Source: a virus. From it: DNA of 64,000 nt. Position numbers and translations under genes: made by a program. The stretch is taken from positions 130,658-194,657 of the IMG/VR virus record IMGVR_UViG_3300008448_000002; one strand, written 5' to 3'. Positions within the stretch are counted from its first letter, which is position 1. The number at the start of each line of letters is the position of its first letter. The notes beneath the pieces were generated by a model. That model saw only the letters and a program-made list of their open reading frames with translations. It was not told the origin of the DNA and did not search any database. This document shows, in pieces, positions 1 through 64,000 of the stretch.

Positions 1-1
1 A

Positions 2-1756
2 ACTTCTAGCACGGATGATGTAGCTAGATGGTCAAGAACAAACGGATACGAAAGTTTGATAATTAAAAATGTAAGGGATAGAGGACCAGCGGGAGAATAT
101 GTAACTGATGAATCTTTAAAACCTCATGTAGTATATGTTGCGTTTTCCCCAAATCAAATTAAATCAGCTATAGGTAACAATGGTGATTTCTCGGACAAAT
201 CAAACAAAATAACCGAATCTGAAATTAATAATTATAACATGAAAGATATATTGAAATATGGATATAAGGATTTAAATACCTCGTCAAAAACATTTTCTAA
301 TTCTATTGTAGAAAAATTGGCTGTAAAGAATAATGCCGAAAATAAAGACATCATTGTTTTTATGGTTGATGGAGTATATAAATATTTTCTAAAACCATCC
401 AAAAAATTAACAGAATCAGAAGAGATACCCGAAACCATTAAAGTTAATGGTAAAGAAAGACCAACAAGAAACAGTAATAACAAGTTAATTCATACAACTA
501 TACAGGGTATTGAAAATTTTTGGAAGTGGTTCGGAGATAGTGAAGTAGTTGATAAACGAGGAAGACCTTTAGTAGTTTATCATGGAACTGATAAATCTTT
601 TGATACATTTAGAAATAAAAATAGAGGACTTGTATATTACTTCACCCCATCGGCGATAAACGCATCATCATACTCAGGCTCTACAAACTCTAACATAATT
701 CAGGTGTATATAAAATCGGAAAATCCTTATAGGGGCGGAAAAGAAGAAGAATTACTCGAAGCCATCAAACGTGGGGATGATTATTATCCGTACTCTTTGT
801 ATAACATAAAAGAGTACTTGTATAGTGGAAACCCTATGCCCTTTCACTTACCGAGCACAATCAAAGCTCTAAAAAAAATGGGGTATGATGGTTTTGTTGA
901 AATCGAATCCAACACAGAGCAATATGGTGTTTTCTCTCCTAATCAAATCAAATCTGCCATTGGCAACAATGGAGATTTTTCCGATAAATCAAACAAAATA
1001 ACCGAAGCTGCCCCAACAGAACAATTAAAATCTATGATTTACTATCATGGCACAGCATCAAAAGACGCTGCTATGAATATTTTAAAGAATGGTATACAAG
1101 CACCAGAATTAGAAACAAAAAGAGGTTCACAACTAACTCCCGTAAAAGGTAGAGTCTATATCACGCCAAAATTAACATATGCTATGGTATATGCTATCGG
1201 CATGAGCGGTGCGTTTGGTAGTAAATCATATCAAGTTCCATATGAAGGTAATGAAGAAAAGTTCAAACATGTATTTTCATCGTATGTTGGTAAACACGGT
1301 GGAAGATATGGTTATGTTTTTACCATTGATGGAAAAGACCTACATGACATACAACCAGATGAAGATGAAGTTGGTGAATTGTATCATATCATTAAGAACA
1401 AAAGTCTTGATTATTATAGTTCAAGAGAATCCGATATTTCTGTAAAAGTGTATGAAAAAATCCAAAAAGATGAATCACTCCAAAGAAGATTTGTTTATTT
1501 CTTTGAAAGAGTTGTCGGAGAATATACCTTAAATAAAATTAAACAAGGTGAATATGCCTACTACGCTTCTGGTGGAAAAACGGCATTAAAGAAAATGTCC
1601 GATGAAATGAAACTTGAATTGGCACAATTAGGTATCCATTTATCTCATGGTGGGACAATTATTCCCAAAGAATGTTGGGAAATTGATAAAACATTATTAG
1701 GTTATCTTAAAGAAGATGGTTCTAATTTCTTTGAGTTAGCTAAGAAAATCAGTTGA
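2..1756 (+). CDS. Multi-domain ADP-ribosyltransferase-like (ART-PolyVal-type) protein, 5' end outside the window
   Basis: The frame is open from base 2 (TSSTDDVARWSRTNGYESLIIKNV...). It has NFWKWFGDS..PLVVYHGT...YFT...GYDG...FSPNQIKSAIGNNGDF, a second copy of that C-terminal motif near the start, and a further YYHGT domain. Confidence 0.75.
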   Translation, partial: TSSTDDVARWSRTNGYESLIIKNVRDRGPAGEYVTDESLKPHVVYVAFSPNQIKSAIGNNGDFSDKSNKITESEINNYNMKDILKYGYKDLNTSSKTFSNSIVEKLAVKNNAENKDIIVFMVDGVYKYFLKPSKKLTESEEIPETIKVNGKERPTRNSNNKLIHTTIQGIENFWKWFGDSEVVDKRGRPLVVYHGTDKSFDTFRNKNRGLVYYFTPSAINASSYSGSTNSNIIQVYIKSENPYRGGKEEELLEAIKRGDDYYPYSLYNIKEYLYSGNPMPFHLPSTIKALKKMGYDGFVEIESNTEQYGVFSPNQIKSAIGNNGDFSDKSNKITEAAPTEQLKSMIYYHGTASKDAAMNILKNGIQAPELETKRGSQLTPVKGRVYITPKLTYAMVYAIGMSGAFGSKSYQVPYEGNEEKFKHVFSSYVGKHGGRYGYVFTIDGKDLHDIQPDEDEVGELYHIIKNKSLDYYSSRESDISVKVYEKIQKDESLQRRFVYFFERVVGEYTLNKIKQGEYAYYASGGKTALKKMSDEMKLELAQLGIHLSHGGTIIPKECWEIDKTLLGYLKEDGSNFFELAKKIS

Positions 1757-1781
1757 CAATATTTTAGTTAATTGTTATTAT
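1753..1781 (+). promoter_or_regulatory. sigma70-like promoter
   Basis: TTGACA(1753-58)-17 nt-TATTAT(1776-81) with a TGn extension; ATG follows 6 nt later. Confidence 0.7.
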
Positions 1782-1787
1782 ATTTAA

Positions 1788-3005
1788 ATGTATAAAATAG
1801 TAAGAAATCCTAAATTAGATTTTACTGGAAAAAGTTACAAGGATTCTGTCCCTAATCTACATAAATATCCAGCAACGATGATTCCCCAACTAGGAATGGA
1901 ACTTTTAAAAGAGTTTCCTACTAACAAGGGAACATTACTCGACCCGTATTGTGGTTCTGGCTCATCCTTTGTTGCCGCATTGAAAAATAATTATAGTATC
2001 ATAGATGGATACGATTTAAATCCTTTTGCCACCTTAATTTCAAAAGTTAAGTTTACTTTATTGGACGTTGATAAATTACAACAAGTTAAAATGGATTTTA
2101 TAAAAAGATTACATGATAAACAAAAATATCTAAAAACTTATCCATTACACGAGTTTCCGCACATACATTTTTGGTTTTCTGTAGATGTCATCAGTAAATT
2201 ATCCTTACTAAAGATGTGCGTCAATGAAATAGAAGATATAAACTATAGAAACGTATTTTCTTTGGCACTTGCCGAAACAGTAAGAAATAGTTCTTTTACT
2301 CGTCAAAACGAGTTTAAAATGTACAGGATTAAAAGTGATAAGATTACAAGTTATGCTCCAGTGCCGTTTAAGATTTTTGAAAAAAGTATAAATGAAATTA
2401 TAACAACATATTTGTCTCAATATCGTTATTTGTTGAAACAAGCAACAGTAAACATTGAAAATAAAGCATTCACACCAAAAGAAAATTATTATGATTGTGT
2501 ATTGACATCTCCGCCATATGGTGACAGTCAAACAACCGTTGCTTATGGTCAATTTTCATTTTTTGCGAATGAATGGTTGGGAATCGAAAACGCAAGAGGC
2601 ATTGATAAAGTATTGATGGGTGGAAAGAAAACAACCACTTTATATGATAAAGGTATCATTGGCAAGGATATAGAAAAAATCAATGATGTTAATCCAAAGA
2701 GAGCCTTAGAAGTTTCTTCATTTTATGAAGACTTGGAACAATCAATCGTTGATGTCGCAAAAAGTGTTAAACAAGGTGGAAAGATATTTTATGTAGTTGG
2801 TAACAGAAGAGTTTGTGACATACAACTACAAACAGACCAATTTATAGCTGAAACCTTTTGTAACAATGGATTTGACCACATTGTCACTTATGAAAGAGCG
2901 TTATCTAATAAAGTAATGCCTTCGACTAATTCCCCTAGTAATAAGAAGGGAGTAGCCAAAGGCACTATGACACAAGAATTTGTTATTATTTCTCAGAAAC
3001 AGTAA
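1788..3005 (+). CDS. Orphan DNA methyltransferase, probably N4-cytosine (MvaI-like)
   Basis: HKYPATMIPQ, SAM-binding LDPYCGSGS and catalytic TSPPY motifs. Confidence 0.85.
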   Translation: MYKIVRNPKLDFTGKSYKDSVPNLHKYPATMIPQLGMELLKEFPTNKGTLLDPYCGSGSSFVAALKNNYSIIDGYDLNPFATLISKVKFTLLDVDKLQQVKMDFIKRLHDKQKYLKTYPLHEFPHIHFWFSVDVISKLSLLKMCVNEIEDINYRNVFSLALAETVRNSSFTRQNEFKMYRIKSDKITSYAPVPFKIFEKSINEIITTYLSQYRYLLKQATVNIENKAFTPKENYYDCVLTSPPYGDSQTTVAYGQFSFFANEWLGIENARGIDKVLMGGKKTTTLYDKGIIGKDIEKINDVNPKRALEVSSFYEDLEQSIVDVAKSVKQGGKIFYVVGNRRVCDIQLQTDQFIAETFCNNGFDHIVTYERALSNKVMPSTNSPSNKKGVAKGTMTQEFVIISQKQ

Positions 3006-3050
3006 AAATATTCAATTATAGGTAGTCACAGTACCACTATTGCGACATTT

Positions 3051-4001
3051 TTACTGCCCGTATAGCCCAAGAACATACGAATCCATCCATTCTTTATCAG
3101 ATAGTAATGGCAATGTTGATTTTTCTTGTAACTCAACCAATAGGTCTTGATTTCTTTCTAACCATTCACTTACAATAGTATAATGAATTTTTCCTAATTT
3201 AACATCAAGAATGTGTTCTTTATCAGGGCAAGGAAAAGTAATATGTCCAGTAGTTAATAATTCTTGCGCTTGATAGATTGCCCTAACAGCATGAGATACA
3301 GCTTTCCAATCTACATTGTCATTTTTCTCCGCTTCTAATGCCCGATTGCCGTATCCCATTAATGCTTTTTCAAAAACCATAATGGCAAAATCGGTTGGAG
3401 CATTAAACGCAATTTTCTTCCCACAACATTCAAAAAGAGTTACCGCCAACCTATCGCCCTTGGCAGGTTCTTCATAAACGCGACTATGTTTCAATGTTTT
3501 GGTAAACTCTACTAATTCATCATTATACGGTGTAAGTTTTTCATATTGAGAATGATTCTTAAAAAAAGTAATAACTTCTCTTAATTCTGAAATATAACTA
3601 CCCTTTATGCCATACTTAGCACATTGCTTATTAATGTATCCAATATATCCATGAATGTTCTTATTAAGGATTTTATCTTTATTTTGTAGGATATTAATCC
3701 ATGTATTAGTGTGCTCAATCCAAAATTGTTTAGGTGAAAATAACATATCTAGGGCAACCATTTGTCCTTCTTGTAACATTCTGAAAAATCCTCTTAGTGT
3801 AAAGATTTCAGTATCTACATCATTATTTGTATTTTTACCATTGTCAGAACCAGTAGAATATGTTAAACTCGTAACTGGAACTCTTCCAAGAATTATATCT
3901 TTTAATTCGGGAAGATAAATAGCTTTATAATCCGTATCGGATTGTTCGGTATTAGTCCCATAAAGGTGACTTCCAAATGTGGTTTTGAATAATGTTTTCA
4001 T
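3051..4001 (-). CDS. Pol-beta superfamily nucleotidyltransferase (T4 NrdC.11/RlaP-like)
   Basis: GSHLYGTNTEQSDTDYKAIY (GS..DxD) motif and C-terminal DWKAVSHAVR helix. Confidence 0.8.
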   Translation of the reverse strand: MKTLFKTTFGSHLYGTNTEQSDTDYKAIYLPELKDIILGRVPVTSLTYSTGSDNGKNTNNDVDTEIFTLRGFFRMLQEGQMVALDMLFSPKQFWIEHTNTWINILQNKDKILNKNIHGYIGYINKQCAKYGIKGSYISELREVITFFKNHSQYEKLTPYNDELVEFTKTLKHSRVYEEPAKGDRLAVTLFECCGKKIAFNAPTDFAIMVFEKALMGYGNRALEAEKNDNVDWKAVSHAVRAIYQAQELLTTGHITFPCPDKEHILDVKLGKIHYTIVSEWLERNQDLLVELQEKSTLPLLSDKEWMDSYVLGLYGQ

Positions 4002-4007
4002 GTTTGA

Positions 4008-4035
4008 AACATACCACTTAATTTTAATTTGTCAA
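4008..4035 (-). promoter_or_regulatory. sigma70-like promoter
   Basis: On the - strand: TTGACA-16 nt-TATGTT with a TGn extension; ATG follows 6 nt later at 4001. Confidence 0.6.
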
Positions 4036-4105
4036 CATAAAAATATTAGTTGACACACAGAAATAATAGTTTATTAAACTATTTTAATTATAGAAAGGAA
4101 AAACA

Positions 4106-4597
4106 ATGAAAAAATCATTTGTTTTATCGCTTACTGCGTTTCTGTTACTTTTTCCAACAATAGGAAAAGCAGAAAATAATTGTTTTACTATCGCTTCTAA
4201 AGTGGCAGAAAAATATAATATTCCTGTTAAATATCTAAATGCCATCATCAGTGTTGAGACTAAAGGATTACCTTGGTCTGTATCACATGATTTAGAAAAA
4301 GGAAAACAATTTAAAACTAAAGAAGAAGCTGTCAAATATTCCAAAACTTTAATTAATAGAGGATTTACCAATGTTAATATTGGTTGTACGCAATTAAATT
4401 GGAAATGGCATAAAAAAAGTGCTGGGAATAGTGTTACTAAATTACTAGACCCATATACCAATGTCAAGTTAGCAGCAGAATATTTGGTATATTTAAATAA
4501 AAAAGAAAAATCTTGGATGAAATCGGCAACAGCTTATCATTCATATACACCAAGATATAGAAATATATACAAACGAAAACTTTTAAAGTATATGTAA
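4106..4597 (+). CDS. Lytic transglycosylase (SLT domain) with signal peptide
   Basis: Hydrophobic N-terminus ending GKA; AIISVET (catalytic Glu), NIGCTQLNWKWH and LLDPYTNVKLAAEYL. Confidence 0.85.
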   Translation: MKKSFVLSLTAFLLLFPTIGKAENNCFTIASKVAEKYNIPVKYLNAIISVETKGLPWSVSHDLEKGKQFKTKEEAVKYSKTLINRGFTNVNIGCTQLNWKWHKKSAGNSVTKLLDPYTNVKLAAEYLVYLNKKEKSWMKSATAYHSYTPRYRNIYKRKLLKYM

Positions 4598-4620
4598 AAA
4601 GGGGGCTTTTAGCCCCCTTT
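4597..4620. terminator. Bidirectional intrinsic terminator
   Basis: AAAAGGGGGC-TTTTA-GCCCCCTTT between convergent genes. Confidence 0.85.
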
Positions 4621-4643
4621 AATTTTCGTATAATAGTTAATTA

Positions 4644-5921
4644 TTAAGCAGTTTCTAAACTTGCTTCTCCAGCAACTAACGCTGTACCTTGTGGTTTCCA
4701 AGTATAACGATTACCAGCAAAAGTTACCACAACATTTGAAGTAATTTTTTTGGCATATTCTACGATACCCAATCCTGGTGTAATTGCCAATGTTGGAATA
4801 GTAGCATATGTGCCTCTAACAACAGGAGTAATAGCAGTAATTGTACCATTTACTAATGTGGCAGTAGCCGTTGCTGTACCAGCAGAGAAAGTAAGGGTGG
4901 GAGCAACCAGATAACCTGTGCCAGCACCAGTTACCGTAATAACGCCAACTTCAAATGTCAAGTTGACTGTTAAGCCAGTTCCACCTGAAGGAGCGACAGT
5001 TGTAGCTGCGCCCGTGGCACTTGGAAGAGCCGTATAGTTTCCGAGGTTTACTAATGTCAAACCAGTTACGACACCAGAGGATACAGTGGCAACCGTGGCA
5101 GTAATACTAGTACCTGTTCCACCTGTTACTGTGATTACGTTACCAACGGAATAACCTGTTCCACCAGCATTGACAGCGATTGTTTTTGCTCTCAAAGACA
5201 CCGTTGCCGTGGCACCTGAACCTGAGCTTGTTGCCGTTAAGGTAACAGTAGGAATAGCAGCATATGTACCTCTCGTACCAACCGCAACCGCTGTAACAAC
5301 GCCGTTTACTATAGTTGCTGTGGCTGTTCCGATGCCAGCAGAAAAACTAACTACAGGGGCAACAACATAATCTGCGCCACCAGCAGTTACCGTAATGTTT
5401 CCTAGTTGGAAGGTCAAGTTTACAGTAGCACCTGTTCCACCAGAAGGGGCAACAGTTGTAGCTGCGCCCGTGGCACTTGGAAGAGCCGTATAGTTACCAG
5501 CAGATGTAAGGGTTAATCCCGTGATTACTCCACCAGACACCGTAGCAACAGTAGCCGTAGCACTAGTACCTGTTCCACCTGTTACTGTAATAACATCATT
5601 GACCGAGTATCCTGTTCCGCCAGCATTGACGGCGATTGTTGCCACACGCAAAGAAGCAGTAGCAGTAGCACCAGCACCTTGAGAGATACCATAAGGCAAC
5701 ACTTTTACCGTCATTTGACCTGCGGCAGCGGCAGTAGTATTAACTAGAGCGCACTTGCTTGTTCCACCACTTGTTGTTACATTGTACTTATTAACACCCT
5801 TTTGGGCGATTACACTACCAGTTCTTGCTTGTGAATCACCAGCAACCCATGCGGTACATTGTAGTTGTTGACCCGCTGTTGCCAGCAAGCCTAATATTCT
5901 TTTATTAATCGGACGACCCAT
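4644..5921 (-). CDS. Gly/Thr/Ala-rich virion structural (fibre-like) protein with a tandem 152-aa repeat
   Basis: Start moved to ATG 5921 (MGRPINK) behind an AAGGA RBS; GGTGY beta repeats; late-promoter motif upstream. Confidence 0.7.
   Translation of the reverse strand: MGRPINKRILGLLATAGQQLQCTAWVAGDSQARTGSVIAQKGVNKYNVTTSGGTSKCALVNTTAAAAGQMTVKVLPYGISQGAGATATASLRVATIAVNAGGTGYSVNDVITVTGGTGTSATATVATVSGGVITGLTLTSAGNYTALPSATGAATTVAPSGGTGATVNLTFQLGNITVTAGGADYVVAPVVSFSAGIGTATATIVNGVVTAVAVGTRGTYAAIPTVTLTATSSGSGATATVSLRAKTIAVNAGGTGYSVGNVITVTGGTGTSITATVATVSSGVVTGLTLVNLGNYTALPSATGAATTVAPSGGTGLTVNLTFEVGVITVTGAGTGYLVAPTLTFSAGTATATATLVNGTITAITPVVRGTYATIPTLAITPGLGIVEYAKKITSNVVVTFAGNRYTWKPQGTALVAGEASLETA
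4774..5670 (-). repeat. 456-bp tandem duplication (4774-5214 and 5230-5670)
   Basis: Identical 44 bp at 4996-5039 and 5452-5495; identical 27 bp at 5106-5132 and 5562-5588; both offset by 456 bp. Confidence 0.95.
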
Positions 5922-5998
5922 AATATATTTTCCTTTATATGAAGTTTTAATTTCTACGAGCACAATTGCTCATAAATCCATTGAATAGTGGATAATAG

Positions 5999-6006
5999 TA
6001 TTTATG
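5999..6006 (-). promoter_or_regulatory. T4-late-like promoter CATAAATA
   Basis: Matches the recurring NATAAATA motif upstream of structural genes. Confidence 0.5.
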
Positions 6007-6021
6007 AAAAATATTTTTGTA

Positions 6022-6049
6022 TTGACAAATATTATAAGTATGCTACCAT
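6022..6049 (+). promoter_or_regulatory. sigma70-like promoter
   Basis: TTGACA-16 nt-TACCAT with a TGn extension. Confidence 0.5.
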
Positions 6050-6066
6050 TTATAATGGAGAATATT

Positions 6067-6255
6067 ATGCTTGGAATCTTTAAATCAACTAAGAAAAAAT
6101 ATAGGGTTAATTTCTCTAATGGAAAGACTGTAATAGTAAAAAGTAAGTTATATACCGATGTTTTGAATAAATATCATAGTATTCCTATAGTTACTATTTG
6201 GTATCTTCCTTCTATCGGCGGCTCTGTTTGTATGTGTTATCGCCCCAATAATTAG
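6067..6255 (+). CDS. Hypothetical protein
   Basis: Start moved to ATG 6067 behind a GGAG RBS. Confidence 0.55.
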   Translation: MLGIFKSTKKKYRVNFSNGKTVIVKSKLYTDVLNKYHSIPIVTIWYLPSIGGSVCMCYRPNN

Positions 6256-7052
6256 TAAATAATATTTTTATATTGAGTGTGATTTTTAATTACCCAATTT
6301 ACGACATCTTCAAAATCACCAGAAAAAACATAGTCTTTTTTTCCATATTGTGCCTTAACGCACCAATCACCTTCATCACAATTCGACTTTAATACAATTA
6401 TATCGTTTGGTTTCACATCACTACCATTGAATATAATTTGTCTTTCTAAATCACCGCGATGAAATACTTCAATACCACTGTTTTGAAACATGACAGCATG
6501 TTTACCATACTTCGGTCTACTTCCTTGTTGGGCATTTATAGCATCTCTTGATATGGGAATAAAAGCAAAGTTATAGCCACCGTCTTTTTTGTATTCTTTA
6601 TTAAAATATGTTGTTAATCCCAATTTATTGATATCTTCTATACCGTATTTAAAACCATTATCTTTTATACTTTGTGGTTCGTCAGTAAAATGAATCAACC
6701 AAGTATTTCTAGGTAGTAGTTTTTCTGTGCTTATTGAAGCATGTTTATATGTTGGCAAATCTTCGGGACTATATTGTTCTAAATAATTATAAACCTTTTT
6801 TTCAATTACTTTCTGAGTATCTTTATCAAACTTCATGAAATCTTCTGGTTCAAAGTTTTCATTAATATCACTAGAATCATCTATATTTTTATTATTAATA
6901 TTTATTTTCTCGTTAAATTCTTCTAAAATGTAATCATTTTCATAAATTATTTTACAAATCTCCCACCAGTAAGCATGATAGTCAAACTCTTCTTTTTTCA
7001 TGTAATCAAGAAGATACTTATTGGGTTTGGTATAAAGTTCAAATAATCTCAT
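6252..7052 (-). CDS. Hypothetical protein with possible ART-like fold, candidate internal head protein
   Basis: N-terminus MRLFE; WLIHFTD..I..GF motif; GATAAATA at 7060-7067 directly upstream. Confidence 0.5.
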   Translation of the reverse strand: MRLFELYTKPNKYLLDYMKKEEFDYHAYWWEICKIIYENDYILEEFNEKININNKNIDDSSDINENFEPEDFMKFDKDTQKVIEKKVYNYLEQYSPEDLPTYKHASISTEKLLPRNTWLIHFTDEPQSIKDNGFKYGIEDINKLGLTTYFNKEYKKDGGYNFAFIPISRDAINAQQGSRPKYGKHAVMFQNSGIEVFHRGDLERQIIFNGSDVKPNDIIVLKSNCDEGDWCVKAQYGKKDYVFSGDFEDVVNWVIKNHTQYKNIIY

Positions 7053-7076
7053 AATAATATATTTATCAAAAAATGC

Positions 7077-7105
7077 TTTACATTTTAGTTAAATAATGAT
7101 ACATT
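7077..7105 (+). promoter_or_regulatory. sigma70-like promoter
   Basis: TTTACA-17 nt-TACATT with a TGn extension; AAGGA RBS downstream. Confidence 0.6.
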
Positions 7106-7124
7106 TACTCAATAAGGAAAATAT

Positions 7125-7712
7125 ATGTCAAAAAAGAAACGAATTATCCCCTTTAAATTATGTCCTGGTAGTTGGGGATTAACAGGAAAAGTAAGAAAGT
7201 TAGCGGAAATTGAATATTATTATGGTGATAGTGAGGATAAAGAATATCTCTTGTTGGAATTAGATAATGACAAGGATACACCAGAATACATAAAAAATAA
7301 ATTAAAATTAGATAAAAAATATAAAAAAATATCTGATTATGATTATGAAATAGAATCTTTATCTACCAAAATAACAGATAAGGATTCAAAAGAATACTTG
7401 CTTGAAAAGGCAGAAATAGATTTAAAACATAATGTAATTAAAGATTATGAATACAGAAAAGAAATAGCTGATATTAATCACGAGGCATTTTTTGAAGTAA
7501 TTAATGGTAAAATGGAACGCATTGATGGTAAATCAACAATGGGGTTTGAGTTAGAGTGGAACGACTATTTTGTTAATCATTTGATAAATGATGGATGGAA
7601 AGGGGCAACTCAAGAAGATATTGTCAACGCTTATTTTAGCGAATTATGTAGGCAGATGTTGGCAGAAGATGAGTTTGAAGGCAGTAGTTTGGTAAACAGA
7701 GAAAGACCATAA
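7125..7712 (+). CDS. Hypothetical protein
   Basis: 195-aa ORF with RBS, first gene of the operon. Confidence 0.8.
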   Translation: MSKKKRIIPFKLCPGSWGLTGKVRKLAEIEYYYGDSEDKEYLLLELDNDKDTPEYIKNKLKLDKKYKKISDYDYEIESLSTKITDKDSKEYLLEKAEIDLKHNVIKDYEYRKEIADINHEAFFEVINGKMERIDGKSTMGFELEWNDYFVNHLINDGWKGATQEDIVNAYFSELCRQMLAEDEFEGSSLVNRERP

Positions 7713-8735
7713 ATGTCACATATTTTGATTGATTTAAGTAATTTAATACATAAGTGTAAATATGTTGTCAAGGGCGATGCTGAAACAAAAGCAGCATTGG
7801 CATTACACATTATCATTAATTCTATGATTAGTGCTTGGAATAGATTTGACGGAACATTATTAGTAGTGTGTGCCGATTCGACATCGTGGAGAAACGACCA
7901 TTACAAAAAGTATAAGGCAGCTAGAAGATTAAAAGCCAATTTGAGAACACCAAGAGAAATTGAAGAAGATGCGGTTTATTTTGATATGATGAATAAACTT
8001 GGTGATTTCTTAAGAGATAAGACAAACTGTGTTTTCTTGAAAAAAGATAGATTAGAAGCGGATGATTTGATAGCCGTGTGGATTAAGAATAATCCCGATA
8101 AGAAACATGTTATTGTAAGTGGCGATGGTGATTTCCATCAATTATTGGCTAAAAATGTAAAGATATACGATAGCATTAAGAAAATCATTGTTTGCCATGA
8201 TAAGGTTCTTAATGAAAAGGGTGAAAACCTTGAGTTTATCATTGATACTAAAGCTAAACTAAAAGTAAAAGAAGTTAATGAAGATTTTGTTCCTGATAGT
8301 AATTGGTATGAATGGGCATTTTTTATTAAGTTAATACGAGGCGATATAAGTGATGGCATTGTTCCAAGTCATTCTGGGGCAAGATTAAAAGGCACAAAGG
8401 ATAAACCAGGAATTACAGAGGCATTTGCCGATAGACATACTAAAGGTTGGGCATGGAATAATTTTATGCTACAACCAACCATATCATTCAATAATGATGA
8501 TGAAGTTATTGCCGTAAAAGATGGGTTTAAATTAAATACATTATTAATGGATTTAAACAATATTCCAGAGTCAATACTTATATTTGCCAATGAATACATA
8601 GAAGAACAAATGAAACAAGAAACAAAACGCAACATTGGTATTGAGTTTTTAAGATTTTGCGCCAAGCACAGATTAGATAATTTAGCAAAATATCCCGATA
8701 AGTACATCAACATGTTGAATACGAGGTTTAAATAA
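7713..8735 (+). CDS. rnh: T4-like RNase H / 5'-3' flap exonuclease
   Basis: IDLSN, CADSTSWR..YK..R, EADDLIA, SGDGDF.QL and GDISDGI motifs. Confidence 0.9.
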   Translation: MSHILIDLSNLIHKCKYVVKGDAETKAALALHIIINSMISAWNRFDGTLLVVCADSTSWRNDHYKKYKAARRLKANLRTPREIEEDAVYFDMMNKLGDFLRDKTNCVFLKKDRLEADDLIAVWIKNNPDKKHVIVSGDGDFHQLLAKNVKIYDSIKKIIVCHDKVLNEKGENLEFIIDTKAKLKVKEVNEDFVPDSNWYEWAFFIKLIRGDISDGIVPSHSGARLKGTKDKPGITEAFADRHTKGWAWNNFMLQPTISFNNDDEVIAVKDGFKLNTLLMDLNNIPESILIFANEYIEEQMKQETKRNIGIEFLRFCAKHRLDNLAKYPDKYINMLNTRFK

Positions 8736-9187
8736 TGCCAAATATTGTAAAAGTTACAGAAAACTCATGGTTAGTTCGGGCGAGCACTCAAAACATGAGT
8801 GGATTACTACAAAAAAAGAATGATGATATTTATTTCCTGACGACAACACATAGTGAAAAGTTCGATAATTTTAATGATTTTGAAGATTCGTATGGTAAAA
8901 TAAAGATTGTTGATAAATCTATATCCAATGAAGATATTATTGTTGAGATTAATGGATATACTGTAAAACATAAAGATGTTATCATTATTGACGATGGTGA
9001 TATACCCCTGTATAAGAAAACAGAAACAAGTGATATTGTCTATGCGGCGGGATATTGGTTAGTAGAATTTGCGAGTGGATGGGTTAAGGTTTTATGTCCT
9101 AAAACAACTACTTTAACAGAAAACGAGTTTAAAGGTCCTTATAAAACAAATCTTGAAGCGGCAAAAGAGTTGTCTAACCTGCGCTAA
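8735..9187 (+). CDS. Hypothetical protein
   Basis: 150-aa ORF translationally coupled to the upstream gene. Confidence 0.75.
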   Translation: MPNIVKVTENSWLVRASTQNMSGLLQKKNDDIYFLTTTHSEKFDNFNDFEDSYGKIKIVDKSISNEDIIVEINGYTVKHKDVIIIDDGDIPLYKKTETSDIVYAAGYWLVEFASGWVKVLCPKTTTLTENEFKGPYKTNLEAAKELSNLR

Positions 9188-9195
9188 ATATCATT

Positions 9196-9399
9196 ATGAA
9201 CATCGAAGAATACAGAAAAAAGATAGTACTTGCTAATAAAACCAAAGGTAGGGAATTGAGACTTACAATAGAAGAGGCAAATTTGCTATTAGCAGAAATA
9301 CTTTCTATTATCGAAAAGGAAAGAAATTATCTGTTGAAAATAACAGAATTACAAAGTAACATGAATAAAAATAGCGTAATAACAGGCGGAGAGTTTTAA
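9196..9399 (+). CDS. Hypothetical protein
   Basis: 67-aa ORF within the operon. Confidence 0.7.
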   Translation: MNIEEYRKKIVLANKTKGRELRLTIEEANLLLAEILSIIEKERNYLLKITELQSNMNKNSVITGGEF

Positions 9400-10235
9400 T
9401 GAAGTTTGACATTTTAAGTGACCCACATCTTGACATTTGGGACATAAGAGCTAATGAAAGTGCGTTTGACTTTCAAAAATATAAAAACAGTGACAGTGAT
9501 GCTATCATTGTTGCTGGAGATATTTCAAATTATGAGAATTATTTAATTCCATTTTTTACTAAATGTCTTGAAAATTATAAGTTTGTTTATGTTGTTGATG
9601 GTAATCATGACCACTACATGAGAAACTACAAGAATAGTATAAAATCATTTAAAAACATAGAAAAAATATTAAACAGAACATTTGCCGATAAAACGAATAA
9701 AAGATTTTTCTTCTTACATGGAGATACAGATTATTCTATACATGGAAATCTGGCAATAATTGGTGTTAATGGCTGGTATGATTGGTCTGGTATGGAAAAC
9801 TACGGTATATCAAAATCTGTTTGCCATAGTGCTTGGATGACATATAGTAATGATTCACGGCATATTGATTTTGATAATAAATATCCCGATACATTAGCGG
9901 CAGTTGATATGGAAAAACTAAAATCAACAATGAATAAAATCAACAATATTGATAGTATAGAAAAAGTCATAGTTGTCACGCATACTGCTCCCTTACCTGA
10001 ATTGTTGAGATTTATACCAGAAAATCCATTATGGAATAATCTAAGCGGGAGTTATACTAATTCTTTAATGAAAGATGTTATTAAAGAAGACATCAATAAA
10101 AAAATTAAGTATTGGGTGTACGGTCACACACATGAAAGAAAGATGACCGATGTTGACTATATAACATACATAAATAATTCAAGAGGGTATCCCACTGAAA
10201 TACCTAATTGGCAAATGATTCAAATAGAGGTTTAA
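9399..10235 (+). CDS. Calcineurin-like metallophosphoesterase
   Basis: SDPH, AGDIS, GNHD, THTAP and YGHTH motifs. Confidence 0.9.
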   Translation: MKFDILSDPHLDIWDIRANESAFDFQKYKNSDSDAIIVAGDISNYENYLIPFFTKCLENYKFVYVVDGNHDHYMRNYKNSIKSFKNIEKILNRTFADKTNKRFFFLHGDTDYSIHGNLAIIGVNGWYDWSGMENYGISKSVCHSAWMTYSNDSRHIDFDNKYPDTLAAVDMEKLKSTMNKINNIDSIEKVIVVTHTAPLPELLRFIPENPLWNNLSGSYTNSLMKDVIKEDINKKIKYWVYGHTHERKMTDVDYITYINNSRGYPTEIPNWQMIQIEV

Positions 10236-10237
10236 TA

Positions 10238-10495
10238 ATGATTAAAGTGTATAGCAAGGCAATATGTCCCTATTGCGACATGGCAAAACGATGGCTGGCA
10301 GGTAATAATTTAGAATATACCGAGATTAAACTAGATAATGATGAAGATAAGCTAGAGTTTTATAAAAAAACTGGTTGTAAATCAGTGCCACAGATATATC
10401 TCAATGATGTTCATATTGGTGGATATAATGAACTTATTAAGAGTGATTTAATTAAAAATCTACTATTGGGCGATTTATCTTCGGATGACTTCTAA
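10238..10495 (+). CDS. Glutaredoxin
   Basis: CPYC active site, SVPQI and IGGY; start moved to ATG 10238 behind GAGG. Confidence 0.92.
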   Translation: MIKVYSKAICPYCDMAKRWLAGNNLEYTEIKLDNDEDKLEFYKKTGCKSVPQIYLNDVHIGGYNELIKSDLIKNLLLGDLSSDDF

Positions 10496-10499
10496 AAAA

Positions 10500-10527
10500 C
10501 ATAAATACTCTATTGGAGAGTATTTAT
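10500..10527 (+). promoter_or_regulatory. Late promoter CATAAATA inside an 11-bp RBS-sequestering hairpin
   Basis: ATAAATACTCT(10501-11)/AGAGTATTTAT(10517-27), with GGAG at 10515-18 and ATG at 10528. Confidence 0.7.
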
Positions 10528-10830
10528 ATGAGTAGACCTAAACCAATTATCATATTTTCAAATATTGATAAAGATAACAATACAGTACAACAGATTCTTA
10601 AAGGAGAAGGTGTATTTGCTGTATTTTATGATAATGAACCGATTAATTTAAAAATAACAAATAGATTGGTAAACTATCCCACAAAGTATAAAAAAACAAC
10701 TTTTACACACAGTGGACATGCTTTTAATTTAGCAGAAAAACTCAATAAAACATATAATACAGATAAGTTTACTGTTGTAAAAATGTCGGATGGCACTGTT
10801 ATTAATGAAAACAAAAAACTTCCACTCTAA
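10528..10830 (+). CDS. Hypothetical protein (MSRPKP...)
   Basis: Start moved to ATG 10528 behind GGAG. Confidence 0.75.
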   Translation: MSRPKPIIIFSNIDKDNNTVQQILKGEGVFAVFYDNEPINLKITNRLVNYPTKYKKTTFTHSGHAFNLAEKLNKTYNTDKFTVVKMSDGTVINENKKLPL

Positions 10831-11227
10831 TTTACTTAATCATTTAAGAAATACAAAAGTAGAAAACTTCGAGTTTTATGATAGAGAATACTATCAAAAG
10901 TTTGATGATAATAAGTTAAAAAGATTTATATTCGATAATTATCGAATTATGGATGATACAGAAAAAGGCTTAAGACTTTGTTACGCTGGGTTTGACATAT
11001 TAAAAGAATATTATGACTATAGAGAGGTTACTCTTACGAATCCAAAGAAAGAAAACATCCTAACAAGTGGATTTTTACTAGAATTAGATAACATAATGAA
11101 AATGCCATACTTGATAAAAGGAAATACATTAGTTCTTTTTGATTTACAAATGGCGTTTGAGGCAGGATTATTCATTGATTTTCTTTCATATGTTGATTCT
11201 TTCTTCAAAAAGAAAAAAACATATTGA
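10790..11227 (+). CDS. Hypothetical protein
   Basis: 145-aa ORF; the start may be ATG 10805. Confidence 0.7.
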   Translation: MALLLMKTKNFHSNLLNHLRNTKVENFEFYDREYYQKFDDNKLKRFIFDNYRIMDDTEKGLRLCYAGFDILKEYYDYREVTLTNPKKENILTSGFLLELDNIMKMPYLIKGNTLVLFDLQMAFEAGLFIDFLSYVDSFFKKKKTY

Positions 11228-11289
11228 CTAAAAAAGCAATTCTATGTTTTACTGTGATTAATAAACAACAGTAACTCAAAGGACACAAA

Positions 11290-12534
11290 ATGGCTAAGGC
11301 TAGTAATAAAAAATCACAAAACACGGATATGATTATCACATTGAAACCAACAGAAATGGTTTCTGCTATTCTTCACATGATGAACGTAAATATTCAAGAT
11401 GTACGAGCAGGAGAAAAACGAAAAGGTATTTTTATTTGGGGACCTCCTGGTATTGCCAAGTCAGCAATTATTGCCAATATTGCCAAGACTACTGGATTAA
11501 GCGATAGTGGTGTATTGACAACTTATGCTACTGCTAATGATGTTCCTGTAAATGATAGATTTGAAATGATTGATATTCGTCTATCACAGTTAGAACCAAC
11601 GGATTTAAGAGGTATTCCTGTTCCTGTAACTATTGATGGTAAAACAAATGTTACATGGGCGATTCCTTCTTCTTATCCAACGGGAAATAAAAAAGCTATT
11701 CTTTTCTTTGATGAATTACCAAATGGTGCTCCTTCTGTACAAGCAGCATGTTATCAGATTGTACTAGATGGAAAATTGGGTGAATACACCTTACCAGATA
11801 ATACAATTGTTATCGCGGCAGGAAACCGAGAAACTGACCGTGGTGCCAGTTTCAAAATGCCAACTCCTTTGATGAACCGCTTTGTACACTTGGAAATGGC
11901 TGTTGACTTTGAAGATTGGTGTGATTATGCGATTGATTATGGATATAGACCAGAAATCATTGGATTTTTAACTACTTTTAAAGATAAACTATTTAACTTT
12001 GACCCAACCAGTGCCAGTCGCGGGTTTGCGACACCTCGTTCGTGGGAAGCCGTAAATAGTATTCTAAAAAATAATCCTTCAGTAACAGACAATGTTTTAA
12101 GAGCAATGGTGGCAGGATGTATTGGTACTGGGTATGCTTTTGAGTTTATGGAATATAAAAACATTGCTTCTAGATTACCAGACCCTAGTAAAATCATTAC
12201 AGGTGAGATTACAGAATTAAAAGAAGGCATGGTTGATGACGTTAGTGTATTGTATACCCTTGTTGTTAGTTTATGCTATGAAATTAATGAATATCATAAA
12301 AAGTCTAAGTTAAACAATACGTTAGAAAAGTTTAAACGTGATTCAAACAACGTATTTGAGTTTTTCTTGCGAAGTGAAAACAAAGGCACTATACAACCAG
12401 AGTATATTATTCTATTCTTCAAAATGATATTGACAAAGTATGATGTTAAAGACGTTGTTAATATGGATGATGATAGTAGTTTCAAGAAATTAATCAAGAA
12501 ATACAGTAGTTCCATTAACGCAAGAAGAGCATAA
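11290..12534 (+). CDS. MoxR-like AAA+ ATPase
   Basis: GPPGIAKS Walker A, FFDEL Walker B, AAGNR, NRF.H and TPRSW motifs. Confidence 0.9.
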   Translation: MAKASNKKSQNTDMIITLKPTEMVSAILHMMNVNIQDVRAGEKRKGIFIWGPPGIAKSAIIANIAKTTGLSDSGVLTTYATANDVPVNDRFEMIDIRLSQLEPTDLRGIPVPVTIDGKTNVTWAIPSSYPTGNKKAILFFDELPNGAPSVQAACYQIVLDGKLGEYTLPDNTIVIAAGNRETDRGASFKMPTPLMNRFVHLEMAVDFEDWCDYAIDYGYRPEIIGFLTTFKDKLFNFDPTSASRGFATPRSWEAVNSILKNNPSVTDNVLRAMVAGCIGTGYAFEFMEYKNIASRLPDPSKIITGEITELKEGMVDDVSVLYTLVVSLCYEINEYHKKSKLNNTLEKFKRDSNNVFEFFLRSENKGTIQPEYIILFFKMILTKYDVKDVVNMDDDSSFKKLIKKYSSSINARRA

Positions 12535-12543
12535 GGAAAAGTA

Positions 12544-13752
12544 ATGCTTAAAGATGACCCAATTTATCAAAAAATAGTAGAGGCAAGAATTGCCCTCATA
12601 ATGGAAAAACCATTCTTTGGGAATCTTGTTTTAAGACAAAAGATTGTCGATGCCAGTAAATGGTGTGACACAATGGCAACTGACGGAGTTAATATCTATT
12701 ATAATCGAGAGTTTGTAAAAGGTATGACATTCAAAGAGTTACAATTTGTACTTTGTCATGAAGTTATCCATTGTGTTTTCGACCATTGTGATAGACGGGG
12801 TTCTAAAAATCCTAAAATCTGGAACATGGCTATCGACTATATCACCAATTATATCTTGGTTGATTCTAAAATTGGTACTATGCCAAAAGTCGGCTTGTAT
12901 GACGAAAAGTATACAGATGAATTAACAAGCAATGAAGTCTATGATGATTTGCTTAGTAAAAGTGTTGAGATTAAAATACCTCTTGATATGCACCTAGACG
13001 GTATTACTAGTGATGAAAATGGTGAGGTCACTGTTACCGTAATGGGTAATGGTGATGGACCACCAAAAATCACTAAAAAAGACATGGATACCATTAGGGA
13101 TAAAATTAAGACATCTTTACTACAAGCATGTGCCTCTGCTCCTGACTCTGTTCCAAATGGTATTAAACGACTAATTGACGAGTTTTCTAATCCAAAGATG
13201 GATTGGAGAACAATGTTAGATTGTCATATTAAGTCTAGTATCAAGGAAGATTTTACTTTTAATGTTCCTAGTCGTAGAAGTTATGGTTCAGGTTGTATAA
13301 TGCCAAGTCAAGTATACAATGAAACAATTGATATTGCGATTGCTATTGATACAAGTGGCAGTATCAGTGAAAAAATGTTGAAGGATTTTCTTGGTGAAGT
13401 CAAGGGAATTATGGATATGTATACTGATTTCAAAATATGGTTATGGTGTTTTGATACAGACGTTCATAATCCCGTATTGTTTAATCAATATAATATCCAT
13501 GATATTTTTTCATACGAGCTTAAAGGAGGGGGTGGAACAACATTTGAGGTAAATTGGGATTTTATGAAGGATACTTCAAAGTTCGATTTAGAAGTTGATG
13601 AAATACTTCCAACGCGATTTATTAATTTCACGGACGGATATCCAGGAAATACTTGGGGAGACCCTGATTATGTTGATACACTATTTATTATTCATGGAAA
13701 TGACAAAATAAAAGCACCTTTTGGAATGACGGCTTATTATGATGATGAATAA
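12544..13752 (+). CDS. Metallopeptidase-like (HEXXH) plus VWA domain protein
   Basis: TMATDG, HEVIH, and MIDAS motif DTSGS...GGGGT...TDG. Confidence 0.88.
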   Translation: MLKDDPIYQKIVEARIALIMEKPFFGNLVLRQKIVDASKWCDTMATDGVNIYYNREFVKGMTFKELQFVLCHEVIHCVFDHCDRRGSKNPKIWNMAIDYITNYILVDSKIGTMPKVGLYDEKYTDELTSNEVYDDLLSKSVEIKIPLDMHLDGITSDENGEVTVTVMGNGDGPPKITKKDMDTIRDKIKTSLLQACASAPDSVPNGIKRLIDEFSNPKMDWRTMLDCHIKSSIKEDFTFNVPSRRSYGSGCIMPSQVYNETIDIAIAIDTSGSISEKMLKDFLGEVKGIMDMYTDFKIWLWCFDTDVHNPVLFNQYNIHDIFSYELKGGGGTTFEVNWDFMKDTSKFDLEVDEILPTRFINFTDGYPGNTWGDPDYVDTLFIIHGNDKIKAPFGMTAYYDDE

Positions 13753-13755
13753 CGC

Positions 13756-13783
13756 TTGACAGTACCCTTTAATATGATATGTT
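13756..13783 (+). promoter_or_regulatory. sigma70-like promoter
   Basis: TTGACA-16 nt-TATGTT with a TGn extension. Confidence 0.65.
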
Positions 13784-13809
13784 GAATGAAATAATTAAAG
13801 GGTACTACT

Positions 13810-15027
13810 ATGTTTCCAACGCTACAATATGACGAAGTTATCGAACTTATCAAAGATAAAGAAGAGTTCACTATTAAGACAGATAGTGACTTAGGATATA
13901 TCTGTCTTAATTACAACGTAAACTTCCGTGATACTTTTCCTGAATATTTGCCTACTGATACCTCTGAAGATAGAAAAGTTAAATCTATCTTCAGAGAACT
14001 TCGGGGATTAATCTTTGATATTAATACTAAAGAGGTTATTCGTAGACCATGGCATAAGTTTTTCAACATTGGTGAAAGAGTAGAAACTTCTATTTCTACT
14101 GTTGACTGGTCACAAAAACATTATGTTTTATCTAAATTAGATGGGTCAATGATTTCCCCTTTCATCTCCAATGGTGTATTATATTGGGGTACAAAGATGG
14201 GGAAAACTGATTTATCTCACCAACCAGAACAATTCGTATCAGATAAACCACATTATGTTGATTTTGTTACTACAATGATTAAAGGTGGTAAAACTCCGAT
14301 TTTTGAATGGTGTTCAAGAAAACAACGTATTGTACTGGATTATCCAGTAGATAAACTGTATCTCGTTGGTATTCGAGACATGAAATCAGGTAAATATTCA
14401 TCATATGATGAATTAAAATCATTGGCATATCAATACTCTATTGATTTAGTGGATTATTATTCGGATAGCATTTCCGATATTAATAATTTCATTAATCATA
14501 CTAAAGATTTAGTTGATGAGGAAGGCTATGTTGTTGTATTTGAAAACGGCAATATGCTTAAAATCAAAGCAGATGACTATGTAAAGATTCATAAATGTCT
14601 TGATGGATTTAGGTATGAGAAAGATATTATCAAAATAATTGTTAATGATGATTTAGATGACGTATTACCTTATCTCAGAGATGATTTAAAGAATGATGTT
14701 ATATTATATTCCGATAGGATTCTTCATAATATTAACACACTTTCTTTTGAAATATTTAACTATATCAATACTTTATTTCAAAAATATGGTGACAGCAAAG
14801 AAAACAGGCGATATGTGGCAGAAAACGCTCAACGAGATTATCCAAAAGATTCTGGTATAGTTTTCTCGTGTTATAAAGCCGATGTATCGTTGAATGAGGT
14901 CAGAGAACAGATTGTCTCAAAAATAGACAAAAATACTTCCTCAATATCAAAAGTTGAAAACATTCGCCATATTATCAAAGAAAACTGGAATAATTATGGA
15001 CTATCTGGATTGAGTTTCGACAATTAA
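13810..15027 (+). CDS. rnlA: T4-like RNA ligase 1
   Basis: RELRG, KFFN, motif I KLDGS, FEW, EGYVV and LKIK. Confidence 0.9.
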   Translation: MFPTLQYDEVIELIKDKEEFTIKTDSDLGYICLNYNVNFRDTFPEYLPTDTSEDRKVKSIFRELRGLIFDINTKEVIRRPWHKFFNIGERVETSISTVDWSQKHYVLSKLDGSMISPFISNGVLYWGTKMGKTDLSHQPEQFVSDKPHYVDFVTTMIKGGKTPIFEWCSRKQRIVLDYPVDKLYLVGIRDMKSGKYSSYDELKSLAYQYSIDLVDYYSDSISDINNFINHTKDLVDEEGYVVVFENGNMLKIKADDYVKIHKCLDGFRYEKDIIKIIVNDDLDDVLPYLRDDLKNDVILYSDRILHNINTLSFEIFNYINTLFQKYGDSKENRRYVAENAQRDYPKDSGIVFSCYKADVSLNEVREQIVSKIDKNTSSISKVENIRHIIKENWNNYGLSGLSFDN

Positions 15028-15029
15028 TT

Positions 15030-15221
15030 ATGATTTGTTACGCCGTTGATAATCAAAAATATAACTTTCTAAAGGAATATTGCCATCCAGAAAGTTCATT
15101 TTCTTTTTATGACGGGACAAGAACATCTATATACCCAGAAATAGACTATGTGATATTATTAAATAACGATAATAAAACATTAATAATTCAAGAGTTATAT
15201 AGTGGACAAAGAGATAATTAA
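15030..15221 (+). CDS. Hypothetical protein
   Basis: 63-aa ORF filling the gap in the operon. Confidence 0.6.
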   Translation: MICYAVDNQKYNFLKEYCHPESSFSFYDGTRTSIYPEIDYVILLNNDNKTLIIQELYSGQRDN

Positions 15222-15223
15222 TT

Positions 15224-15997
15224 ATGAATATCAAGTTTCTATTGAACCATGCCCTTTTTAGAGAACAAGGCATTGATACGGCAAAATCAATTCTTGTCTC
15301 CCTTGGTATACCATTTGAAGAGGTAACATTTTCTAATGTGGATAAACTCGTCTTTAATGAGTTTACAACGGGATTTTTACCAATACAATCTATCAAAAGA
15401 ATTAGAAAATATGAAAATTTCTTTTCATGGTTCTATTATAATGATACGTTATATGACTTCTCAAACTATTCTTTTTATAGTAATCATATGCTTAATTCAA
15501 GTTATAATATTCTACCATTTGGTGAAATAAGAAAACGGTTTAATAACAACGAAACCTTCTTCATTAAGTCAAACTCTGGTAATAAATTATTAACAGGACA
15601 GACTATTACTTGTAATAAAGAGTCATTTGATTTTATTGAAGATACTACTGGACTAAACAACACATCATTGATATGTTACTCTGCCGCCAAAAATATAAAA
15701 AATGAGTTTAGATTTTGGATTATAGACAGGGAAATTATAACAGTTAGTTCATATGATTTTAAAGAGTGTTTGAATAAACCTGTTGATAAAGTGATGGTTG
15801 ATTTTGTTGATAAAATAATAAAAGAGGAAGATTTTCCATTTCATAGAGCATTTACGATGGATATATGCTATAGTGATGATGGAATTAAGATTGTTGAATG
15901 TAATGCCTTATCGACTTCTGGCACATATCATTGTGACTTGGAAAAATTATTCTATCATACGAAAAAATTAGTTCTTAATGATGTATTAATGATTTGA
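15224..15997 (+). CDS. ATP-grasp protein, R2K-like
   Basis: FIKSNSGNK, EFRFWII and FTMDI....IVECN (ExN) motifs. Confidence 0.75.
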   Translation: MNIKFLLNHALFREQGIDTAKSILVSLGIPFEEVTFSNVDKLVFNEFTTGFLPIQSIKRIRKYENFFSWFYYNDTLYDFSNYSFYSNHMLNSSYNILPFGEIRKRFNNNETFFIKSNSGNKLLTGQTITCNKESFDFIEDTTGLNNTSLICYSAAKNIKNEFRFWIIDREIITVSSYDFKECLNKPVDKVMVDFVDKIIKEEDFPFHRAFTMDICYSDDGIKIVECNALSTSGTYHCDLEKLFYHTKKLVLNDVLMI

Positions 15998-16003
15998 AAG
16001 ATA

Positions 16004-16201
16004 ATGAAAACTATTAAAATATCAATTAAAACATATTATGATTGTTCGGATATGCTACTGGATGTTCATAGTTTTAGATTAAGAATCATTAGATATATCG
16101 GTAATCAATTTACTGAATTACAGATTAGTAGTTATGATGGTCTACATAGAAAAAGATTTAATTTTCATAGAGTATATAGAGTAAATTATGAAGATAGTTA
16201 A
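16004..16201 (+). CDS. Hypothetical protein
   Basis: Small ORF tiled in the operon. Confidence 0.55.
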   Translation: MKTIKISIKTYYDCSDMLLDVHSFRLRIIRYIGNQFTELQISSYDGLHRKRFNFHRVYRVNYEDS

Positions 16202-16379
16202 ATTACCTATTTCTACTCATAGGCGCATTAAAGATATTTCTATTTCTACTATATCAGAAATGAGAGTGGTACAACGAGAAAGTTTTTATAATTACCCAAA
16301 AAGATTCGTCATTGAAATACATTATATAAACAAAAACCGATATTCACCAGTTTATTATACATGTTTCATGGACTTATAA
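16188..16379 (+). CDS. Hypothetical protein
   Basis: Small ORF tiled in the operon. Confidence 0.55.
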   Translation: MKIVKLPISTHRRIKDISISTISEMRVVQRESFYNYPKRFVIEIHYINKNRYSPVYYTCFMDL

Positions 16380-16380
16380 T

Positions 16381-16632
16381 ATGATAACTGTAGAAATTAA
16401 ACTTAATGATTATGAATATGTAAAAGATGCTGATTTATCAGAGGTTTATCAATTAAATCCTATATATTATATTGATGTTGTGATATTATTACAATATACA
16501 CACAAAGTATTTGAGGTTATATGGAGAGGGGGCGATTATAGGTTTTGTTGTATTAACAGGTTTTCATCGCATTCAACAACTCCATCAGGCAGAAATACCT
16601 TGACATTATCCTATATTAAAGGTATCATCTAA
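16381..16632 (+). CDS. Hypothetical protein
   Basis: Small ORF tiled in the operon. Confidence 0.55.
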   Translation: MITVEIKLNDYEYVKDADLSEVYQLNPIYYIDVVILLQYTHKVFEVIWRGGDYRFCCINRFSSHSTTPSGRNTLTLSYIKGII

Positions 16633-16634
16633 GA

Positions 16635-17903
16635 ATGAAAAATATTCCTTTATACGCTCTAGTAGTAATGGTTGGACCATCAGGTAGTGGTAAGACAACT
16701 ATTGCCAATAAACATTTCCAAAAACATGAAATCATCTCTTCTGATGATATTAGAGAAGACTTATTGGGCGATTTTAGAAGACAAGATTACAATAATGTTG
16801 TCTTCAAAGAATTATTTCATCGGGCAAATCTTAAACTTTCATTAAAGAGAAGAGTGGTTATTGATGCCACTAATTTAAAAACCAATGATAGAAAAGGTAT
16901 AATTGAGTTGGGAAAAAGACACAATGTTCCAATTTTTTATGTTGTGGTAAATAGAACCCTTGAAGAAAAATTAGAGACAGCAGGATGGAGGAATGAAGTT
17001 CCTTATCTCATTAATAAGCATCACGAGACTTTCCTCCAAAATGAACGAGAAATCCTTAAAGGAGATGGTGTTGCCACTGTAATTGATACTAGAAAAGAAT
17101 TATTTACTGTTGTGAAAAACTCAACTAATGACAATATTCTTGATATTATTAAAAGCAATGGTCAAAAATATATCTTTGCTATTGGAGATGTTCATTCGGA
17201 CATACAAGCCTTAACGAGTGTTATTGAATGGGCAACAGCAAGAAATGCCTTCATGGTATTTTTAGGTGATATTATTGACTATGGTGATAATCCCATCGAA
17301 TGTATTAATATTGTTTATGATTTAATCGTATCTGGTAAGGCAGTAATGTGCCTTGGAAATCATGAAGATAAGATTCATAGATGGTTACAAAAGAGAGACG
17401 ATGCTGAAAACAAGATGAAATTGTCTCATGGCAACATGGCAACTATTGATAGAATCATGGAGTTGAATGATTCCGAAAGAGATTTAATTATTTCCAAGTT
17501 TGACACTATCTATGAATATTCAAAAAATCATTGGGTGATTGGTAACACACTATTTACACACGGTGCCTGTAACTTAAACATGTTTAATTCAAATAGTAGT
17601 AAATTGTCTGGTGAGGCTAAAAACTTATCATTATACGGCGAAGTCGATAGAAATGTACCATTTGAAGAAAATAGATACCCAACGAGACTATATAACTGGT
17701 GTGATACTATTCCCGATGGCAAAAGAGTTATTGTTGGGCATGATGTTCGTTCTACCATATCTCCCTTTGTACATAAAAATGAACAAGGCGGCGAAGTTAT
17801 TTTTGCGGATACTGGTTGTTCAAAAGAAGGTGTACTGAGTTCTGTATGTTTAAAGGTTACTGGTGAAACTTTAATAGTTGAGTCAATGATTAAGCATTCT
17901 TAA
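16635..17903 (+). CDS. Polynucleotide kinase-phosphatase (P-loop kinase plus metallophosphoesterase)
   Basis: GPSGSGKT, SDDIR and IDATN; then GDVH, GDIIDYG, GNHE, THG and GHD. Confidence 0.88.
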   Translation: MKNIPLYALVVMVGPSGSGKTTIANKHFQKHEIISSDDIREDLLGDFRRQDYNNVVFKELFHRANLKLSLKRRVVIDATNLKTNDRKGIIELGKRHNVPIFYVVVNRTLEEKLETAGWRNEVPYLINKHHETFLQNEREILKGDGVATVIDTRKELFTVVKNSTNDNILDIIKSNGQKYIFAIGDVHSDIQALTSVIEWATARNAFMVFLGDIIDYGDNPIECINIVYDLIVSGKAVMCLGNHEDKIHRWLQKRDDAENKMKLSHGNMATIDRIMELNDSERDLIISKFDTIYEYSKNHWVIGNTLFTHGACNLNMFNSNSSKLSGEAKNLSLYGEVDRNVPFEENRYPTRLYNWCDTIPDGKRVIVGHDVRSTISPFVHKNEQGGEVIFADTGCSKEGVLSSVCLKVTGETLIVESMIKHS

Positions 17904-17979
17904 TTTATTTTAATTTTTATGTTGTTTTTTATATAATTTTATGGTATTATAATAATATAATTAAACAACGGAGAAAATT

Positions 17980-18282
17980 ATGACTATTGAAACACCACAA
18001 GAACAAGTTGAACAACAAGTTGCTAACCCAGAATTGTCTTTCGCAGATATTCGAGTTGCCTTGGAAGCATTAAAAGTGGCAGGTGAACGCCGTTCATTTA
18101 CACTAGAAGAATCGGCACAAGTTTTAAAAACAGCAATTAACTTTCAAGAGTTTGTTGATTTCATTACTAAAAAAGAAGAAGAAGCTAAACAACAAACCAA
18201 CCCAGTAATGGATAAAGTTAAAGAAGCTGTTGAGAATTATGTATCGCAAGGTTCAGAAAACGCAACAACACCACAGGAGTAA
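17980..18282 (+). CDS. Acidic hypothetical protein
   Basis: GGAG RBS; 100 aa. Confidence 0.75.
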   Translation: MTIETPQEQVEQQVANPELSFADIRVALEALKVAGERRSFTLEESAQVLKTAINFQEFVDFITKKEEEAKQQTNPVMDKVKEAVENYVSQGSENATTPQE

Positions 18283-18287
18283 TATTA

Positions 18288-18905
18288 ATGGATAATTTTG
18301 TAAAACATGTAGGGGCTATAAAATCAACAGGAAGTAAAATTATTGTTGTTTTTAAGCAATTACCAGAAGATAAAAAAAATGCCTTAGTTATTTTCACAGA
18401 TAGTTTACCCGAAAAGTTCCAGACAATTGTTCAAGAATTGCTAATGGCTAAAGAAGGACAAGCAGTTGTTGATTTTGCCGATTTTTTGAGTAGAAGGCAA
18501 ATGCCGGGTTCGCAAGATAATGTTTTATTGGCACTACATAACGAAGCAAAATTAAGCAGAGTACCTGTTACAGATGTTGTAATGTGTCCTAAGCCTAATA
18601 TGTCAGTTGATTTAGTTCAGCTTCTCGATAATATTGAAAAATTAAATCCTCAAGAATCGTCTATTGCCGAATTACCAAAAACAGAAATAGTACAAAATCC
18701 CGAAGAAGTTGCCAAGGGTTTGTTGAGAGATGCCGAGTTCCTACAAGATGAAGTTAATAGAAAAAAAGAACAGGCATATACTTTATATCCTTCCCTTAGA
18801 CCTAAAACGGTTGTTAAAGAAACTTTAGTTGAGAAAGTTAATAAGCCTATCGCTAAAAAATCAAAAACAGCCGTTAAAAAACCTTCAAAGACAGCAAAAG
18901 TTTAA
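18288..18905 (+). CDS. Hypothetical protein
   Basis: 205-aa ORF with a Lys-rich tail. Confidence 0.8.
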   Translation: MDNFVKHVGAIKSTGSKIIVVFKQLPEDKKNALVIFTDSLPEKFQTIVQELLMAKEGQAVVDFADFLSRRQMPGSQDNVLLALHNEAKLSRVPVTDVVMCPKPNMSVDLVQLLDNIEKLNPQESSIAELPKTEIVQNPEEVAKGLLRDAEFLQDEVNRKKEQAYTLYPSLRPKTVVKETLVEKVNKPIAKKSKTAVKKPSKTAKV

Positions 18906-18907
18906 AA

Positions 18908-19144
18908 ATGGCTACAATTGATTTAAGCTGGTACGATTCAATAAAAAGAAGAGAAGCTAGACAACTCACCGATGAAGTCGAATCAATTAGATACAATTTA
19001 GCCTTTTTAGGCAATATGGAAAAAATTATTGATAAGGGTATTGAACTTAATATTATTTTTACTGCTATTGGAAAAAGCCAAAAAGTTAAATCTGAATGGG
19101 AAGCACTTTTGGCAATGATAAAGTTAATGAAAAATGATTACTGA
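18908..19144 (+). CDS. Hypothetical protein
   Basis: ORF tiled in the operon. Confidence 0.65.
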   Translation: MATIDLSWYDSIKRREARQLTDEVESIRYNLAFLGNMEKIIDKGIELNIIFTAIGKSQKVKSEWEALLAMIKLMKNDY

Positions 19145-19424
19145 AGAAACCATAAGACAACAAATTGACGAAAAGTATTCTTTTACAAATATTATTAATC
19201 ATGTTCTTGGTACTAAGATAGAAACAAGTTATATTAAAAGTATAAGAGAAAATTATACTGATGAACAAATAGTTGACTTTATGAAAATGGTAGCTTTATT
19301 AAAGAATACCCTTATTTCAATAAACAATGACCCTATACTACAAAAAATATATTATGATATTTTAGAAATGAGCAAAAAAGAGTTAGAGAATGAACAACAA
19401 AAACCTGAGTGCCTTACTTGTTGA
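19134..19424 (+). CDS. Hypothetical protein
   Basis: ORF tiled in the operon. Confidence 0.65.
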   Translation: MITEETIRQQIDEKYSFTNIINHVLGTKIETSYIKSIRENYTDEQIVDFMKMVALLKNTLISINNDPILQKIYYDILEMSKKELENEQQKPECLTC

Positions 19425-20319
19425 TAATGTTAGTGGAGATAATATTATTGTCGATTCGGCAAGAGTATCATTTGCCAAAAGTTCAACAAATTATACTGAC
19501 GAACAAAATAAAAAATTAATCAACTATTTGGCAAAACACAATCATTTTACCCCATTTTGTCATGCTAGGGTTGATGGTATTCTCGAAACAAATGAAGAGT
19601 TTATTGATACCTTATTGGAAACACCAGAATTATATGCTGGCTTGGCATTAAAAAAAATAGGTAAAAATATCTATTGGGTAAATGGTTCATTGTATGCTCT
19701 AATGAAACTCTCTGCTACTGGATTAGAAGAGTTAGAAGGATTATTCCCCTTTTCATATGAGGCATTAAAAAATAATACAACACAAACATTTAATGCTGGT
19801 AGTTTTAAAATATTGACTGATAGTAAATTAGAAATATGGCATGATTCTTTTAAAGATGAAAAGTTTAGAATGATTTATAAAACTATTCATGTTAAAGCAC
19901 CAATATTTGTTGCCAGACAACTAGTAAAGCATCAGGTATCCTTGGTTTGGAATGAAGTATCCAGAAGATATGTTGACGATGCTATTGAATATTTCTATCC
20001 AGATGTGTGGAGAGGCAAAGCGTCAAATAAAAAACAAGGGTCATCCGATGAAGTAATTAATGTTGATAATGATTATATAAACAGTTTCTTAAATAGTGTA
20101 GCAGTTCTCTATAACAAATTGCTTGAAGATAATGTTGCTCCAGAATTGGCAAGAATTGTAACACCTCTTAATTCAATAACCGAATGGTATTGGACAGGAA
20201 GTTTGACGGCATTTAAAAGAGTGTGTAATTTGAGATTAGACTCACATACTCAATTAGAAACACAAGTAATTGCCCAACAAATACAATCAGAAATAAAAAG
20301 ATTATATTCAGAGTTTTAA
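19390..20319 (+). CDS. thyX: FAD-dependent thymidylate synthase
   Basis: ARVSF, H.TPF, APIFVARQLVKHQV..VWNEVSRRY and LRLDSHTQLE motifs. Confidence 0.93.
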   Translation: MNNKNLSALLVDNVSGDNIIVDSARVSFAKSSTNYTDEQNKKLINYLAKHNHFTPFCHARVDGILETNEEFIDTLLETPELYAGLALKKIGKNIYWVNGSLYALMKLSATGLEELEGLFPFSYEALKNNTTQTFNAGSFKILTDSKLEIWHDSFKDEKFRMIYKTIHVKAPIFVARQLVKHQVSLVWNEVSRRYVDDAIEYFYPDVWRGKASNKKQGSSDEVINVDNDYINSFLNSVAVLYNKLLEDNVAPELARIVTPLNSITEWYWTGSLTAFKRVCNLRLDSHTQLETQVIAQQIQSEIKRLYSEF

Positions 20320-20320
20320 A

Positions 20321-20659
20321 ATGAATACTTATAGATTTACGTTTGAATACTATAGTGATAAGCATTCCAGAACAATAAATCAACATAGGCATTTTTTAAT
20401 TAGTAATTTTGTAAAAAACTATAATAAACTCTTTGATACTAATGTAAAAATGTACGTCCGTAGAGATGGAAAGAGTTTTTATATAGTCAATAATGAATCA
20501 CATTTTAATATATACTATCGCACTTATCATGACTCTTATAGATGTTGTATTATAGTAGAAATTAACATAACTATATCCGATGTAGAATTATCTACAATGA
20601 AACTATCATATGATGATATATTTGATTATCAATTAAACGATATTGCCGTTATGGTATAA
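20321..20659 (+). CDS. Hypothetical protein
   Basis: 112-aa ORF whose 3' end overlaps the convergent tail fibre gene by 31 bp. Confidence 0.6.
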   Translation: MNTYRFTFEYYSDKHSRTINQHRHFLISNFVKNYNKLFDTNVKMYVRRDGKSFYIVNNESHFNIYYRTYHDSYRCCIIVEINITISDVELSTMKLSYDDIFDYQLNDIAVMV

Positions 20660-22473
20660 TCTAAAGCTGCGCCGCCAGAAAGTGACACTGTTAAATAACC
20701 AGAACCATCTTGTCCATAAGTTCTTGTGGCGCATCCTCCGTTATTAACAGAGGAGATAACATCTCTGTTACCAACAATAAAATTAACAACGTCAGAAAAC
20801 TCTAACCCACCTGGTCCAGTTTGTCCATAAATCTTTATTAGTCCTGCTTGTAGAGGAGTAAAGGACAAAGTACCAGGACTTGGTATTACTCCGTACACTT
20901 TTCCTCTTTGTTGTTCTTTAAATACTGTATTATCCTCAAATATCGTTCCGTCATTCGCCGTAATAGACATTTTCTTAACAGCACCAGCACTAAACTCAAT
21001 GGCGTTATTTGAATCTGCCATTATTGCCATTCTATCATACGAATACAGCAATCCACCAGAACCAGTTATACCATTATAATTATAAGATGGTTCAGTTCTC
21101 TGTATGAAAACAGATTTTATATTATCGGTTGTTTCTCTAACAGCAACAGTTGAACCATATGCTGTTAGTGCCGAATCAGCAAATGTTACAACATCTCTTG
21201 CCGCCTGAACATCATATACAGCAAACTTTGTAGCAGTATTTGATGAATATACCAAGTAATCACCAAATGATGATTGTTGTAATCTAACGCCAGCATCACC
21301 AAAAATATGAAGTCCAGTGCTAGGATTGTTTGTACCAATTCCTAATTTTCCCGTAGATGATAATCTTGCTTTCTCCGAGCCACCCGCGCTAAATACAATA
21401 TCTCTGGCATCCGCTGCCATTAATGCCAGTGTATCATTTGATTTTAATAAACCACACCGCCCTGTTATACCATTAAAGTTATAACTAGAACCTGTTACTT
21501 CTAAGGAAATAAACTCGTTCCCGTTTTGGGCGTTACTGACAATCAATCCGACAGATGTATTTACGTTTGGTAAAGTAGCACGAATTGTACATGTTTGACC
21601 GTTATGACTTAAAATATCATAAACTCCTGAAACATCATAAACAAAAAATCTTTTAGTTTGAAAGTCCACCCCAATTGAATAGTCTGATATATTAGAACGC
21701 AATCTTACGGAAGGATTTTCTGTTGTTTTTAAAACGTCAATACTACCAACGGGATTTGCTATGCCAATACCTAGTTTGCCACTCGCAGTTAATCTAGCTT
21801 GTTCGAGACCACCTGTACTAAAAACAATAGGATTATTAGTATCCGCCATTAAGGTCAATTTATCAAATGAATATAGTAAAGAACCTTGTCCTGTAGCACC
21901 ATTGTAATTATAATTAGAACCTAGTCGAAGAAAAGAAGCAACTTGTGATGGTGCTTCGCTGTTTATAACTCTAATTCCATCACCTGCCGTTACTGGAAAA
22001 GTAACAACAAAATCATTATTATTTGTACTTCTTAATTTCTGCCATGTGCCACCACCTTCAAAATAATCGGTTGTATCATTAGGAGTAGATGCTATTTTGT
22101 AATAACTCAACGAATTATCAGTCGTATTATACCATAAGTTACCAAGAGTATTTGGGGTTGATGGAGAAGTTGACCCAGTATTTAATGCCGGAATAGTATT
22201 CCAACGTGTATTTTGTGAATCATATAATTTCAAAGCCGCTAGTCTATTGCCGTTTTTTGTTTTATGATGCCATAATTGACCATCTAATGGATTTAGTGGT
22301 GATACACTACTAGAAAAGTTTTCTAGCAACTTTACTATGTTTTCTGCCGATGGTTTAGCATATGATATATAATCTTTTCCAAACAATATCAAACTAGTGG
22401 CAGATGTATCGCCTCTGCCATTATCAATAGTTGTTAATAGTGAACCGTCTGTTTTTCTGATTTCAATAGCCAT
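20629..22473 (-). CDS. Tail fibre protein
   Basis: N-terminal TDG..LTTI..G...TSL.L.GK....ENF.....P..P..GQLW baseplate-attachment-type segment; KLGIG..NP repeats. Confidence 0.8.
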   Translation of the reverse strand: MAIEIRKTDGSLLTTIDNGRGDTSATSLILFGKDYISYAKPSAENIVKLLENFSSSVSPLNPLDGQLWHHKTKNGNRLAALKLYDSQNTRWNTIPALNTGSTSPSTPNTLGNLWYNTTDNSLSYYKIASTPNDTTDYFEGGGTWQKLRSTNNNDFVVTFPVTAGDGIRVINSEAPSQVASFLRLGSNYNYNGATGQGSLLYSFDKLTLMADTNNPIVFSTGGLEQARLTASGKLGIGIANPVGSIDVLKTTENPSVRLRSNISDYSIGVDFQTKRFFVYDVSGVYDILSHNGQTCTIRATLPNVNTSVGLIVSNAQNGNEFISLEVTGSSYNFNGITGRCGLLKSNDTLALMAADARDIVFSAGGSEKARLSSTGKLGIGTNNPSTGLHIFGDAGVRLQQSSFGDYLVYSSNTATKFAVYDVQAARDVVTFADSALTAYGSTVAVRETTDNIKSVFIQRTEPSYNYNGITGSGGLLYSYDRMAIMADSNNAIEFSAGAVKKMSITANDGTIFEDNTVFKEQQRGKVYGVIPSPGTLSFTPLQAGLIKIYGQTGPGGLEFSDVVNFIVGNRDVISSVNNGGCATRTYGQDGSGYLTVSLSGGAALDYTITAISFN

Positions 22474-22500
22474 GTATATTTATCCTATAGTTTGTATAAC

Positions 22501-22508
22501 TATTTATA
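22501..22508 (-). promoter_or_regulatory. T4-late promoter TATAAATA
   Basis: Exact T4 late consensus 28 nt upstream of the tail fibre start. Confidence 0.7.
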
Positions 22509-22512
22509 ATTA

Positions 22513-24429
22513 TTATACGGAGGTATAAACGATAACATCAACAGAACCTAATAATGAACCAAAGTCATTCGGACCATCATCATAATTTACGTTCCACAAT
22601 CTAAAACTAGTCGCTGTTTTATTTGTATACGAGGAAACACCTTGTCTACCAACATTCCATGACATTGTACTATTGATGAAATAGTTATCAGGTGAACCAA
22701 GGTTTTCAGACAAAAATACATCAACATAACCAGAAGTATTATATGTTATACTTGCTATTCCAGATGAGTTTGTAAGAATTGCCAAACTAGGGTTAGCTGT
22801 TATAATAACAGTTGGTATTGAGGCATGAGTTCCTCTATCATTGATAGTAATAGATTGAATGTTTCCAAGATTAAAAGTTACCGCAGAAGCGGTGCCTGTT
22901 CCCGATGAAAAGGTAATTGCTGGAGGAACAACATACCATTGCCCTTGTGAAGTAACTGTAATTACCCCAAGTTCAAAAGTTAAATTTACCGTTGCCCCTG
23001 TTCCCCCCGATGGAGAAACTGTTGTGGCGGCTCCCGTTGCTGTTGGTAAGGCAGTATAGTTACCAGTAGCCAACAATGTTAAACCAGTTATAACACCGCT
23101 AGATACCGTTGCTACTGTAGCAGTAGCACTTGTGCCACTTCCACCTGTCACTGTTATTGTATTACCAACAGAATAACCTGTTCCACCATTGTTCACTGCT
23201 ATTGTTTTAACGCGCAATGATGCTGTAGCTGCCCCCCCAGACCCAACAGCGGGAGAAAATTTAACTATACCTCTAGCAGCTATTCTTAGTCCAGCATTAG
23301 CCTGTCTTAATTTTAATGGAGATATAGCAACTACATCAGATACTCCCGCAATAGCTTCTGGAGTTGTTGCCACCTTTAATACATTTGTTAGCAATGAGCC
23401 ATCAAGAACAGGCAATCTTCCACCTGATATAACCTCAACCACATTTCCAACACTAGTTCCAACATTTCTTGCCGCCGCATTACCAGCGTTAGTAATATCT
23501 GCTAATACATGAGTATGACCCACGTTAGATTTTCCAGTATTTAAAGAATCAATTTGTGATTGTAAATTATTTGTATTAGTTGTTAAAGAATCGTCAAATG
23601 CCAACTCTCGCCAATTCGACCAAGATGAACTTGATGAATCTTTTATTCTTAGAGCCAGCTTACTATTGGGAGTTGAAGAATTAATATCCCAACCAACTGA
23701 TAAATTGAATCCTGTTACATCTGTTGGATTAACTCCAAATCTTGATAATACTACTATACCACTTCTTGAGTTATTGATTTGGTCTGGACTTTGTGGAGTA
23801 TCAACACCATATATCCCATCAGGTTGACCTGTGGTATTTGTAAAATATTCTGGGGGCGTGGTTGTTGCCGTTGGAACTTTTAATAAGTGGTTATGAGTGG
23901 TTAATGAATAGTTATTAAGAGTGATAGGTTGTACGAATGTAGCCGTTGCCCATGTCTCAGTTGCCAAATTTACTGGATTTATCGAAGCTGTATTCTGATA
24001 TAACTTAATTTTCTTAACTACATCATCCCAATATACTGTTCCCGCGAAAGACAACGCACTAGCAGAAGAAACACTTGGTAATTTAAGTCCAACTGTACTA
24101 GTAAGGTCAATAGTTCCTGTTGTGGCACTAAAAGTTTTTGCCGTAACAATTCCATTAGAAGCTAAGGTAATGTTACCAGATGAAAATGTTAGGTTTCCTG
24201 ATAATTGACCGCCAACTAAAGGAAGATAATTAGCCGATAAAAAAGCCGCATCAATAAAGGTTTTCCAAGAACCATCCCAATATTCTATTTCACTTGTTCC
24301 CTCATTCCATCGCATAGTCCCATTAACAGACGTAGATGGTCTAGGTGTTTGACTAGGTAAGGTTATTCCCCCTGCTCCTCTAACGTCTAATCTTCCGCCA
24401 CTACCACTAACATCTATTACTTTGCTCAT
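22513..24429 (-). CDS. Tail fibre / structural protein carrying a third copy of the 152-aa module
   Basis: G.MRWN..T..IEYWDG, HTHVLADIT and AT..EAIAG motifs; the module spans about 22791-23232. Confidence 0.75.
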   Translation of the reverse strand: MSKVIDVSGSGGRLDVRGAGGITLPSQTPRPSTSVNGTMRWNEGTSEIEYWDGSWKTFIDAAFLSANYLPLVGGQLSGNLTFSSGNITLASNGIVTAKTFSATTGTIDLTSTVGLKLPSVSSASALSFAGTVYWDDVVKKIKLYQNTASINPVNLATETWATATFVQPITLNNYSLTTHNHLLKVPTATTTPPEYFTNTTGQPDGIYGVDTPQSPDQINNSRSGIVVLSRFGVNPTDVTGFNLSVGWDINSSTPNSKLALRIKDSSSSSWSNWRELAFDDSLTTNTNNLQSQIDSLNTGKSNVGHTHVLADITNAGNAAARNVGTSVGNVVEVISGGRLPVLDGSLLTNVLKVATTPEAIAGVSDVVAISPLKLRQANAGLRIAARGIVKFSPAVGSGGAATASLRVKTIAVNNGGTGYSVGNTITVTGGSGTSATATVATVSSGVITGLTLLATGNYTALPTATGAATTVSPSGGTGATVNLTFELGVITVTSQGQWYVVPPAITFSSGTGTASAVTFNLGNIQSITINDRGTHASIPTVIITANPSLAILTNSSGIASITYNTSGYVDVFLSENLGSPDNYFINSTMSWNVGRQGVSSYTNKTATSFRLWNVNYDDGPNDFGSLLGSVDVIVYTSV

Positions 24430-24430
24430 A

Positions 24431-25102
24431 TTATAAACTAATCCTTATTGTATATACTATTTCAATAAGTCTATTTAAACTTTTTTGAATGGGGTTAAAA
24501 ATAACATGGGTTATTAAATTACCGTTACCAGGAATAGTATCAAATGTTTTAATCCCAATTTCATCAAATACAAATGTTCCTTCTGTTGTGGCACTATTAT
24601 CGAATGCTTGCTGTCCCGCTGGTTCTGAATAATCCAAAGTGGCGGTGATAACAATATCAGTGTATGTTGTATTTACAACGTGTCTAACCTCTATATAATT
24701 GTTTGCTGTATCTGTATTCAAAGCTGATTGGTCATTTACCACTTTAAAATATGTTGGATTATATAAATCGGCATTAATATTTGTTGTGTTTGGTGGAAAA
24801 TAAGTAATAGCTCCCGTTCCAGAAACTACACTCCCGCCATTACCAAAGTGTATTTCATGGATATTACCTTCTGGTCTATTCGTGAGTGAATTAGCAAGGG
24901 CAATACTCATGTTTTCAAAATGTATGGCATTGTCTTTGTCTAACAATACTTCATTGGTATTTTTATCGGTTATAGTTAAGTGACCCTTCATAAAGGGCTT
25001 ACTTTTTTCAATATTACCATTTTTATTTATAATTACAGATTCGCCATCTTTAATGGTGATAAAATCTGATACACTTGTTTTAATATTTTCATTCATTAAC
25101 AT
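24431..25102 (-). CDS. Baseplate / tail-collar structural protein
   Basis: FGNGG, FDEIGI and HVIFNPIQKSLNR motifs within the baseplate block. Confidence 0.65.
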   Translation of the reverse strand: MLMNENIKTSVSDFITIKDGESVIINKNGNIEKSKPFMKGHLTITDKNTNEVLLDKDNAIHFENMSIALANSLTNRPEGNIHEIHFGNGGSVVSGTGAITYFPPNTTNINADLYNPTYFKVVNDQSALNTDTANNYIEVRHVVNTTYTDIVITATLDYSEPAGQQAFDNSATTEGTFVFDEIGIKTFDTIPGNGNLITHVIFNPIQKSLNRLIEIVYTIRISL

Positions 25103-25133
25103 TTTAATTTTGTCCTATTGTATATATTTATGA

Positions 25134-28100
25134 TTATTTTACCACACTTGCTCCATTATGACTACTATTATCTAAATATTGTATCCAATCATTCGTTCTT
25201 TGTATTAAATCTGTTTGGTTTTCAAATCCTGTTGTTTTCCACAATACTCTATTAATAGTTTGATTTACCAAAGGTAATGCTTGTTGATTAGATAAGTCAT
25301 AGACGGGGCGTTTTGTTCCTGTAGAAACATTGAATCTCACTGTCTCTACATCAGAAAGAATACTTGTATGTGTAATATCATTCGCGTCATTCCAACTATC
25401 TGCTACCACATCAACTATAATATCACCTCTTAATGAGTTTTCATCAACTGTTTGTTGTATATCTTTTTGTCCATGACTCGCGGAATTTATATATTTATGA
25501 TTTTTATTAATGGCAAGAGACAAAGGTTGAGTAGCGAATAGTTTTATAAATTTTATCTGATTATTAACTATAGTAAAATCAACGCCATATTGCTTAGAAT
25601 CATACCCATATACGGTTTCATCTTTATATTTTCTTACATATACATATAACTTAGAGAAGTCACCATTCCATGAAGTAGGAATTGAATAAGTTGATATATC
25701 TATTTCATTTGTTACTGAATTATGTATTATTCTATCTCTTTTACAAGATTTACCAGTCATTGTGCCAGCAAACCCTCGCTCTATATTCTTTAACTCGAAT
25801 GTTCCATCTTGGTTGTCAACTACCTTCCAATACAATATTTTCTCGTTAGATACATTTAATATTCCTGGAATCTTACTAATATCTAGGGTTTCTAAATAAA
25901 ACTTTTTAGTAGTGATAATAGTTCCGTTAATTGATACATCACTCAGGGTTATTGTTACATTTCCACCAGAAGGAGAGGAGATAGCAGTTATTTTTCCCCT
26001 AGCCCAAACAGAAAAATTAGTTGACTCCCTTACATAGACTATTTGATTTACATAAAGGTTTTTAGAGTTCTTTGTCGCTGTTGTTATAGAAGTAACACCA
26101 GAATTAATTGTTTTTAAAACAATAGCAAAAGATTTTCTGATTTTATTTACAAATGTTGAACTAGGATTTTCTGGATTGTGAAGAATACCATCCTCGAATA
26201 TATTAGAACTTGAGCCAGTATATTGTACGGTTATTGATGTTGAATTATTCAAAACATCATTATCCAATAATAATTCACTATCTAACTTTCTCTTGATTGA
26301 CCAATTCTCCAAAGAACTCTTGAACATTTCAAATGATAACGGTTTTGTATTGGCGTAATAGTTTACATTTGCCGTTGTTGAATCGCTATACTTCCATGAT
26401 GTTGTTCCATCAACAATAATATTATTAGTTGTGCTTTGTGGACCAGTACCAGATACATTAGATGTACCAGAAGAAACGCAAGTATATATCTTTCCGCTAT
26501 TTTTTACAATATCTCCCTTAGTATAGATAGTATTTTGTGTCCATGAGTTTAGGGCGGTAATATAATCCGCAAAATCACTGTCTGATTTTTGATAAAAGTT
26601 AAAGTTTAATACATCATTTGTTTTTGTTTTTACTAACTCTTCTGGTCTATCGGAATCCCATCTTGATTGTTGGAAAGCACCACCATTAACAAGAATATCA
26701 CTTGATGTATAAGTACTAGCATCCGTTTCTTCAAAATCTCCATTAATTTCATTTGGTTGATTTCCAATTAAATTAATATCAATATAACTAGCAACATTGA
26801 TTTTATTGGCAAATCTACAATCTCCAGAACTGTCCCAAGCAATAGTATAAAACTCTCTCCATTGATTGAGTAGTGTATCCCATATAAAGTATTGTATAGG
26901 CTCTAGTGTTACAGTAACAATAGTTCCATTAACTACCAATGAGTTTTGTGAAAGATAATTTCTTTCTTGTATGGTTGATACAACCATATCTTTATAATCT
27001 ATATCATTTTTTCTGTATGTTTTAGATAAATCCGTGTATAATTCAGCGTCATCTACAAAGGTTACTCGACTTGTATCCCAACCAAAGCCATTGTCCCAAC
27101 TGTTTAATGTATCACAATCAACCTCGTTTTTATCTAGGTCATTGCCTTTAATGGTTGTCCCTCTAAAGGCGGCACCAGAAATAAGAAGATTGGTATCCTT
27201 TCTTTGTTCGGTTAAGTCAGGTTGATAATGACTCATTATTCTATCATAAGCACCAGATTGTCTATCCCAACCAATAGCAAAAAATTCTTTCCATAATAAG
27301 TTTGTGGCATCATACATATAGTATCTGTTGTTTTCTTTAACATATACAATTGTTCCAGAAATTAAAGTTGTTGTTCCCTCTAAAGCATCCCTATCCAAAA
27401 GAGTATTTACAACTCTGTCATTGTAATTTAATGATGTGTTGGCACGATACTCTTGTTCTAGGGCAGAAAAATTATATATCATTCTATTGTTGACATACAC
27501 AACCTCAAAAGCATCCCAAGGAATTGAGTTCCATCCACTCGATGTAGTTGATGAGTTTCTATCAAAAACGATAGAAGTTTTCATTTTTCTAACAGGATTC
27601 CAGTTAATATCCCACGATTCATTGTTTGTTTTAGTATAATTACTATACCAATCATTCCAAGGAGATGTATTAAGAATCGCCACATCAGTAGAATTGTTTT
27701 CATCTAGTATTCTATATGTTAGGGTATTAGTATCAAAGTATACTGGATTATCAAAATCGGTAGATGAAACAAGTGTATTATCAATGTCGGAACTAAATGT
27801 ATCATTAAAATCTCTAACTTTTACATGATACGGTTTTACCTCATTGACAAAGCTAAGTATGTCATTGGTCTTATTTTTTGTTACAACAGGACTTTGAATG
27901 AGTTTATTTGATGTTCCTGCTATCTTCATGAAGCTCGTCTTAAATGCCCAGTCAACATTTATACCTTGACTATATGATTTTCTAATCATTGTTATAAACA
28001 AGTCATTTTTCTCAATAGATAACAACAATTTATCTTTTAAACTATCTAATATAAACTTTAACTCATAGCTACCATCTCTTCTATAAATATCTTCTATATT

Positions 28101-31100
28101 ATATCCATAGAAACCATATATTACTTTATCTGTATTATAGAATACATCTGTTAATGAAATGGTTGCTTTTTCTCTGGCAACAGTCTTCCACTGAGAGTTT
28201 TCACTTATAAACCACTCCCATCTTCCTGTACCATTATCCTTTACTTCTACAATAATATTACTTGTATCATTTAGAGTAAGGTTCAACTGTGAGAAATATA
28301 AATCTTGTAATGTATCGAAGAAATAAGAAGGAGTATCATTCTTATCAAATCCAGTAGAATACCAATCAACTCTATTCCATATATAGTTTTCTTGATTTTT
28401 GTATTTTTGGGCAGATTCCAAAATAAATCCGAAGCCATCAGAAAACGGATTTGTAGGTTGATACTTCCATAAAGTCCAAAATCCAAAATATTCACTGGTA
28501 TTTTTAATAAGAATTTTCTGTCCCGATGTCAGGAGTAAACTTGTTGATATAATATTTCTATCGGCAATAGATTCTGCCTCGAATGAATACTGTGATATAT
28601 CTGGAAGTTTATCCTCGTTGAGAAAGATACTTTCCCATTCTAATCTATCATCAATAATAGGATATTTTAAGAAAATACTATTTAGTTTCTCAACTAATGT
28701 TTTTCTGGCATCTCTACTGGCAGAATATCTACCAATTGAATTAACTTCTGGTATAAACATTGTTTGTCTTGGTCTAAAGTTTATACCATATACTTCTTTT
28801 TTTGTTAAATTAGATTGTGGGACTGTATTTTCATTATACACAGTGTTTGTCTGTATACCTATTGTTCCAATAGGTCTATATTCACTCGATACTACGCCTT
28901 GTAGTGTATTACCAAACTTTGATTTATAAGTAACAATAATGTTACCCATTGTGATTTCGCCACTATCTGCTAATTCAGATGAATCTACAACTCTTAACTC
29001 GATACTATTCGGTGTCAGAGCAGTTGTGGTTACTATTGATACTTCCTTGACAGTAACAGAATTATCCCAACCAATTAAACTATCAGTCATTTTTTTCCAA
29101 AGTAAATCTGGAACATCATTGGATTTACTTTGTTGGCTAATCAATGTATATTCTTTATGCCAACTATTCTGTATCTTAGATTCATTCCAATCTAAAGAGA
29201 ATATCGTGCTAGTATCGTTCAAGTAATTTCCAATACCGCCAATCAATAATTTATTAGTGTCAATCGCGGCAAACCAAGGAATATTACTATTGTTTGGATT
29301 ACTTATTGTATTTGCTACCTGTTGTGCCGTTAATTTTCTATTTTTAATATTAGTTTTTTGTGAGTCTTTTACCCAAAAATAATAAAAAGTTTGATTGGTC
29401 TTAGTATCGTCATTCCATTCAATGCTCGTAGCATATGATTCAATATTTTTTACTATACCTGTGTATTTTTCCGTAAGAGTATTATTTTTAGTTCTGGCAA
29501 CTAATGCCGCATATTCAGATGGCAATACAGGGCTTTTTGTCCATTCATAAATATCAATAGATGCTTTAGGTAGTAATTTACCCCAATTTCTCCACTTATA
29601 TTCATCGGTAGATGACTCATATTCATAATACTTAACAGTAGATACATCCCACCATAGTAAACCAGTTTGTTTACTATTCCAGCTTCTATTACTATCTATA
29701 GTTGTATTATCTTCCTTACTGAAATCATATATAGCAGGGTCATATTCAATTTTATAAGTAATTTCTCTGTCAATTACTCCTGGAATATATCCTTTTCTTG
29801 GGTCAAATAATTGTAGTGTTTGCTTTATAGTATTAGTTAAATTGTCGTAAATTATTGCCTTAGCAAATATAGACTGGTCATTTTTCTCTGTTTCTCTTAA
29901 TTGTTGTATCCATCCATTATTATATTGATATATTCCCCAATAATCATTGGGAGTTTGAACATTATCTACAAATGACAAATCTGTATTTCTCCATCCTCTT
30001 ATTGGCTGTCTTCCGCTCAACGACATATCGGATAAAGTAGTGAATCTTAAAGGAGATAATGAGTAAACATCACCATTTGTCGCATCGTCAGTTAAAACAA
30101 TAGGTGTATTATCATAGTTATTGAATATTTCCAATGCTTTATCAAAACTATAATCAATTGTCACATTGATTAATCCATTGTTACCATCGGCATCTAATGT
30201 TAAAATCAAATCGTCATCTATATCAATAGGAATATTATTAATAGTATATGTTAAACCACTTTTTAAATCAATATCGCCAGTTCTTAAAACTGTTACAAAA
30301 GTAGTAAATGTATCATCAAAATCTACCAATTCGTTTGTTAAGAAATCATAGGCAGATAATATCTTTACTTTGTAAACTAAATCTTCTGTTACAGATGATG
30401 GAATAGGAAGATTGAAAATCTGTCTCCAATCACCAACAGAACCATTTGGACTATTAAATTCAACACCACTTCCTGATAGAGTAGGAGATACTGGTCCACC
30501 TGTGTAACCATATACATTTACTGTATTATCGGGATTTGTGACTTCAAACATTACTCTTGTTTTATTGGCACTGTCTGTTAGATTTAATTCTGCCGTTGCT
30601 TGTGTATTTGTAAATATTGGACTTGTTGGGGCATCAATATCAACTGTAATTGGTGTACCCGTATAATTACAACTACCAATAGTATCAATAGAGATATATT
30701 CAATAGAGTAATTAAGGATGGCTTCTGCGGTTGCTCCAAACCCGCCCCCGCCACTTATGATTACTGTTGGTGGAGTCTTGTATTTAAATCCAGTACCACC
30801 AACGGGAACAAGGGTTATCTCTGTAACCTCGCCATCTACCACTGTAGCAAAAGCCTGTGCCGCCGTTCCATCACCACCAACGAAAAATACCTCTGGTGCT
30901 GTAGTATAGAAAAATCCACTATTTGTAATATTAACTCTGGCAACAAAACCAGATATGTTAGCTGTTGCCTTTACACCTTGGATACCATTAATTGTTACTT
31001 GTGGGGCAACCTCATATCCACTGCCGCCATTTAATATTTGTACATTAGATGGTATTTGATATATTCCACCCCGTCTTATCATTTCAATAGGAACAGTTGT

Positions 31101-34100
31101 CGAACCCTCAATTATTTTTACATCTGTATCGAAAAATTCAACTAAGATTGGTTGCCCAAATGAAAATACAGGCTGTGTACTATCAATTGTAACTTGACTA
31201 TTAAAAGAACTATCAACTAATCCATTTACAAATTGCGTAGGATTTGAACTTGTACCAAGGGTTATTTGTGGTTTTGTTGAATCTGATAATGGGATAACAT
31301 TACTTATTGTTATTTTATCAATTTTCATATCTGCCTGAGATACTAATTTTAATAAGTTCAATGGTTCTGTATAGGTAGAAGGTCTAACTAATACACTGAT
31401 TGAATTATTACTTTTTCCAATTACAGTATTTAATATTTCGGGATTTAAGTTATCAACACCATCCAATACTAATATATCTTTTTCTGTTATTTTTCTTGTT
31501 CCATTAACAGTGTCATTTGAAATATTAGAACTTAGTGTCTTATTCAGTAGTACTAAGCTACCACCACTAGATGAAATCGGAGGGATTATTGAATTAACAT
31601 TATAATCGGTGTCAGTTAATTGATATATGTTCCATTCTGTATTAAAATCACTATATACCCATATTCTATCATCAATTAATATACTTTTTTCTATAACATC
31701 AAATGTTAATGATATAGTCATGTTGCCAATTAATAAAGGTAATGTACCTGTTGCCCTTGTGTATTCAATGTAAATGTCACCTGTGATAAAAATATACGGA
31801 TACACGTCTACGGTATCAATAACTTGTAAATCACTGTATTGAAAGATTATTTCTCCAGATGGTGAATCTTTTCTTATTTTAATAGATGTCCCATTTAAAA
31901 ACTCTTCCTGTACCAATAAACTTATATTCTTAAGTCTATACGGTTTATTGCTAATTTTTGTTATTTTTCTGATTACACTATCGGTTGTCTTATTAAATAT
32001 TTCACTGGTAACAACGGCGGCAGATGGATTTGAAACGAGTGTATCATAGAATAACGAATTGAACTCAGTGTATGTTGTTGCTTGCCATTGAGTATCATCA
32101 ACTCTCGCATATCCCGCCGTTGGGAGAAACCCCTTTTCCTTCTGTGTGTATTTCTTTTTAGACCAATTAACATTATTCAGTGAATGTCTATAATTCCAAG
32201 ATTTATCTTTTTCTAACAATACTCCCTTATTAGAGAAGAAATCATTAATTGTTTTATAATTTTTATTATTTACACCATTTAATACATCAGAAAAGTAATC
32301 TTGTGGATATTCAATCTCTACATCAACAACAATAGAACCCACTGTCGTTAATCCATTAAAATACAGTTTTGTTTCATCTTTTACTGTTTTAAAAGGAGTA
32401 TCACTATTAAAATTAAACTTATACACATCTATTAATGATAAGTCGATAGAGGGTATTATTCTCGAATTGTTATCAATATCACCGATGGTCAAAGTTGGAG
32501 ATACACCATCAAAATACTGTTTAACCTTAACAGTGACATTCTTTATGATAACACTTTTATTAGGAAGTGTTTTAATGATTAAAACTTGTGTTTGCGGAGA
32601 TTGCGGAGTAGACTGTAAATCTAGTGAATATGAAAATGTTTTTTCAGAAACAGTGTCTCTAATATCTATCCCATAGTTATCAAATAAACTATCAAAGTTT
32701 TCAGAATTAAATTCAACTAATTGCGGGTCATTTTTATAATCCACTTGTTTTAATTGAATTTCTAATGTTGGGTTTATTTCTTCAGAACCATAAGAACCTG
32801 TTCTTACTGCCCATTCTTCTAGGAAATCAATATCAGTATTATAGCTAATAAAATCAGAACGCAAGATTCTATCTAATACGGTAGCAGTACCTTTTCTACC
32901 AATCATACCTTGATAAAACTCAAATTGATTAGTTGGGTTTACTAATAGGTTGTTTAAATATTCTCTATCTTGATAGTTGATATTATGTCTTGATAATTCC
33001 TTAATAGTTGTATTAGATGAACCTTCTATTTCAAAATAATTTCTAAAATCATTCGTTGTATTTTCAAAGTTTGGTATTATTCTACTACCTGTAACAATAT
33101 ATCCTGGAGCATCAATTCTGCCTGTCCAGTCAGTACTTCTTAAACCTTGAACTCTTAGTCGTGGTTGTCTTACACCCAGCGTTGGGTCATAGATAATATC
33201 ACCAAATACGGTTTTATTATCTAACAACAAACAATGTTCAATCTCTGTAATGAGTAATCGAGTAAAGAATATTGAATTTTCTTTAGATTGCGGAGTTATA
33301 TCAATACTTCCATCTTTTCTAGTAACAAATGTTTTATTTGCTGGAATCGGTAAACCTTTTTTATCTAAAATACCATATGTTTGTCTATGTAGAGTTTCAA
33401 CATTTTCAATGTTTCCCCTAGAAACAGTATAGGAGATTTTTTGACTGGCTGGACTCAATGCTATAATGTTACCATCGGTTAATGATAAATCACACCAATC
33501 AAGGTATTCAAGAATAGAAGTAGTCCAATCCTCAACTTTATTATTAATATTTACAAATGTAAAATTAAATCCAACACTTTCTAAGTAACGAGAATAAGAG
33601 TAAAGAAAATTCGCCACCTCCTGTTTATCTTTGAACTTTGTTCCGTAATTAATTTTAGTTACAGTATTGTTTGAGTTGGGATTGGAAAATACCGCCACTT
33701 CTCCACTGTCAATTGTAACAGTAGAAGACGTAATGCTCCAGAATGATTCCTCAAAAGAACTAGAGCTTGTATGTGTTTTCAATGCCGAATAAGTGGCATC
33801 TTTATATGAAACGGTGGTGTTAATTGAATAATATGTATTAGGTTTCCAAGACTGGATTTTTACTTTTTTATTTCTATTTGTTGTTAAAGTAAAAGATTCT
33901 CCATTTTCATCTCCCGATATAATGTTGAACCAAGGATAGAGTATGTCATACCCATAAACATAAAATCCATTGTCATTTTTCTCAACGATTACACCGCTAT
34001 AAGTATATTGTTTTTTAACAGGTGATTTATATAGAACAATGTTGGTATTTTCATTCGGTATTTTTTCCGAGTCATCACTAATTACATTAATATCAGAATC

Positions 34101-37100
34101 ATTTGTAAATCCAGCAAATCTATACACTAGCTTTACATCAAGTCCTCTAACAAAATCACCAAAGTTTGTTTTTATATCTTTATTGTTTTTTGCTAATCTA
34201 TCGCTGACCCACTGTTGTATACCATATCGTATAACAGTATTTCCGTTAGAATCTTGCTCTCCATGAACTAAAACATCATTTGTAAGTCTACTACCCGTTT
34301 TTTTATTAACAATTTGATTATTGTCCAATAAAAATATATCATCAGATTCCCAGCCATACTCTACAAAATCTGATGGTTTCATTAGGTAAGATGCCTTGGC
34401 AAAGACAAATGGATATATCGAAGAACGTCTCCACGAGGTTTCTATTGCCCCACCATCCCCAAATGCCCAATTCGCCGCCGCATCTGTCATAGTTGGTTCG
34501 TTCTTGGCGATACCAATCTCTAATGGGTTTAATAAATTACCCGACTCATCCACGGGAATTACATCAAAAATATAAGGTTTCGCATAATCTTGATTGATAC
34601 CTTGTCTTTGACCAAATCTAATATTTCCCGTTGCTATATCATTCCATAATATAAGGTTATTTTTAGTGTAGGGAGAAGTACCATAAGCGGAATCCCACCA
34701 CAACGGCTTTATTGTAAACCCTAATATTTCCCAAGGATGTGTATGAGGTCTGTCTGTATCATAAAACTGTTTATAGATTTCTCTCCAGTTTCCCGCTAAT
34801 TTCTCACCTGTAATATCATCGACTGTTGACCAATTCCAAGTAAAAGGATTTTCTGGATTAAAGGTTGTATTTTTTCTATAATTCAATCCGTTCAAAGAAC
34901 ACCATTTTTCAAAGTAAGATTTTAATATTGAATTAAATTCTTGCTTAGAATACAATCCTGTTCTATTTTTATTACCTATAATTTTTCTGACATCAAAGAA
35001 TGGCACTTCTCTTTCTTTAATAGTATTTTGTATACTTTCAATAATTTTATTTTCATATGCCAATATTACATTATCTCTATAGTCTTGATTGGCTTTAATA
35101 ACACTACCATCGTGTAATTGTATTAAATATTTTGGTTCTAGTAATGTGTCATCAAAAAGTATCATTGGTGTGTATAAGGGATACATACCTAGATAAGATG
35201 GTGTAGCTGGTGAATAGGTTGAATTATATACAGAATTACTTGTTTTGCCTATTCCAGAATTATAAAATGGAAATGATTTTGTTTTTCCGATGTTTATTTC
35301 CTGTATAACACTGTCAATCCAAACAGATGTTGGGTCAGTATCTATGAATGTTCCATCATTATAGTATTGTTGGATTTTTTGTTCAAACTTGTTTCTCCAA
35401 CGCAAATATTCAGATTCAGAATAGTCTATCGCCTCTATTAAATCTAAGTTTGTGTTTGCCATTAAAAGCATCGCCTTCAATAACGAAGATGATTGTTGTA
35501 CAATCTGTGTGCCCAATCCTTTATTTTTTGAAATATCTCGCCAGTTGTTTCTATCGTATTCACTACCTATGAATCCAATTTGTCCCTTGATGATTTCTGA
35601 GAAATGATTGTATACATCACCTTTTGATACATGTGATATAGGCTGATTTAAAGGATTTAATGATAGGTTAATAGGAATTTCATAGTATCCTTTAATGTTA
35701 GGTTCGATGGCACTTGTAAGGGTTTTTACGGTTATTACATCATTATCCTGTACATCACTCAATATTAAGTCATAATCATTGATTAGATAATCTGTGTTTA
35801 TTTCTAGTTTAATTAGATTCTTGAAGACCTCTGTTGATGTCGCTAAAGTAGAGTTTTGACTAATTTTATAGTTTTTCTTATTATTTTTAATGATAAACTC
35901 GTCTACAACCTTTTGTGATGATTTATCATCTCGTTTAAACCAATTATTGTTATATACATCCTTAAAGGTATCATGATAATAGAAATACCCAGAAAATGTC
36001 TGTAGGTTGTCATCAAAGAAATATGTATACTTTTCTGTTGTTAAATAGTTTTCAAAAACAATCTCGCCATTATTATCATATCTTAGTGTTTTATTAATCT
36101 CCGTGTCAATAGGCGATGCCGTATTAATAGCATACCCAAATACTCGTGACCCCTTAAATGATGAAGATGGGTAAATATTTGTATCATCAATTCTATTTTT
36201 CGTTGAATCGAATAAATCAAACAAAGGTTCAATATTAACATCGGTCTTTTCTTGGCATAATTTCCAGTTTAACCCCGTATAAAACACCTCTTTATTATTG
36301 TAGTAATTTCCACTTAATATTTTAGTCATTTCATAGATTACGGGGGCACCGTTAATATCTATACCATCATTCTCAACGGATATTTGTATTCTGTTATTAT
36401 TAGTACTAATAGAAAATATTTTATTATTAATCAATGGATTGGCATCATTGGTGACTAGTATTCTTACCGTTCCCCTATTGTTGATGTATGCCAAATCTAC
36501 TTCAACACCATCAATTAACCCCATTGTAGTCTTATCAATATAGGATAAAATATCTGTATTTCTATCATCAAGAAAATCAACAGAACTTCTTCTGGTTATA
36601 CCATAATTATATAATTTTAGGTTTCTATCAAATTGTAGTATTGGTCTACTTGCTTGCGCCTCTTTTAGAAATTCTTCTGTTAGCCCAGCGTCATTTAATA
36701 CATCAATGTGAAACCATCTATTAGTTACCGACCATCTTGATGTATTTGTTGAACCTCTTTGAACTGTAATATAATCTTTTTTTGAAGTGACACTTGGGTC
36801 AATAACATCATCGGGAACTAAAACAATATATTCTCCAACACCCTCAACAATAAAAATTTTATCATTATTATCTGTATTTTTATCATTAGTTATCAATATT
36901 CTTTGACCACTTGATAAGGTTGTATTGTTTAAAAATGTATGGGTTGTTTTTCCTACTATAGATTCAATATCAGAACTTCCATATACCTCTACCACTGAAT
37001 TAATAGAAGGTGCTGTTGTCAAATCAACATCTGTATCACCTGTTACATATGTAAAAGTTGCTACTTCTCCATCTACTAAAACAATAATTTCAGATAAAGG

Positions 37101-37658
37101 ATACGCAATGCTATTAGGTAAAGAAAACTTTGTTGTAATACCATCACCGACAAATTTGTTTTTATCACCAATGATGGTAATAGGGGTAAAATCAACATTT
37201 ACCCAATAATAATTTCTAAAGTTTAAAAACGAATCAATATCAATCGGAGGACACCATGAGTAATAATCAGAGGCGAATAATCTCGAATGATTATTTGTTA
37301 ATCCACCATTATCATCAATACTTTTAATAAAATCATCATAAAACAATAAGGATTGTATAGATAAATCCGCCGCCTTACTTACCATTGCTGGTTCTAATTG
37401 ATAAAATTTTCTCGAATCATCGGGTTCAACAAGATAAAAATCTTTATCTTTATCCCACCACACGGGTTTTTGCCCAATATAACCATTAATAGATTTTGCT
37501 TTTCCAGCATTAAATAAATTATCAATCGTAGACGAGAAAAACTTTTTAAGAGTATCTGTTTGATGTACTGCTGGTAAGAGGTCAATCGGACTCCTCTTTT
37601 CCGTTTTAACTCTGTCAATATATGTCGGGGTAAACTTATAATCTATTGGTTTTTTCAT
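25134..37658 (-). CDS. Giant (4174 aa) baseplate wedge / virion structural protein
   Basis: Uninterrupted 12.5-kb ORF between gp6-like and collar genes; TATAAATA at 37689-96; EVKPYHVKVR motif. Confidence 0.75.
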   Translation of the reverse strand: MKKPIDYKFTPTYIDRVKTEKRSPIDLLPAVHQTDTLKKFFSSTIDNLFNAGKAKSINGYIGQKPVWWDKDKDFYLVEPDDSRKFYQLEPAMVSKAADLSIQSLLFYDDFIKSIDDNGGLTNNHSRLFASDYYSWCPPIDIDSFLNFRNYYWVNVDFTPITIIGDKNKFVGDGITTKFSLPNSIAYPLSEIIVLVDGEVATFTYVTGDTDVDLTTAPSINSVVEVYGSSDIESIVGKTTHTFLNNTTLSSGQRILITNDKNTDNNDKIFIVEGVGEYIVLVPDDVIDPSVTSKKDYITVQRGSTNTSRWSVTNRWFHIDVLNDAGLTEEFLKEAQASRPILQFDRNLKLYNYGITRRSSVDFLDDRNTDILSYIDKTTMGLIDGVEVDLAYINNRGTVRILVTNDANPLINNKIFSISTNNNRIQISVENDGIDINGAPVIYEMTKILSGNYYNNKEVFYTGLNWKLCQEKTDVNIEPLFDLFDSTKNRIDDTNIYPSSSFKGSRVFGYAINTASPIDTEINKTLRYDNNGEIVFENYLTTEKYTYFFDDNLQTFSGYFYYHDTFKDVYNNNWFKRDDKSSQKVVDEFIIKNNKKNYKISQNSTLATSTEVFKNLIKLEINTDYLINDYDLILSDVQDNDVITVKTLTSAIEPNIKGYYEIPINLSLNPLNQPISHVSKGDVYNHFSEIIKGQIGFIGSEYDRNNWRDISKNKGLGTQIVQQSSSLLKAMLLMANTNLDLIEAIDYSESEYLRWRNKFEQKIQQYYNDGTFIDTDPTSVWIDSVIQEINIGKTKSFPFYNSGIGKTSNSVYNSTYSPATPSYLGMYPLYTPMILFDDTLLEPKYLIQLHDGSVIKANQDYRDNVILAYENKIIESIQNTIKEREVPFFDVRKIIGNKNRTGLYSKQEFNSILKSYFEKWCSLNGLNYRKNTTFNPENPFTWNWSTVDDITGEKLAGNWREIYKQFYDTDRPHTHPWEILGFTIKPLWWDSAYGTSPYTKNNLILWNDIATGNIRFGQRQGINQDYAKPYIFDVIPVDESGNLLNPLEIGIAKNEPTMTDAAANWAFGDGGAIETSWRRSSIYPFVFAKASYLMKPSDFVEYGWESDDIFLLDNNQIVNKKTGSRLTNDVLVHGEQDSNGNTVIRYGIQQWVSDRLAKNNKDIKTNFGDFVRGLDVKLVYRFAGFTNDSDINVISDDSEKIPNENTNIVLYKSPVKKQYTYSGVIVEKNDNGFYVYGYDILYPWFNIISGDENGESFTLTTNRNKKVKIQSWKPNTYYSINTTVSYKDATYSALKTHTSSSSFEESFWSITSSTVTIDSGEVAVFSNPNSNNTVTKINYGTKFKDKQEVANFLYSYSRYLESVGFNFTFVNINNKVEDWTTSILEYLDWCDLSLTDGNIIALSPASQKISYTVSRGNIENVETLHRQTYGILDKKGLPIPANKTFVTRKDGSIDITPQSKENSIFFTRLLITEIEHCLLLDNKTVFGDIIYDPTLGVRQPRLRVQGLRSTDWTGRIDAPGYIVTGSRIIPNFENTTNDFRNYFEIEGSSNTTIKELSRHNINYQDREYLNNLLVNPTNQFEFYQGMIGRKGTATVLDRILRSDFISYNTDIDFLEEWAVRTGSYGSEEINPTLEIQLKQVDYKNDPQLVEFNSENFDSLFDNYGIDIRDTVSEKTFSYSLDLQSTPQSPQTQVLIIKTLPNKSVIIKNVTVKVKQYFDGVSPTLTIGDIDNNSRIIPSIDLSLIDVYKFNFNSDTPFKTVKDETKLYFNGLTTVGSIVVDVEIEYPQDYFSDVLNGVNNKNYKTINDFFSNKGVLLEKDKSWNYRHSLNNVNWSKKKYTQKEKGFLPTAGYARVDDTQWQATTYTEFNSLFYDTLVSNPSAAVVTSEIFNKTTDSVIRKITKISNKPYRLKNISLLVQEEFLNGTSIKIRKDSPSGEIIFQYSDLQVIDTVDVYPYIFITGDIYIEYTRATGTLPLLIGNMTISLTFDVIEKSILIDDRIWVYSDFNTEWNIYQLTDTDYNVNSIIPPISSSGGSLVLLNKTLSSNISNDTVNGTRKITEKDILVLDGVDNLNPEILNTVIGKSNNSISVLVRPSTYTEPLNLLKLVSQADMKIDKITISNVIPLSDSTKPQITLGTSSNPTQFVNGLVDSSFNSQVTIDSTQPVFSFGQPILVEFFDTDVKIIEGSTTVPIEMIRRGGIYQIPSNVQILNGGSGYEVAPQVTINGIQGVKATANISGFVARVNITNSGFFYTTAPEVFFVGGDGTAAQAFATVVDGEVTEITLVPVGGTGFKYKTPPTVIISGGGGFGATAEAILNYSIEYISIDTIGSCNYTGTPITVDIDAPTSPIFTNTQATAELNLTDSANKTRVMFEVTNPDNTVNVYGYTGGPVSPTLSGSGVEFNSPNGSVGDWRQIFNLPIPSSVTEDLVYKVKILSAYDFLTNELVDFDDTFTTFVTVLRTGDIDLKSGLTYTINNIPIDIDDDLILTLDADGNNGLINVTIDYSFDKALEIFNNYDNTPIVLTDDATNGDVYSLSPLRFTTLSDMSLSGRQPIRGWRNTDLSFVDNVQTPNDYWGIYQYNNGWIQQLRETEKNDQSIFAKAIIYDNLTNTIKQTLQLFDPRKGYIPGVIDREITYKIEYDPAIYDFSKEDNTTIDSNRSWNSKQTGLLWWDVSTVKYYEYESSTDEYKWRNWGKLLPKASIDIYEWTKSPVLPSEYAALVARTKNNTLTEKYTGIVKNIESYATSIEWNDDTKTNQTFYYFWVKDSQKTNIKNRKLTAQQVANTISNPNNSNIPWFAAIDTNKLLIGGIGNYLNDTSTIFSLDWNESKIQNSWHKEYTLISQQSKSNDVPDLLWKKMTDSLIGWDNSVTVKEVSIVTTTALTPNSIELRVVDSSELADSGEITMGNIIVTYKSKFGNTLQGVVSSEYRPIGTIGIQTNTVYNENTVPQSNLTKKEVYGINFRPRQTMFIPEVNSIGRYSASRDARKTLVEKLNSIFLKYPIIDDRLEWESIFLNEDKLPDISQYSFEAESIADRNIISTSLLLTSGQKILIKNTSEYFGFWTLWKYQPTNPFSDGFGFILESAQKYKNQENYIWNRVDWYSTGFDKNDTPSYFFDTLQDLYFSQLNLTLNDTSNIIVEVKDNGTGRWEWFISENSQWKTVAREKATISLTDVFYNTDKVIYGFYGYNIEDIYRRDGSYELKFILDSLKDKLLLSIEKNDLFITMIRKSYSQGINVDWAFKTSFMKIAGTSNKLIQSPVVTKNKTNDILSFVNEVKPYHVKVRDFNDTFSSDIDNTLVSSTDFDNPVYFDTNTLTYRILDENNSTDVAILNTSPWNDWYSNYTKTNNESWDINWNPVRKMKTSIVFDRNSSTTSSGWNSIPWDAFEVVYVNNRMIYNFSALEQEYRANTSLNYNDRVVNTLLDRDALEGTTTLISGTIVYVKENNRYYMYDATNLLWKEFFAIGWDRQSGAYDRIMSHYQPDLTEQRKDTNLLISGAAFRGTTIKGNDLDKNEVDCDTLNSWDNGFGWDTSRVTFVDDAELYTDLSKTYRKNDIDYKDMVVSTIQERNYLSQNSLVVNGTIVTVTLEPIQYFIWDTLLNQWREFYTIAWDSSGDCRFANKINVASYIDINLIGNQPNEINGDFEETDASTYTSSDILVNGGAFQQSRWDSDRPEELVKTKTNDVLNFNFYQKSDSDFADYITALNSWTQNTIYTKGDIVKNSGKIYTCVSSGTSNVSGTGPQSTTNNIIVDGTTSWKYSDSTTANVNYYANTKPLSFEMFKSSLENWSIKRKLDSELLLDNDVLNNSTSITVQYTGSSSNIFEDGILHNPENPSSTFVNKIRKSFAIVLKTINSGVTSITTATKNSKNLYVNQIVYVRESTNFSVWARGKITAISSPSGGNVTITLSDVSINGTIITTKKFYLETLDISKIPGILNVSNEKILYWKVVDNQDGTFELKNIERGFAGTMTGKSCKRDRIIHNSVTNEIDISTYSIPTSWNGDFSKLYVYVRKYKDETVYGYDSKQYGVDFTIVNNQIKFIKLFATQPLSLAINKNHKYINSASHGQKDIQQTVDENSLRGDIIVDVVADSWNDANDITHTSILSDVETVRFNVSTGTKRPVYDLSNQQALPLVNQTINRVLWKTTGFENQTDLIQRTNDWIQYLDNSSHNGASVVK

Positions 37659-37688
37659 GTTTATACTTGTAACTCTTGGTTCATCTAT

Positions 37689-37696
37689 TATTTATA
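37689..37696 (-). promoter_or_regulatory. T4-late promoter TATAAATA
   Basis: Exact consensus 31 nt upstream of the 4174-aa ORF. Confidence 0.7.
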
Positions 37697-37716
37697 AAAG
37701 TAATTAAAACAGGTTT

Positions 37717-40700
37717 TTACTTAATTCTTAGACTTGATATAGTATTTGAGGGTATGATGTCAATCAAATCCACTGTCAATGAAGAGAAAAATAACTCATC
37801 GGGTTCAGAACGTATTTCATATAATCCACCAAATGATAAATCTTCGTTCAAGGGAACTATGACAATGCTACTGATTGAATTAATCATCTGTCTATGAATG
37901 AAAGCGGATAATTCACTAAAATAAAATGTCTCGCCGAAATCCCATCCTGCCACATCAAAGAATGAATTAACAGTTTCAATAATAGTTGACTTAATTTCTC
38001 CATCACTAATAGTCGTTCCTTCTAGTTTAACCACTTTGAACCTTGCTTTTAATTCTGCCCTTGCCCCATTACCAAATAAAAACTTAAACTTAGAAGGTCT
38101 GAATATCAACTCATCACTAAACATTTTTAATTCTTTCAAACTATTGAAATCACTTGTTAATGTTGTTTCTGATGGTGGAGTTGGAATTGTAGTGGGATTT
38201 GCCCCATTGTTATACCAGTTGATGACTTCTTGATTATAATCAGTTGTTAATACAAATACATCAATGATGTTAGATACGCTTGGGTCAATTCTCGTTTGAG
38301 AGTTAGCATAATGATTCCATTGAAACTTTATGTTTTTTCTACCAATATTAGCCTGATATAAAGTTGGGTCTGTAATTAAGGTTGCCTGTGCGGGGTTTGT
38401 AAGGTTTGGTGAACCAGCTACAGTCAATAGACTCTTCCAAAACACGCCCTGTTCTGTTTCTACGTTATAGTAGAAGAATACCTGTAGGGGTGGGAGGGAA
38501 GGTATAGCAGCATTATCAGGAACAGCCACAACATCGTTTGTGATGGTATAATATTCATAACCATTGATATCTACTTGTCTTTTATGAAATATCCAAGATG
38601 TATCCGCGACAATTTCAGAAAATATTTGTGGATTATCGGGTTGACCATCTAAATCACTATCGGTGTAAGATATTCTTACTCTTCTTGGTTCACTAAATCC
38701 ATCTTTATAAGTGTATTGTTCTTTTAAATCAAACACTTTATCAAGACCGAGAATATTATTTAATGATGGATTTAGGTTGATATTCAATACCTTAATCTGG
38801 TCTGTTACTGCTTTTCTTGTAATAGGGTCAATGCTTTTTGAGGTATTGGTGTAGTAAAACTTTGTATCCTTTTCACTTTCAAAAACGTATCTTAAACCTC
38901 TTGTGGTTATTTTCCAATTTAATGTGGAATACTCAATCTTAATTAACCAACTTGAATCTGATTGAGTATTAATTGTATCAAAATCATACAATGACGTTAA
39001 ATTAATGGATGATGTATAAATTACTCTCCATGATTGACTTCTGAAATCGAAAGATATACCAAATGTTCTTTTTTGTGTGATGGCATCAAGAATGTTTGTT
39101 ATTTCTGTCCCACTAAAAACAGTCTTAAAGGCAGGTAATATTTGTAAGACAACATCATCATTAGCTACATTTTCATTTAATTTAACATACCCCTCGCCAT
39201 TAGGATAAAAGGCATTGCCATCACCATTCACATTTGAAATAGATACCCAGCCAGCATTTTGAAACTTAACGAGAGCACCTTTTCTGATATAAATTTGTTT
39301 GCCTATGGCATTATCACCAATGGCTGTTGGAATATTAGTTGTTGATACAAATATACCAGAACTAGAATATATCGAGTTTGTACTCTTTTTCCATTTAATA
39401 GAAGGAGTAGTATAAACAAAATCATACAAAGGTGATTTACTAACACCCTTTAACCAGTTATCATATAAGAAACTCAGTAATTCATCGTTTTTTAAAACAG
39501 GTGAAATATAATCTGTGACAATTTCTTGATTTGTCACGCCACTATTAAGAGATACTTCATCGTAACTATTAAATAATTCTTTATAAATTGCTCCATCATC
39601 GGAGAAAATCTTTGTATTTTGATAGTTTCCTGTTGGGTCGTTTAATTCTAAATATCTACTTTGACCAGAATAAATCCTATTGATTGCCTTGACTTTTTTA
39701 GCTTGGTTATAGGTAGATGGAATGATATTGTAATCTTCACCTGATACCATTCTACCCTGAGTAGAATAAACTTGTGGGGCACGTCTTTTGATTTCATCGT
39801 TTGTTTCGCCAACAACACTGTTAGAAATTTGATACTTTAAAGAAAATGACAGTGATAATCGTTGAGAGTTACCAATAGTATCAAAATAGGGAATTGTTAT
39901 TTGTTTATCGGTAATATCAGATGGTTTTATAGTGTATACATCATTTTCACTTACTCTAAACCATGAACGAAGGTTTCCAGTTGGTATTTGCCCAAATCTT
40001 CCATCTCCAAATCTTAAAGCAATTTTATCATCTTGCTTTGTAATTACTTGAAATATATTACGAATAGTTACATTAAAATTATTAAATGTTATATTTTGGT
40101 CATTGATAATGATTCTCGATAAATCATCGCTTGGTAAGAATCCAATTTTACTCCAATTGCCATTAGAAACGATATTTCCTTGGTCATTAACTGTTTGTAC
40201 CCAAACATCGGTATCATTGATATTACTAACATCAACATTGATTATTCTATTTTCTACAGGTTCATCAACAAGATAATCTTGTTTTTGTAGTTGACCTTGT
40301 TTGAAGTAAAAGAAAAATCCCGTATCATCCGAACTATTGCCATTACCATCGTTTCTATAGAGAAGATTGAAGGCGGCTTTAGTATCAGGACTTCTCTCTA
40401 TAAAACCATTAGTTGTATTAAAGTCAATATTTACTACTTCAAAGTTTAGATTTTTGTTATTAACAAAAGCAGTAAAAGGATATTGACCTGAGTTAATCGC
40501 AACATTATCAAATCTATATAATTGTGTTTCTGTACTTTGTATAATTTCAGTCTTCAACGGGTTTCCATATTGATTAGATGATGTTAAAGAAGAGTTTAAT
40601 ACTAATACCCATTGTTCAAACCAATCAGGATTATTCGTATCATCCCAAATAATTGTTTGACCATTAAGGTTATTACCACTTGAATCAAAAATATCTTCTG

Positions 40701-41076
40701 TTGTTGATATTTGTGTAATCTTCAATAAACCTCTAGCGGGGAGGTTTCGCTTTGGTTGATAGCTTAAGTATCTTGAAAGTCTTAAAACACTTTCTCTTCT
40801 TCTCGCAGTATCAAGAAAGTTTTCTCTTGAGTTAATATCTGTTCTGAAAGCTATTGATTGCCCTAAGTATGCCATCAAGTCAATTAACGCTACAAACTCA
40901 CTTGAGTTAATCCAATCATTGAAATCTTCTGGATATGTTCTTCTGACATAATCCGTCATCGCTTGACGAATTGTATCAAAATCATATGCGTTTAAATCTA
41001 CCTCTGAAAATGCTCTATATAGTAATAGCCAGTTTTCTCCAGCAAATAATTCACTCTGTCTTTGTGAGGCTGACAT
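37717..41076 (-). CDS. gp6: Baseplate wedge subunit, gp6-like
   Basis: YDFDTIR, FND...SS....LIDL.AY, FLDTA..RESV..L...L.Y.P, RFGDG..G and Q.RMV..EDY motifs; start moved to ATG 41076. Confidence 0.88.
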   Translation of the reverse strand: MSASQRQSELFAGENWLLLYRAFSEVDLNAYDFDTIRQAMTDYVRRTYPEDFNDWINSSEFVALIDLMAYLGQSIAFRTDINSRENFLDTARRRESVLRLSRYLSYQPKRNLPARGLLKITQISTTEDIFDSSGNNLNGQTIIWDDTNNPDWFEQWVLVLNSSLTSSNQYGNPLKTEIIQSTETQLYRFDNVAINSGQYPFTAFVNNKNLNFEVVNIDFNTTNGFIERSPDTKAAFNLLYRNDGNGNSSDDTGFFFYFKQGQLQKQDYLVDEPVENRIINVDVSNINDTDVWVQTVNDQGNIVSNGNWSKIGFLPSDDLSRIIINDQNITFNNFNVTIRNIFQVITKQDDKIALRFGDGRFGQIPTGNLRSWFRVSENDVYTIKPSDITDKQITIPYFDTIGNSQRLSLSFSLKYQISNSVVGETNDEIKRRAPQVYSTQGRMVSGEDYNIIPSTYNQAKKVKAINRIYSGQSRYLELNDPTGNYQNTKIFSDDGAIYKELFNSYDEVSLNSGVTNQEIVTDYISPVLKNDELLSFLYDNWLKGVSKSPLYDFVYTTPSIKWKKSTNSIYSSSGIFVSTTNIPTAIGDNAIGKQIYIRKGALVKFQNAGWVSISNVNGDGNAFYPNGEGYVKLNENVANDDVVLQILPAFKTVFSGTEITNILDAITQKRTFGISFDFRSQSWRVIYTSSINLTSLYDFDTINTQSDSSWLIKIEYSTLNWKITTRGLRYVFESEKDTKFYYTNTSKSIDPITRKAVTDQIKVLNINLNPSLNNILGLDKVFDLKEQYTYKDGFSEPRRVRISYTDSDLDGQPDNPQIFSEIVADTSWIFHKRQVDINGYEYYTITNDVVAVPDNAAIPSLPPLQVFFYYNVETEQGVFWKSLLTVAGSPNLTNPAQATLITDPTLYQANIGRKNIKFQWNHYANSQTRIDPSVSNIIDVFVLTTDYNQEVINWYNNGANPTTIPTPPSETTLTSDFNSLKELKMFSDELIFRPSKFKFLFGNGARAELKARFKVVKLEGTTISDGEIKSTIIETVNSFFDVAGWDFGETFYFSELSAFIHRQMINSISSIVIVPLNEDLSFGGLYEIRSEPDELFFSSLTVDLIDIIPSNTISSLRIK

Positions 41077-41077
41077 T

Positions 41078-41461
41078 TTATATTCTCTCCTGTGTAGATT
41101 TATCAAAATCTAAATTAAATGTATCAACAGCATTCAAAGGAACATATAATAGTGTCATCTCTAATCTTATACCTCTATCCACTTCAATAGCGTTGATTGA
41201 TTGTATTTTTACTCTTGGGTCTGATTCTACTAGTTGTATAGAATCTTCTAATATTTCTTGTTTGACAGCATCGGTTAAGGGTTCTAGTAATTTATCCCAG
41301 ATAATGCTACCATAATTAGGAAACATTAATCTTTCTCTTTTCTTAGTATAAAAATGATTTAATAAATCTGCTTTAACTAAGTCAACATCATATACACTCC
41401 AGTTGCGAGTTTTTTCTCTGTCTGATTGTGTACTGAATCCTTTGAATAATATTTTAGCCAT
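41078..41461 (-). CDS. gp25: Baseplate wedge subunit, gp25-like
   Basis: T..RERLM.P.YGS.I...L.EP and DPRV motifs. Confidence 0.9.
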   Translation of the reverse strand: MAKILFKGFSTQSDREKTRNWSVYDVDLVKADLLNHFYTKKRERLMFPNYGSIIWDKLLEPLTDAVKQEILEDSIQLVESDPRVKIQSINAIEVDRGIRLEMTLLYVPLNAVDTFNLDFDKSTQERI

Positions 41462-41493
41462 ATAGCTTATTTATTGATTTATTAAAATAGGTT

Positions 41494-43272
41494 TTAATGT
41501 TCCATGAATGTTGTAAACCCATTTTCCTTTTGTACAGTCAAAATATTATCCACTCTTGCCTGTAATTCATCCTTATGACTAATTAAGAAAATATTCTTTG
41601 ATTTTTCTCTGGCAAGTTTTTTGAGAATAGTAAGAGCGGCATCCATTCCTTGACTATCCATACCAGTATCGACAATCTCGTCAATCATCAATAAATTAAT
41701 ATTGTGATTTAAATGCTCAAAAATATCTCTAAATGACCATGATAATGCCAAGACAAGTCTATTGCCCTCACCACCAGAAAGTTGTTCAAAATCATATTCT
41801 CTACCATAATGCGTAATTGATACAGATAAATCATTCATGAATGTGACTTCATGTGGCAATGCCAATGCCTCTAGGTAATGTATCATTCTTGTATTCAAAA
41901 AGGATAGGTTTTGGTCAATGATTTTCTTTCTGATAAAAGAATCCTTGCTTACCAATAGTTTAAGGAGAAACTCTTGATGGTCTTTAGCCTTTATACATTC
42001 TTCTAATTTATTCATGTCAACTTCTTGTAAACCACTGATTGATAGATTTTGAATCTGTTCTATGTATGGATTTACAAGAAGTTCTTGATTTTCAATATCT
42101 TTTCTTAATAATTCAATTTTATTCTTATGTTCATATACCTCTGCTATTGTTTTATAAAAACAGGTTGGTGGAGATGATTGCTTAATTTCTTGTTGTAGGG
42201 ATTCTTCTAGTGTTTTTTTATCGTTTGTTAAGTTAGTATCAACGATAAGTATATTTTCATTATAGGATTGTAGTTTATCTTCTAAATCTTTTTTAATCGT
42301 ATCATGATTAATGGTGTGAGTTGATTGATTACAAAGAGGACATGTCTGTTGATTAATTTTTTCTAAATCATTAGTTGTTTTTTCTATTTTTTCAACTAAT
42401 GCGTTTATCTGATTTTGACCTACTTTTATATTCTTTTGTAAGGAGATTCTCTGTTCTATGATTTCATTTTGCCTTTTTGATTCATTTTTCCATACTTCTT
42501 TGTCGGCATGAGCCTTTAATTCAGCTTCAACGTCTAGTGAATCTTTATTTGATAAGTCCTCTTTTAATTTATTTAACTTTTCTTTATGGCTTTTTTCCCA
42601 TTGATTACTTGAAAATTGTAAATCATTAATATGTTTTTGTATTTTCTCATTAGAATCATTGATGTGCTTAATCTTAATTTCTTCTAATTTTATATTATCT
42701 TTTGTTTCTTTAACTAATTCTTTTAAAACATCGGCTTTTCTTGATAATTGCGTGATACCTAATAGTTCCTCAATAAGTTCTCTTTGTTCTGCCGCCCTTA
42801 ATGATAAAAAAGGAATTGTCTTTGTATTTAGGGCAACAATATGTCTGAATAAGGTGTGTGACATACCGATGATTTTTTCAATTTCTTCTTGTGTATGTCT
42901 GTTCTCACCTTGAGATTCATCAGTTTCTTCTTCGAGTAAATTATTATTTACATACCATTTTAGAATATTGGGTTTTCTTCCACGCTCAATAGTATATTTT
43001 TTATTCTTTACTTCAAATTCAACTTTAACAACCATTCCTTTGGCATTGATTTTATTTATTAAATTATCAATTTTAATATTTGATAATGGTTTACCAAATA
43101 ATCCATATGATACCGCCTGAAGAATGGAACTTTTACCACTCGCGTTAGAATTTCCATTATCTAAGTTTTCTCCCAGAATCAATGTAAGAGTTGTTTCATT
43201 TAAAACAACTCTTTGTGGATTTTGTCCACAAGAAAGAAAGTTTTTTACTTCAACGGAATTAATTATTAACAT
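41494..43272 (-). CDS. gp46: Recombination exonuclease ATPase subunit (gp46/SbcC)
   Basis: KNFLS, Walker A NASGKS, coiled coil, CPLC zinc hook, LSGGE, LLMIDE and ISH. Confidence 0.95.
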   Translation of the reverse strand: MLIINSVEVKNFLSCGQNPQRVVLNETTLTLILGENLDNGNSNASGKSSILQAVSYGLFGKPLSNIKIDNLINKINAKGMVVKVEFEVKNKKYTIERGRKPNILKWYVNNNLLEEETDESQGENRHTQEEIEKIIGMSHTLFRHIVALNTKTIPFLSLRAAEQRELIEELLGITQLSRKADVLKELVKETKDNIKLEEIKIKHINDSNEKIQKHINDLQFSSNQWEKSHKEKLNKLKEDLSNKDSLDVEAELKAHADKEVWKNESKRQNEIIEQRISLQKNIKVGQNQINALVEKIEKTTNDLEKINQQTCPLCNQSTHTINHDTIKKDLEDKLQSYNENILIVDTNLTNDKKTLEESLQQEIKQSSPPTCFYKTIAEVYEHKNKIELLRKDIENQELLVNPYIEQIQNLSISGLQEVDMNKLEECIKAKDHQEFLLKLLVSKDSFIRKKIIDQNLSFLNTRMIHYLEALALPHEVTFMNDLSVSITHYGREYDFEQLSGGEGNRLVLALSWSFRDIFEHLNHNINLLMIDEIVDTGMDSQGMDAALTILKKLAREKSKNIFLISHKDELQARVDNILTVQKENGFTTFMEH

Positions 43273-44014
43273 TTATTCTCTCGTTTGCTATATTAAAATA
43301 ATTTAAATCTTTTTCAATACCAATAAAGTTTCTATTAGTATTCTTACACGCTAGACCTGTTGTACCAGAACCCATCGCAAAATCAAGGACTGTATCATCT
43401 ACATTGCTATATTGATTAATTAAATATTCCATTAATTTTAAAGGTTTTTGTGTAGGGTGATATGTTTTTCCTTCTGATTCTGCCGTAGGAAAATATATAA
43501 CGCTTCTCGGATAGCGTTTACCTGATTTATTTTCTAACTTTCTATCATCTTTCTTTGTGTTGCCGCCCGATAAATGGTCAAATGTTTTATGTCCACTACC
43601 TTTGTCATATGGCAAACCATCCACCATTTGTGGATTATATACCATAGGATTCTTTGAACCTTGTGCCGAACCACCTTTAGAAAATACAACAATATCCTCG
43701 TGACATTTTAAAGGTTGAAACTTAGCATGTACAAAATTACTTCCTCGTGATTTTTCCCATACTAGACAATACTTGAATAGTGATATATTACTATATATTA
43801 AATGAGTAGTAAATGGTTGGCTGGCAGTCATTATAACTGTTCCATAGTCTTTTAAAACTCTATTCAATTGTATCCATAATTTATCAAAAGGAATTAGTTT
43901 ATCCCATTTACATCCTGTTGTTTGATAAGGAGGGTCACATAGGACTAAATCTATTGATTTGTCTGATATTTTATCCATTTCTATAAGACAATCACCATTA
44001 TATAATGTAATCAC
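43259..44014 (-). CDS. Orphan beta-class DNA amino-methyltransferase (probably N6-adenine)
   Basis: GDC, DPPY, HPTQKP and VLDFAMGSGTT motifs. Confidence 0.92.
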   Translation of the reverse strand: MITLYNGDCLIEMDKISDKSIDLVLCDPPYQTTGCKWDKLIPFDKLWIQLNRVLKDYGTVIMTASQPFTTHLIYSNISLFKYCLVWEKSRGSNFVHAKFQPLKCHEDIVVFSKGGSAQGSKNPMVYNPQMVDGLPYDKGSGHKTFDHLSGGNTKKDDRKLENKSGKRYPRSVIYFPTAESEGKTYHPTQKPLKLMEYLINQYSNVDDTVLDFAMGSGTTGLACKNTNRNFIGIEKDLNYFNIANERINVNN

Positions 44015-44409
44015 GTTTTAGATTCCATTCTTTCCCTACAATCCTTTTCGTATTTGTTTTCTGGCAAACATTTAAACAGGTGATGAACACTCTCGGATAG
44101 ATGTTTATAATAAGCATCTTGTGGTTGTTCATTGTATTTCCTACAACAATACAAAATATTAGCATAAACATAGTCATGCTTTCCATTAGATGATTCTTTT
44201 AAATCTTCATATGCCTTTTGAAACGCTGAAATGTCAGACAATTCTATTTGTTCTATATCACTATATCCCCAAAAGAAAATATCCGAGGCATCGACAAAAA
44301 CAGCTAAATTATTTGTTTCCGTGTTAATACGATAGCGAAATTGGTCATAGTCTAAAAAAGGCAATAGTCCTTTAATTGTATCGTGAAACTCTTTGTAATA
44401 ATCAGTCAT
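44011..44409 (-). CDS. Hypothetical protein (inserted)
   Basis: 132-aa ORF; its RBS comes from the duplicated gp47 3' end. Confidence 0.7.
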   Translation of the reverse strand: MTDYYKEFHDTIKGLLPFLDYDQFRYRINTETNNLAVFVDASDIFFWGYSDIEQIELSDISAFQKAYEDLKESSNGKHDYVYANILYCCRKYNEQPQDAYYKHLSESVHHLFKCLPENKYEKDCRERMESKT

Positions 44410-44836
44410 AACTTATCCTAATTGATTGTAAATGTCTATTAAAGTTTTTGTACTGTATGTATTTTAATCATTATTATTAAGACAGTTCAAAAATTTCATC
44501 AATAGTCGTCTTAAAAGACCTATCCTTTCTATTCCTTCTTCCCTCACATGTGATGGAGTAGGTTCTGAACAAGAATCACCAAGACACAGGCGCGTTCTAC
44601 CACCATAATAGGCATCTTTTACCCCGCAACCTTCAGGATAGGTTCTATTTTCTAAAATACAAACATTACCAGTGCGGCGAAGTCTTATTGTATCACCCGC
44701 CTTTAATTCGTTTCCGTGTATGTCTCTGTATGTCATAATTTTATCCCAATTGATTGTAAATGTCTATTAAAGTTTTTGTACTATATGATTTTGAATCAAT
44801 ATTGCTAAGACTGTTCAAAACAATTTCATCAATAGT
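44405..44836. repeat. ~100-bp direct repeat of the gp47 3' end (44405-44506 and 44732-44836)
   Basis: Identical 35 bp AATTGATTGTAAATGTCTATTAAAGTTTTTGTACT at 44420-54 and 44748-82, with similar flanks. Confidence 0.95.
44464..44736 (-). CDS. Hypothetical protein (inserted)
   Basis: 90-aa ORF bracketed by the direct repeat. Confidence 0.65.
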   Translation of the reverse strand: MTYRDIHGNELKAGDTIRLRRTGNVCILENRTYPEGCGVKDAYYGGRTRLCLGDSCSEPTPSHVREEGIERIGLLRRLLMKFLNCLNNND

Positions 44837-45772
44837 TTTAAAGGATTCATCGTCCTCATTATCGTTAATATCATCGTCATCCAATATTTTATTTGTATTG
44901 AGAATATCCAATTTCCTCATCCCATAATGATTAGTGTAAATATCTTTTATAAGCTGTACATCCTCGTGTGGTAATCTTAAATCATTTGTAACCTTAGCAT
45001 ATGTGGTAACATCAAATAATTCATCAGGTTTTTCTAACATTTCTGTAAGAGTACATGTTCTATACTTTGGGGCAGATGGCCATGCTTTATATATTGGGTC
45101 TTTTCCCCATTCTAAAATCATCACTCCTCTATCATCATCAAACGTATCACTAAATGAATGCGGGAAAGCATTCCCTATATAATTCACCCTACCTTTTTGT
45201 TGTCTTTTATGAAAGTGACCAGAAAAAGCCATATCACAATCATCAAAATCTGAAACCTTAATTGTATCAGTAGCCGGCATTTCCACCATCGAGTTCATGT
45301 AGAATCCACCGATTTCAAAATGTCCAAAGAGATATTTACTTGTAGAAGCGTATTTTTTTATCTTCGTAAAATCATCACCAATTAACCAAGGACAAAATGT
45401 AACATCACCAACTTGTAGAAAATCATTGATTAATATCACATTCTTAACATTTCTACCAATAGATACAGAGGTAACACTACGGTTTTCTTTATAGAATAAA
45501 TCATGATTGCCAGGAATAAAGAAAAATTGTTCAAAGTTATCTGAAATTCTTTCAATAGAGGATAAACTATAATTTAATGTATTTACATGGAGTGATTGTC
45601 TGTTGTCATGCCAATCTCCGCAAAATATGGCAACCTCGATGCCTTCTTTCTTTCCAATACTAATTGCCCAATCAACAAAGGCAGAACAATCTTGATTATG
45701 CTGTTCTTGATTGTTTTTTTTACCAAAGTGTATATCTGTAAATACAATAGCCTTATCAAATAATTTATCCAT
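44741..45772 (-). CDS. gp47: Recombination endonuclease subunit (gp47/SbcD)
   Basis: TDIHFG, GDWHD, GNHD, GHFE and SGHFH motifs. Confidence 0.95.
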   Translation of the reverse strand: MDKLFDKAIVFTDIHFGKKNNQEQHNQDCSAFVDWAISIGKKEGIEVAIFCGDWHDNRQSLHVNTLNYSLSSIERISDNFEQFFFIPGNHDLFYKENRSVTSVSIGRNVKNVILINDFLQVGDVTFCPWLIGDDFTKIKKYASTSKYLFGHFEIGGFYMNSMVEMPATDTIKVSDFDDCDMAFSGHFHKRQQKGRVNYIGNAFPHSFSDTFDDDRGVMILEWGKDPIYKAWPSAPKYRTCTLTEMLEKPDELFDVTTYAKVTNDLRLPHEDVQLIKDIYTNHYGMRKLDILNTNKILDDDDINDNEDDESFKTIDEIVLNSLSNIDSKSYSTKTLIDIYNQLG

Positions 45773-45799
45773 AAAATCCTATTTTACTATTATTTGATA

Positions 45800-46624
45800 T
45801 TACGTTGCTAGAGTTGTTTTGTCAAATAGTTTTTCAAGGGCGGCAACTTTTACTTGCTTTTCATCGTCTAGCTGTCTACTATAACTAGGAGTAGAACCTG
45901 TCATGATTAAAATATCATCCTTGGTAGTTTGTATTTTCTTTTCAAGGTTGAATGTCCTTGTAAACGCATGATAAACTGTTTGTGTAAAGAAAGCAAACGG
46001 ATTTGAAGTTCTTGCTTCATTAAACTGTAAGCCTTCACTTGTTAATTGTAGTAGGGCATAAGATTTCATTTCATCAACATAAGTATACCCTCGCCAGTTT
46101 CCTTTATTACTATACTTATCAACAAGTTTCATATACATAATAGCAAGAGTATTGGTTAATTTACCATGTGTCATACAAAATTCACCTGTTTCTAAATCAC
46201 CTTTCCAGTGACTTCTACCAACCTCAAGGGGTTTACCATCTTTAAGGATATAATGTTTAAAGGCGGGGAAATTAGTTCTTACTTTTACAATTTTTGTTTC
46301 TACTATATGTTTATTAACTTTTTTCTCTTTTATAATATCAGGAACGTGCTCTGTTGTCATTACTCTAAAAATCATATCTTCTTTTGTAAAATTAATAGTC
46401 TTATCTTCTATTCTTCTCGAATTTCCAATAGTTATAACTTTTAAATTAAATATTTCCTCCATCTTTTCCTTGTTTACTTCTGTCACATCATATGTTATAT
46501 AGTCATATGACTGATACTTTACATCGGTAAAATAACAGTAAGAACATTTGCTTTTATGTATTTCTTTAAGTATGTCTCTGTTATTTAAGTAATTTATTTT
46601 TTTTGGAGTTCTTTCCATTGACAA
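45800..46624 (-). CDS. gp55: Late-transcription sigma factor, gp55-like
   Basis: NYLNN, NWRGYTY.DEM...AL and NPFAFFTQ...AF motifs; lies next to gp47 as in T4-like phages. Confidence 0.8.
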   Translation of the reverse strand: MSMERTPKKINYLNNRDILKEIHKSKCSYCYFTDVKYQSYDYITYDVTEVNKEKMEEIFNLKVITIGNSRRIEDKTINFTKEDMIFRVMTTEHVPDIIKEKKVNKHIVETKIVKVRTNFPAFKHYILKDGKPLEVGRSHWKGDLETGEFCMTHGKLTNTLAIMYMKLVDKYSNKGNWRGYTYVDEMKSYALLQLTSEGLQFNEARTSNPFAFFTQTVYHAFTRTFNLEKKIQTTKDDILIMTGSTPSYSRQLDDEKQVKVAALEKLFDKTTLAT

Positions 46625-46646
46625 GTCCTTTGATTATAAGTATATT
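46618..46646 (+). promoter_or_regulatory. sigma70-like promoter
   Basis: TTGACA-17 nt-TATATT upstream of the 46680 gene. Confidence 0.6.
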
Positions 46647-46679
46647 ATATAACATTTTATCTAAAAAAGATATAAAAAT

Positions 46680-47219
46680 ATGAAGAATTGTAGTATTTTA
46701 ATTGGAAGATTTAATCCTCCTAGTATAGCGCATCAAAAATTAATAGAAGAACTTATTGATATTTCAAAAGAAAATAATCTTAATTCTGTATTATTTATTA
46801 TTTCCGGTGTTAAAAGTTCAAAAAATAGGCAAAAAAATCCTTTAAATAACTATGAAATTAAATATTTTTTAAATAAAATGTTTCCAGATTTAAAAATTAT
46901 AATAGCTACATCTGTCTTTGATGTCTCTGAAAAGTTAAAAGCGTTAGAATATACACCAAGACTATTATTATGCGGTGAAGATAGAGAAAAAACATATAGT
47001 ACGTTTTTTAAAAACTACGATGGTTTTAAAATTATTAAACATGACAGAAACTTTTTAGGAATGAAAGTATCTTCTACCATAATACGAAATCATATTAAAG
47101 AAGGTACTATTGGTGTTCACCAATATCTACTTCCAACTAAAATGAACATTAAACATAAAATAACAATGGCAAAACTTGTTAAATATAGAATGGGTGAAAA
47201 TTATCAGATAAATAGGTGA
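46680..47219 (+). CDS. Cytidylyltransferase-like (HIGH-family) nucleotidyltransferase
   Basis: GRFNPPSIAH, KNPL, GEDR and VSSTIIR motifs. Confidence 0.8.
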   Translation: MKNCSILIGRFNPPSIAHQKLIEELIDISKENNLNSVLFIISGVKSSKNRQKNPLNNYEIKYFLNKMFPDLKIIIATSVFDVSEKLKALEYTPRLLLCGEDREKTYSTFFKNYDGFKIIKHDRNFLGMKVSSTIIRNHIKEGTIGVHQYLLPTKMNIKHKITMAKLVKYRMGENYQINR

Positions 47220-47242
47220 TATAGATAGGAAAAATCATAAGA

Positions 47243-48496
47243 ATGCCAAGTAATAACGGATACTCTTCTCAATATGACCCAGATTTTAATGCTTTTATCA
47301 AAGTAAGCTCTGATAATAGCTATACGTCAAGAATAGCAGATAATGATAGAGCCATTCGTAAAACGCAACCTTTAAAAGATGCCCAAAGTAATTTGAGTAG
47401 TTCATTTAATAATCTAAAAGATACTTCAAAAGAAAATACAAGTCCTATTTCCGTGAATAGGGCAAGGGATATATATTTGAAATCAAAAGATACTCTTAAT
47501 GAAACGAGAACACGTTTATTGGGAAACTTAGATACACCAGTGGAGGCATTATTTACAAAATATTTGGCAGATGATGATTTAAAAAAAACAACTGTGAGTT
47601 TTTCAGATACTAATAAAGAAAATATAACATCGCCATTTTTAACAGGGGATGATATTAAATCGCGCTTTGATGATGCCCTAAAGTCAAGTGATTTTGCCAA
47701 TAGTGTATCAGATAAGGTTGGATTATTAACCAGTCAGGAAAATGATAGCTTGGGTGATTTTCTTGAAAATCCTTCTGTATCGGGATTTTCCTCTGATTTT
47801 AGACTGCCTAATGTTGGTTTTGGTTTTCCTACACAATTACCAAACGCAATAACACCTGCCGCCCCCGATTATTCATACAAAAAAGACCATAGAATAAGTA
47901 TTAGGGCAAAGACGGCACAGATACAAGAAATATATGGTGATAATGTTAATGGTCCTATGCGTAGTTTATACACTACTAATGGTATGGTATTTCCTATTAC
48001 ACCTGTTATTACAGGATATAATCAAACAGTAAACATGAATACTGTTAGTCCAACTCATAGCAATCAGGAATATTATCTATATAATAATACATCTTCAATG
48101 AATTTAAATATCTCAGGCACTTTTGTGGCACAAAATGACTCGGAAGCAGAATACATATATGCCTGTATACATTTTTTAAAATGTATAACAAAAAGTAGGT
48201 TTGGCGATACCGATGAAAAAAGAGGATTTACTCCGCCTGTATTACTTTTGAGTGGTTACGGTAATTTTATGTTTCCTGATTTAAATATCTTAATCAAAGG
48301 ATATACCTTTGAGTTACCAGATAATGTCGATTATCTAAGAGTTTCAATAGGCAATAATGGAGAGGCATGGGTGCCAACAAAAACAACCATTTCAATTGAT
48401 TGTGTCGTACAAAATACCCCCAAGAAAAACAGAGAGTTTAATCTTGATGCCTTTAGAGATGGTACTTTAATCAAAAAAACGAATGGATTTATCTAA
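47243..48496 (+). CDS. Baseplate / tail-tube initiator-like protein (gp48/gp54-like)
   Basis: G.VFP.TP, P.HSN..Y and PP...LSGYG..MF motifs; GATAAATA at 47207-14. Confidence 0.65.
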   Translation: MPSNNGYSSQYDPDFNAFIKVSSDNSYTSRIADNDRAIRKTQPLKDAQSNLSSSFNNLKDTSKENTSPISVNRARDIYLKSKDTLNETRTRLLGNLDTPVEALFTKYLADDDLKKTTVSFSDTNKENITSPFLTGDDIKSRFDDALKSSDFANSVSDKVGLLTSQENDSLGDFLENPSVSGFSSDFRLPNVGFGFPTQLPNAITPAAPDYSYKKDHRISIRAKTAQIQEIYGDNVNGPMRSLYTTNGMVFPITPVITGYNQTVNMNTVSPTHSNQEYYLYNNTSSMNLNISGTFVAQNDSEAEYIYACIHFLKCITKSRFGDTDEKRGFTPPVLLLSGYGNFMFPDLNILIKGYTFELPDNVDYLRVSIGNNGEAWVPTKTTISIDCVVQNTPKKNREFNLDAFRDGTLIKKTNGFI

Positions 48497-48796
48497 ATGG
48501 CTGTAAAAACTTATAAAAAATCAAGTCCTTATTATAATACTCCCCAAACAAGCTGGTATTTGAGTTACTATCCAGGAATACCATTAGGTAAAGATGTGAG
48601 TGATATTTATTTAAATGTTGATTCAAAGTATCAAAATAGACCCGATGTTTTAAGTTTTGATTTATACGGTACACCCGATTATTGGTGGACATTTAGTATA
48701 CTGAATCCTGATATTATCATTGACCCAATATATGATTTAAAGGGTGGCATTAATATTTATTATGCTACAAAAGACAGATTATCGAGAATGGTGTAA
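48497..48796 (+). CDS. Baseplate wedge protein, gp53-like (LysM-like)
   Basis: RPD.LS.DLYG....WW.F...N motif. Confidence 0.8.
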   Translation: MAVKTYKKSSPYYNTPQTSWYLSYYPGIPLGKDVSDIYLNVDSKYQNRPDVLSFDLYGTPDYWWTFSILNPDIIIDPIYDLKGGINIYYATKDRLSRMV

Positions 48797-48799
48797 TAC

Positions 48800-51121
48800 A
48801 TGGCTGAGATTATTCCTGATTTATCAAGTATAGTAGGAAACAAAGGTTCTACACAAGTAAAATTAAATGACATTAGTAAGACCGATTTAACTACTAGAAC
48901 ACTGCCTTCTGAAAGAACAGGATTACAACGAGTAGCAAGTTTTCTTGATGACCCCATTCAAGGGATATCTGATGCTACTACAACATTAAGTGATAAACTA
49001 TCGAATATAACTCCAGATAATATTAAAAAAGGGTATGATACAGTAATATCAACTGTTAAGGATACCCAAAACAATAAAACAGCAGAACCGCGAACAGAAA
49101 TACTTGATGGCGACCAGATATTAGAAAAATTAAATTTTCAACCGGAAATTAATCTACTATCAAGTGTTCAAAGTCCTACCTATTTTTGGCGGCTATTTAT
49201 GGCTGATGAATCCGCAGCAATAAACACAGTGGCGGATATAAATGATAGAAGCACAGTTACCTTGATTGAGACAGGTGTAACAGGAACTTTTATTAAAAGT
49301 GTAAGTATTGAATCTAGTATTGGCTCTAATTTCAAAATAAGAAATACCACGGCAACAAGTTTCAACATTGAGATACAAGAAATCGGTGTCAAGTTTTTCG
49401 ATGATATTCTCCTTGCCAGTAAAAAGCTAAATATTAAAAATTATTTCAAGAGTCCATACTACCTAGAGTTAAAATTAAGAGGATTGGATGACGAAACTGG
49501 TAGACAGGGTGAAATAAGTCGCCATGTTTGGCGCGTAATGTTTATTGATGTAAAGACAAACCTAGACGGAGAGAAAACAACGCATTCTATTAAAGCCATT
49601 CCATCTGTTCAAATAGCACATTTTAATCAATTAAGTATTCTACAAGACCCTGTTTCTGTTAAAGGTGAGACAATCGGAGATATTCTACAAGAAGTCTTCA
49701 AATCTATGAACAACAGTGTAAAGATGAGATATGGTTATGAACTATTAAAATATAAAGTATCTGCCAAGCCATATGATTCCGATAGTGGAATGTCCGTCAA
49801 AAATCCCTTAGAACACAGTATTAAACCAGAGAGTTTATTAGAAAATTCACAGAGAAACAGTGAAGGTGTACAAATATCAAGAGGAACTGACATTGGAAAT
49901 ATTATTGAGAGATTGTTTGCTAATAGTGAGACAGCAGTGGCAGGATTATCATTAATACAAGATTCTGAGGCATTAAAAAATAAAGATATTTCAAAGTCAA
50001 TAAGTATGGGACATAAAATTGAAACAAAAGTTAATATAGGCGACTATGACCCCATTACAGGTGATTATGAAAAGGAAATAGAATATATTATTATTCCACA
50101 TTCTGTACTAAGGCTATTACCAGAAACCACAACGGCAGATGATACTATCAAAAATAATACGCTATCACAAGATAAATTAAAATACGCTATAAGGAAAAAC
50201 CTTTTTGTAAAACAATATGATTATATTTTTACTGGTAAAAATACAGAAGTATTGGCTTTTGATATACAGACTAATTTTCAATATGCGATTGCTTCTTCTA
50301 TTTTCGGGGGCATGTTGACTTATGAATCTTCTACTGTTGGTAAAAAATATAATCCTGTTGCGAGAAACAGACTTAAAAACGATTTACTGCGTCTAACACA
50401 AATTAACAATAAAATTACAGAAATAAAAAATAAAGTTGAAAATGCTCCTGCCCCTAATAATGAGGAAGAAAAAAAGAAATTAGAACAAGCTGTTAATGAA
50501 TCCAACAGAGAAGTTGAGAATTATGAAAAAGATAAAAAACTGTTGATTGATGAAATATCCAAACAACAAAGAGAGCTAAAAGAATTATATAAAAAACAAG
50601 GATTTGTTAATACTTTAGAACAATCAAATGTGTATGCGGAAGATTTAACAGAGGAAAGTGTTAAAAATCTTAATCCTTTACCTATATCAGTATTTCAAAC
50701 AGGAGAAGACCCCTTATTTGAAGTACAAGATGGGGTTGAGGCATCCTACAAGAGAGGAAAAAGTGTTTACGGAACTCTATTAAATCAATTATATTCTACT
50801 GGTGTAACTGATGGTAGTTTACAAAGAGTTGAGATGGATATAAGAGGAGACCCCTATTGGATAGGTTTAACAAATCTTGAGGACAACAAAGAAAGTACAA
50901 GGCAACAACCTAATTTTTTCAATGGTGAACATATGTTTGTTTTTACATTTAAAATACCTCAAGGATTTAATGAAGATACAGGAGTATTAAATATAGGGGA
51001 AGCATTTAGTGGTTTCTTTGCCACAATGAAGGTCACAAGTACTTTTGATGGTGGTGTGTTTACACAAAGATTAGAGGCAATAAGAATACCAAACATGGTA
51101 GTATCCGAATTAGGGAAGTAA
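48800..51121 (+). CDS. Baseplate hub protein (gp27-like position)
   Basis: Lies between gp53-like and gp5-like genes; I.GDPYW and F.Q.L motifs. Confidence 0.6.
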   Translation: MAEIIPDLSSIVGNKGSTQVKLNDISKTDLTTRTLPSERTGLQRVASFLDDPIQGISDATTTLSDKLSNITPDNIKKGYDTVISTVKDTQNNKTAEPRTEILDGDQILEKLNFQPEINLLSSVQSPTYFWRLFMADESAAINTVADINDRSTVTLIETGVTGTFIKSVSIESSIGSNFKIRNTTATSFNIEIQEIGVKFFDDILLASKKLNIKNYFKSPYYLELKLRGLDDETGRQGEISRHVWRVMFIDVKTNLDGEKTTHSIKAIPSVQIAHFNQLSILQDPVSVKGETIGDILQEVFKSMNNSVKMRYGYELLKYKVSAKPYDSDSGMSVKNPLEHSIKPESLLENSQRNSEGVQISRGTDIGNIIERLFANSETAVAGLSLIQDSEALKNKDISKSISMGHKIETKVNIGDYDPITGDYEKEIEYIIIPHSVLRLLPETTTADDTIKNNTLSQDKLKYAIRKNLFVKQYDYIFTGKNTEVLAFDIQTNFQYAIASSIFGGMLTYESSTVGKKYNPVARNRLKNDLLRLTQINNKITEIKNKVENAPAPNNEEEKKKLEQAVNESNREVENYEKDKKLLIDEISKQQRELKELYKKQGFVNTLEQSNVYAEDLTEESVKNLNPLPISVFQTGEDPLFEVQDGVEASYKRGKSVYGTLLNQLYSTGVTDGSLQRVEMDIRGDPYWIGLTNLEDNKESTRQQPNFFNGEHMFVFTFKIPQGFNEDTGVLNIGEAFSGFFATMKVTSTFDGGVFTQRLEAIRIPNMVVSELGK

Positions 51122-51122
51122 T

Positions 51123-53264
51123 ATGCGTCAAGGTTACAATAGAACAATTAATACACCAGGATTATATGGTGGAAGTCCAAATGGTAGGTCACTATCATAT
51201 GATAAATTATATATTGGATTTGTCAAGGATAATCGTGACCCTATTAAAATGGGACGATTAAAAGTATGGATTCCTGAGTTTGGAGGCGATTCAACAGACC
51301 CTACAAAATGGTACACGGTAAACTATTGTTCGCCTTTCGCTGGTGCTACTAATCCTGATAAATTAAAACAAGATTCCAAGAATTATCTTGAGACACAACA
51401 GTCATATGGATTTTGGGCAGTACCACCAGATTTAGAAAACGAAGTCTTGGTAATGTTTGTTAATGGCGATTCAAATAGAGGTATTTGGATGGGTTGTTTA
51501 TATCAACAATTTATGAACCATATGACACCAGGAATAGCATCAAACAATAGTTTTGATACAACAGAAGATGAAATTCCACCCCCTGTTGCCGAATATAATA
51601 AATGGTCAAACGATGTTCCAGCTAATGATGCCGTTAATAGACCAAGATTTGAACCATTATATAATAGTTTATTGAATCAAGGGTTAGTAGGCGACCAAGA
51701 GAGAGGGATAACATCATCAAGCGCAAGACGTTCCGATAATCATGATGATTTATATCCTAAGTATGGTGATTCAAGAGATAATGAGCCAAAGCCAGCAAAA
51801 GTCTATGGAATGAAAACACCAAGAGGACATCAATTTGTCATGGATGATGATGTTGGTAATGAATTTATCAGATTTAGAACCAGAACAGGTACACAACTTC
51901 TAATACATGAAACTAATGGTTATGTTTATATTAATTCAAAAAATGGTAATAGTTGGGTAGAAATTAGTGATGATGGGATAAATCTATATAGTAATCAATC
52001 TATTAACATGCGAGCTGAGAAAAACTTCAATTTACATGTTGATGGAAACTATAATCTTTTTGTTGGTGGTAGTCATAATGTTTTCGTAAAAGGAAATAGT
52101 GAACAATCGGTTGCTGGCACAAGTAATTTACTCTTTGGTAAAGCGAGTAAAACGCAATACAATACTGATAAAACAGAAATAGTTGATGGTAACTCTGTTA
52201 GTTATTTCAAAGGTACGGGTACACTTGTTGCCGATAATAAACTAATTGTTAAGTCTGAAAATGAATTATCTATTGGTGCGAACGGAAATATTATATTTTC
52301 TGGTGCTACTGTTACAAGTAATAATGGTTCTAAGATTGAGGTAAAAAAACCTACAAATGTAAGTGTTAGTCAACCAGGAAAGAAAGATGGCATTGATAAA
52401 GATACACCTGTTTATTCTCAATTAGATACTCTAACGATTGTTGATACCTTATTAACACATGAACCTTATATTGGACATCCTATCGGGGATTCTAGTAATT
52501 ACAGATTAACGCCTGATAATCCAGATAATGAAGAAGGTGATACAACAGAAGTAAGAACGGGTACAGGCTCAAAAAGAATAAAGAGAAAAGGGGCAAAGTT
52601 GGGGGCATCATCCTCTAAAGCCACAAAACCAAAGGATATTACAGGAACACCTAAAAAGGGTGCTAAGAGTGGTGTTTATGAAGGTGTTAAGTATGATAGT
52701 AAAGGAAACCCCGTTTATAATTATAAAGGTGATACAAAAGAATTAAAAGATGCGAGTAAATTAAAATCAAGTGATGATGGTGTAAATTTCATTAAGGAGT
52801 TTGAAGGTACTGGTCCTATTAAAGATGGTAAATTACAGAAATATAATGACGTTGCCAATTTACCTACAATTGGTTATGGACACTTATTAACTGATAGTGA
52901 AAAGGCATCAAACACAGTAAAGATTAATGGACAAAGCGTTGATATATCAAATGGCATTACACCAGAACAAGCCGTTGCCCTAAAAAAACAAGATTTAGTA
53001 AGATTTGAGAAAGCTGTTAGTGAAAACGTAAAAGTTCCCTTAACACAAAGTCAGTATGATTCGCTTGTTTCATTTTCCTTTAACGTGGGTGATGGTGCTT
53101 TTAAAAAGAGTACATTATTGAAAAAATTGAATAGTGGTGATTATGCTGCTGTACCATCGGAATTATCAAAATGGGATAAGGCAGGTGGAAGACAGGTTAA
53201 AGGATTGACAAGAAGGAGACAAGCAGAGGCGGATTTATTTAGTAAAACTCCTCCTACTTCTTAG
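51123..53264 (+). CDS. gp5: Baseplate hub / spike gp5-like protein with C-terminal GH24 lysozyme
   Basis: DP.KMGRLKVWIP OB-fold, GHQF.MDD, beta-helix repeats, then EFEG..D..PTIGYGH...GL.RRR.AE..LF. Confidence 0.9.
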   Translation: MRQGYNRTINTPGLYGGSPNGRSLSYDKLYIGFVKDNRDPIKMGRLKVWIPEFGGDSTDPTKWYTVNYCSPFAGATNPDKLKQDSKNYLETQQSYGFWAVPPDLENEVLVMFVNGDSNRGIWMGCLYQQFMNHMTPGIASNNSFDTTEDEIPPPVAEYNKWSNDVPANDAVNRPRFEPLYNSLLNQGLVGDQERGITSSSARRSDNHDDLYPKYGDSRDNEPKPAKVYGMKTPRGHQFVMDDDVGNEFIRFRTRTGTQLLIHETNGYVYINSKNGNSWVEISDDGINLYSNQSINMRAEKNFNLHVDGNYNLFVGGSHNVFVKGNSEQSVAGTSNLLFGKASKTQYNTDKTEIVDGNSVSYFKGTGTLVADNKLIVKSENELSIGANGNIIFSGATVTSNNGSKIEVKKPTNVSVSQPGKKDGIDKDTPVYSQLDTLTIVDTLLTHEPYIGHPIGDSSNYRLTPDNPDNEEGDTTEVRTGTGSKRIKRKGAKLGASSSKATKPKDITGTPKKGAKSGVYEGVKYDSKGNPVYNYKGDTKELKDASKLKSSDDGVNFIKEFEGTGPIKDGKLQKYNDVANLPTIGYGHLLTDSEKASNTVKINGQSVDISNGITPEQAVALKKQDLVRFEKAVSENVKVPLTQSQYDSLVSFSFNVGDGAFKKSTLLKKLNSGDYAAVPSELSKWDKAGGRQVKGLTRRRQAEADLFSKTPPTS

Positions 53265-53267
53265 TAA

Positions 53268-53663
53268 TTACTGACCATTAGCTTCACTAATGTCAAACAT
53301 AAAGTAATCACCTCGATATGGTATAGCCATTATATCCGATGTAGGTATACCAGTTTGGTAGCTGGCATCAACAATAGCCCCGCGACCATTAATCATTTGT
53401 TGTCCAGCAACTTCTTCAATATGTTCATAACCATATGTATCGTATATTTCTTTTACAAATTGTTTAAATGAAAGAGAATCATAATGTTTTTTCTCTTCCT
53501 TACTGACTTTAAAAAAATTATATTTACTAGCCATTTCAACCAATTTCATTTTTCGTTCCTCTGGTATATCTTGTTGTTGGATATATTCAGATAATGTCAT
53601 CTTTTTTGATTTTGTCAAGTTTTTATTTTCAGATTCATTAATTATATTGATTAGGTCACGCAT
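53268..53663 (-). CDS. Hypothetical protein, candidate internal head protein
   Basis: N-terminus MRDLINIINESE; late-promoter motif and GGAG RBS upstream. Confidence 0.65.
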   Translation of the reverse strand: MRDLINIINESENKNLTKSKKMTLSEYIQQQDIPEERKMKLVEMASKYNFFKVSKEEKKHYDSLSFKQFVKEIYDTYGYEHIEEVAGQQMINGRGAIVDASYQTGIPTSDIMAIPYRGDYFMFDISEANGQ

Positions 53664-53686
53664 AGTATTCTCTCCGCATTATGTAA

Positions 53687-53703
53687 GTATTTATTATAAA
53701 TAC
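53687..53703. promoter_or_regulatory. Palindromic divergent late promoters
   Basis: GTATTTAT-T-ATAAATAC gives TATAAATA on + and AATAAATA on -. Confidence 0.7.
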
Positions 53704-53719
53704 ATCTTAGGAGAATGTT

Positions 53720-54223
53720 ATGAAAATAAGTGATAACGGAATAGAATTATTAATCGAGTTTGAAGGTACTGGTCCTATTAAAAATGGTAAACTACAACCC
53801 TATAAAGATGTTGCTGGATTACTAACCATTGGCTATGGTCATTTATTGACCGAGAGTGAAAAATCTTTAGGTAAATTATTGATTAATGGCAATCCTACGG
53901 TATATAGTAATGGTTTAACAAAAGAACAAGCTGTTGCCTTGAAAAAACAAGATTTAGTAAGATTTGAGAAAGCGGTAAATGAATCTGTTACTGTTGATTT
54001 AAATCAAAATCAATTTGACGCTTTAGTATGCTTTGCTTATAATATTGGTGATGGGGCATTCAAGAAAAGCACTCTTGTTAGAAAACTCAATGAGGGTGAT
54101 TATGATTCTGTTGAGACACAGTTAATGCGCTGGAATAAAGCTAATGGGAAGCCTGTTGCTGGATTAACCAGAAGAAGACAGGCAGAGGCGGATTTATTCA
54201 ATGAGCCTTTACCCGTCTCTTAA
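53720..54223 (+). CDS. GH24 lysozyme (endolysin), paralog of the gp5 lysozyme domain
   Basis: EFEG, D..TIGYGH, QFDAL.CF.YN.G and GLTRRRQAE motifs; AGGAG RBS. Confidence 0.92.
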   Translation: MKISDNGIELLIEFEGTGPIKNGKLQPYKDVAGLLTIGYGHLLTESEKSLGKLLINGNPTVYSNGLTKEQAVALKKQDLVRFEKAVNESVTVDLNQNQFDALVCFAYNIGDGAFKKSTLVRKLNEGDYDSVETQLMRWNKANGKPVAGLTRRRQAEADLFNEPLPVS

Positions 54224-54225
54224 AA

Positions 54226-54420
54226 TTATCCAAGTTCTGGCATTGTATCAATATTATCTAACATTACTTGAAGATGCGTAGCACAGTCTTTTAAAAGTTC
54301 TTTTACTTTTTGTCTGTTATTATTTTTATCTAAATTAAAAAGTAACTGACTTTGTTTGATAAGTAATAGTTCAATTTCTTTGTTTGCGACTAGATATTCA
54401 TATTTGAGGCGGTCTTTCAT
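54226..54420 (-). CDS. Hypothetical protein
   Basis: AAGGA RBS; promoter at 54465-92. Confidence 0.6.
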   Translation of the reverse strand: MKDRLKYEYLVANKEIELLLIKQSQLLFNLDKNNNRQKVKELLKDCATHLQVMLDNIDTMPELG

Positions 54421-54464
54421 ACTATATTCCTTTACTTAATGAGGTAACTCCCTCCGTTAAATAC

Positions 54465-54492
54465 AGAATAGCGTATTATTATATTTTGTCAA
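54465..54492 (-). promoter_or_regulatory. sigma70-like promoter
   Basis: TTGACA-16 nt-TATTCT preceded by an A-rich UP-like tract. Confidence 0.6.
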
Positions 54493-54515
54493 TAGTTTTT
54501 TATTATATCTATGTA

Positions 54516-55004
54516 TTATTCAATAGGAACAGTTAATCCCATTGATTTACCAATTCTATTAAAGTAATTCCTATATTTTTCAAAAGTTTCTTCTTTTAAC
54601 AGGAATCTGGTAACTTCTACTTCTAATTGTATGTGAAAGTATCTACTTCCTTCTTTATTATTTTCTTCTTTTACGACTTTCTTTCTATCAACAAACCACG
54701 TTGTGCCGTCACTTTTTAAAATGACCTTTTTACTTGGAATATCACCAGTAACAACTTTGGTTATAATTTTCTTTGTATTGCCATCTTTTTCATAATCTTG
54801 ATATTTTAATTCAGTTAATTCTTTAGAATCAATGACTTGTTTATGAATACCTTTTTTCCCAAACGATTCTTCAAATGGTTTACTCAAGACTTCTTTTTGT
54901 TCCTTGGCTTTTAATTCCGCATGACGCTCAATAAAAGACAATTTCTTTTCTGGCACAGAAACTTCTGCTTGTTCAATGATATTGATTAAATCTCTGTAGT
55001 TCAT
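54516..55004 (-). CDS. Hypothetical protein, candidate internal head protein
   Basis: N-terminus MNYRDLINIIE; GAGG RBS; AATAAATA at 55024-31. Confidence 0.7.
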   Translation of the reverse strand: MNYRDLINIIEQAEVSVPEKKLSFIERHAELKAKEQKEVLSKPFEESFGKKGIHKQVIDSKELTELKYQDYEKDGNTKKIITKVVTGDIPSKKVILKSDGTTWFVDRKKVVKEENNKEGSRYFHIQLEVEVTRFLLKEETFEKYRNYFNRIGKSMGLTVPIE

Positions 55005-55029
55005 TTGTATATCCTCTTTTTAATATTTA

Positions 55030-55221
55030 TTAAAAAGGACAATTATCTTTAAGTAGACCAATCTGTCTATTGATTTCATCAGCAACTTCAGAGCGAGTTT
55101 GTTCACGAACTGTTACAAAATCATTGCCAATGAAATTGATTCTCGTATCCCCGTCTCCATCCCTATCCATATAGGTGATATTTGATGGATTAAAGTATTC
55201 GCCAAAAACATTAATAATCAT
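55030..55221 (-). CDS. Small hypothetical protein, paralog family A
   Basis: Similar to 55224-55433. Confidence 0.7.
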   Translation of the reverse strand: MIINVFGEYFNPSNITYMDRDGDGDTRINFIGNDFVTVREQTRSEVADEINRQIGLLKDNCPF

Positions 55222-55223
55222 TA

Positions 55224-55433
55224 TTATAGTCCTTTCGATTTATTTTCTTTGATTTGTTTTTGTATTTCCTCAAAAACTTCAAGACGAGACTTATTATGAA
55301 TGACTGTAATAATAGATTTACAATTACCAAGATGAAGCAAATCATGATAGATTATAGTATTTCCGCCGCCACTATCTTCTAATTTCACAATATGTTGCGT
55401 TGAGATGTATTCACCAAATAAATCAATAAACAT
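55224..55433 (-). CDS. Small hypothetical protein, paralog family A
   Basis: Similar to 55030-55221. Confidence 0.7.
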   Translation of the reverse strand: MFIDLFGEYISTQHIVKLEDSGGGNTIIYHDLLHLGNCKSIITVIHNKSRLEVFEEIQKQIKENKSKGL

Positions 55434-55479
55434 AGTATGTTCCTTTTTATATTAGGTAGATGAATCACTATATCAATTA

Positions 55480-55785
55480 TTAAAACAAGTCAATAAGAAT
55501 TTCACCTGCTATGAGATTTCCATTCTCATCTAAGATAGAAACAATATCACTACTAGTCAAGTAATTTACATAATACTGTCCGTTAAGATAAAGTTCATTC
55601 TGATGACTTCCTTGTAGAATTTTTACAGGACGGTATTCTTCATCATACTCAATGGTTGCTGGCAATACTTTATAAACAAGAGCCTTTGTTCCATCTCTCA
55701 ATATAACCCTGAGTTTCGTATGAAGGTGTTTTCCATTGACAGAAAATGGTTCAAAGAATTGTTCAATAGTTGGAATGCTTCTCAT
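55480..55785 (-). CDS. Small hypothetical protein, paralog family B
   Basis: PTIE, LRDGT and DI..IL...G..IAGE motifs. Confidence 0.75.
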   Translation of the reverse strand: MRSIPTIEQFFEPFSVNGKHLHTKLRVILRDGTKALVYKVLPATIEYDEEYRPVKILQGSHQNELYLNGQYYVNYLTSSDIVSILDENGNLIAGEILIDLF

Positions 55786-56099
55786 AGCTCACCCGCAATT
55801 ACTTCTCCAGCATCATTTAAGATGGCAATGATGTCTGCTTCGATTCCGTTGTGTGTATACAAATTCTTACCTTCGAGATTCCATTCCCCCTCAAAATAAT
55901 TTGCCGACAAAACTCGGAAGGCATCCATTTCTGGAAAATAACTATTGACATAGGGTCGATAAAAAGATGGAAGAACAGACGCTAATATGTCTGTTGTTCC
56001 GTTACGCAACTTTACTTGGGCTTCTCCCTCACGGAAAATATACCCATCCTTCGCATACCGCGCAAAATACTCTTCGATAGTTGGTAAATTATTAGTCAT
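55782..56099 (-). CDS. Small hypothetical protein, paralog family B
   Basis: PTIE, LRNGT and DIIAIL..AG.VIAGE motifs. Confidence 0.75.
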   Translation of the reverse strand: MTNNLPTIEEYFARYAKDGYIFREGEAQVKLRNGTTDILASVLPSFYRPYVNSYFPEMDAFRVLSANYFEGEWNLEGKNLYTHNGIEADIIAILNDAGEVIAGEL

Positions 56100-56424
56100 T
56101 CTTAATTTCCTTGGCTATTACTCTTCCAAATAATCCATAGATTGCTATAATGTCTTTTTCTGGCATTGCTCTCGCATAACCATAATTATCCCAGATAGGG
56201 TTTATACCACCATAAACAAATGGTGCTCGCGCCCCGTATACATCTCTTTTAAGTGCTTCTACTTGTTCAATTTTAGTAATTGTACCATCTCTTAAAAGAA
56301 CCTTTGGTGTACACTTCCTACAGTCACAAGGGGCTTTAAATCCATGTCCTTGCGACCATAAACATTTCTCAATTCGTTTATCAAACCATGCGGTTATTTC
56401 CGCTCTTTGTTCAAACCAAGACAT
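56092..56424 (-). CDS. Small hypothetical protein, paralog family B
   Basis: LLRDGT and DIIAI....G.VIA.E motifs, plus CxCxxC. Confidence 0.7.
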   Translation of the reverse strand: MSWFEQRAEITAWFDKRIEKCLWSQGHGFKAPCDCRKCTPKVLLRDGTITKIEQVEALKRDVYGARAPFVYGGINPIWDNYGYARAMPEKDIIAIYGLFGRVIAKEIKND

Positions 56425-56438
56425 ATTTTTCGTATCCT

Positions 56439-56669
56439 TTATCTGTAAAAAGTTGGTAGTTCGTCTTTGGGTTTTTCCTTTCGGATGTCTCCAATAAAAC
56501 CCATTTTTTTATCACATTTCGTACAGTATGCGTAACAATCTCTTTTTTCAATATATTTTTCATGTTTACACGAAGATTCCTTGATACAATCTACTATGGA
56601 TTGAATTGTATTGGGAAACCCTCTGAATAATAGTATTACTATTGAAATTATAATAATTAATGTTATCAT
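56439..56669 (-). CDS. Small membrane-anchored protein with Cys motifs
   Basis: Hydrophobic N-terminus; C.H and CxxC. Confidence 0.6.
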   Translation of the reverse strand: MITLIIIISIVILLFRGFPNTIQSIVDCIKESSCKHEKYIEKRDCYAYCTKCDKKMGFIGDIRKEKPKDELPTFYR

Positions 56670-57088
56670 TTTACATCTCGTGAATGGGGGAACGGTTTAT
56701 TATTACGAAGAATTATGCGTTCAATGTTAGAAAAATCAGTAAGACCTTTCTCTGCTTGGATGCGTAATGTATCTGTGGTATCGGAATAATAAAAGGATTC
56801 TATTCTTGTTGTTCCTAGCTTTTTACACCGTATATCATCCCCAACCTGTGCCGTAAACCAAGAAAGTTTCTCCTCGGTGTCAAGAACTAACTCCCACTTT
56901 TCACTAATCTCAGCATCTCCTCCTGAATAAACAGAACAAGCTGCTACAACGAACCCATGTTCCCATCCAATTATACGACCATAGCTTTTAAGATGCTCTT
57001 TTCCAAACAAATCAGCCGCAGCACTTGCGTTAGTGAGGTCTAAAATAAGTGTTGTACCTAAACTGTACATAGATTGTTTATTTTTCAT
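56666..57088 (-). CDS. Hypothetical protein
   Basis: 140-aa ORF with GAG RBS. Confidence 0.7.
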   Translation of the reverse strand: MKNKQSMYSLGTTLILDLTNASAAADLFGKEHLKSYGRIIGWEHGFVVAACSVYSGGDAEISEKWELVLDTEEKLSWFTAQVGDDIRCKKLGTTRIESFYYSDTTDTLRIQAEKGLTDFSNIERIILRNNKPFPHSRDVK

Positions 57089-57123
57089 TTTGTTCTCTAT
57101 CTTTTAATTTTAGATTACAATGT

Positions 57124-57333
57124 TCATTCATCGTATTTTATGCCGTAGTTTGTTTCCAGTTCAGTAACTAAACTTTTTCTATATGATTCAATCATCAAAA
57201 TAGAATGCTCCTTCGGAAACGTAACCCCTGGATTACCTGGAATTACATGGCTGTCTCCTCGTTCTAGATATCTAATATTATCTAAAAGGTTTTTAATTTC
57301 ATTTATTCTTTTGATGTCTGAAAACTTAATCAT
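57124..57333 (-). CDS. Hypothetical protein
   Basis: ORF tiled in the block. Confidence 0.6.
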   Translation of the reverse strand: MIKFSDIKRINEIKNLLDNIRYLERGDSHVIPGNPGVTFPKEHSILMIESYRKSLVTELETNYGIKYDE

Positions 57334-57337
57334 TTTA

Positions 57338-57652
57338 TTAATCCTTTTTTTGTCCTGCGTATATCATGGCTGTGTAAACATCTTGCGCCCGTGTCCATTG
57401 ACAGTATTTGTCTATTAATTCATCCCCAACATCCATCATTTCTTTTGTTGGCGTAATCGGGGCATTCAGTGTGTGACTAAGGTCTTGTTCTAATGCGTTA
57501 AATACATCGGCACTTAACTTCTCAAGAGCAAGGTTAGTGCCATTATCCTGTATACGCTTTTGAATTAACATTTGTACTTTATTCATGTTCTCCTTGCTAA
57601 GTAGGCACATGTCTTCGAGGTATTGAACCATAAAATAATTCCTATATTTCAA
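57338..57652 (-). CDS. Hypothetical protein
   Basis: ORF with an uncertain start. Confidence 0.55.
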   Translation of the reverse strand: MKYRNYFMVQYLEDMCLLSKENMNKVQMLIQKRIQDNGTNLALEKLSADVFNALEQDLSHTLNAPITPTKEMMDVGDELIDKYCQWTRAQDVYTAMIYAGQKKD

Positions 57653-58002
57653 AAAGACATTATCATATAATAAAATATTGTCAAGAAACTTTTTTTATTA
57701 GATTCTTTAATTTCCGCAGCAACCATTTTCATTAAAATATCATGTATATAACGGGTCGATTCACAATAAGGGGTGTTTAAAACAGCACTGTTTACCTTGA
57801 TGGCATAACGTTCATCTGATAACCGTAAGACTTCATTATCTATTTCATCAGTGTTACTGCCATTGCGTTTATCTTCTACTTTGTCGATTTTATCATCAAT
57901 CTCTTTCTTTTTTTGTTTGGCATTAAGAGCAATACGAATTTCTGCCATATCTTTTTTAAAAAGAGACTTTAAATGTTCAATATCTAAATTAATCTCTGAC
58001 AT
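57649..58002 (-). CDS. Hypothetical protein
   Basis: AGGA RBS; the C-terminus runs through the repeated promoter module. Confidence 0.65.
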   Translation of the reverse strand: MSEINLDIEHLKSLFKKDMAEIRIALNAKQKKKEIDDKIDKVEDKRNGSNTDEIDNEVLRLSDERYAIKVNSAVLNTPYCESTRYIHDILMKMVAAEIKESNKKSFLTIFYYMIMSF

Positions 58003-58095
58003 CTCTTGTATCCTGTTGGATTGTTTAATGATAGATACACAATATCATCAATTTATAATTTGTCAAGCAGCTTTTTTATTAGATTCTTTAATTTC
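57657..58095 (-). repeat. Repeated promoter module (57657-57714 and 58039-58095)
   Basis: Identical 24 bp GAAATTAAAGAATCTAATAAAAAA, each followed by TTGACA-16 nt-TAnnGT. Confidence 0.85.
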
Positions 58096-61071
58096 AAGAT
58101 TCATTAACTGTATAATATCAAGAATGTAATCATTCTGTTGTATAATAGGAATATTGAAACTATTTAATTTGTATTCTACTATCCACATAACAGTTTTTTC
58201 AATAAAAAATAATAATGAATCACGACATAAATCAGACAATTCATCTTTATAATCAGGGTGTAGTACATCTAGTTCATGTAATATATCTAATATTTGTGCT
58301 GGCGTTTTATTATTAAAGGTATTAAACGGTTTATATTCTTCTAATCCCGCTACATACTCAATCAGTCTCGGTATGACATCATCATATTTTAAATCTGAAT
58401 ACAAAGAATTACCAAAATTAGATAGTTTATCATCAAAGTATTCTTCAATAAACTCAAAATCCTTTAATTGTCTTTGATTAATCATAGAAGAATCAAAGTT
58501 TTTATACGTTATCTTACTATTATCTTCTAAATTATTCCTTAAACTATTGAAATAACTTGTATTTTCATTTTTCTTTTCTTTATGAAGTCGTTTTTCTTCT
58601 AATAATTGTTTCTGAAAAGCTCTCACTTCGGCTTCCCTTTCTCTTTTTTGTTTAATATCAGTAATATACACTACATTAGTTTTTTCTTTTGGTAAATCAA
58701 TAATTGATATATCCTGTAATGTATTGGCATCAAGATATTGTTTATCATTAACAATTTCCATAAAAAATGTCTCTACAATGCCAGAAACATGTCTGAATGG
58801 CATATTTTGCGACTTCTTATAATTCCAACAATCCTTATTATTAAAGCCAGAATCATAACCACTCCAAGGTTTACTTGAGTTTGGAGAGTTTTTTCTTTTT
58901 CTCATGCCAAAACTCATTTCTCTGATATATTTCTCCGCATGTAGTATCCCTTTTGTATAATCAACGGGTTGTTTAAACAGGATAATAATCTTAAACTTAT
59001 GTTTTCCCTCATTTAAACATGCCTTGGCAGATTGTCTATATCCATTACTAATGACTTTCCAATCTGTCTTATGACCAAAAGAACTATAGATAATATAGTT
59101 TGTATTAGTTTTCTTTAGATATTCTCTTGCCATATCAATAGTTAATGCTCCGCCATCAAACTCAATACAAAAACCACCTAGAGTGCCTGTATCTGCGTCA
59201 AATAATGAAAACTGACCATGACCTCCTTTTGATATTGAATGTATTGCGTCATTTTCTATATATAATCTATTATTTGATATAGATGTATTAAAACCTAAGA
59301 ATAATTCCTCTATTTCTCCATGTGTCAGATTGGTCTTCAATTTTGCGGGGGTTTTCTTACCATTAATAGGTTCAATAAATCCTATAGTACTTGGTGGATT
59401 ATCCAACCATTTATTTGGTTGATTATACCCTTGTGTATTTGTTAAAGGCATATAATTGGGATTACTTCTTAATTTGGCTAATAGCTCTTTTGCTTTTTGT
59501 TTACTAATTTCATCCCCCTTATTAATTAACTGGTCTTCACTATTATTACCAGTTTCGGTAGTTAAACAAGGATACAGGCTGCTTTCAAGACTTTTAAAGT
59601 TGCTGCGACTCTTCAAAAAAGCATCAAATAAAGATGTAATTTTAGATGCTTTTGAGGCAACATCCAGCAACTTTTTATCAAAGAAATTGCCTTCTTTATT
59701 CCATGATTCAACATCATGAGACAATTTTATTGTATTAACATTATCGTTGTTATCATTATCATAGAAGTGGGCAATTTTATTCGCCGTATCTCTATCACCT
59801 ACCAGAATCTTAACAGTACCAGACCAATCACTGTTTCTTAGCTTAATTCTATTGACCGATTGAAAAGTCATATCAAAGGATAATTCATTAAATAATACTT
59901 CCCTAGCATCATTGATTTCTAAACAATGTTCTACAAAGTCAATCATTCCTTCATCCGCATTTGTAATAGGAAGACAGGCAAAGTTATTAAAAGAATTATA
60001 TTTATTCAATCCATGTGTATGACATTTAATGCGAATACAATTCTTCAAAGGTTTTACCAACCATGAATTACTAAATCCTATCTTTTCATTATTCGCATTA
60101 AAAATAAACTCTTCACCATTGAAGAAATCATTAATGCTGTTGATGACTGATTTTCTGATAGTATAGTCTGTAATCTCACTAAACTTTTTCTTACTCAATC
60201 TGGCATGACTCAAATAGGCAATCTCAATTTTTTGGTTACTATTGACAGGTTTTGTAATCGGCAAATCATCAATATCTTGATACTCAACACAATCACTTAA
60301 TTTAATCCAGTTTACATTCCATGCTTTATAAATGAGGCGTAATTGTAGATTAGCACCCATTAATACAACATCTTTGAATCCTTCAAAAATTGTAGGTAAT
60401 AAGTATTGGTAAATTGATAACATCTTAGCTTTATTATCTTTTACATTATCAAACTGTTTACTGTTGACATATATCTCTTTATGAGAATTTTCTATAGTCT
60501 TAGATAGTTCTTTTAAAGGCAATATAAAGTCATTGTCATTCTTTGCCAGAACCTTCCTAAACGCTTTTGTATTGGGTTTTAACTGTGTATAACCACTATT
60601 ATTAATATGCTTAGAAGATGCTTTAACAGACTTTAAAAGGCTATTAAATAAGTCCATCTCAAAACCCATTCTTGATTTATTCATACCAAAGTTTAAATCA
60701 ACCTTATTAATCACATTCGGATATTCATCAACGAATAATTTATAAGAATCTTTGTTGGGAAGATTGCCACCCGATAATTCAAAGGTTTTAAATGTTGTGA
60801 TGATGATTTTCTTAACATTCATCATATTTACTTTTAAATGTTGTACTGTATTTTCTGTGGCATATAAATGTTTATTATCACTGTTGATAGTCTCAATACT
60901 ATCTAAACTAACATTCAAATTAATAAAGGATTGTGTAACCTGTTCGCATAATTCAATAGTTGGCAATACAATAAGATAATTGTGCCTTACTAGATTATTT
61001 ACAATATGATTAATTACTTGGGTGGTTTTGCCTGAACCTGGAATGCCAGAAAGATATTTAATATTTGTCAT
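58063..61071 (-). CDS. SF2-like helicase fused to a putative AEP-type primase domain
   Basis: GIPGSGKT, VLPT, FVDE and Q..NR.R in the N-terminal half; IEFDGG, IIYSSFGH and KFKIII in the C-terminal half. Confidence 0.6.
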   Translation of the reverse strand: MTNIKYLSGIPGSGKTTQVINHIVNNLVRHNYLIVLPTIELCEQVTQSFINLNVSLDSIETINSDNKHLYATENTVQHLKVNMMNVKKIIITTFKTFELSGGNLPNKDSYKLFVDEYPNVINKVDLNFGMNKSRMGFEMDLFNSLLKSVKASSKHINNSGYTQLKPNTKAFRKVLAKNDNDFILPLKELSKTIENSHKEIYVNSKQFDNVKDNKAKMLSIYQYLLPTIFEGFKDVVLMGANLQLRLIYKAWNVNWIKLSDCVEYQDIDDLPITKPVNSNQKIEIAYLSHARLSKKKFSEITDYTIRKSVINSINDFFNGEEFIFNANNEKIGFSNSWLVKPLKNCIRIKCHTHGLNKYNSFNNFACLPITNADEGMIDFVEHCLEINDAREVLFNELSFDMTFQSVNRIKLRNSDWSGTVKILVGDRDTANKIAHFYDNDNNDNVNTIKLSHDVESWNKEGNFFDKKLLDVASKASKITSLFDAFLKSRSNFKSLESSLYPCLTTETGNNSEDQLINKGDEISKQKAKELLAKLRSNPNYMPLTNTQGYNQPNKWLDNPPSTIGFIEPINGKKTPAKLKTNLTHGEIEELFLGFNTSISNNRLYIENDAIHSISKGGHGQFSLFDADTGTLGGFCIEFDGGALTIDMAREYLKKTNTNYIIYSSFGHKTDWKVISNGYRQSAKACLNEGKHKFKIIILFKQPVDYTKGILHAEKYIREMSFGMRKRKNSPNSSKPWSGYDSGFNNKDCWNYKKSQNMPFRHVSGIVETFFMEIVNDKQYLDANTLQDISIIDLPKEKTNVVYITDIKQKREREAEVRAFQKQLLEEKRLHKEKKNENTSYFNSLRNNLEDNSKITYKNFDSSMINQRQLKDFEFIEEYFDDKLSNFGNSLYSDLKYDDVIPRLIEYVAGLEEYKPFNTFNNKTPAQILDILHELDVLHPDYKDELSDLCRDSLLFFIEKTVMWIVEYKLNSFNIPIIQQNDYILDIIQLMNLEIKESNKKAA

Positions 61072-61180
61072 TTTTATTTACTTATCTAATTATATGTTTA
61101 ACTTAATAAGAAAATGTGTTAGCAAATTTCTTATTATATCTATTTAGTAATTGTATCAAAAAATTAAGTAAAATTCAATA

Positions 61181-61210
61181 AAAAAGACGGGTCTGTCTAA
61201 CACGACCCGT
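61181..61210 (-). terminator. Intrinsic terminator in the leader of the helicase-primase gene
   Basis: On the - strand: ACGGGTC-GTGTTAGACA-GACCCGT followed by CTTTTTT. Confidence 0.75.
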
Positions 61211-61366
61211 ATTATCTGAGGAAATATATTACTAACATATAATCGTGAAGTACAACGAGGATTATTTTAAATCCAAAAAATAATATACTATCAGATGAGT
61301 CTCAAACCCGTCTTTTTATCGTAATCTAGGTCAATCTTTAATAACAACTAGAACAACCTAATACTA

Positions 61367-61395
61367 TTTATATCAAAATTAATTCAATTTGTCAA
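61367..61395 (-). promoter_or_regulatory. sigma70-like promoter
   Basis: TTGACA-17 nt-TATAAA with a TGn extension. Confidence 0.7.
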
Positions 61396-61422
61396 CAAAA
61401 ATAAAATAATTGTAAAAAAAAT

Positions 61423-61447
61423 AAAAAGGGGCTAAAAAGCCCCCTTT
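61423..61447 (-). terminator. Intrinsic terminator
   Basis: On the - strand: GGGGGCT-TTTT-AGCCCCT followed by a T tract; nearly the same as the 4597-4620 terminator. Confidence 0.8.
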
Positions 61448-61538
61448 CACGTTAATACTTCTATTTTTTATTGCTAAAAACAAAAAATAGCAAAAAATAT
61501 TAACTTATATGTCGTATAGTATTTATAATAATTATTAT

Positions 61539-61760
61539 TTAAAGTGGAATATAACCCCATTTTAAATCTTGGTATGAATCTTTCTCTATTTTAATATCAT
61601 AACTATCCCAACCCGTAAATAATTTCCCCGATTCATAGTACATGATAAAGGTTTCATTAAAGTTATATGTCCCCACAATTTCAGTACCATCAGTTGGAGC
61701 ATTATCAATAGATAATTGCCAGTCAACTTTATTGGGATTAATTTTGTGTTTAGTAAGCAT
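61539..61760 (-). CDS. Small phage protein (DUF551-like W..I..AP.DGT motif)
   Basis: WQLSIDNAPTDGTEI; GGAG RBS; promoter at 61814-42. Confidence 0.6.
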   Translation of the reverse strand: MLTKHKINPNKVDWQLSIDNAPTDGTEIVGTYNFNETFIMYYESGKLFTGWDSYDIKIEKDSYQDLKWGYIPL

Positions 61761-61876
61761 AACTTTTAATTCTCCGTTTTGATATATCTGAAATCATTTT
61801 CAAATATTCTTGGTTAATACATTAATTATAAATTATTGTCAACAAGTAAATTATTACCTGTAAATAAAAAAATAAT

Positions 61877-62049
61877 TGGTGCGGTCTGGTCGCTACTCCA
61901 GATTGCTGCTTTAGGCGTGTAACAGGCACGTCATAAACGATTATTCTGTTTCTCTATGGCCACTTTAGGAGGTTCGCAACGTGTACTTCGTTCTTACCAG
62001 CCGTCAGCTATCCATTCCCTATATGTCTGCTTTCCACATTGCCGCACCA
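61877..62049 (-). ncRNA. Putative 173-nt structured RNA with tRNA-like ACCA 3' end
   Basis: Closed by TGGTGCGG/CCGCACCA; hairpin TCTGG-AGTAGCGA-CCAGA directly before CCGCACCA. Confidence 0.55.
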
Positions 62050-62142
62050 TTTGAGCATAGGCTTGCAATTTATACGCTATGGAATCAAACCATAAGAACG
62101 AGTACACTCGTTCGGCATTCAGCCCATCTACCTATGCTCAAA
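62050..62142 (-). ncRNA. Putative structured RNA / degenerate tRNA-like unit
   Basis: 12-bp terminal stem; T-arm-like TATGG-TTTGATT-CCATA and hairpin GAACGAG/CTCGTTC. Confidence 0.45.
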
Positions 62143-62183
62143 AAGAGCGGAATACAGTGCCAGTACACCACATATTAAAAAGT

Positions 62184-62270
62184 TGGTGCGGCAGAGTAGT
62201 CGTCACTACATACCGAATTGAACGGTGACAGGGCGTATACCCCCTATGACCACACAAATATACCGCACCA
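62184..62270 (-). ncRNA. Putative 87-nt structured RNA with ACCA 3' end
   Basis: Same TGGTGCGG/CCGCACCA closing stem; hairpin GTAGT-GACG-ACTAC near the 3' end. Confidence 0.5.
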
Positions 62271-62576
62271 ATTCAGTATAATACGTTCAGGATTTATTCC
62301 TACAAATTATACTGAATAAGAACGGTTGCCGATATAACGCTATCGGCGGTCGAGCCTAGACTATCCAATGTCATTTTACGGAATCGAACCGCTCCCTTGT
62401 CCTTGACCTCGGCTAACGAACAGGACTCACACCTGTCTACCTTTAAGTGTGTTACCACACCAATTTAATACTCTTGAATCATCAGCCCACTTAGATTCAA
62501 ATACCATCTTTCAGGTATACTTCGTAGGTACAGGCTTTATGTAAGTATTAAATTCGTGCGGTAATAATATTTCATG

Positions 62577-62665
62577 TTAAGCCTATCGGAAGGTTAATCC
62601 GAATCTCCATCTTTCTGTTATACAATGGCCACGAGGCGCACTACCAATTTGTGCTATAGACTTAA
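62577..62665 (-). ncRNA. Degenerate tRNA-like element (pseudo-tRNA)
   Basis: Acceptor AAGTCTA/TAGGCTT, canonical D-arm TA-GCAC-AAATTGGTA-GTGC, and a 5-bp/7-nt T-like arm; the anticodon stem does not pair and no CCA is encoded. Confidence 0.5.
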
Positions 62666-62754
62666 TAAACATACCCTACAATAATTATTTTCTCATGTCA
62701 ACATAAATATTCAAAAAATTATTATATTGAGAATATTTCATAATTATGTAATAC

Positions 62755-62762
62755 TATAAATA
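62755..62762 (+). promoter_or_regulatory. T4-late promoter TATAAATA
   Basis: Exact consensus upstream of a GAGGAG RBS and the 62784 start. Confidence 0.7.
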
Positions 62763-62783
62763 ACATAGAGGAGAAATCATCTC

Positions 62784-63197
62784 ATGAAACTAACCTTAAT
62801 ATTACTATTGATATTATTATCAAAAACAGCATATGCCGAACCAACAGTATTATCGGCAACACAATTAAGAACAATAATTGTAAATAATTCCTTAGTTTGG
62901 GATGATTCCGAAACAAATCAAAAACAATATTTTAATGATACTGCCCAAACTGTTGTAGACCATGATGGAACAGCAAAAGAAATGGGACAATGGACAGTAC
63001 CAGATGACGGTATACTGTGCTCCAAATGGGAAAGCGATGAAAGATGGAATTGTTTTGAGGTATCACAAGAATCAAATAAGATTTATTGGAAAGCTGTAAA
63101 AGATGGGACATCAAAAGGTGAAGGAGAACCAATAGTAGCTACCATGATACCAACAACACCCACCGAAACAGGAATTATTATATCGTTGGTAAAATAA
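62784..63197 (+). CDS. Exported protein with signal peptide (DUF995-like)
   Basis: MKLTLILLLILLSKTAYA-EP signal peptide; G.WTV...G.LC.KW....WNC motif. Confidence 0.7.
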   Translation: MKLTLILLLILLSKTAYAEPTVLSATQLRTIIVNNSLVWDDSETNQKQYFNDTAQTVVDHDGTAKEMGQWTVPDDGILCSKWESDERWNCFEVSQESNKIYWKAVKDGTSKGEGEPIVATMIPTTPTETGIIISLVK

Positions 63198-63273
63198 TAT
63201 TGATTAATTTTAGCATAAATGTAATAATAAGAAAAAAGGTAAAAATATGGCATTAATCAACAATTATTAAAGA

Positions 63274-63999
63274 TTAAACTTTACTAATTAGTCTCTCATT
63301 AGAGACATATTCCTGCTTCATAGATACATATCTTGTTTCAGTATGACTACTTACTTCTCCGATATTGGTATCTCCACAGGCACACCCTGACGTTGTATCA
63401 GTGTATTGATTTCTTATATTAATTGCGGCATTTAAATCTCTATCTATTGATATTCCACATGCGGAGCAATTATATATTCTATCACTTAATTTCAAGTCTT
63501 TGTTTACCCATCCACAACAAGAGCAGGTCTTGCTAGATGGATACCATTGACTTATTTCATGAACTTTCTTTGCTTTTTCTTTGAGTTTAGTCTTTAATAA
63601 ATACCAAGGCAATTTTTGAATGGAAGGTGCTAATTTCTTATTCGCCTTCATTCCCTTAATATTCAAATTTTCTAAAACAACTACATCGTATCTCTTGGTT
63701 ATCGTAGATACAAATAGTTCTATTTCTTTTTGTTTTCTTCTCCTTATTTGTTGGTGTTTTCTGGCTAATCTTAGTCTCGCCTTGTTCTTATTTTTACTAC
63801 CTTTTTGTTTTTTGGATAGTCTTCTACTTAATATTTTAAGTTGATATTCTCTTCTTTCTTGTTTTGATAAATCAAATGTATCACCATCACTAGTTATAGC
63901 AAAAGTTTTAATACCGACATCAATACCGACTTTATTATTGTGATTTATTTCTGGTTTTTCTTTATTGGGCAATTCACACAAAATAGAGGCATACCACAT
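63274..63999 (-). mobile_element. tnpB: TnpB (IS200/IS605/IS607-family) RNA-guided nuclease, 5' end outside the window
   Basis: RuvC-I GIDVG, RuvC-II VLENL, CSCCG...CSACG zinc finger and RuvC-III DRDLNAAINI. Confidence 0.92.
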
Positions 64000-64000
64000 A

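Follow-up and report, generated by a model that had tools for sequence, protein, structure and literature searches.

In an uncultured T4-like jumbo phage, the stretch 61874-62668 is probably a non-coding, strongly structured and polycistronic RNA locus on the minus strand (coordinates refer to the window, that is, the whole 64-kb stretch of DNA analysed here, which belongs to a 194.7-kb record). We see an even chance that this array is an orphan operon of stable, partly tRNA-derived small RNAs, an analogue of the T4 RNAC/RNAD pair but not a member of it. A sigma-70-type promoter (62703-62673) would drive an RNA of about 800 nt, starting at the first closing stem and ending in a U run after the last CCGCACCA helix. 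The transcript would be a chain of compact modules that were duplicated and then diverged, with tRNA genes among their sources, and host RNA-processing enzymes may cut this precursor into several stable small RNAs, with RNase P and 3′ trimming acting at the helix-plus-ACCA ends and RNase III or RNase E at three irregular hairpins of about 21 bp. T4 makes RNAC and RNAD from its tRNA operon by host RNA-processing cuts. As for the role, the likeliest class would be a stable RNA occupying proteins that recognise the tRNA acceptor/T-arm shape.

A structured minus-strand island

The array stands out by its composition, with a G+C content of 44% in 61870-62700 versus about 28% in the flanks (0.44-0.455 over 61900-62500, with flanks of 0.21-0.31) and 32% genome-wide. 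No open reading frame in 61860-62700 exceeds 65 codons, the longest being 65 aa (GTG, plus strand) and 52 aa (GTG, minus strand), in agreement with the sequence-only reading of a G+C-rich stretch of about 800 bp devoid of credible coding sequence. The array occupies record positions 192534-193325 and is surrounded by an ORFan-rich accessory region. Its neighbours, the candidate promoters and the RNA-repair genes of the phage, which the same reading had correctly recognised, are as follows.

62673..62703, minus strand: promoter-like TGTTGACA-N17-TAGGGT, found by sequence inspection (-35 at 62701-62696, -10 at 62678-62673)
61816..61846, minus strand: second TGTTGACA promoter-like site, just after the array and ahead of the 73-codon ORF and the helicase gene
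61539-61760: 73-codon ORF after the array, beyond the second promoter-like site
58063-61071: helicase gene (1002 aa), neighbour of the array
62784-63197: gene on the strand opposite to the TnpB gene, between that gene and the array
End at 63274: TnpB transposase gene, adjoining the array region
3051-4001: RlaP, RNA-repair enzyme
13810-15027: Rnl1-type ligase, RNA-repair enzyme
16635-17903: kinase-phosphatase, RNA-repair enzyme

The RNA strand is the minus strand, as indicated by the promoter, the fold stability and the T-arm hairpins. The putative -35 box reads TTGACA, is sigma-70-like and had already been noticed at 62701-62696; the -10 box is weak, and with three of six consensus matches the site was not picked up by a consensus scan; this weakness counts against the favoured reading. 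The predicted start at about 62666 is the first base of the closing stem of the first module, and a U-rich stretch lies at the 3′ end of the array on the minus strand. A similar layout is present at two further TGTTGACA sites in the genome, and the site at 61816..61846 forms a direct repeat with the upstream promoter region (27 nt, 74% identity). Since this second site precedes the downstream ORF and the helicase gene, the array looks like a separate transcription unit. A TnpB guide RNA was also considered and is ruled out by position, given the intervening opposite-strand gene at 62784-63197 and the array's own promoter.

The whole region folds at -272.8 kcal/mol on the minus strand versus -231.2 kcal/mol on the plus strand (41 kcal/mol apart), six of its seven units likewise fold more stably in the minus-strand sense, and the units contain 21 G-U pairs in that sense versus 12 in the other. 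All three G-C-closed T-arm hairpins are on the minus strand as well. Against shuffled sequences, the minus-strand fold of the whole region has a z of -6.6 (none of 20 shuffles was equally stable). When the units are folded alone, 62452-62564 (z -5.5), 62050-62183 (z -5.0) and 62184-62271 (z -3.6) stand out, versus 61878-62049 (z +0.5), 62327-62451 (z -0.8) and 62575-62668 (z -1.8), which are no better than shuffles. The three units at shuffle level count against the favoured reading, and so does the failure of the searches described below to find a homologue, which leaves single-sequence folding as the evidence of selection.

Seven modules with tRNA-like parts

We divide the array into seven units of 65-175 nt, given here in the order of the proposed transcript.

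62575..62668, minus strand: U1, the most tRNA-shaped unit, with a 9-10-bp closing stem
62452..62564, minus strand: U2, 21-bp irregular hairpin (inverted repeat, 21 nt, 90% complementary)
62327..62451, minus strand: U3, ambiguous segment, from sequence inspection and a T-arm pattern
62262..62326, minus strand: U4, 21-bp hairpin with G-U pairs and U-U mismatches (inverted repeat)
62183..62273, minus strand: U5, with a 9-11-bp closing stem UUGGUGCGG(UA)/(UG)CCGCACCAA
62042..62150 (core 62050-62142), minus strand: U6, the best-defined unit, with a 13-bp closing stem and four hairpins
61874..62051, minus strand: U7, with an 8-bp closure UGGUGCGG/CCGCACCA

The six terminal stems on which the sequence-only reading was built all exist: 61877-84/62042-49 and 62184-91/62263-70 (8 bp each), 62050-61/62131-42 (12 bp, to which the minus strand adds one G-U), 62271-82/62306-17 (12 bp), 62462-72/62544-54 (11 bp), and the stem joining 62577 with 62665 (about 10 bp, one G-U).

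In U1 (-23.1 kcal/mol; full-length ensemble p=0.89 for the closing stem), the hairpin GCAC-AAAUUGGUA-GUGC is D-arm-like and contains GG, two small hairpins occupy the place of the anticodon arm, and a hairpin in the T position, UCGGA-UUAACCU-UCCGA, adjoins the 3′ closing strand. The loop of the latter is not a T-loop, and U1 has no tRNA match. U2 has the motif pair CCGCAC/GUGUGG at its base, an inner stem with p=1.00 in the full-length ensemble and a branched apex with two hairpins; it shares a similar 30-nt segment with U1. U3 holds the hairpins ACAGG-UGUGAGU-CCUGU (62436-62420), T-arm-like GCGG-UUCGAUU-CCGU (62392-62378) and CCGAUAG-CGUUAU-AUCGG, the first two being T-arm-like pieces that had been picked out before. 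U4 folds at -26.5 kcal/mol on the minus strand versus -20.1 on the plus strand, with an inner stem of p=0.96 in the ensemble, and its 3′ arm ends in AAUUGGUGCGGU, for which downstream copies of the complement are alternative partners.

The inner hairpins of U5 are AGGG-GGUAUACG-CCCU, the canonical T-arm-like ACCG-UUCAAUU-CGGU and an extra GUAGU-GACG-ACUAC, and the unit ends in GCACCA followed by AACUUUUU. U6 contains GGC-UGAAU-GCC, GAACGAG-UGUA-CUCGUUC, the T-arm-like UAUGG-UUUGAUU-CCAUA and GCG-UAUAAAU-UGC, with a further CCGC/GCGG extension possible; in the full-length ensemble, its closing stem and T-hairpin reach p=0.97 and p=0.98, respectively. U7 ends in ACCGCACCA, followed by AUUAUUUUUUUAUUU. 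Judged by their sequences, several units are diverged paralogues. The 5′ half of U7 is paralogous to U6, with one compensatory hairpin change (GGC/GCC to AGC/GCU), and the 3′ halves of U3 and U6 are likewise paralogous but diverged.

The sequence comparisons support tRNA ancestry or mimicry without a complete cloverleaf. Hairpins with a TTCRANY-type loop and a G53-C61 closure are found three times on the minus strand (loops TTCGATT, TTCAATT and TTTGATT, starting at 62388, 62222 and 62089), and elsewhere in the 194.7-kb record G-C-closed TTYRAWY hairpins occur only in real tRNAs. Like canonical tRNA genes and phage tRNA arrays, this array has T-arms with TTCGATT and TTCAATT loops, one D-arm-like hairpin with GG, terminal helices of 7-8 bp, and GCACCA ends with A/U-rich spacers; like phage tRNA arrays, it is a G+C-rich island within an A+T-rich genome. 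Two of its ends carry GCACCA and then A/U-rich sequence, much like the phage's own canonical tRNAs, which end in GCACCA and then TT, where the array has CCGCACCAAUU and CCGCACCAACUU.

In contrast to canonical tRNA genes, the units are 65-175 nt in size and have neither a cloverleaf nor an anticodon arm. Among the 7-nt loops of the array (UGUGAGU, UUAACCU, UAUAAAU and the three T-loops), none combines U33 with purine 37, the mark of an anticodon arm with its 5-bp stem and 7-nt loop. With no anticodon arm or complete cloverleaf in any module, none can decode. ARAGORN found no tRNA in the window, nor did it report one in the array when introns were permitted or at the standard relaxed setting, and the tRNA model RF00005 gave no match in the array at E<=10, as against eight true tRNAs (42-68 bits) elsewhere in the genome. 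The ps80-plus-introns and mitochondrial modes of ARAGORN, which gave hundreds of noise calls genome-wide, were set aside. Nor are tRNAs hidden by unconventional introns: 88,469 hairpin-deletion constructs, in which all hairpins with stems of 5 bp or more were covered, yielded only three implausible ARAGORN hits, each requiring a deletion of about 257 nt. Rfam cmscan (4227 families) likewise found nothing at gathering thresholds, with only chance-level matches at E<=10, so that no unit matches a known tRNA or Rfam family.

None of the array units stacks a T-arm directly on an acceptor stem of 7 bp whose 3′ NCCA is free. U1 is the only unit in which a hairpin adjoins the 3′ closing strand. In U5 and U6 an extra hairpin lies between the T-arm and the 3′ closing strand, and the T-arm of U3 is followed by about 35 nt whose structure is poorly defined; these intervening segments mean that no acceptor/T-arm stack of the kind recognised by RNase P and the CCA enzyme is formed. 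Two further observations weigh against the favoured reading, namely that the 3′ ACCA of the array is paired with a 5′ UGGU, whereas tRNAs leave it free, and that the nearest tRNA gene is 76 kb from the array (the tRNA genes of the phage are at record positions 62994, 104601-104764, 108041-108435 and 116346). The earlier proposal of a polycistronic precursor of tRNA-derived RNAs is partly supported, namely in the non-coding, structured character of the locus and in its tRNA ancestry or mimicry; processing by tRNA enzymes is a conjecture. No significant complementarity was found between the array and the remaining phage genome that would suggest an antisense function; the best match to the phage tRNAs, an 11-nt complement to the variable arm of tRNA-Leu, is at about chance level.

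Relation to known phage RNAs

The closest known counterparts are T4 RNAC and RNAD (species 1 and 2). Both have been detected in infected cells, with a Northern blot using the RNAC probe as confirmation (PMC9697503), and their roles are unknown (PMC3014915). Like the array, they are phage-encoded non-coding RNAs with compact folds closed by pairing of the 5′ and 3′ ends, and, as would be the case for the array, a T4-type phage makes them within a transcript that holds several RNAs; RNAC and RNAD are stable. T4 rnaC has a canonical T-arm, and rnaD ends in GGCGCACCA, near the CCGCACCA ends of the array. The differences are as clear. T4 rnaC and rnaD (AF158101 70908-71171) sit at the end of the T4 tRNA operon, unlike the array with its 76-kb distance, and there are two of them versus seven modules; the T-arm of rnaC adjoins the closing stem (19 covarying pairs), whereas in three array modules it does not abut the 3′ closing strand; and T4 lacks a repeated self-complementary 8-12-mer of the kind that gives the array alternative folds. 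Homology is also absent at the sequence and profile levels: a covariance model derived from seven diverse rnaC sequences (47 pairs, 19 covarying) gave best local scores of 9.8 and 9.5 bits on the array (filters off, 1.5 kb) and no match at E<=10 in the whole record. For fifty years no function has been known for T4 RNAC and RNAD. Should operons of tRNA-shaped, non-decoding RNAs be maintained independently in very different T4-type phages, a general task would be indicated, for which titration of tRNA-binding enzymes, defence nucleases or toxins and scaffolding of RNA repair are candidates. The locus is a compact, synthesisable 0.8-kb test object and makes clear predictions as to the strand, the RNA ends and the alternative folds.

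Some jumbo phages carry a TROVE protein together with a partner RNA that is tRNA-like (PMC7824862). YrlA-type Y RNAs (RF02553), the partners of Ro60/Rsr, resemble the array in their long terminal stem, tRNA-like module with a T-arm and RNA-repair setting; unlike them, the array has no Rfam match. The Y RNA idea was dropped, as neither a TROVE (PF05731) nor an RtcB gene is present in the 194.7-kb record, which is about 51% complete (the controls of the PF05731 search were positive).

For now the array is an orphan, a single sequence, and thus a lead rather than evidence of a new family. The search for homologues covered 21 related phage records. Blastn with the array came back empty both for 50,697 phage records and for 10 related ones chosen via the major capsid protein (66-76% identity), and a U6 covariance model matched only U6 itself in 17 phage records (16 of them related). 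Using the helicase as an anchor (protein word index, IMG/VR, metagenome contigs and five relatives) gave no array homologue. Beside the helicase homologue of Atu_ph07, an apparent 1-kb gap proved to be unannotated ORFs and not an RNA array. Motif-pair scans of IMG/VR and metagenome contigs returned only chance matches where the DNA is G+C-rich, 40-nt repeats of satellite-like character and a single unrelated hairpin repeat of 192 nt, and in the relatives the 8-mer motif occurs as scattered singletons within coding DNA.

The repeated 8-mer and rival explanations

A pattern search finds the 8-mer TGGTGCGG or its complement CCGCACCA in six copies, in both orientations, 80-190 bp apart.

61877..62561: span of the six copies, both orientations
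61877-84 (plus), 62042-49 (minus), 62184-91 (plus) and 62263-70 (minus): exact copies
62455-62 (minus) and 62554-61 (plus): copies with one mismatch

All four exact copies in the 64-kb window fall inside the array. The matches extend perfectly to 12 nt (61874-85 with 62262-73) and 10 nt (62040-49 with 62184-93), so that the motif is predicted to let the 3′ half fold in two ways that exclude each other, either separate U5, U6 and U7 or a nested domain of about 400 nt. For the full transcript, the minimum-free-energy (MFE) fold and the ensemble both favour the nested helices (p=0.98 for c2:g3 and about 0.96 for g2:c3), and the unit-closing stems fall to p=0.00, with the closing stem of U5 displaced and U7 paired with U5 rather than closed on itself. 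The earlier picture of six independent back-to-back closed units is therefore too simple: the repeated 8-12-nt motif gives exclusive pairings, two units are unstable alone, and both 8-bp closures are predicted to give way to nested pairings in the ensemble. The equilibrium ensemble also dissolves two of the three T-arm hairpins, which counts against the favoured reading.

These pairings are the main argument for a single large ornate RNA, in which one multi-domain fold would take in either the 3′ half (about 400 nt, 62273-61874) or all 0.8 kb, with a 12-bp outer and a 10-bp inner helix and U6 at the apex. The nested helices are perfect (12 and 10 bp), compared with adjacent ones of 9 bp (plus two pairs, one of them G-U) and 8 bp; the 411-nt segment has a z of -5.65, and U7 alone is no better than shuffles. 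ROOL and GOLLD are of similar size, and they resemble the array in their 0.4-0.8 kb range, many hairpins and phage setting. However, complementarity between the interiors of U5 and U7 outside the motif is marginal (z -2.1, matched by 7 of 200 shuffles), MFE predictions are not reliable over long distances, and a nascent RNA forms its local hairpins first. In addition, known ornate RNAs such as ROOL and GOLLD are widespread, conserved families, whereas the array has no detectable relative and no match at E<=10 to the ROOL, GOLLD or other large-RNA models of Rfam. We regard this explanation as rather unlikely.

The motif itself could be a designed switch or an assembly handle, with the 0.4-0.8-kb transcript as a single ornate RNA toggling between modular and nested folds or joining with other molecules into a multimer; alternatively, the blunt GGUGCGG/CCGCACC-A(CCA) helices could be acceptor-end mimics that soak up host toxins by which the tRNA 3′ end is modified or cut. 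ROOL and GOLLD pair between molecules into multimers. We consider such a function of the motif unlikely; if the switch/multimer or the acceptor-mimic version is true, the array would be a new phage RNA class with no catalogued relative.

A functionless remnant, left by the ongoing decay of a tRNA cluster or of other structured-RNA genes that the phage had acquired, with the T-arm and CCA pieces as fossils, would account for tRNA fragments without complete cloverleaves, for U3 and U7 folding no better than shuffles, for the empty searches of phage records and scans, and for an accessory location beside a transposase gene. Neutral decay, however, should erase an island of 44% G+C in a genome of 32% and should destroy perfect stems of 12-13 bp, yet U2, U5 and U6 have z values of -3.6 to -5.5, the stems tolerate G-U pairs in the minus-strand sense, the 8-mer is exact four times, and promoter-like and U-rich signals bracket the island. 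On balance, a remnant seems improbable.

The decoy role suggested by the sequence-only reading, in which the processed RNAs would be putative baits for anticodon nucleases or uncharged-tRNA sensors, is in our judgement quite improbable. The phage does invest in tRNA repair through the three enzymes listed above and carries its own tRNAs, and the use of RNAs that mimic those of the host is an established counter-defence of phages, pseudo-ToxI being an example. On the other hand, no unit offers an anticodon stem-loop resembling the nuclease targets that are known, those 7-nt loops that are not T-loops lack the U33/purine-37 pattern, and the repair genes are 45-58 kb distant. As a phage RNA mimic the array would follow the same kind of strategy as ToxI/phage pseudo-ToxI (RF02519), and the ToxI consensus has a 5′ end similar to the array motif AAAUUGGUGUGG. 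The ToxI model scored 14.9 bits on the array versus a gathering threshold of 50 (E 4.2), Tandem Repeats Finder gave no rows for tandem 34-36-nt repeats in it, and no ToxN-like gene was seen nearby.

Very improbable, finally, is a DNA-level element, with the six TGGTGCGG copies as iterons or recombination sites, for example at an origin served by the 1002-aa helicase (which may also be a primase), and the hairpins as cruciforms or single-strand initiation signals. The clustering of the copies within 700 bp would fit, as would the neighbouring gene, whose product is an SF2-type helicase (weak DEAD/ResIII matches; phrog_2467) with a weak PriCT_1 lead in its C-terminal half and is absent, together with the array, from the five related phage records searched for it; but known origins have tight iteron spacing as opposed to 80-190 bp, the island is G+C-rich and not an easily melted A+T-rich one, the T-loop hairpins would be left without a role, the motif-flanking sequences form long and mutually different stems that iterons do not need, and the strand asymmetry of stability and G-U pairs points to RNA.

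Composition, strand and modules of the array

The G+C-rich array at ~61870–62700 of the window is marked by its composition, its lack of ORFs, strong strand-biased folding, tRNA-type motifs, a clustered sequence motif and paralogy between its parts, and it has no catalogued or detectable relative. Our preferred reading, in which belief and doubt are about evenly balanced, is that it forms a separate transcription unit for stable, tRNA-derived, non-decoding RNAs: a ~0.8-kb precursor would be made from the minus strand and would probably be cut into these RNAs by host tRNA/rRNA-type processing enzymes. We infer the transcription, processing and stability of the array RNAs, and any function they may have; all structural statements on the array are based on a single sequence.

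The sequence-only reading had described a G+C-rich stretch without credible genes, containing terminal stems, two T-arm-like pieces and a TTGACA box, and all of these were found as described. The G+C content is 0.44–0.455, against 0.21–0.31 on either side (32% for the whole record), and no ORF exceeds 65 codons, the longest having GTG starts. It is also correct that no canonical tRNA is present, since ARAGORN found none in the window and the Rfam tRNA model, relaxed to E≤10, matched no part of the array, whereas the phage's true tRNAs score 42–68 bits. The whole Rfam library gave no match to the array at gathering thresholds and only chance-level ones at E≤10. Brute-force removal of every hairpin uncovered no split tRNA hidden by insertions.

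Folding of the whole array gives −272.8 kcal/mol (z −6.6 against dinucleotide shuffles). Seven modules can be delineated.

Modules of the array, 5′ to 3′ along the minus strand
62668–62575, minus: U1, closing stem and D-arm-like hairpin with GG, the most tRNA-shaped module; two small hairpins instead at the anticodon-arm position; a 5-bp hairpin (loop UUAACCU) abuts the 3′ strand
62564–62452, minus: U2, irregular ~21-bp hairpin
62451–62327, minus: U3, hairpin ACAGG-UGUGAGU-CCUGU and canonical T-arm; overall fold unconvincing
62326–62262, minus: U4, irregular ~21-bp hairpin
62273–62183, minus: U5, 9–11-bp closing stem, inner hairpin, canonical T-arm (loop UUCAAUU), extra 5-bp hairpin; 3′ end GCACCA
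62142–62050, minus: U6, the cleanest module, 13-bp stem around four hairpins, one T-arm-like (loop UUUGAUU)
62049–61877, minus: U7, 8-bp closure; 3′ end GCACCA

The earlier picture of closed units holds for part of the array only: folded alone, 62452–62564 (z −5.5), 62050–62183 (z −5.0) and 62184–62271 (z −3.6) stand out, whereas 61878–62049 (z +0.5), 62327–62451 (z −0.8) and 62575–62668 (z −1.8) are unexceptional.

The minus strand is favoured as the RNA strand. Its RNA is more stable than that of the plus strand both for the whole array (by 41 kcal/mol) and in six of the seven units, and its predicted helices hold 21 G-U pairs versus 12. The long hairpins contain U-U and G-G mismatches but no A-C mismatch, which would be G-U on the opposite strand. 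Apart from those in the true tRNAs, the only G-C-closed hairpins with a 7-nt loop resembling a T-loop are three in the array, each on the minus strand. The ends of the putative unit, as read from consensus, carry candidate signals: TGTTGACA-N17-TAGGGT at 62703–62673 would start transcription at most 1–2 bases from the first closing stem, and beyond the last helix lies the terminator-like AAUUAUUUUUUUAUUU, with another promoter-like TGTTGACA further on that would serve downstream genes.

Competing folds and paralogy

A feature absent from the sequence-only description is the clustering of the 8-mer TGGTGCGG and its complement CCGCACCA, as all four exact copies in the 64-kb window fall within 61877–62270, with one-mismatch copies at 62455 and 62554. 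On the RNA strand AAWUGGUGYGG and its complement occur three times each (two more complements, both degenerate, lie at the 5′ foot of U4 and that of U6), so each 'G' copy can pair upstream or downstream, giving several mutually exclusive folds. Adjacent pairing closes U5 (9 bp, extended by two pairs of which one is G-U) and U7 (8 bp), while nested pairing gives perfect helices of 12 bp (62273–62262 with 61885–61874) and 10 bp (62193–62184 with 62049–62040). That the array is instead one large nested RNA is possible but unlikely. When the full transcript is modelled as an equilibrium ensemble, the nested helices reach p 0.96–0.98, p falls to 0.00 for the T-arms of U3 and U5 and for the stems closing U5 and U7, and U1, U2, U4 and U6 are retained at p 0.89–1.00. 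Complementarity between the interiors of U5 and U7 beyond the motif is marginal (z −2.1; 7 of 200 shuffles equally good). Since local hairpins are the first to form during transcription, both an array of separate modules and a nested domain of ~400 nt remain candidate folds.

In local alignments U1 resembles U2, and similarity also joins the 3′ halves of U3 and U6 and the 5′ halves of U7 and U6 (z 2.5–3.7 versus shuffles); in the last of these pairs, a small hairpin differs by a compensatory change (GGC/GCC to AGC/GCU). The array therefore looks like diverged paralogous modules and is not of the tandem-repeat type. Because the phage's own tRNAs mostly end in GCACCA, followed by TT, the GCACCA ends of U5 and U7 resemble borrowed tRNA 3′ ends. 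A decaying tRNA cluster is a distinctly improbable alternative.

Comparison with known RNAs and search for relatives

The nearest precedent for the array is the pair RNAC and RNAD, small stable RNAs that lie last in the T4 tRNA operon and whose roles are still unknown (PMC3014915; PMC9697503). An rnaC alignment of seven sequences from seven phage genera (closing stem, two hairpins, T-arm adjoining the 3′ strand; 19 covarying pairs) was made into a covariance model. It scored 9.8 and 9.5 bits on the minus strand inside the array (filters off, 1.5 kb searched) and gave no match across the whole record, so the array is an analogue of T4 rnaC and not a family member. Homologues of rnaC and rnaD occur in 793 phage records (T-even examples are records H6–H29), where the region is usually labelled 'hypothetical protein' or 'tRNA-OTHER'; rnaC without rnaD reaches Kagamiyamavirus, Karamvirus, Tegunavirus and Kanagawavirus.

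A YrlA-type Y RNA is ruled out within the 51%-complete record (no Rfam match, no TROVE or RtcB gene). The motif resembles ToxI at 14.9 bits, a chance-level score, and tandem repeats are absent. No match to the array was obtained by blastn against 50,697 phage records or in ten related phage records (three complete genomes), a U6 covariance model matched only itself among 17 records, and motif-pair pattern scans gave chance or unrelated matches only. In the metagenome contig Ga0163155_10001229 (L234, 3700–4400), at least three repeats of ~192-nt units, each with a long hairpin with the foot GGTGGTGCGGTG / CACCGCACCACC, have the 8-mer in common with the window and are otherwise unrelated.

Genome setting

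The 194,657-bp record, of which the window is the final 64 kb, is estimated to be 51% complete and has a T4-type Gp23 capsid gene; its closest IMG/VR relatives are jumbo phages of 300–600 kb (capsid identity 66–76%). All eight ordinary tRNA genes lie outside the window. The RNA-repair enzymes claimed earlier are indeed encoded within the window.

Repair and conflict genes in the window
2–1756: ART-PolyVal ADP-ribosyltransferase domain
3051–4001: RlaP nucleotidyltransferase
13810–15027: Rnl1-type RNA ligase
16635–17903: AAA_33 kinase fused to metallophosphatase

Judged by their domains, these four form a predicted full tRNA-repair and conflict toolkit, the repair genes lying 45–58 kb from the array. 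The sequence-only proposal that the array RNAs are anticodon-nuclease decoys is very unlikely; it is a functional sub-case of the transcription-unit reading and does not compete with that reading.

The direct neighbours of the array are ORFans, a helicase, a secreted DUF995-like protein and a TnpB gene; this part of the genome is accessory and rich in mobile elements. The least probable reading is a DNA-level element, for replication origin or recombination, linked to the 1002-aa helicase (phrog_2467; weak DEAD/ResIII matches). As a synteny anchor, this helicase was not found in five related records, IMG/VR, metagenome contigs or a protein word index. The TnpB/Cas12f-like (OrfB_IS605) gene (63274–63999, minus) is cut off by the contig end, and a mobile element there may explain why assembly stopped. 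The 137-aa signal-peptide protein at 62784–63197, whose DUF995 score is barely above the Pfam cut-off, is preceded (62753–62786, plus) by the T4-type late promoter motif TATAAATA, GAGGAG and ATG in that order. A single ORF of 4174 codons occupies 25134–37658 (minus).

Outside the window, the record has a further island free of ORFs (77149–78550, ~1.4 kb), in which no tRNA-like motifs or 8-mer copies were seen; several 120-nt segments of it give z −4 to −7, with perfect 14–17-bp hairpins, notably at 77800–78480. In a related 543-kb jumbo phage (L211, 158250–158550, minus), a tRNA-like sequence that ARAGORN does not call, seemingly without a normal T-arm, has the acceptor GCGGUCG/CGACCGC-A-CCA and anticodon loop CUCAGAC. 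The phage's own tRNA cluster has at its end (108444–108530 of the record) a tRNA-Tyr(GUA)-like gene. Neither ARAGORN at its standard setting nor the Rfam tRNA model detects this gene, and ARAGORN's mitochondrial mode alone reports a part. Its acceptor stem is of 7 bp, its anticodon loop reads CUGUAAA, the variable arm is long and CCA is encoded. Since its D-loop is without GG and its T-loop is CGCAACU, the phage seems tolerant of non-canonical tRNA elbows.
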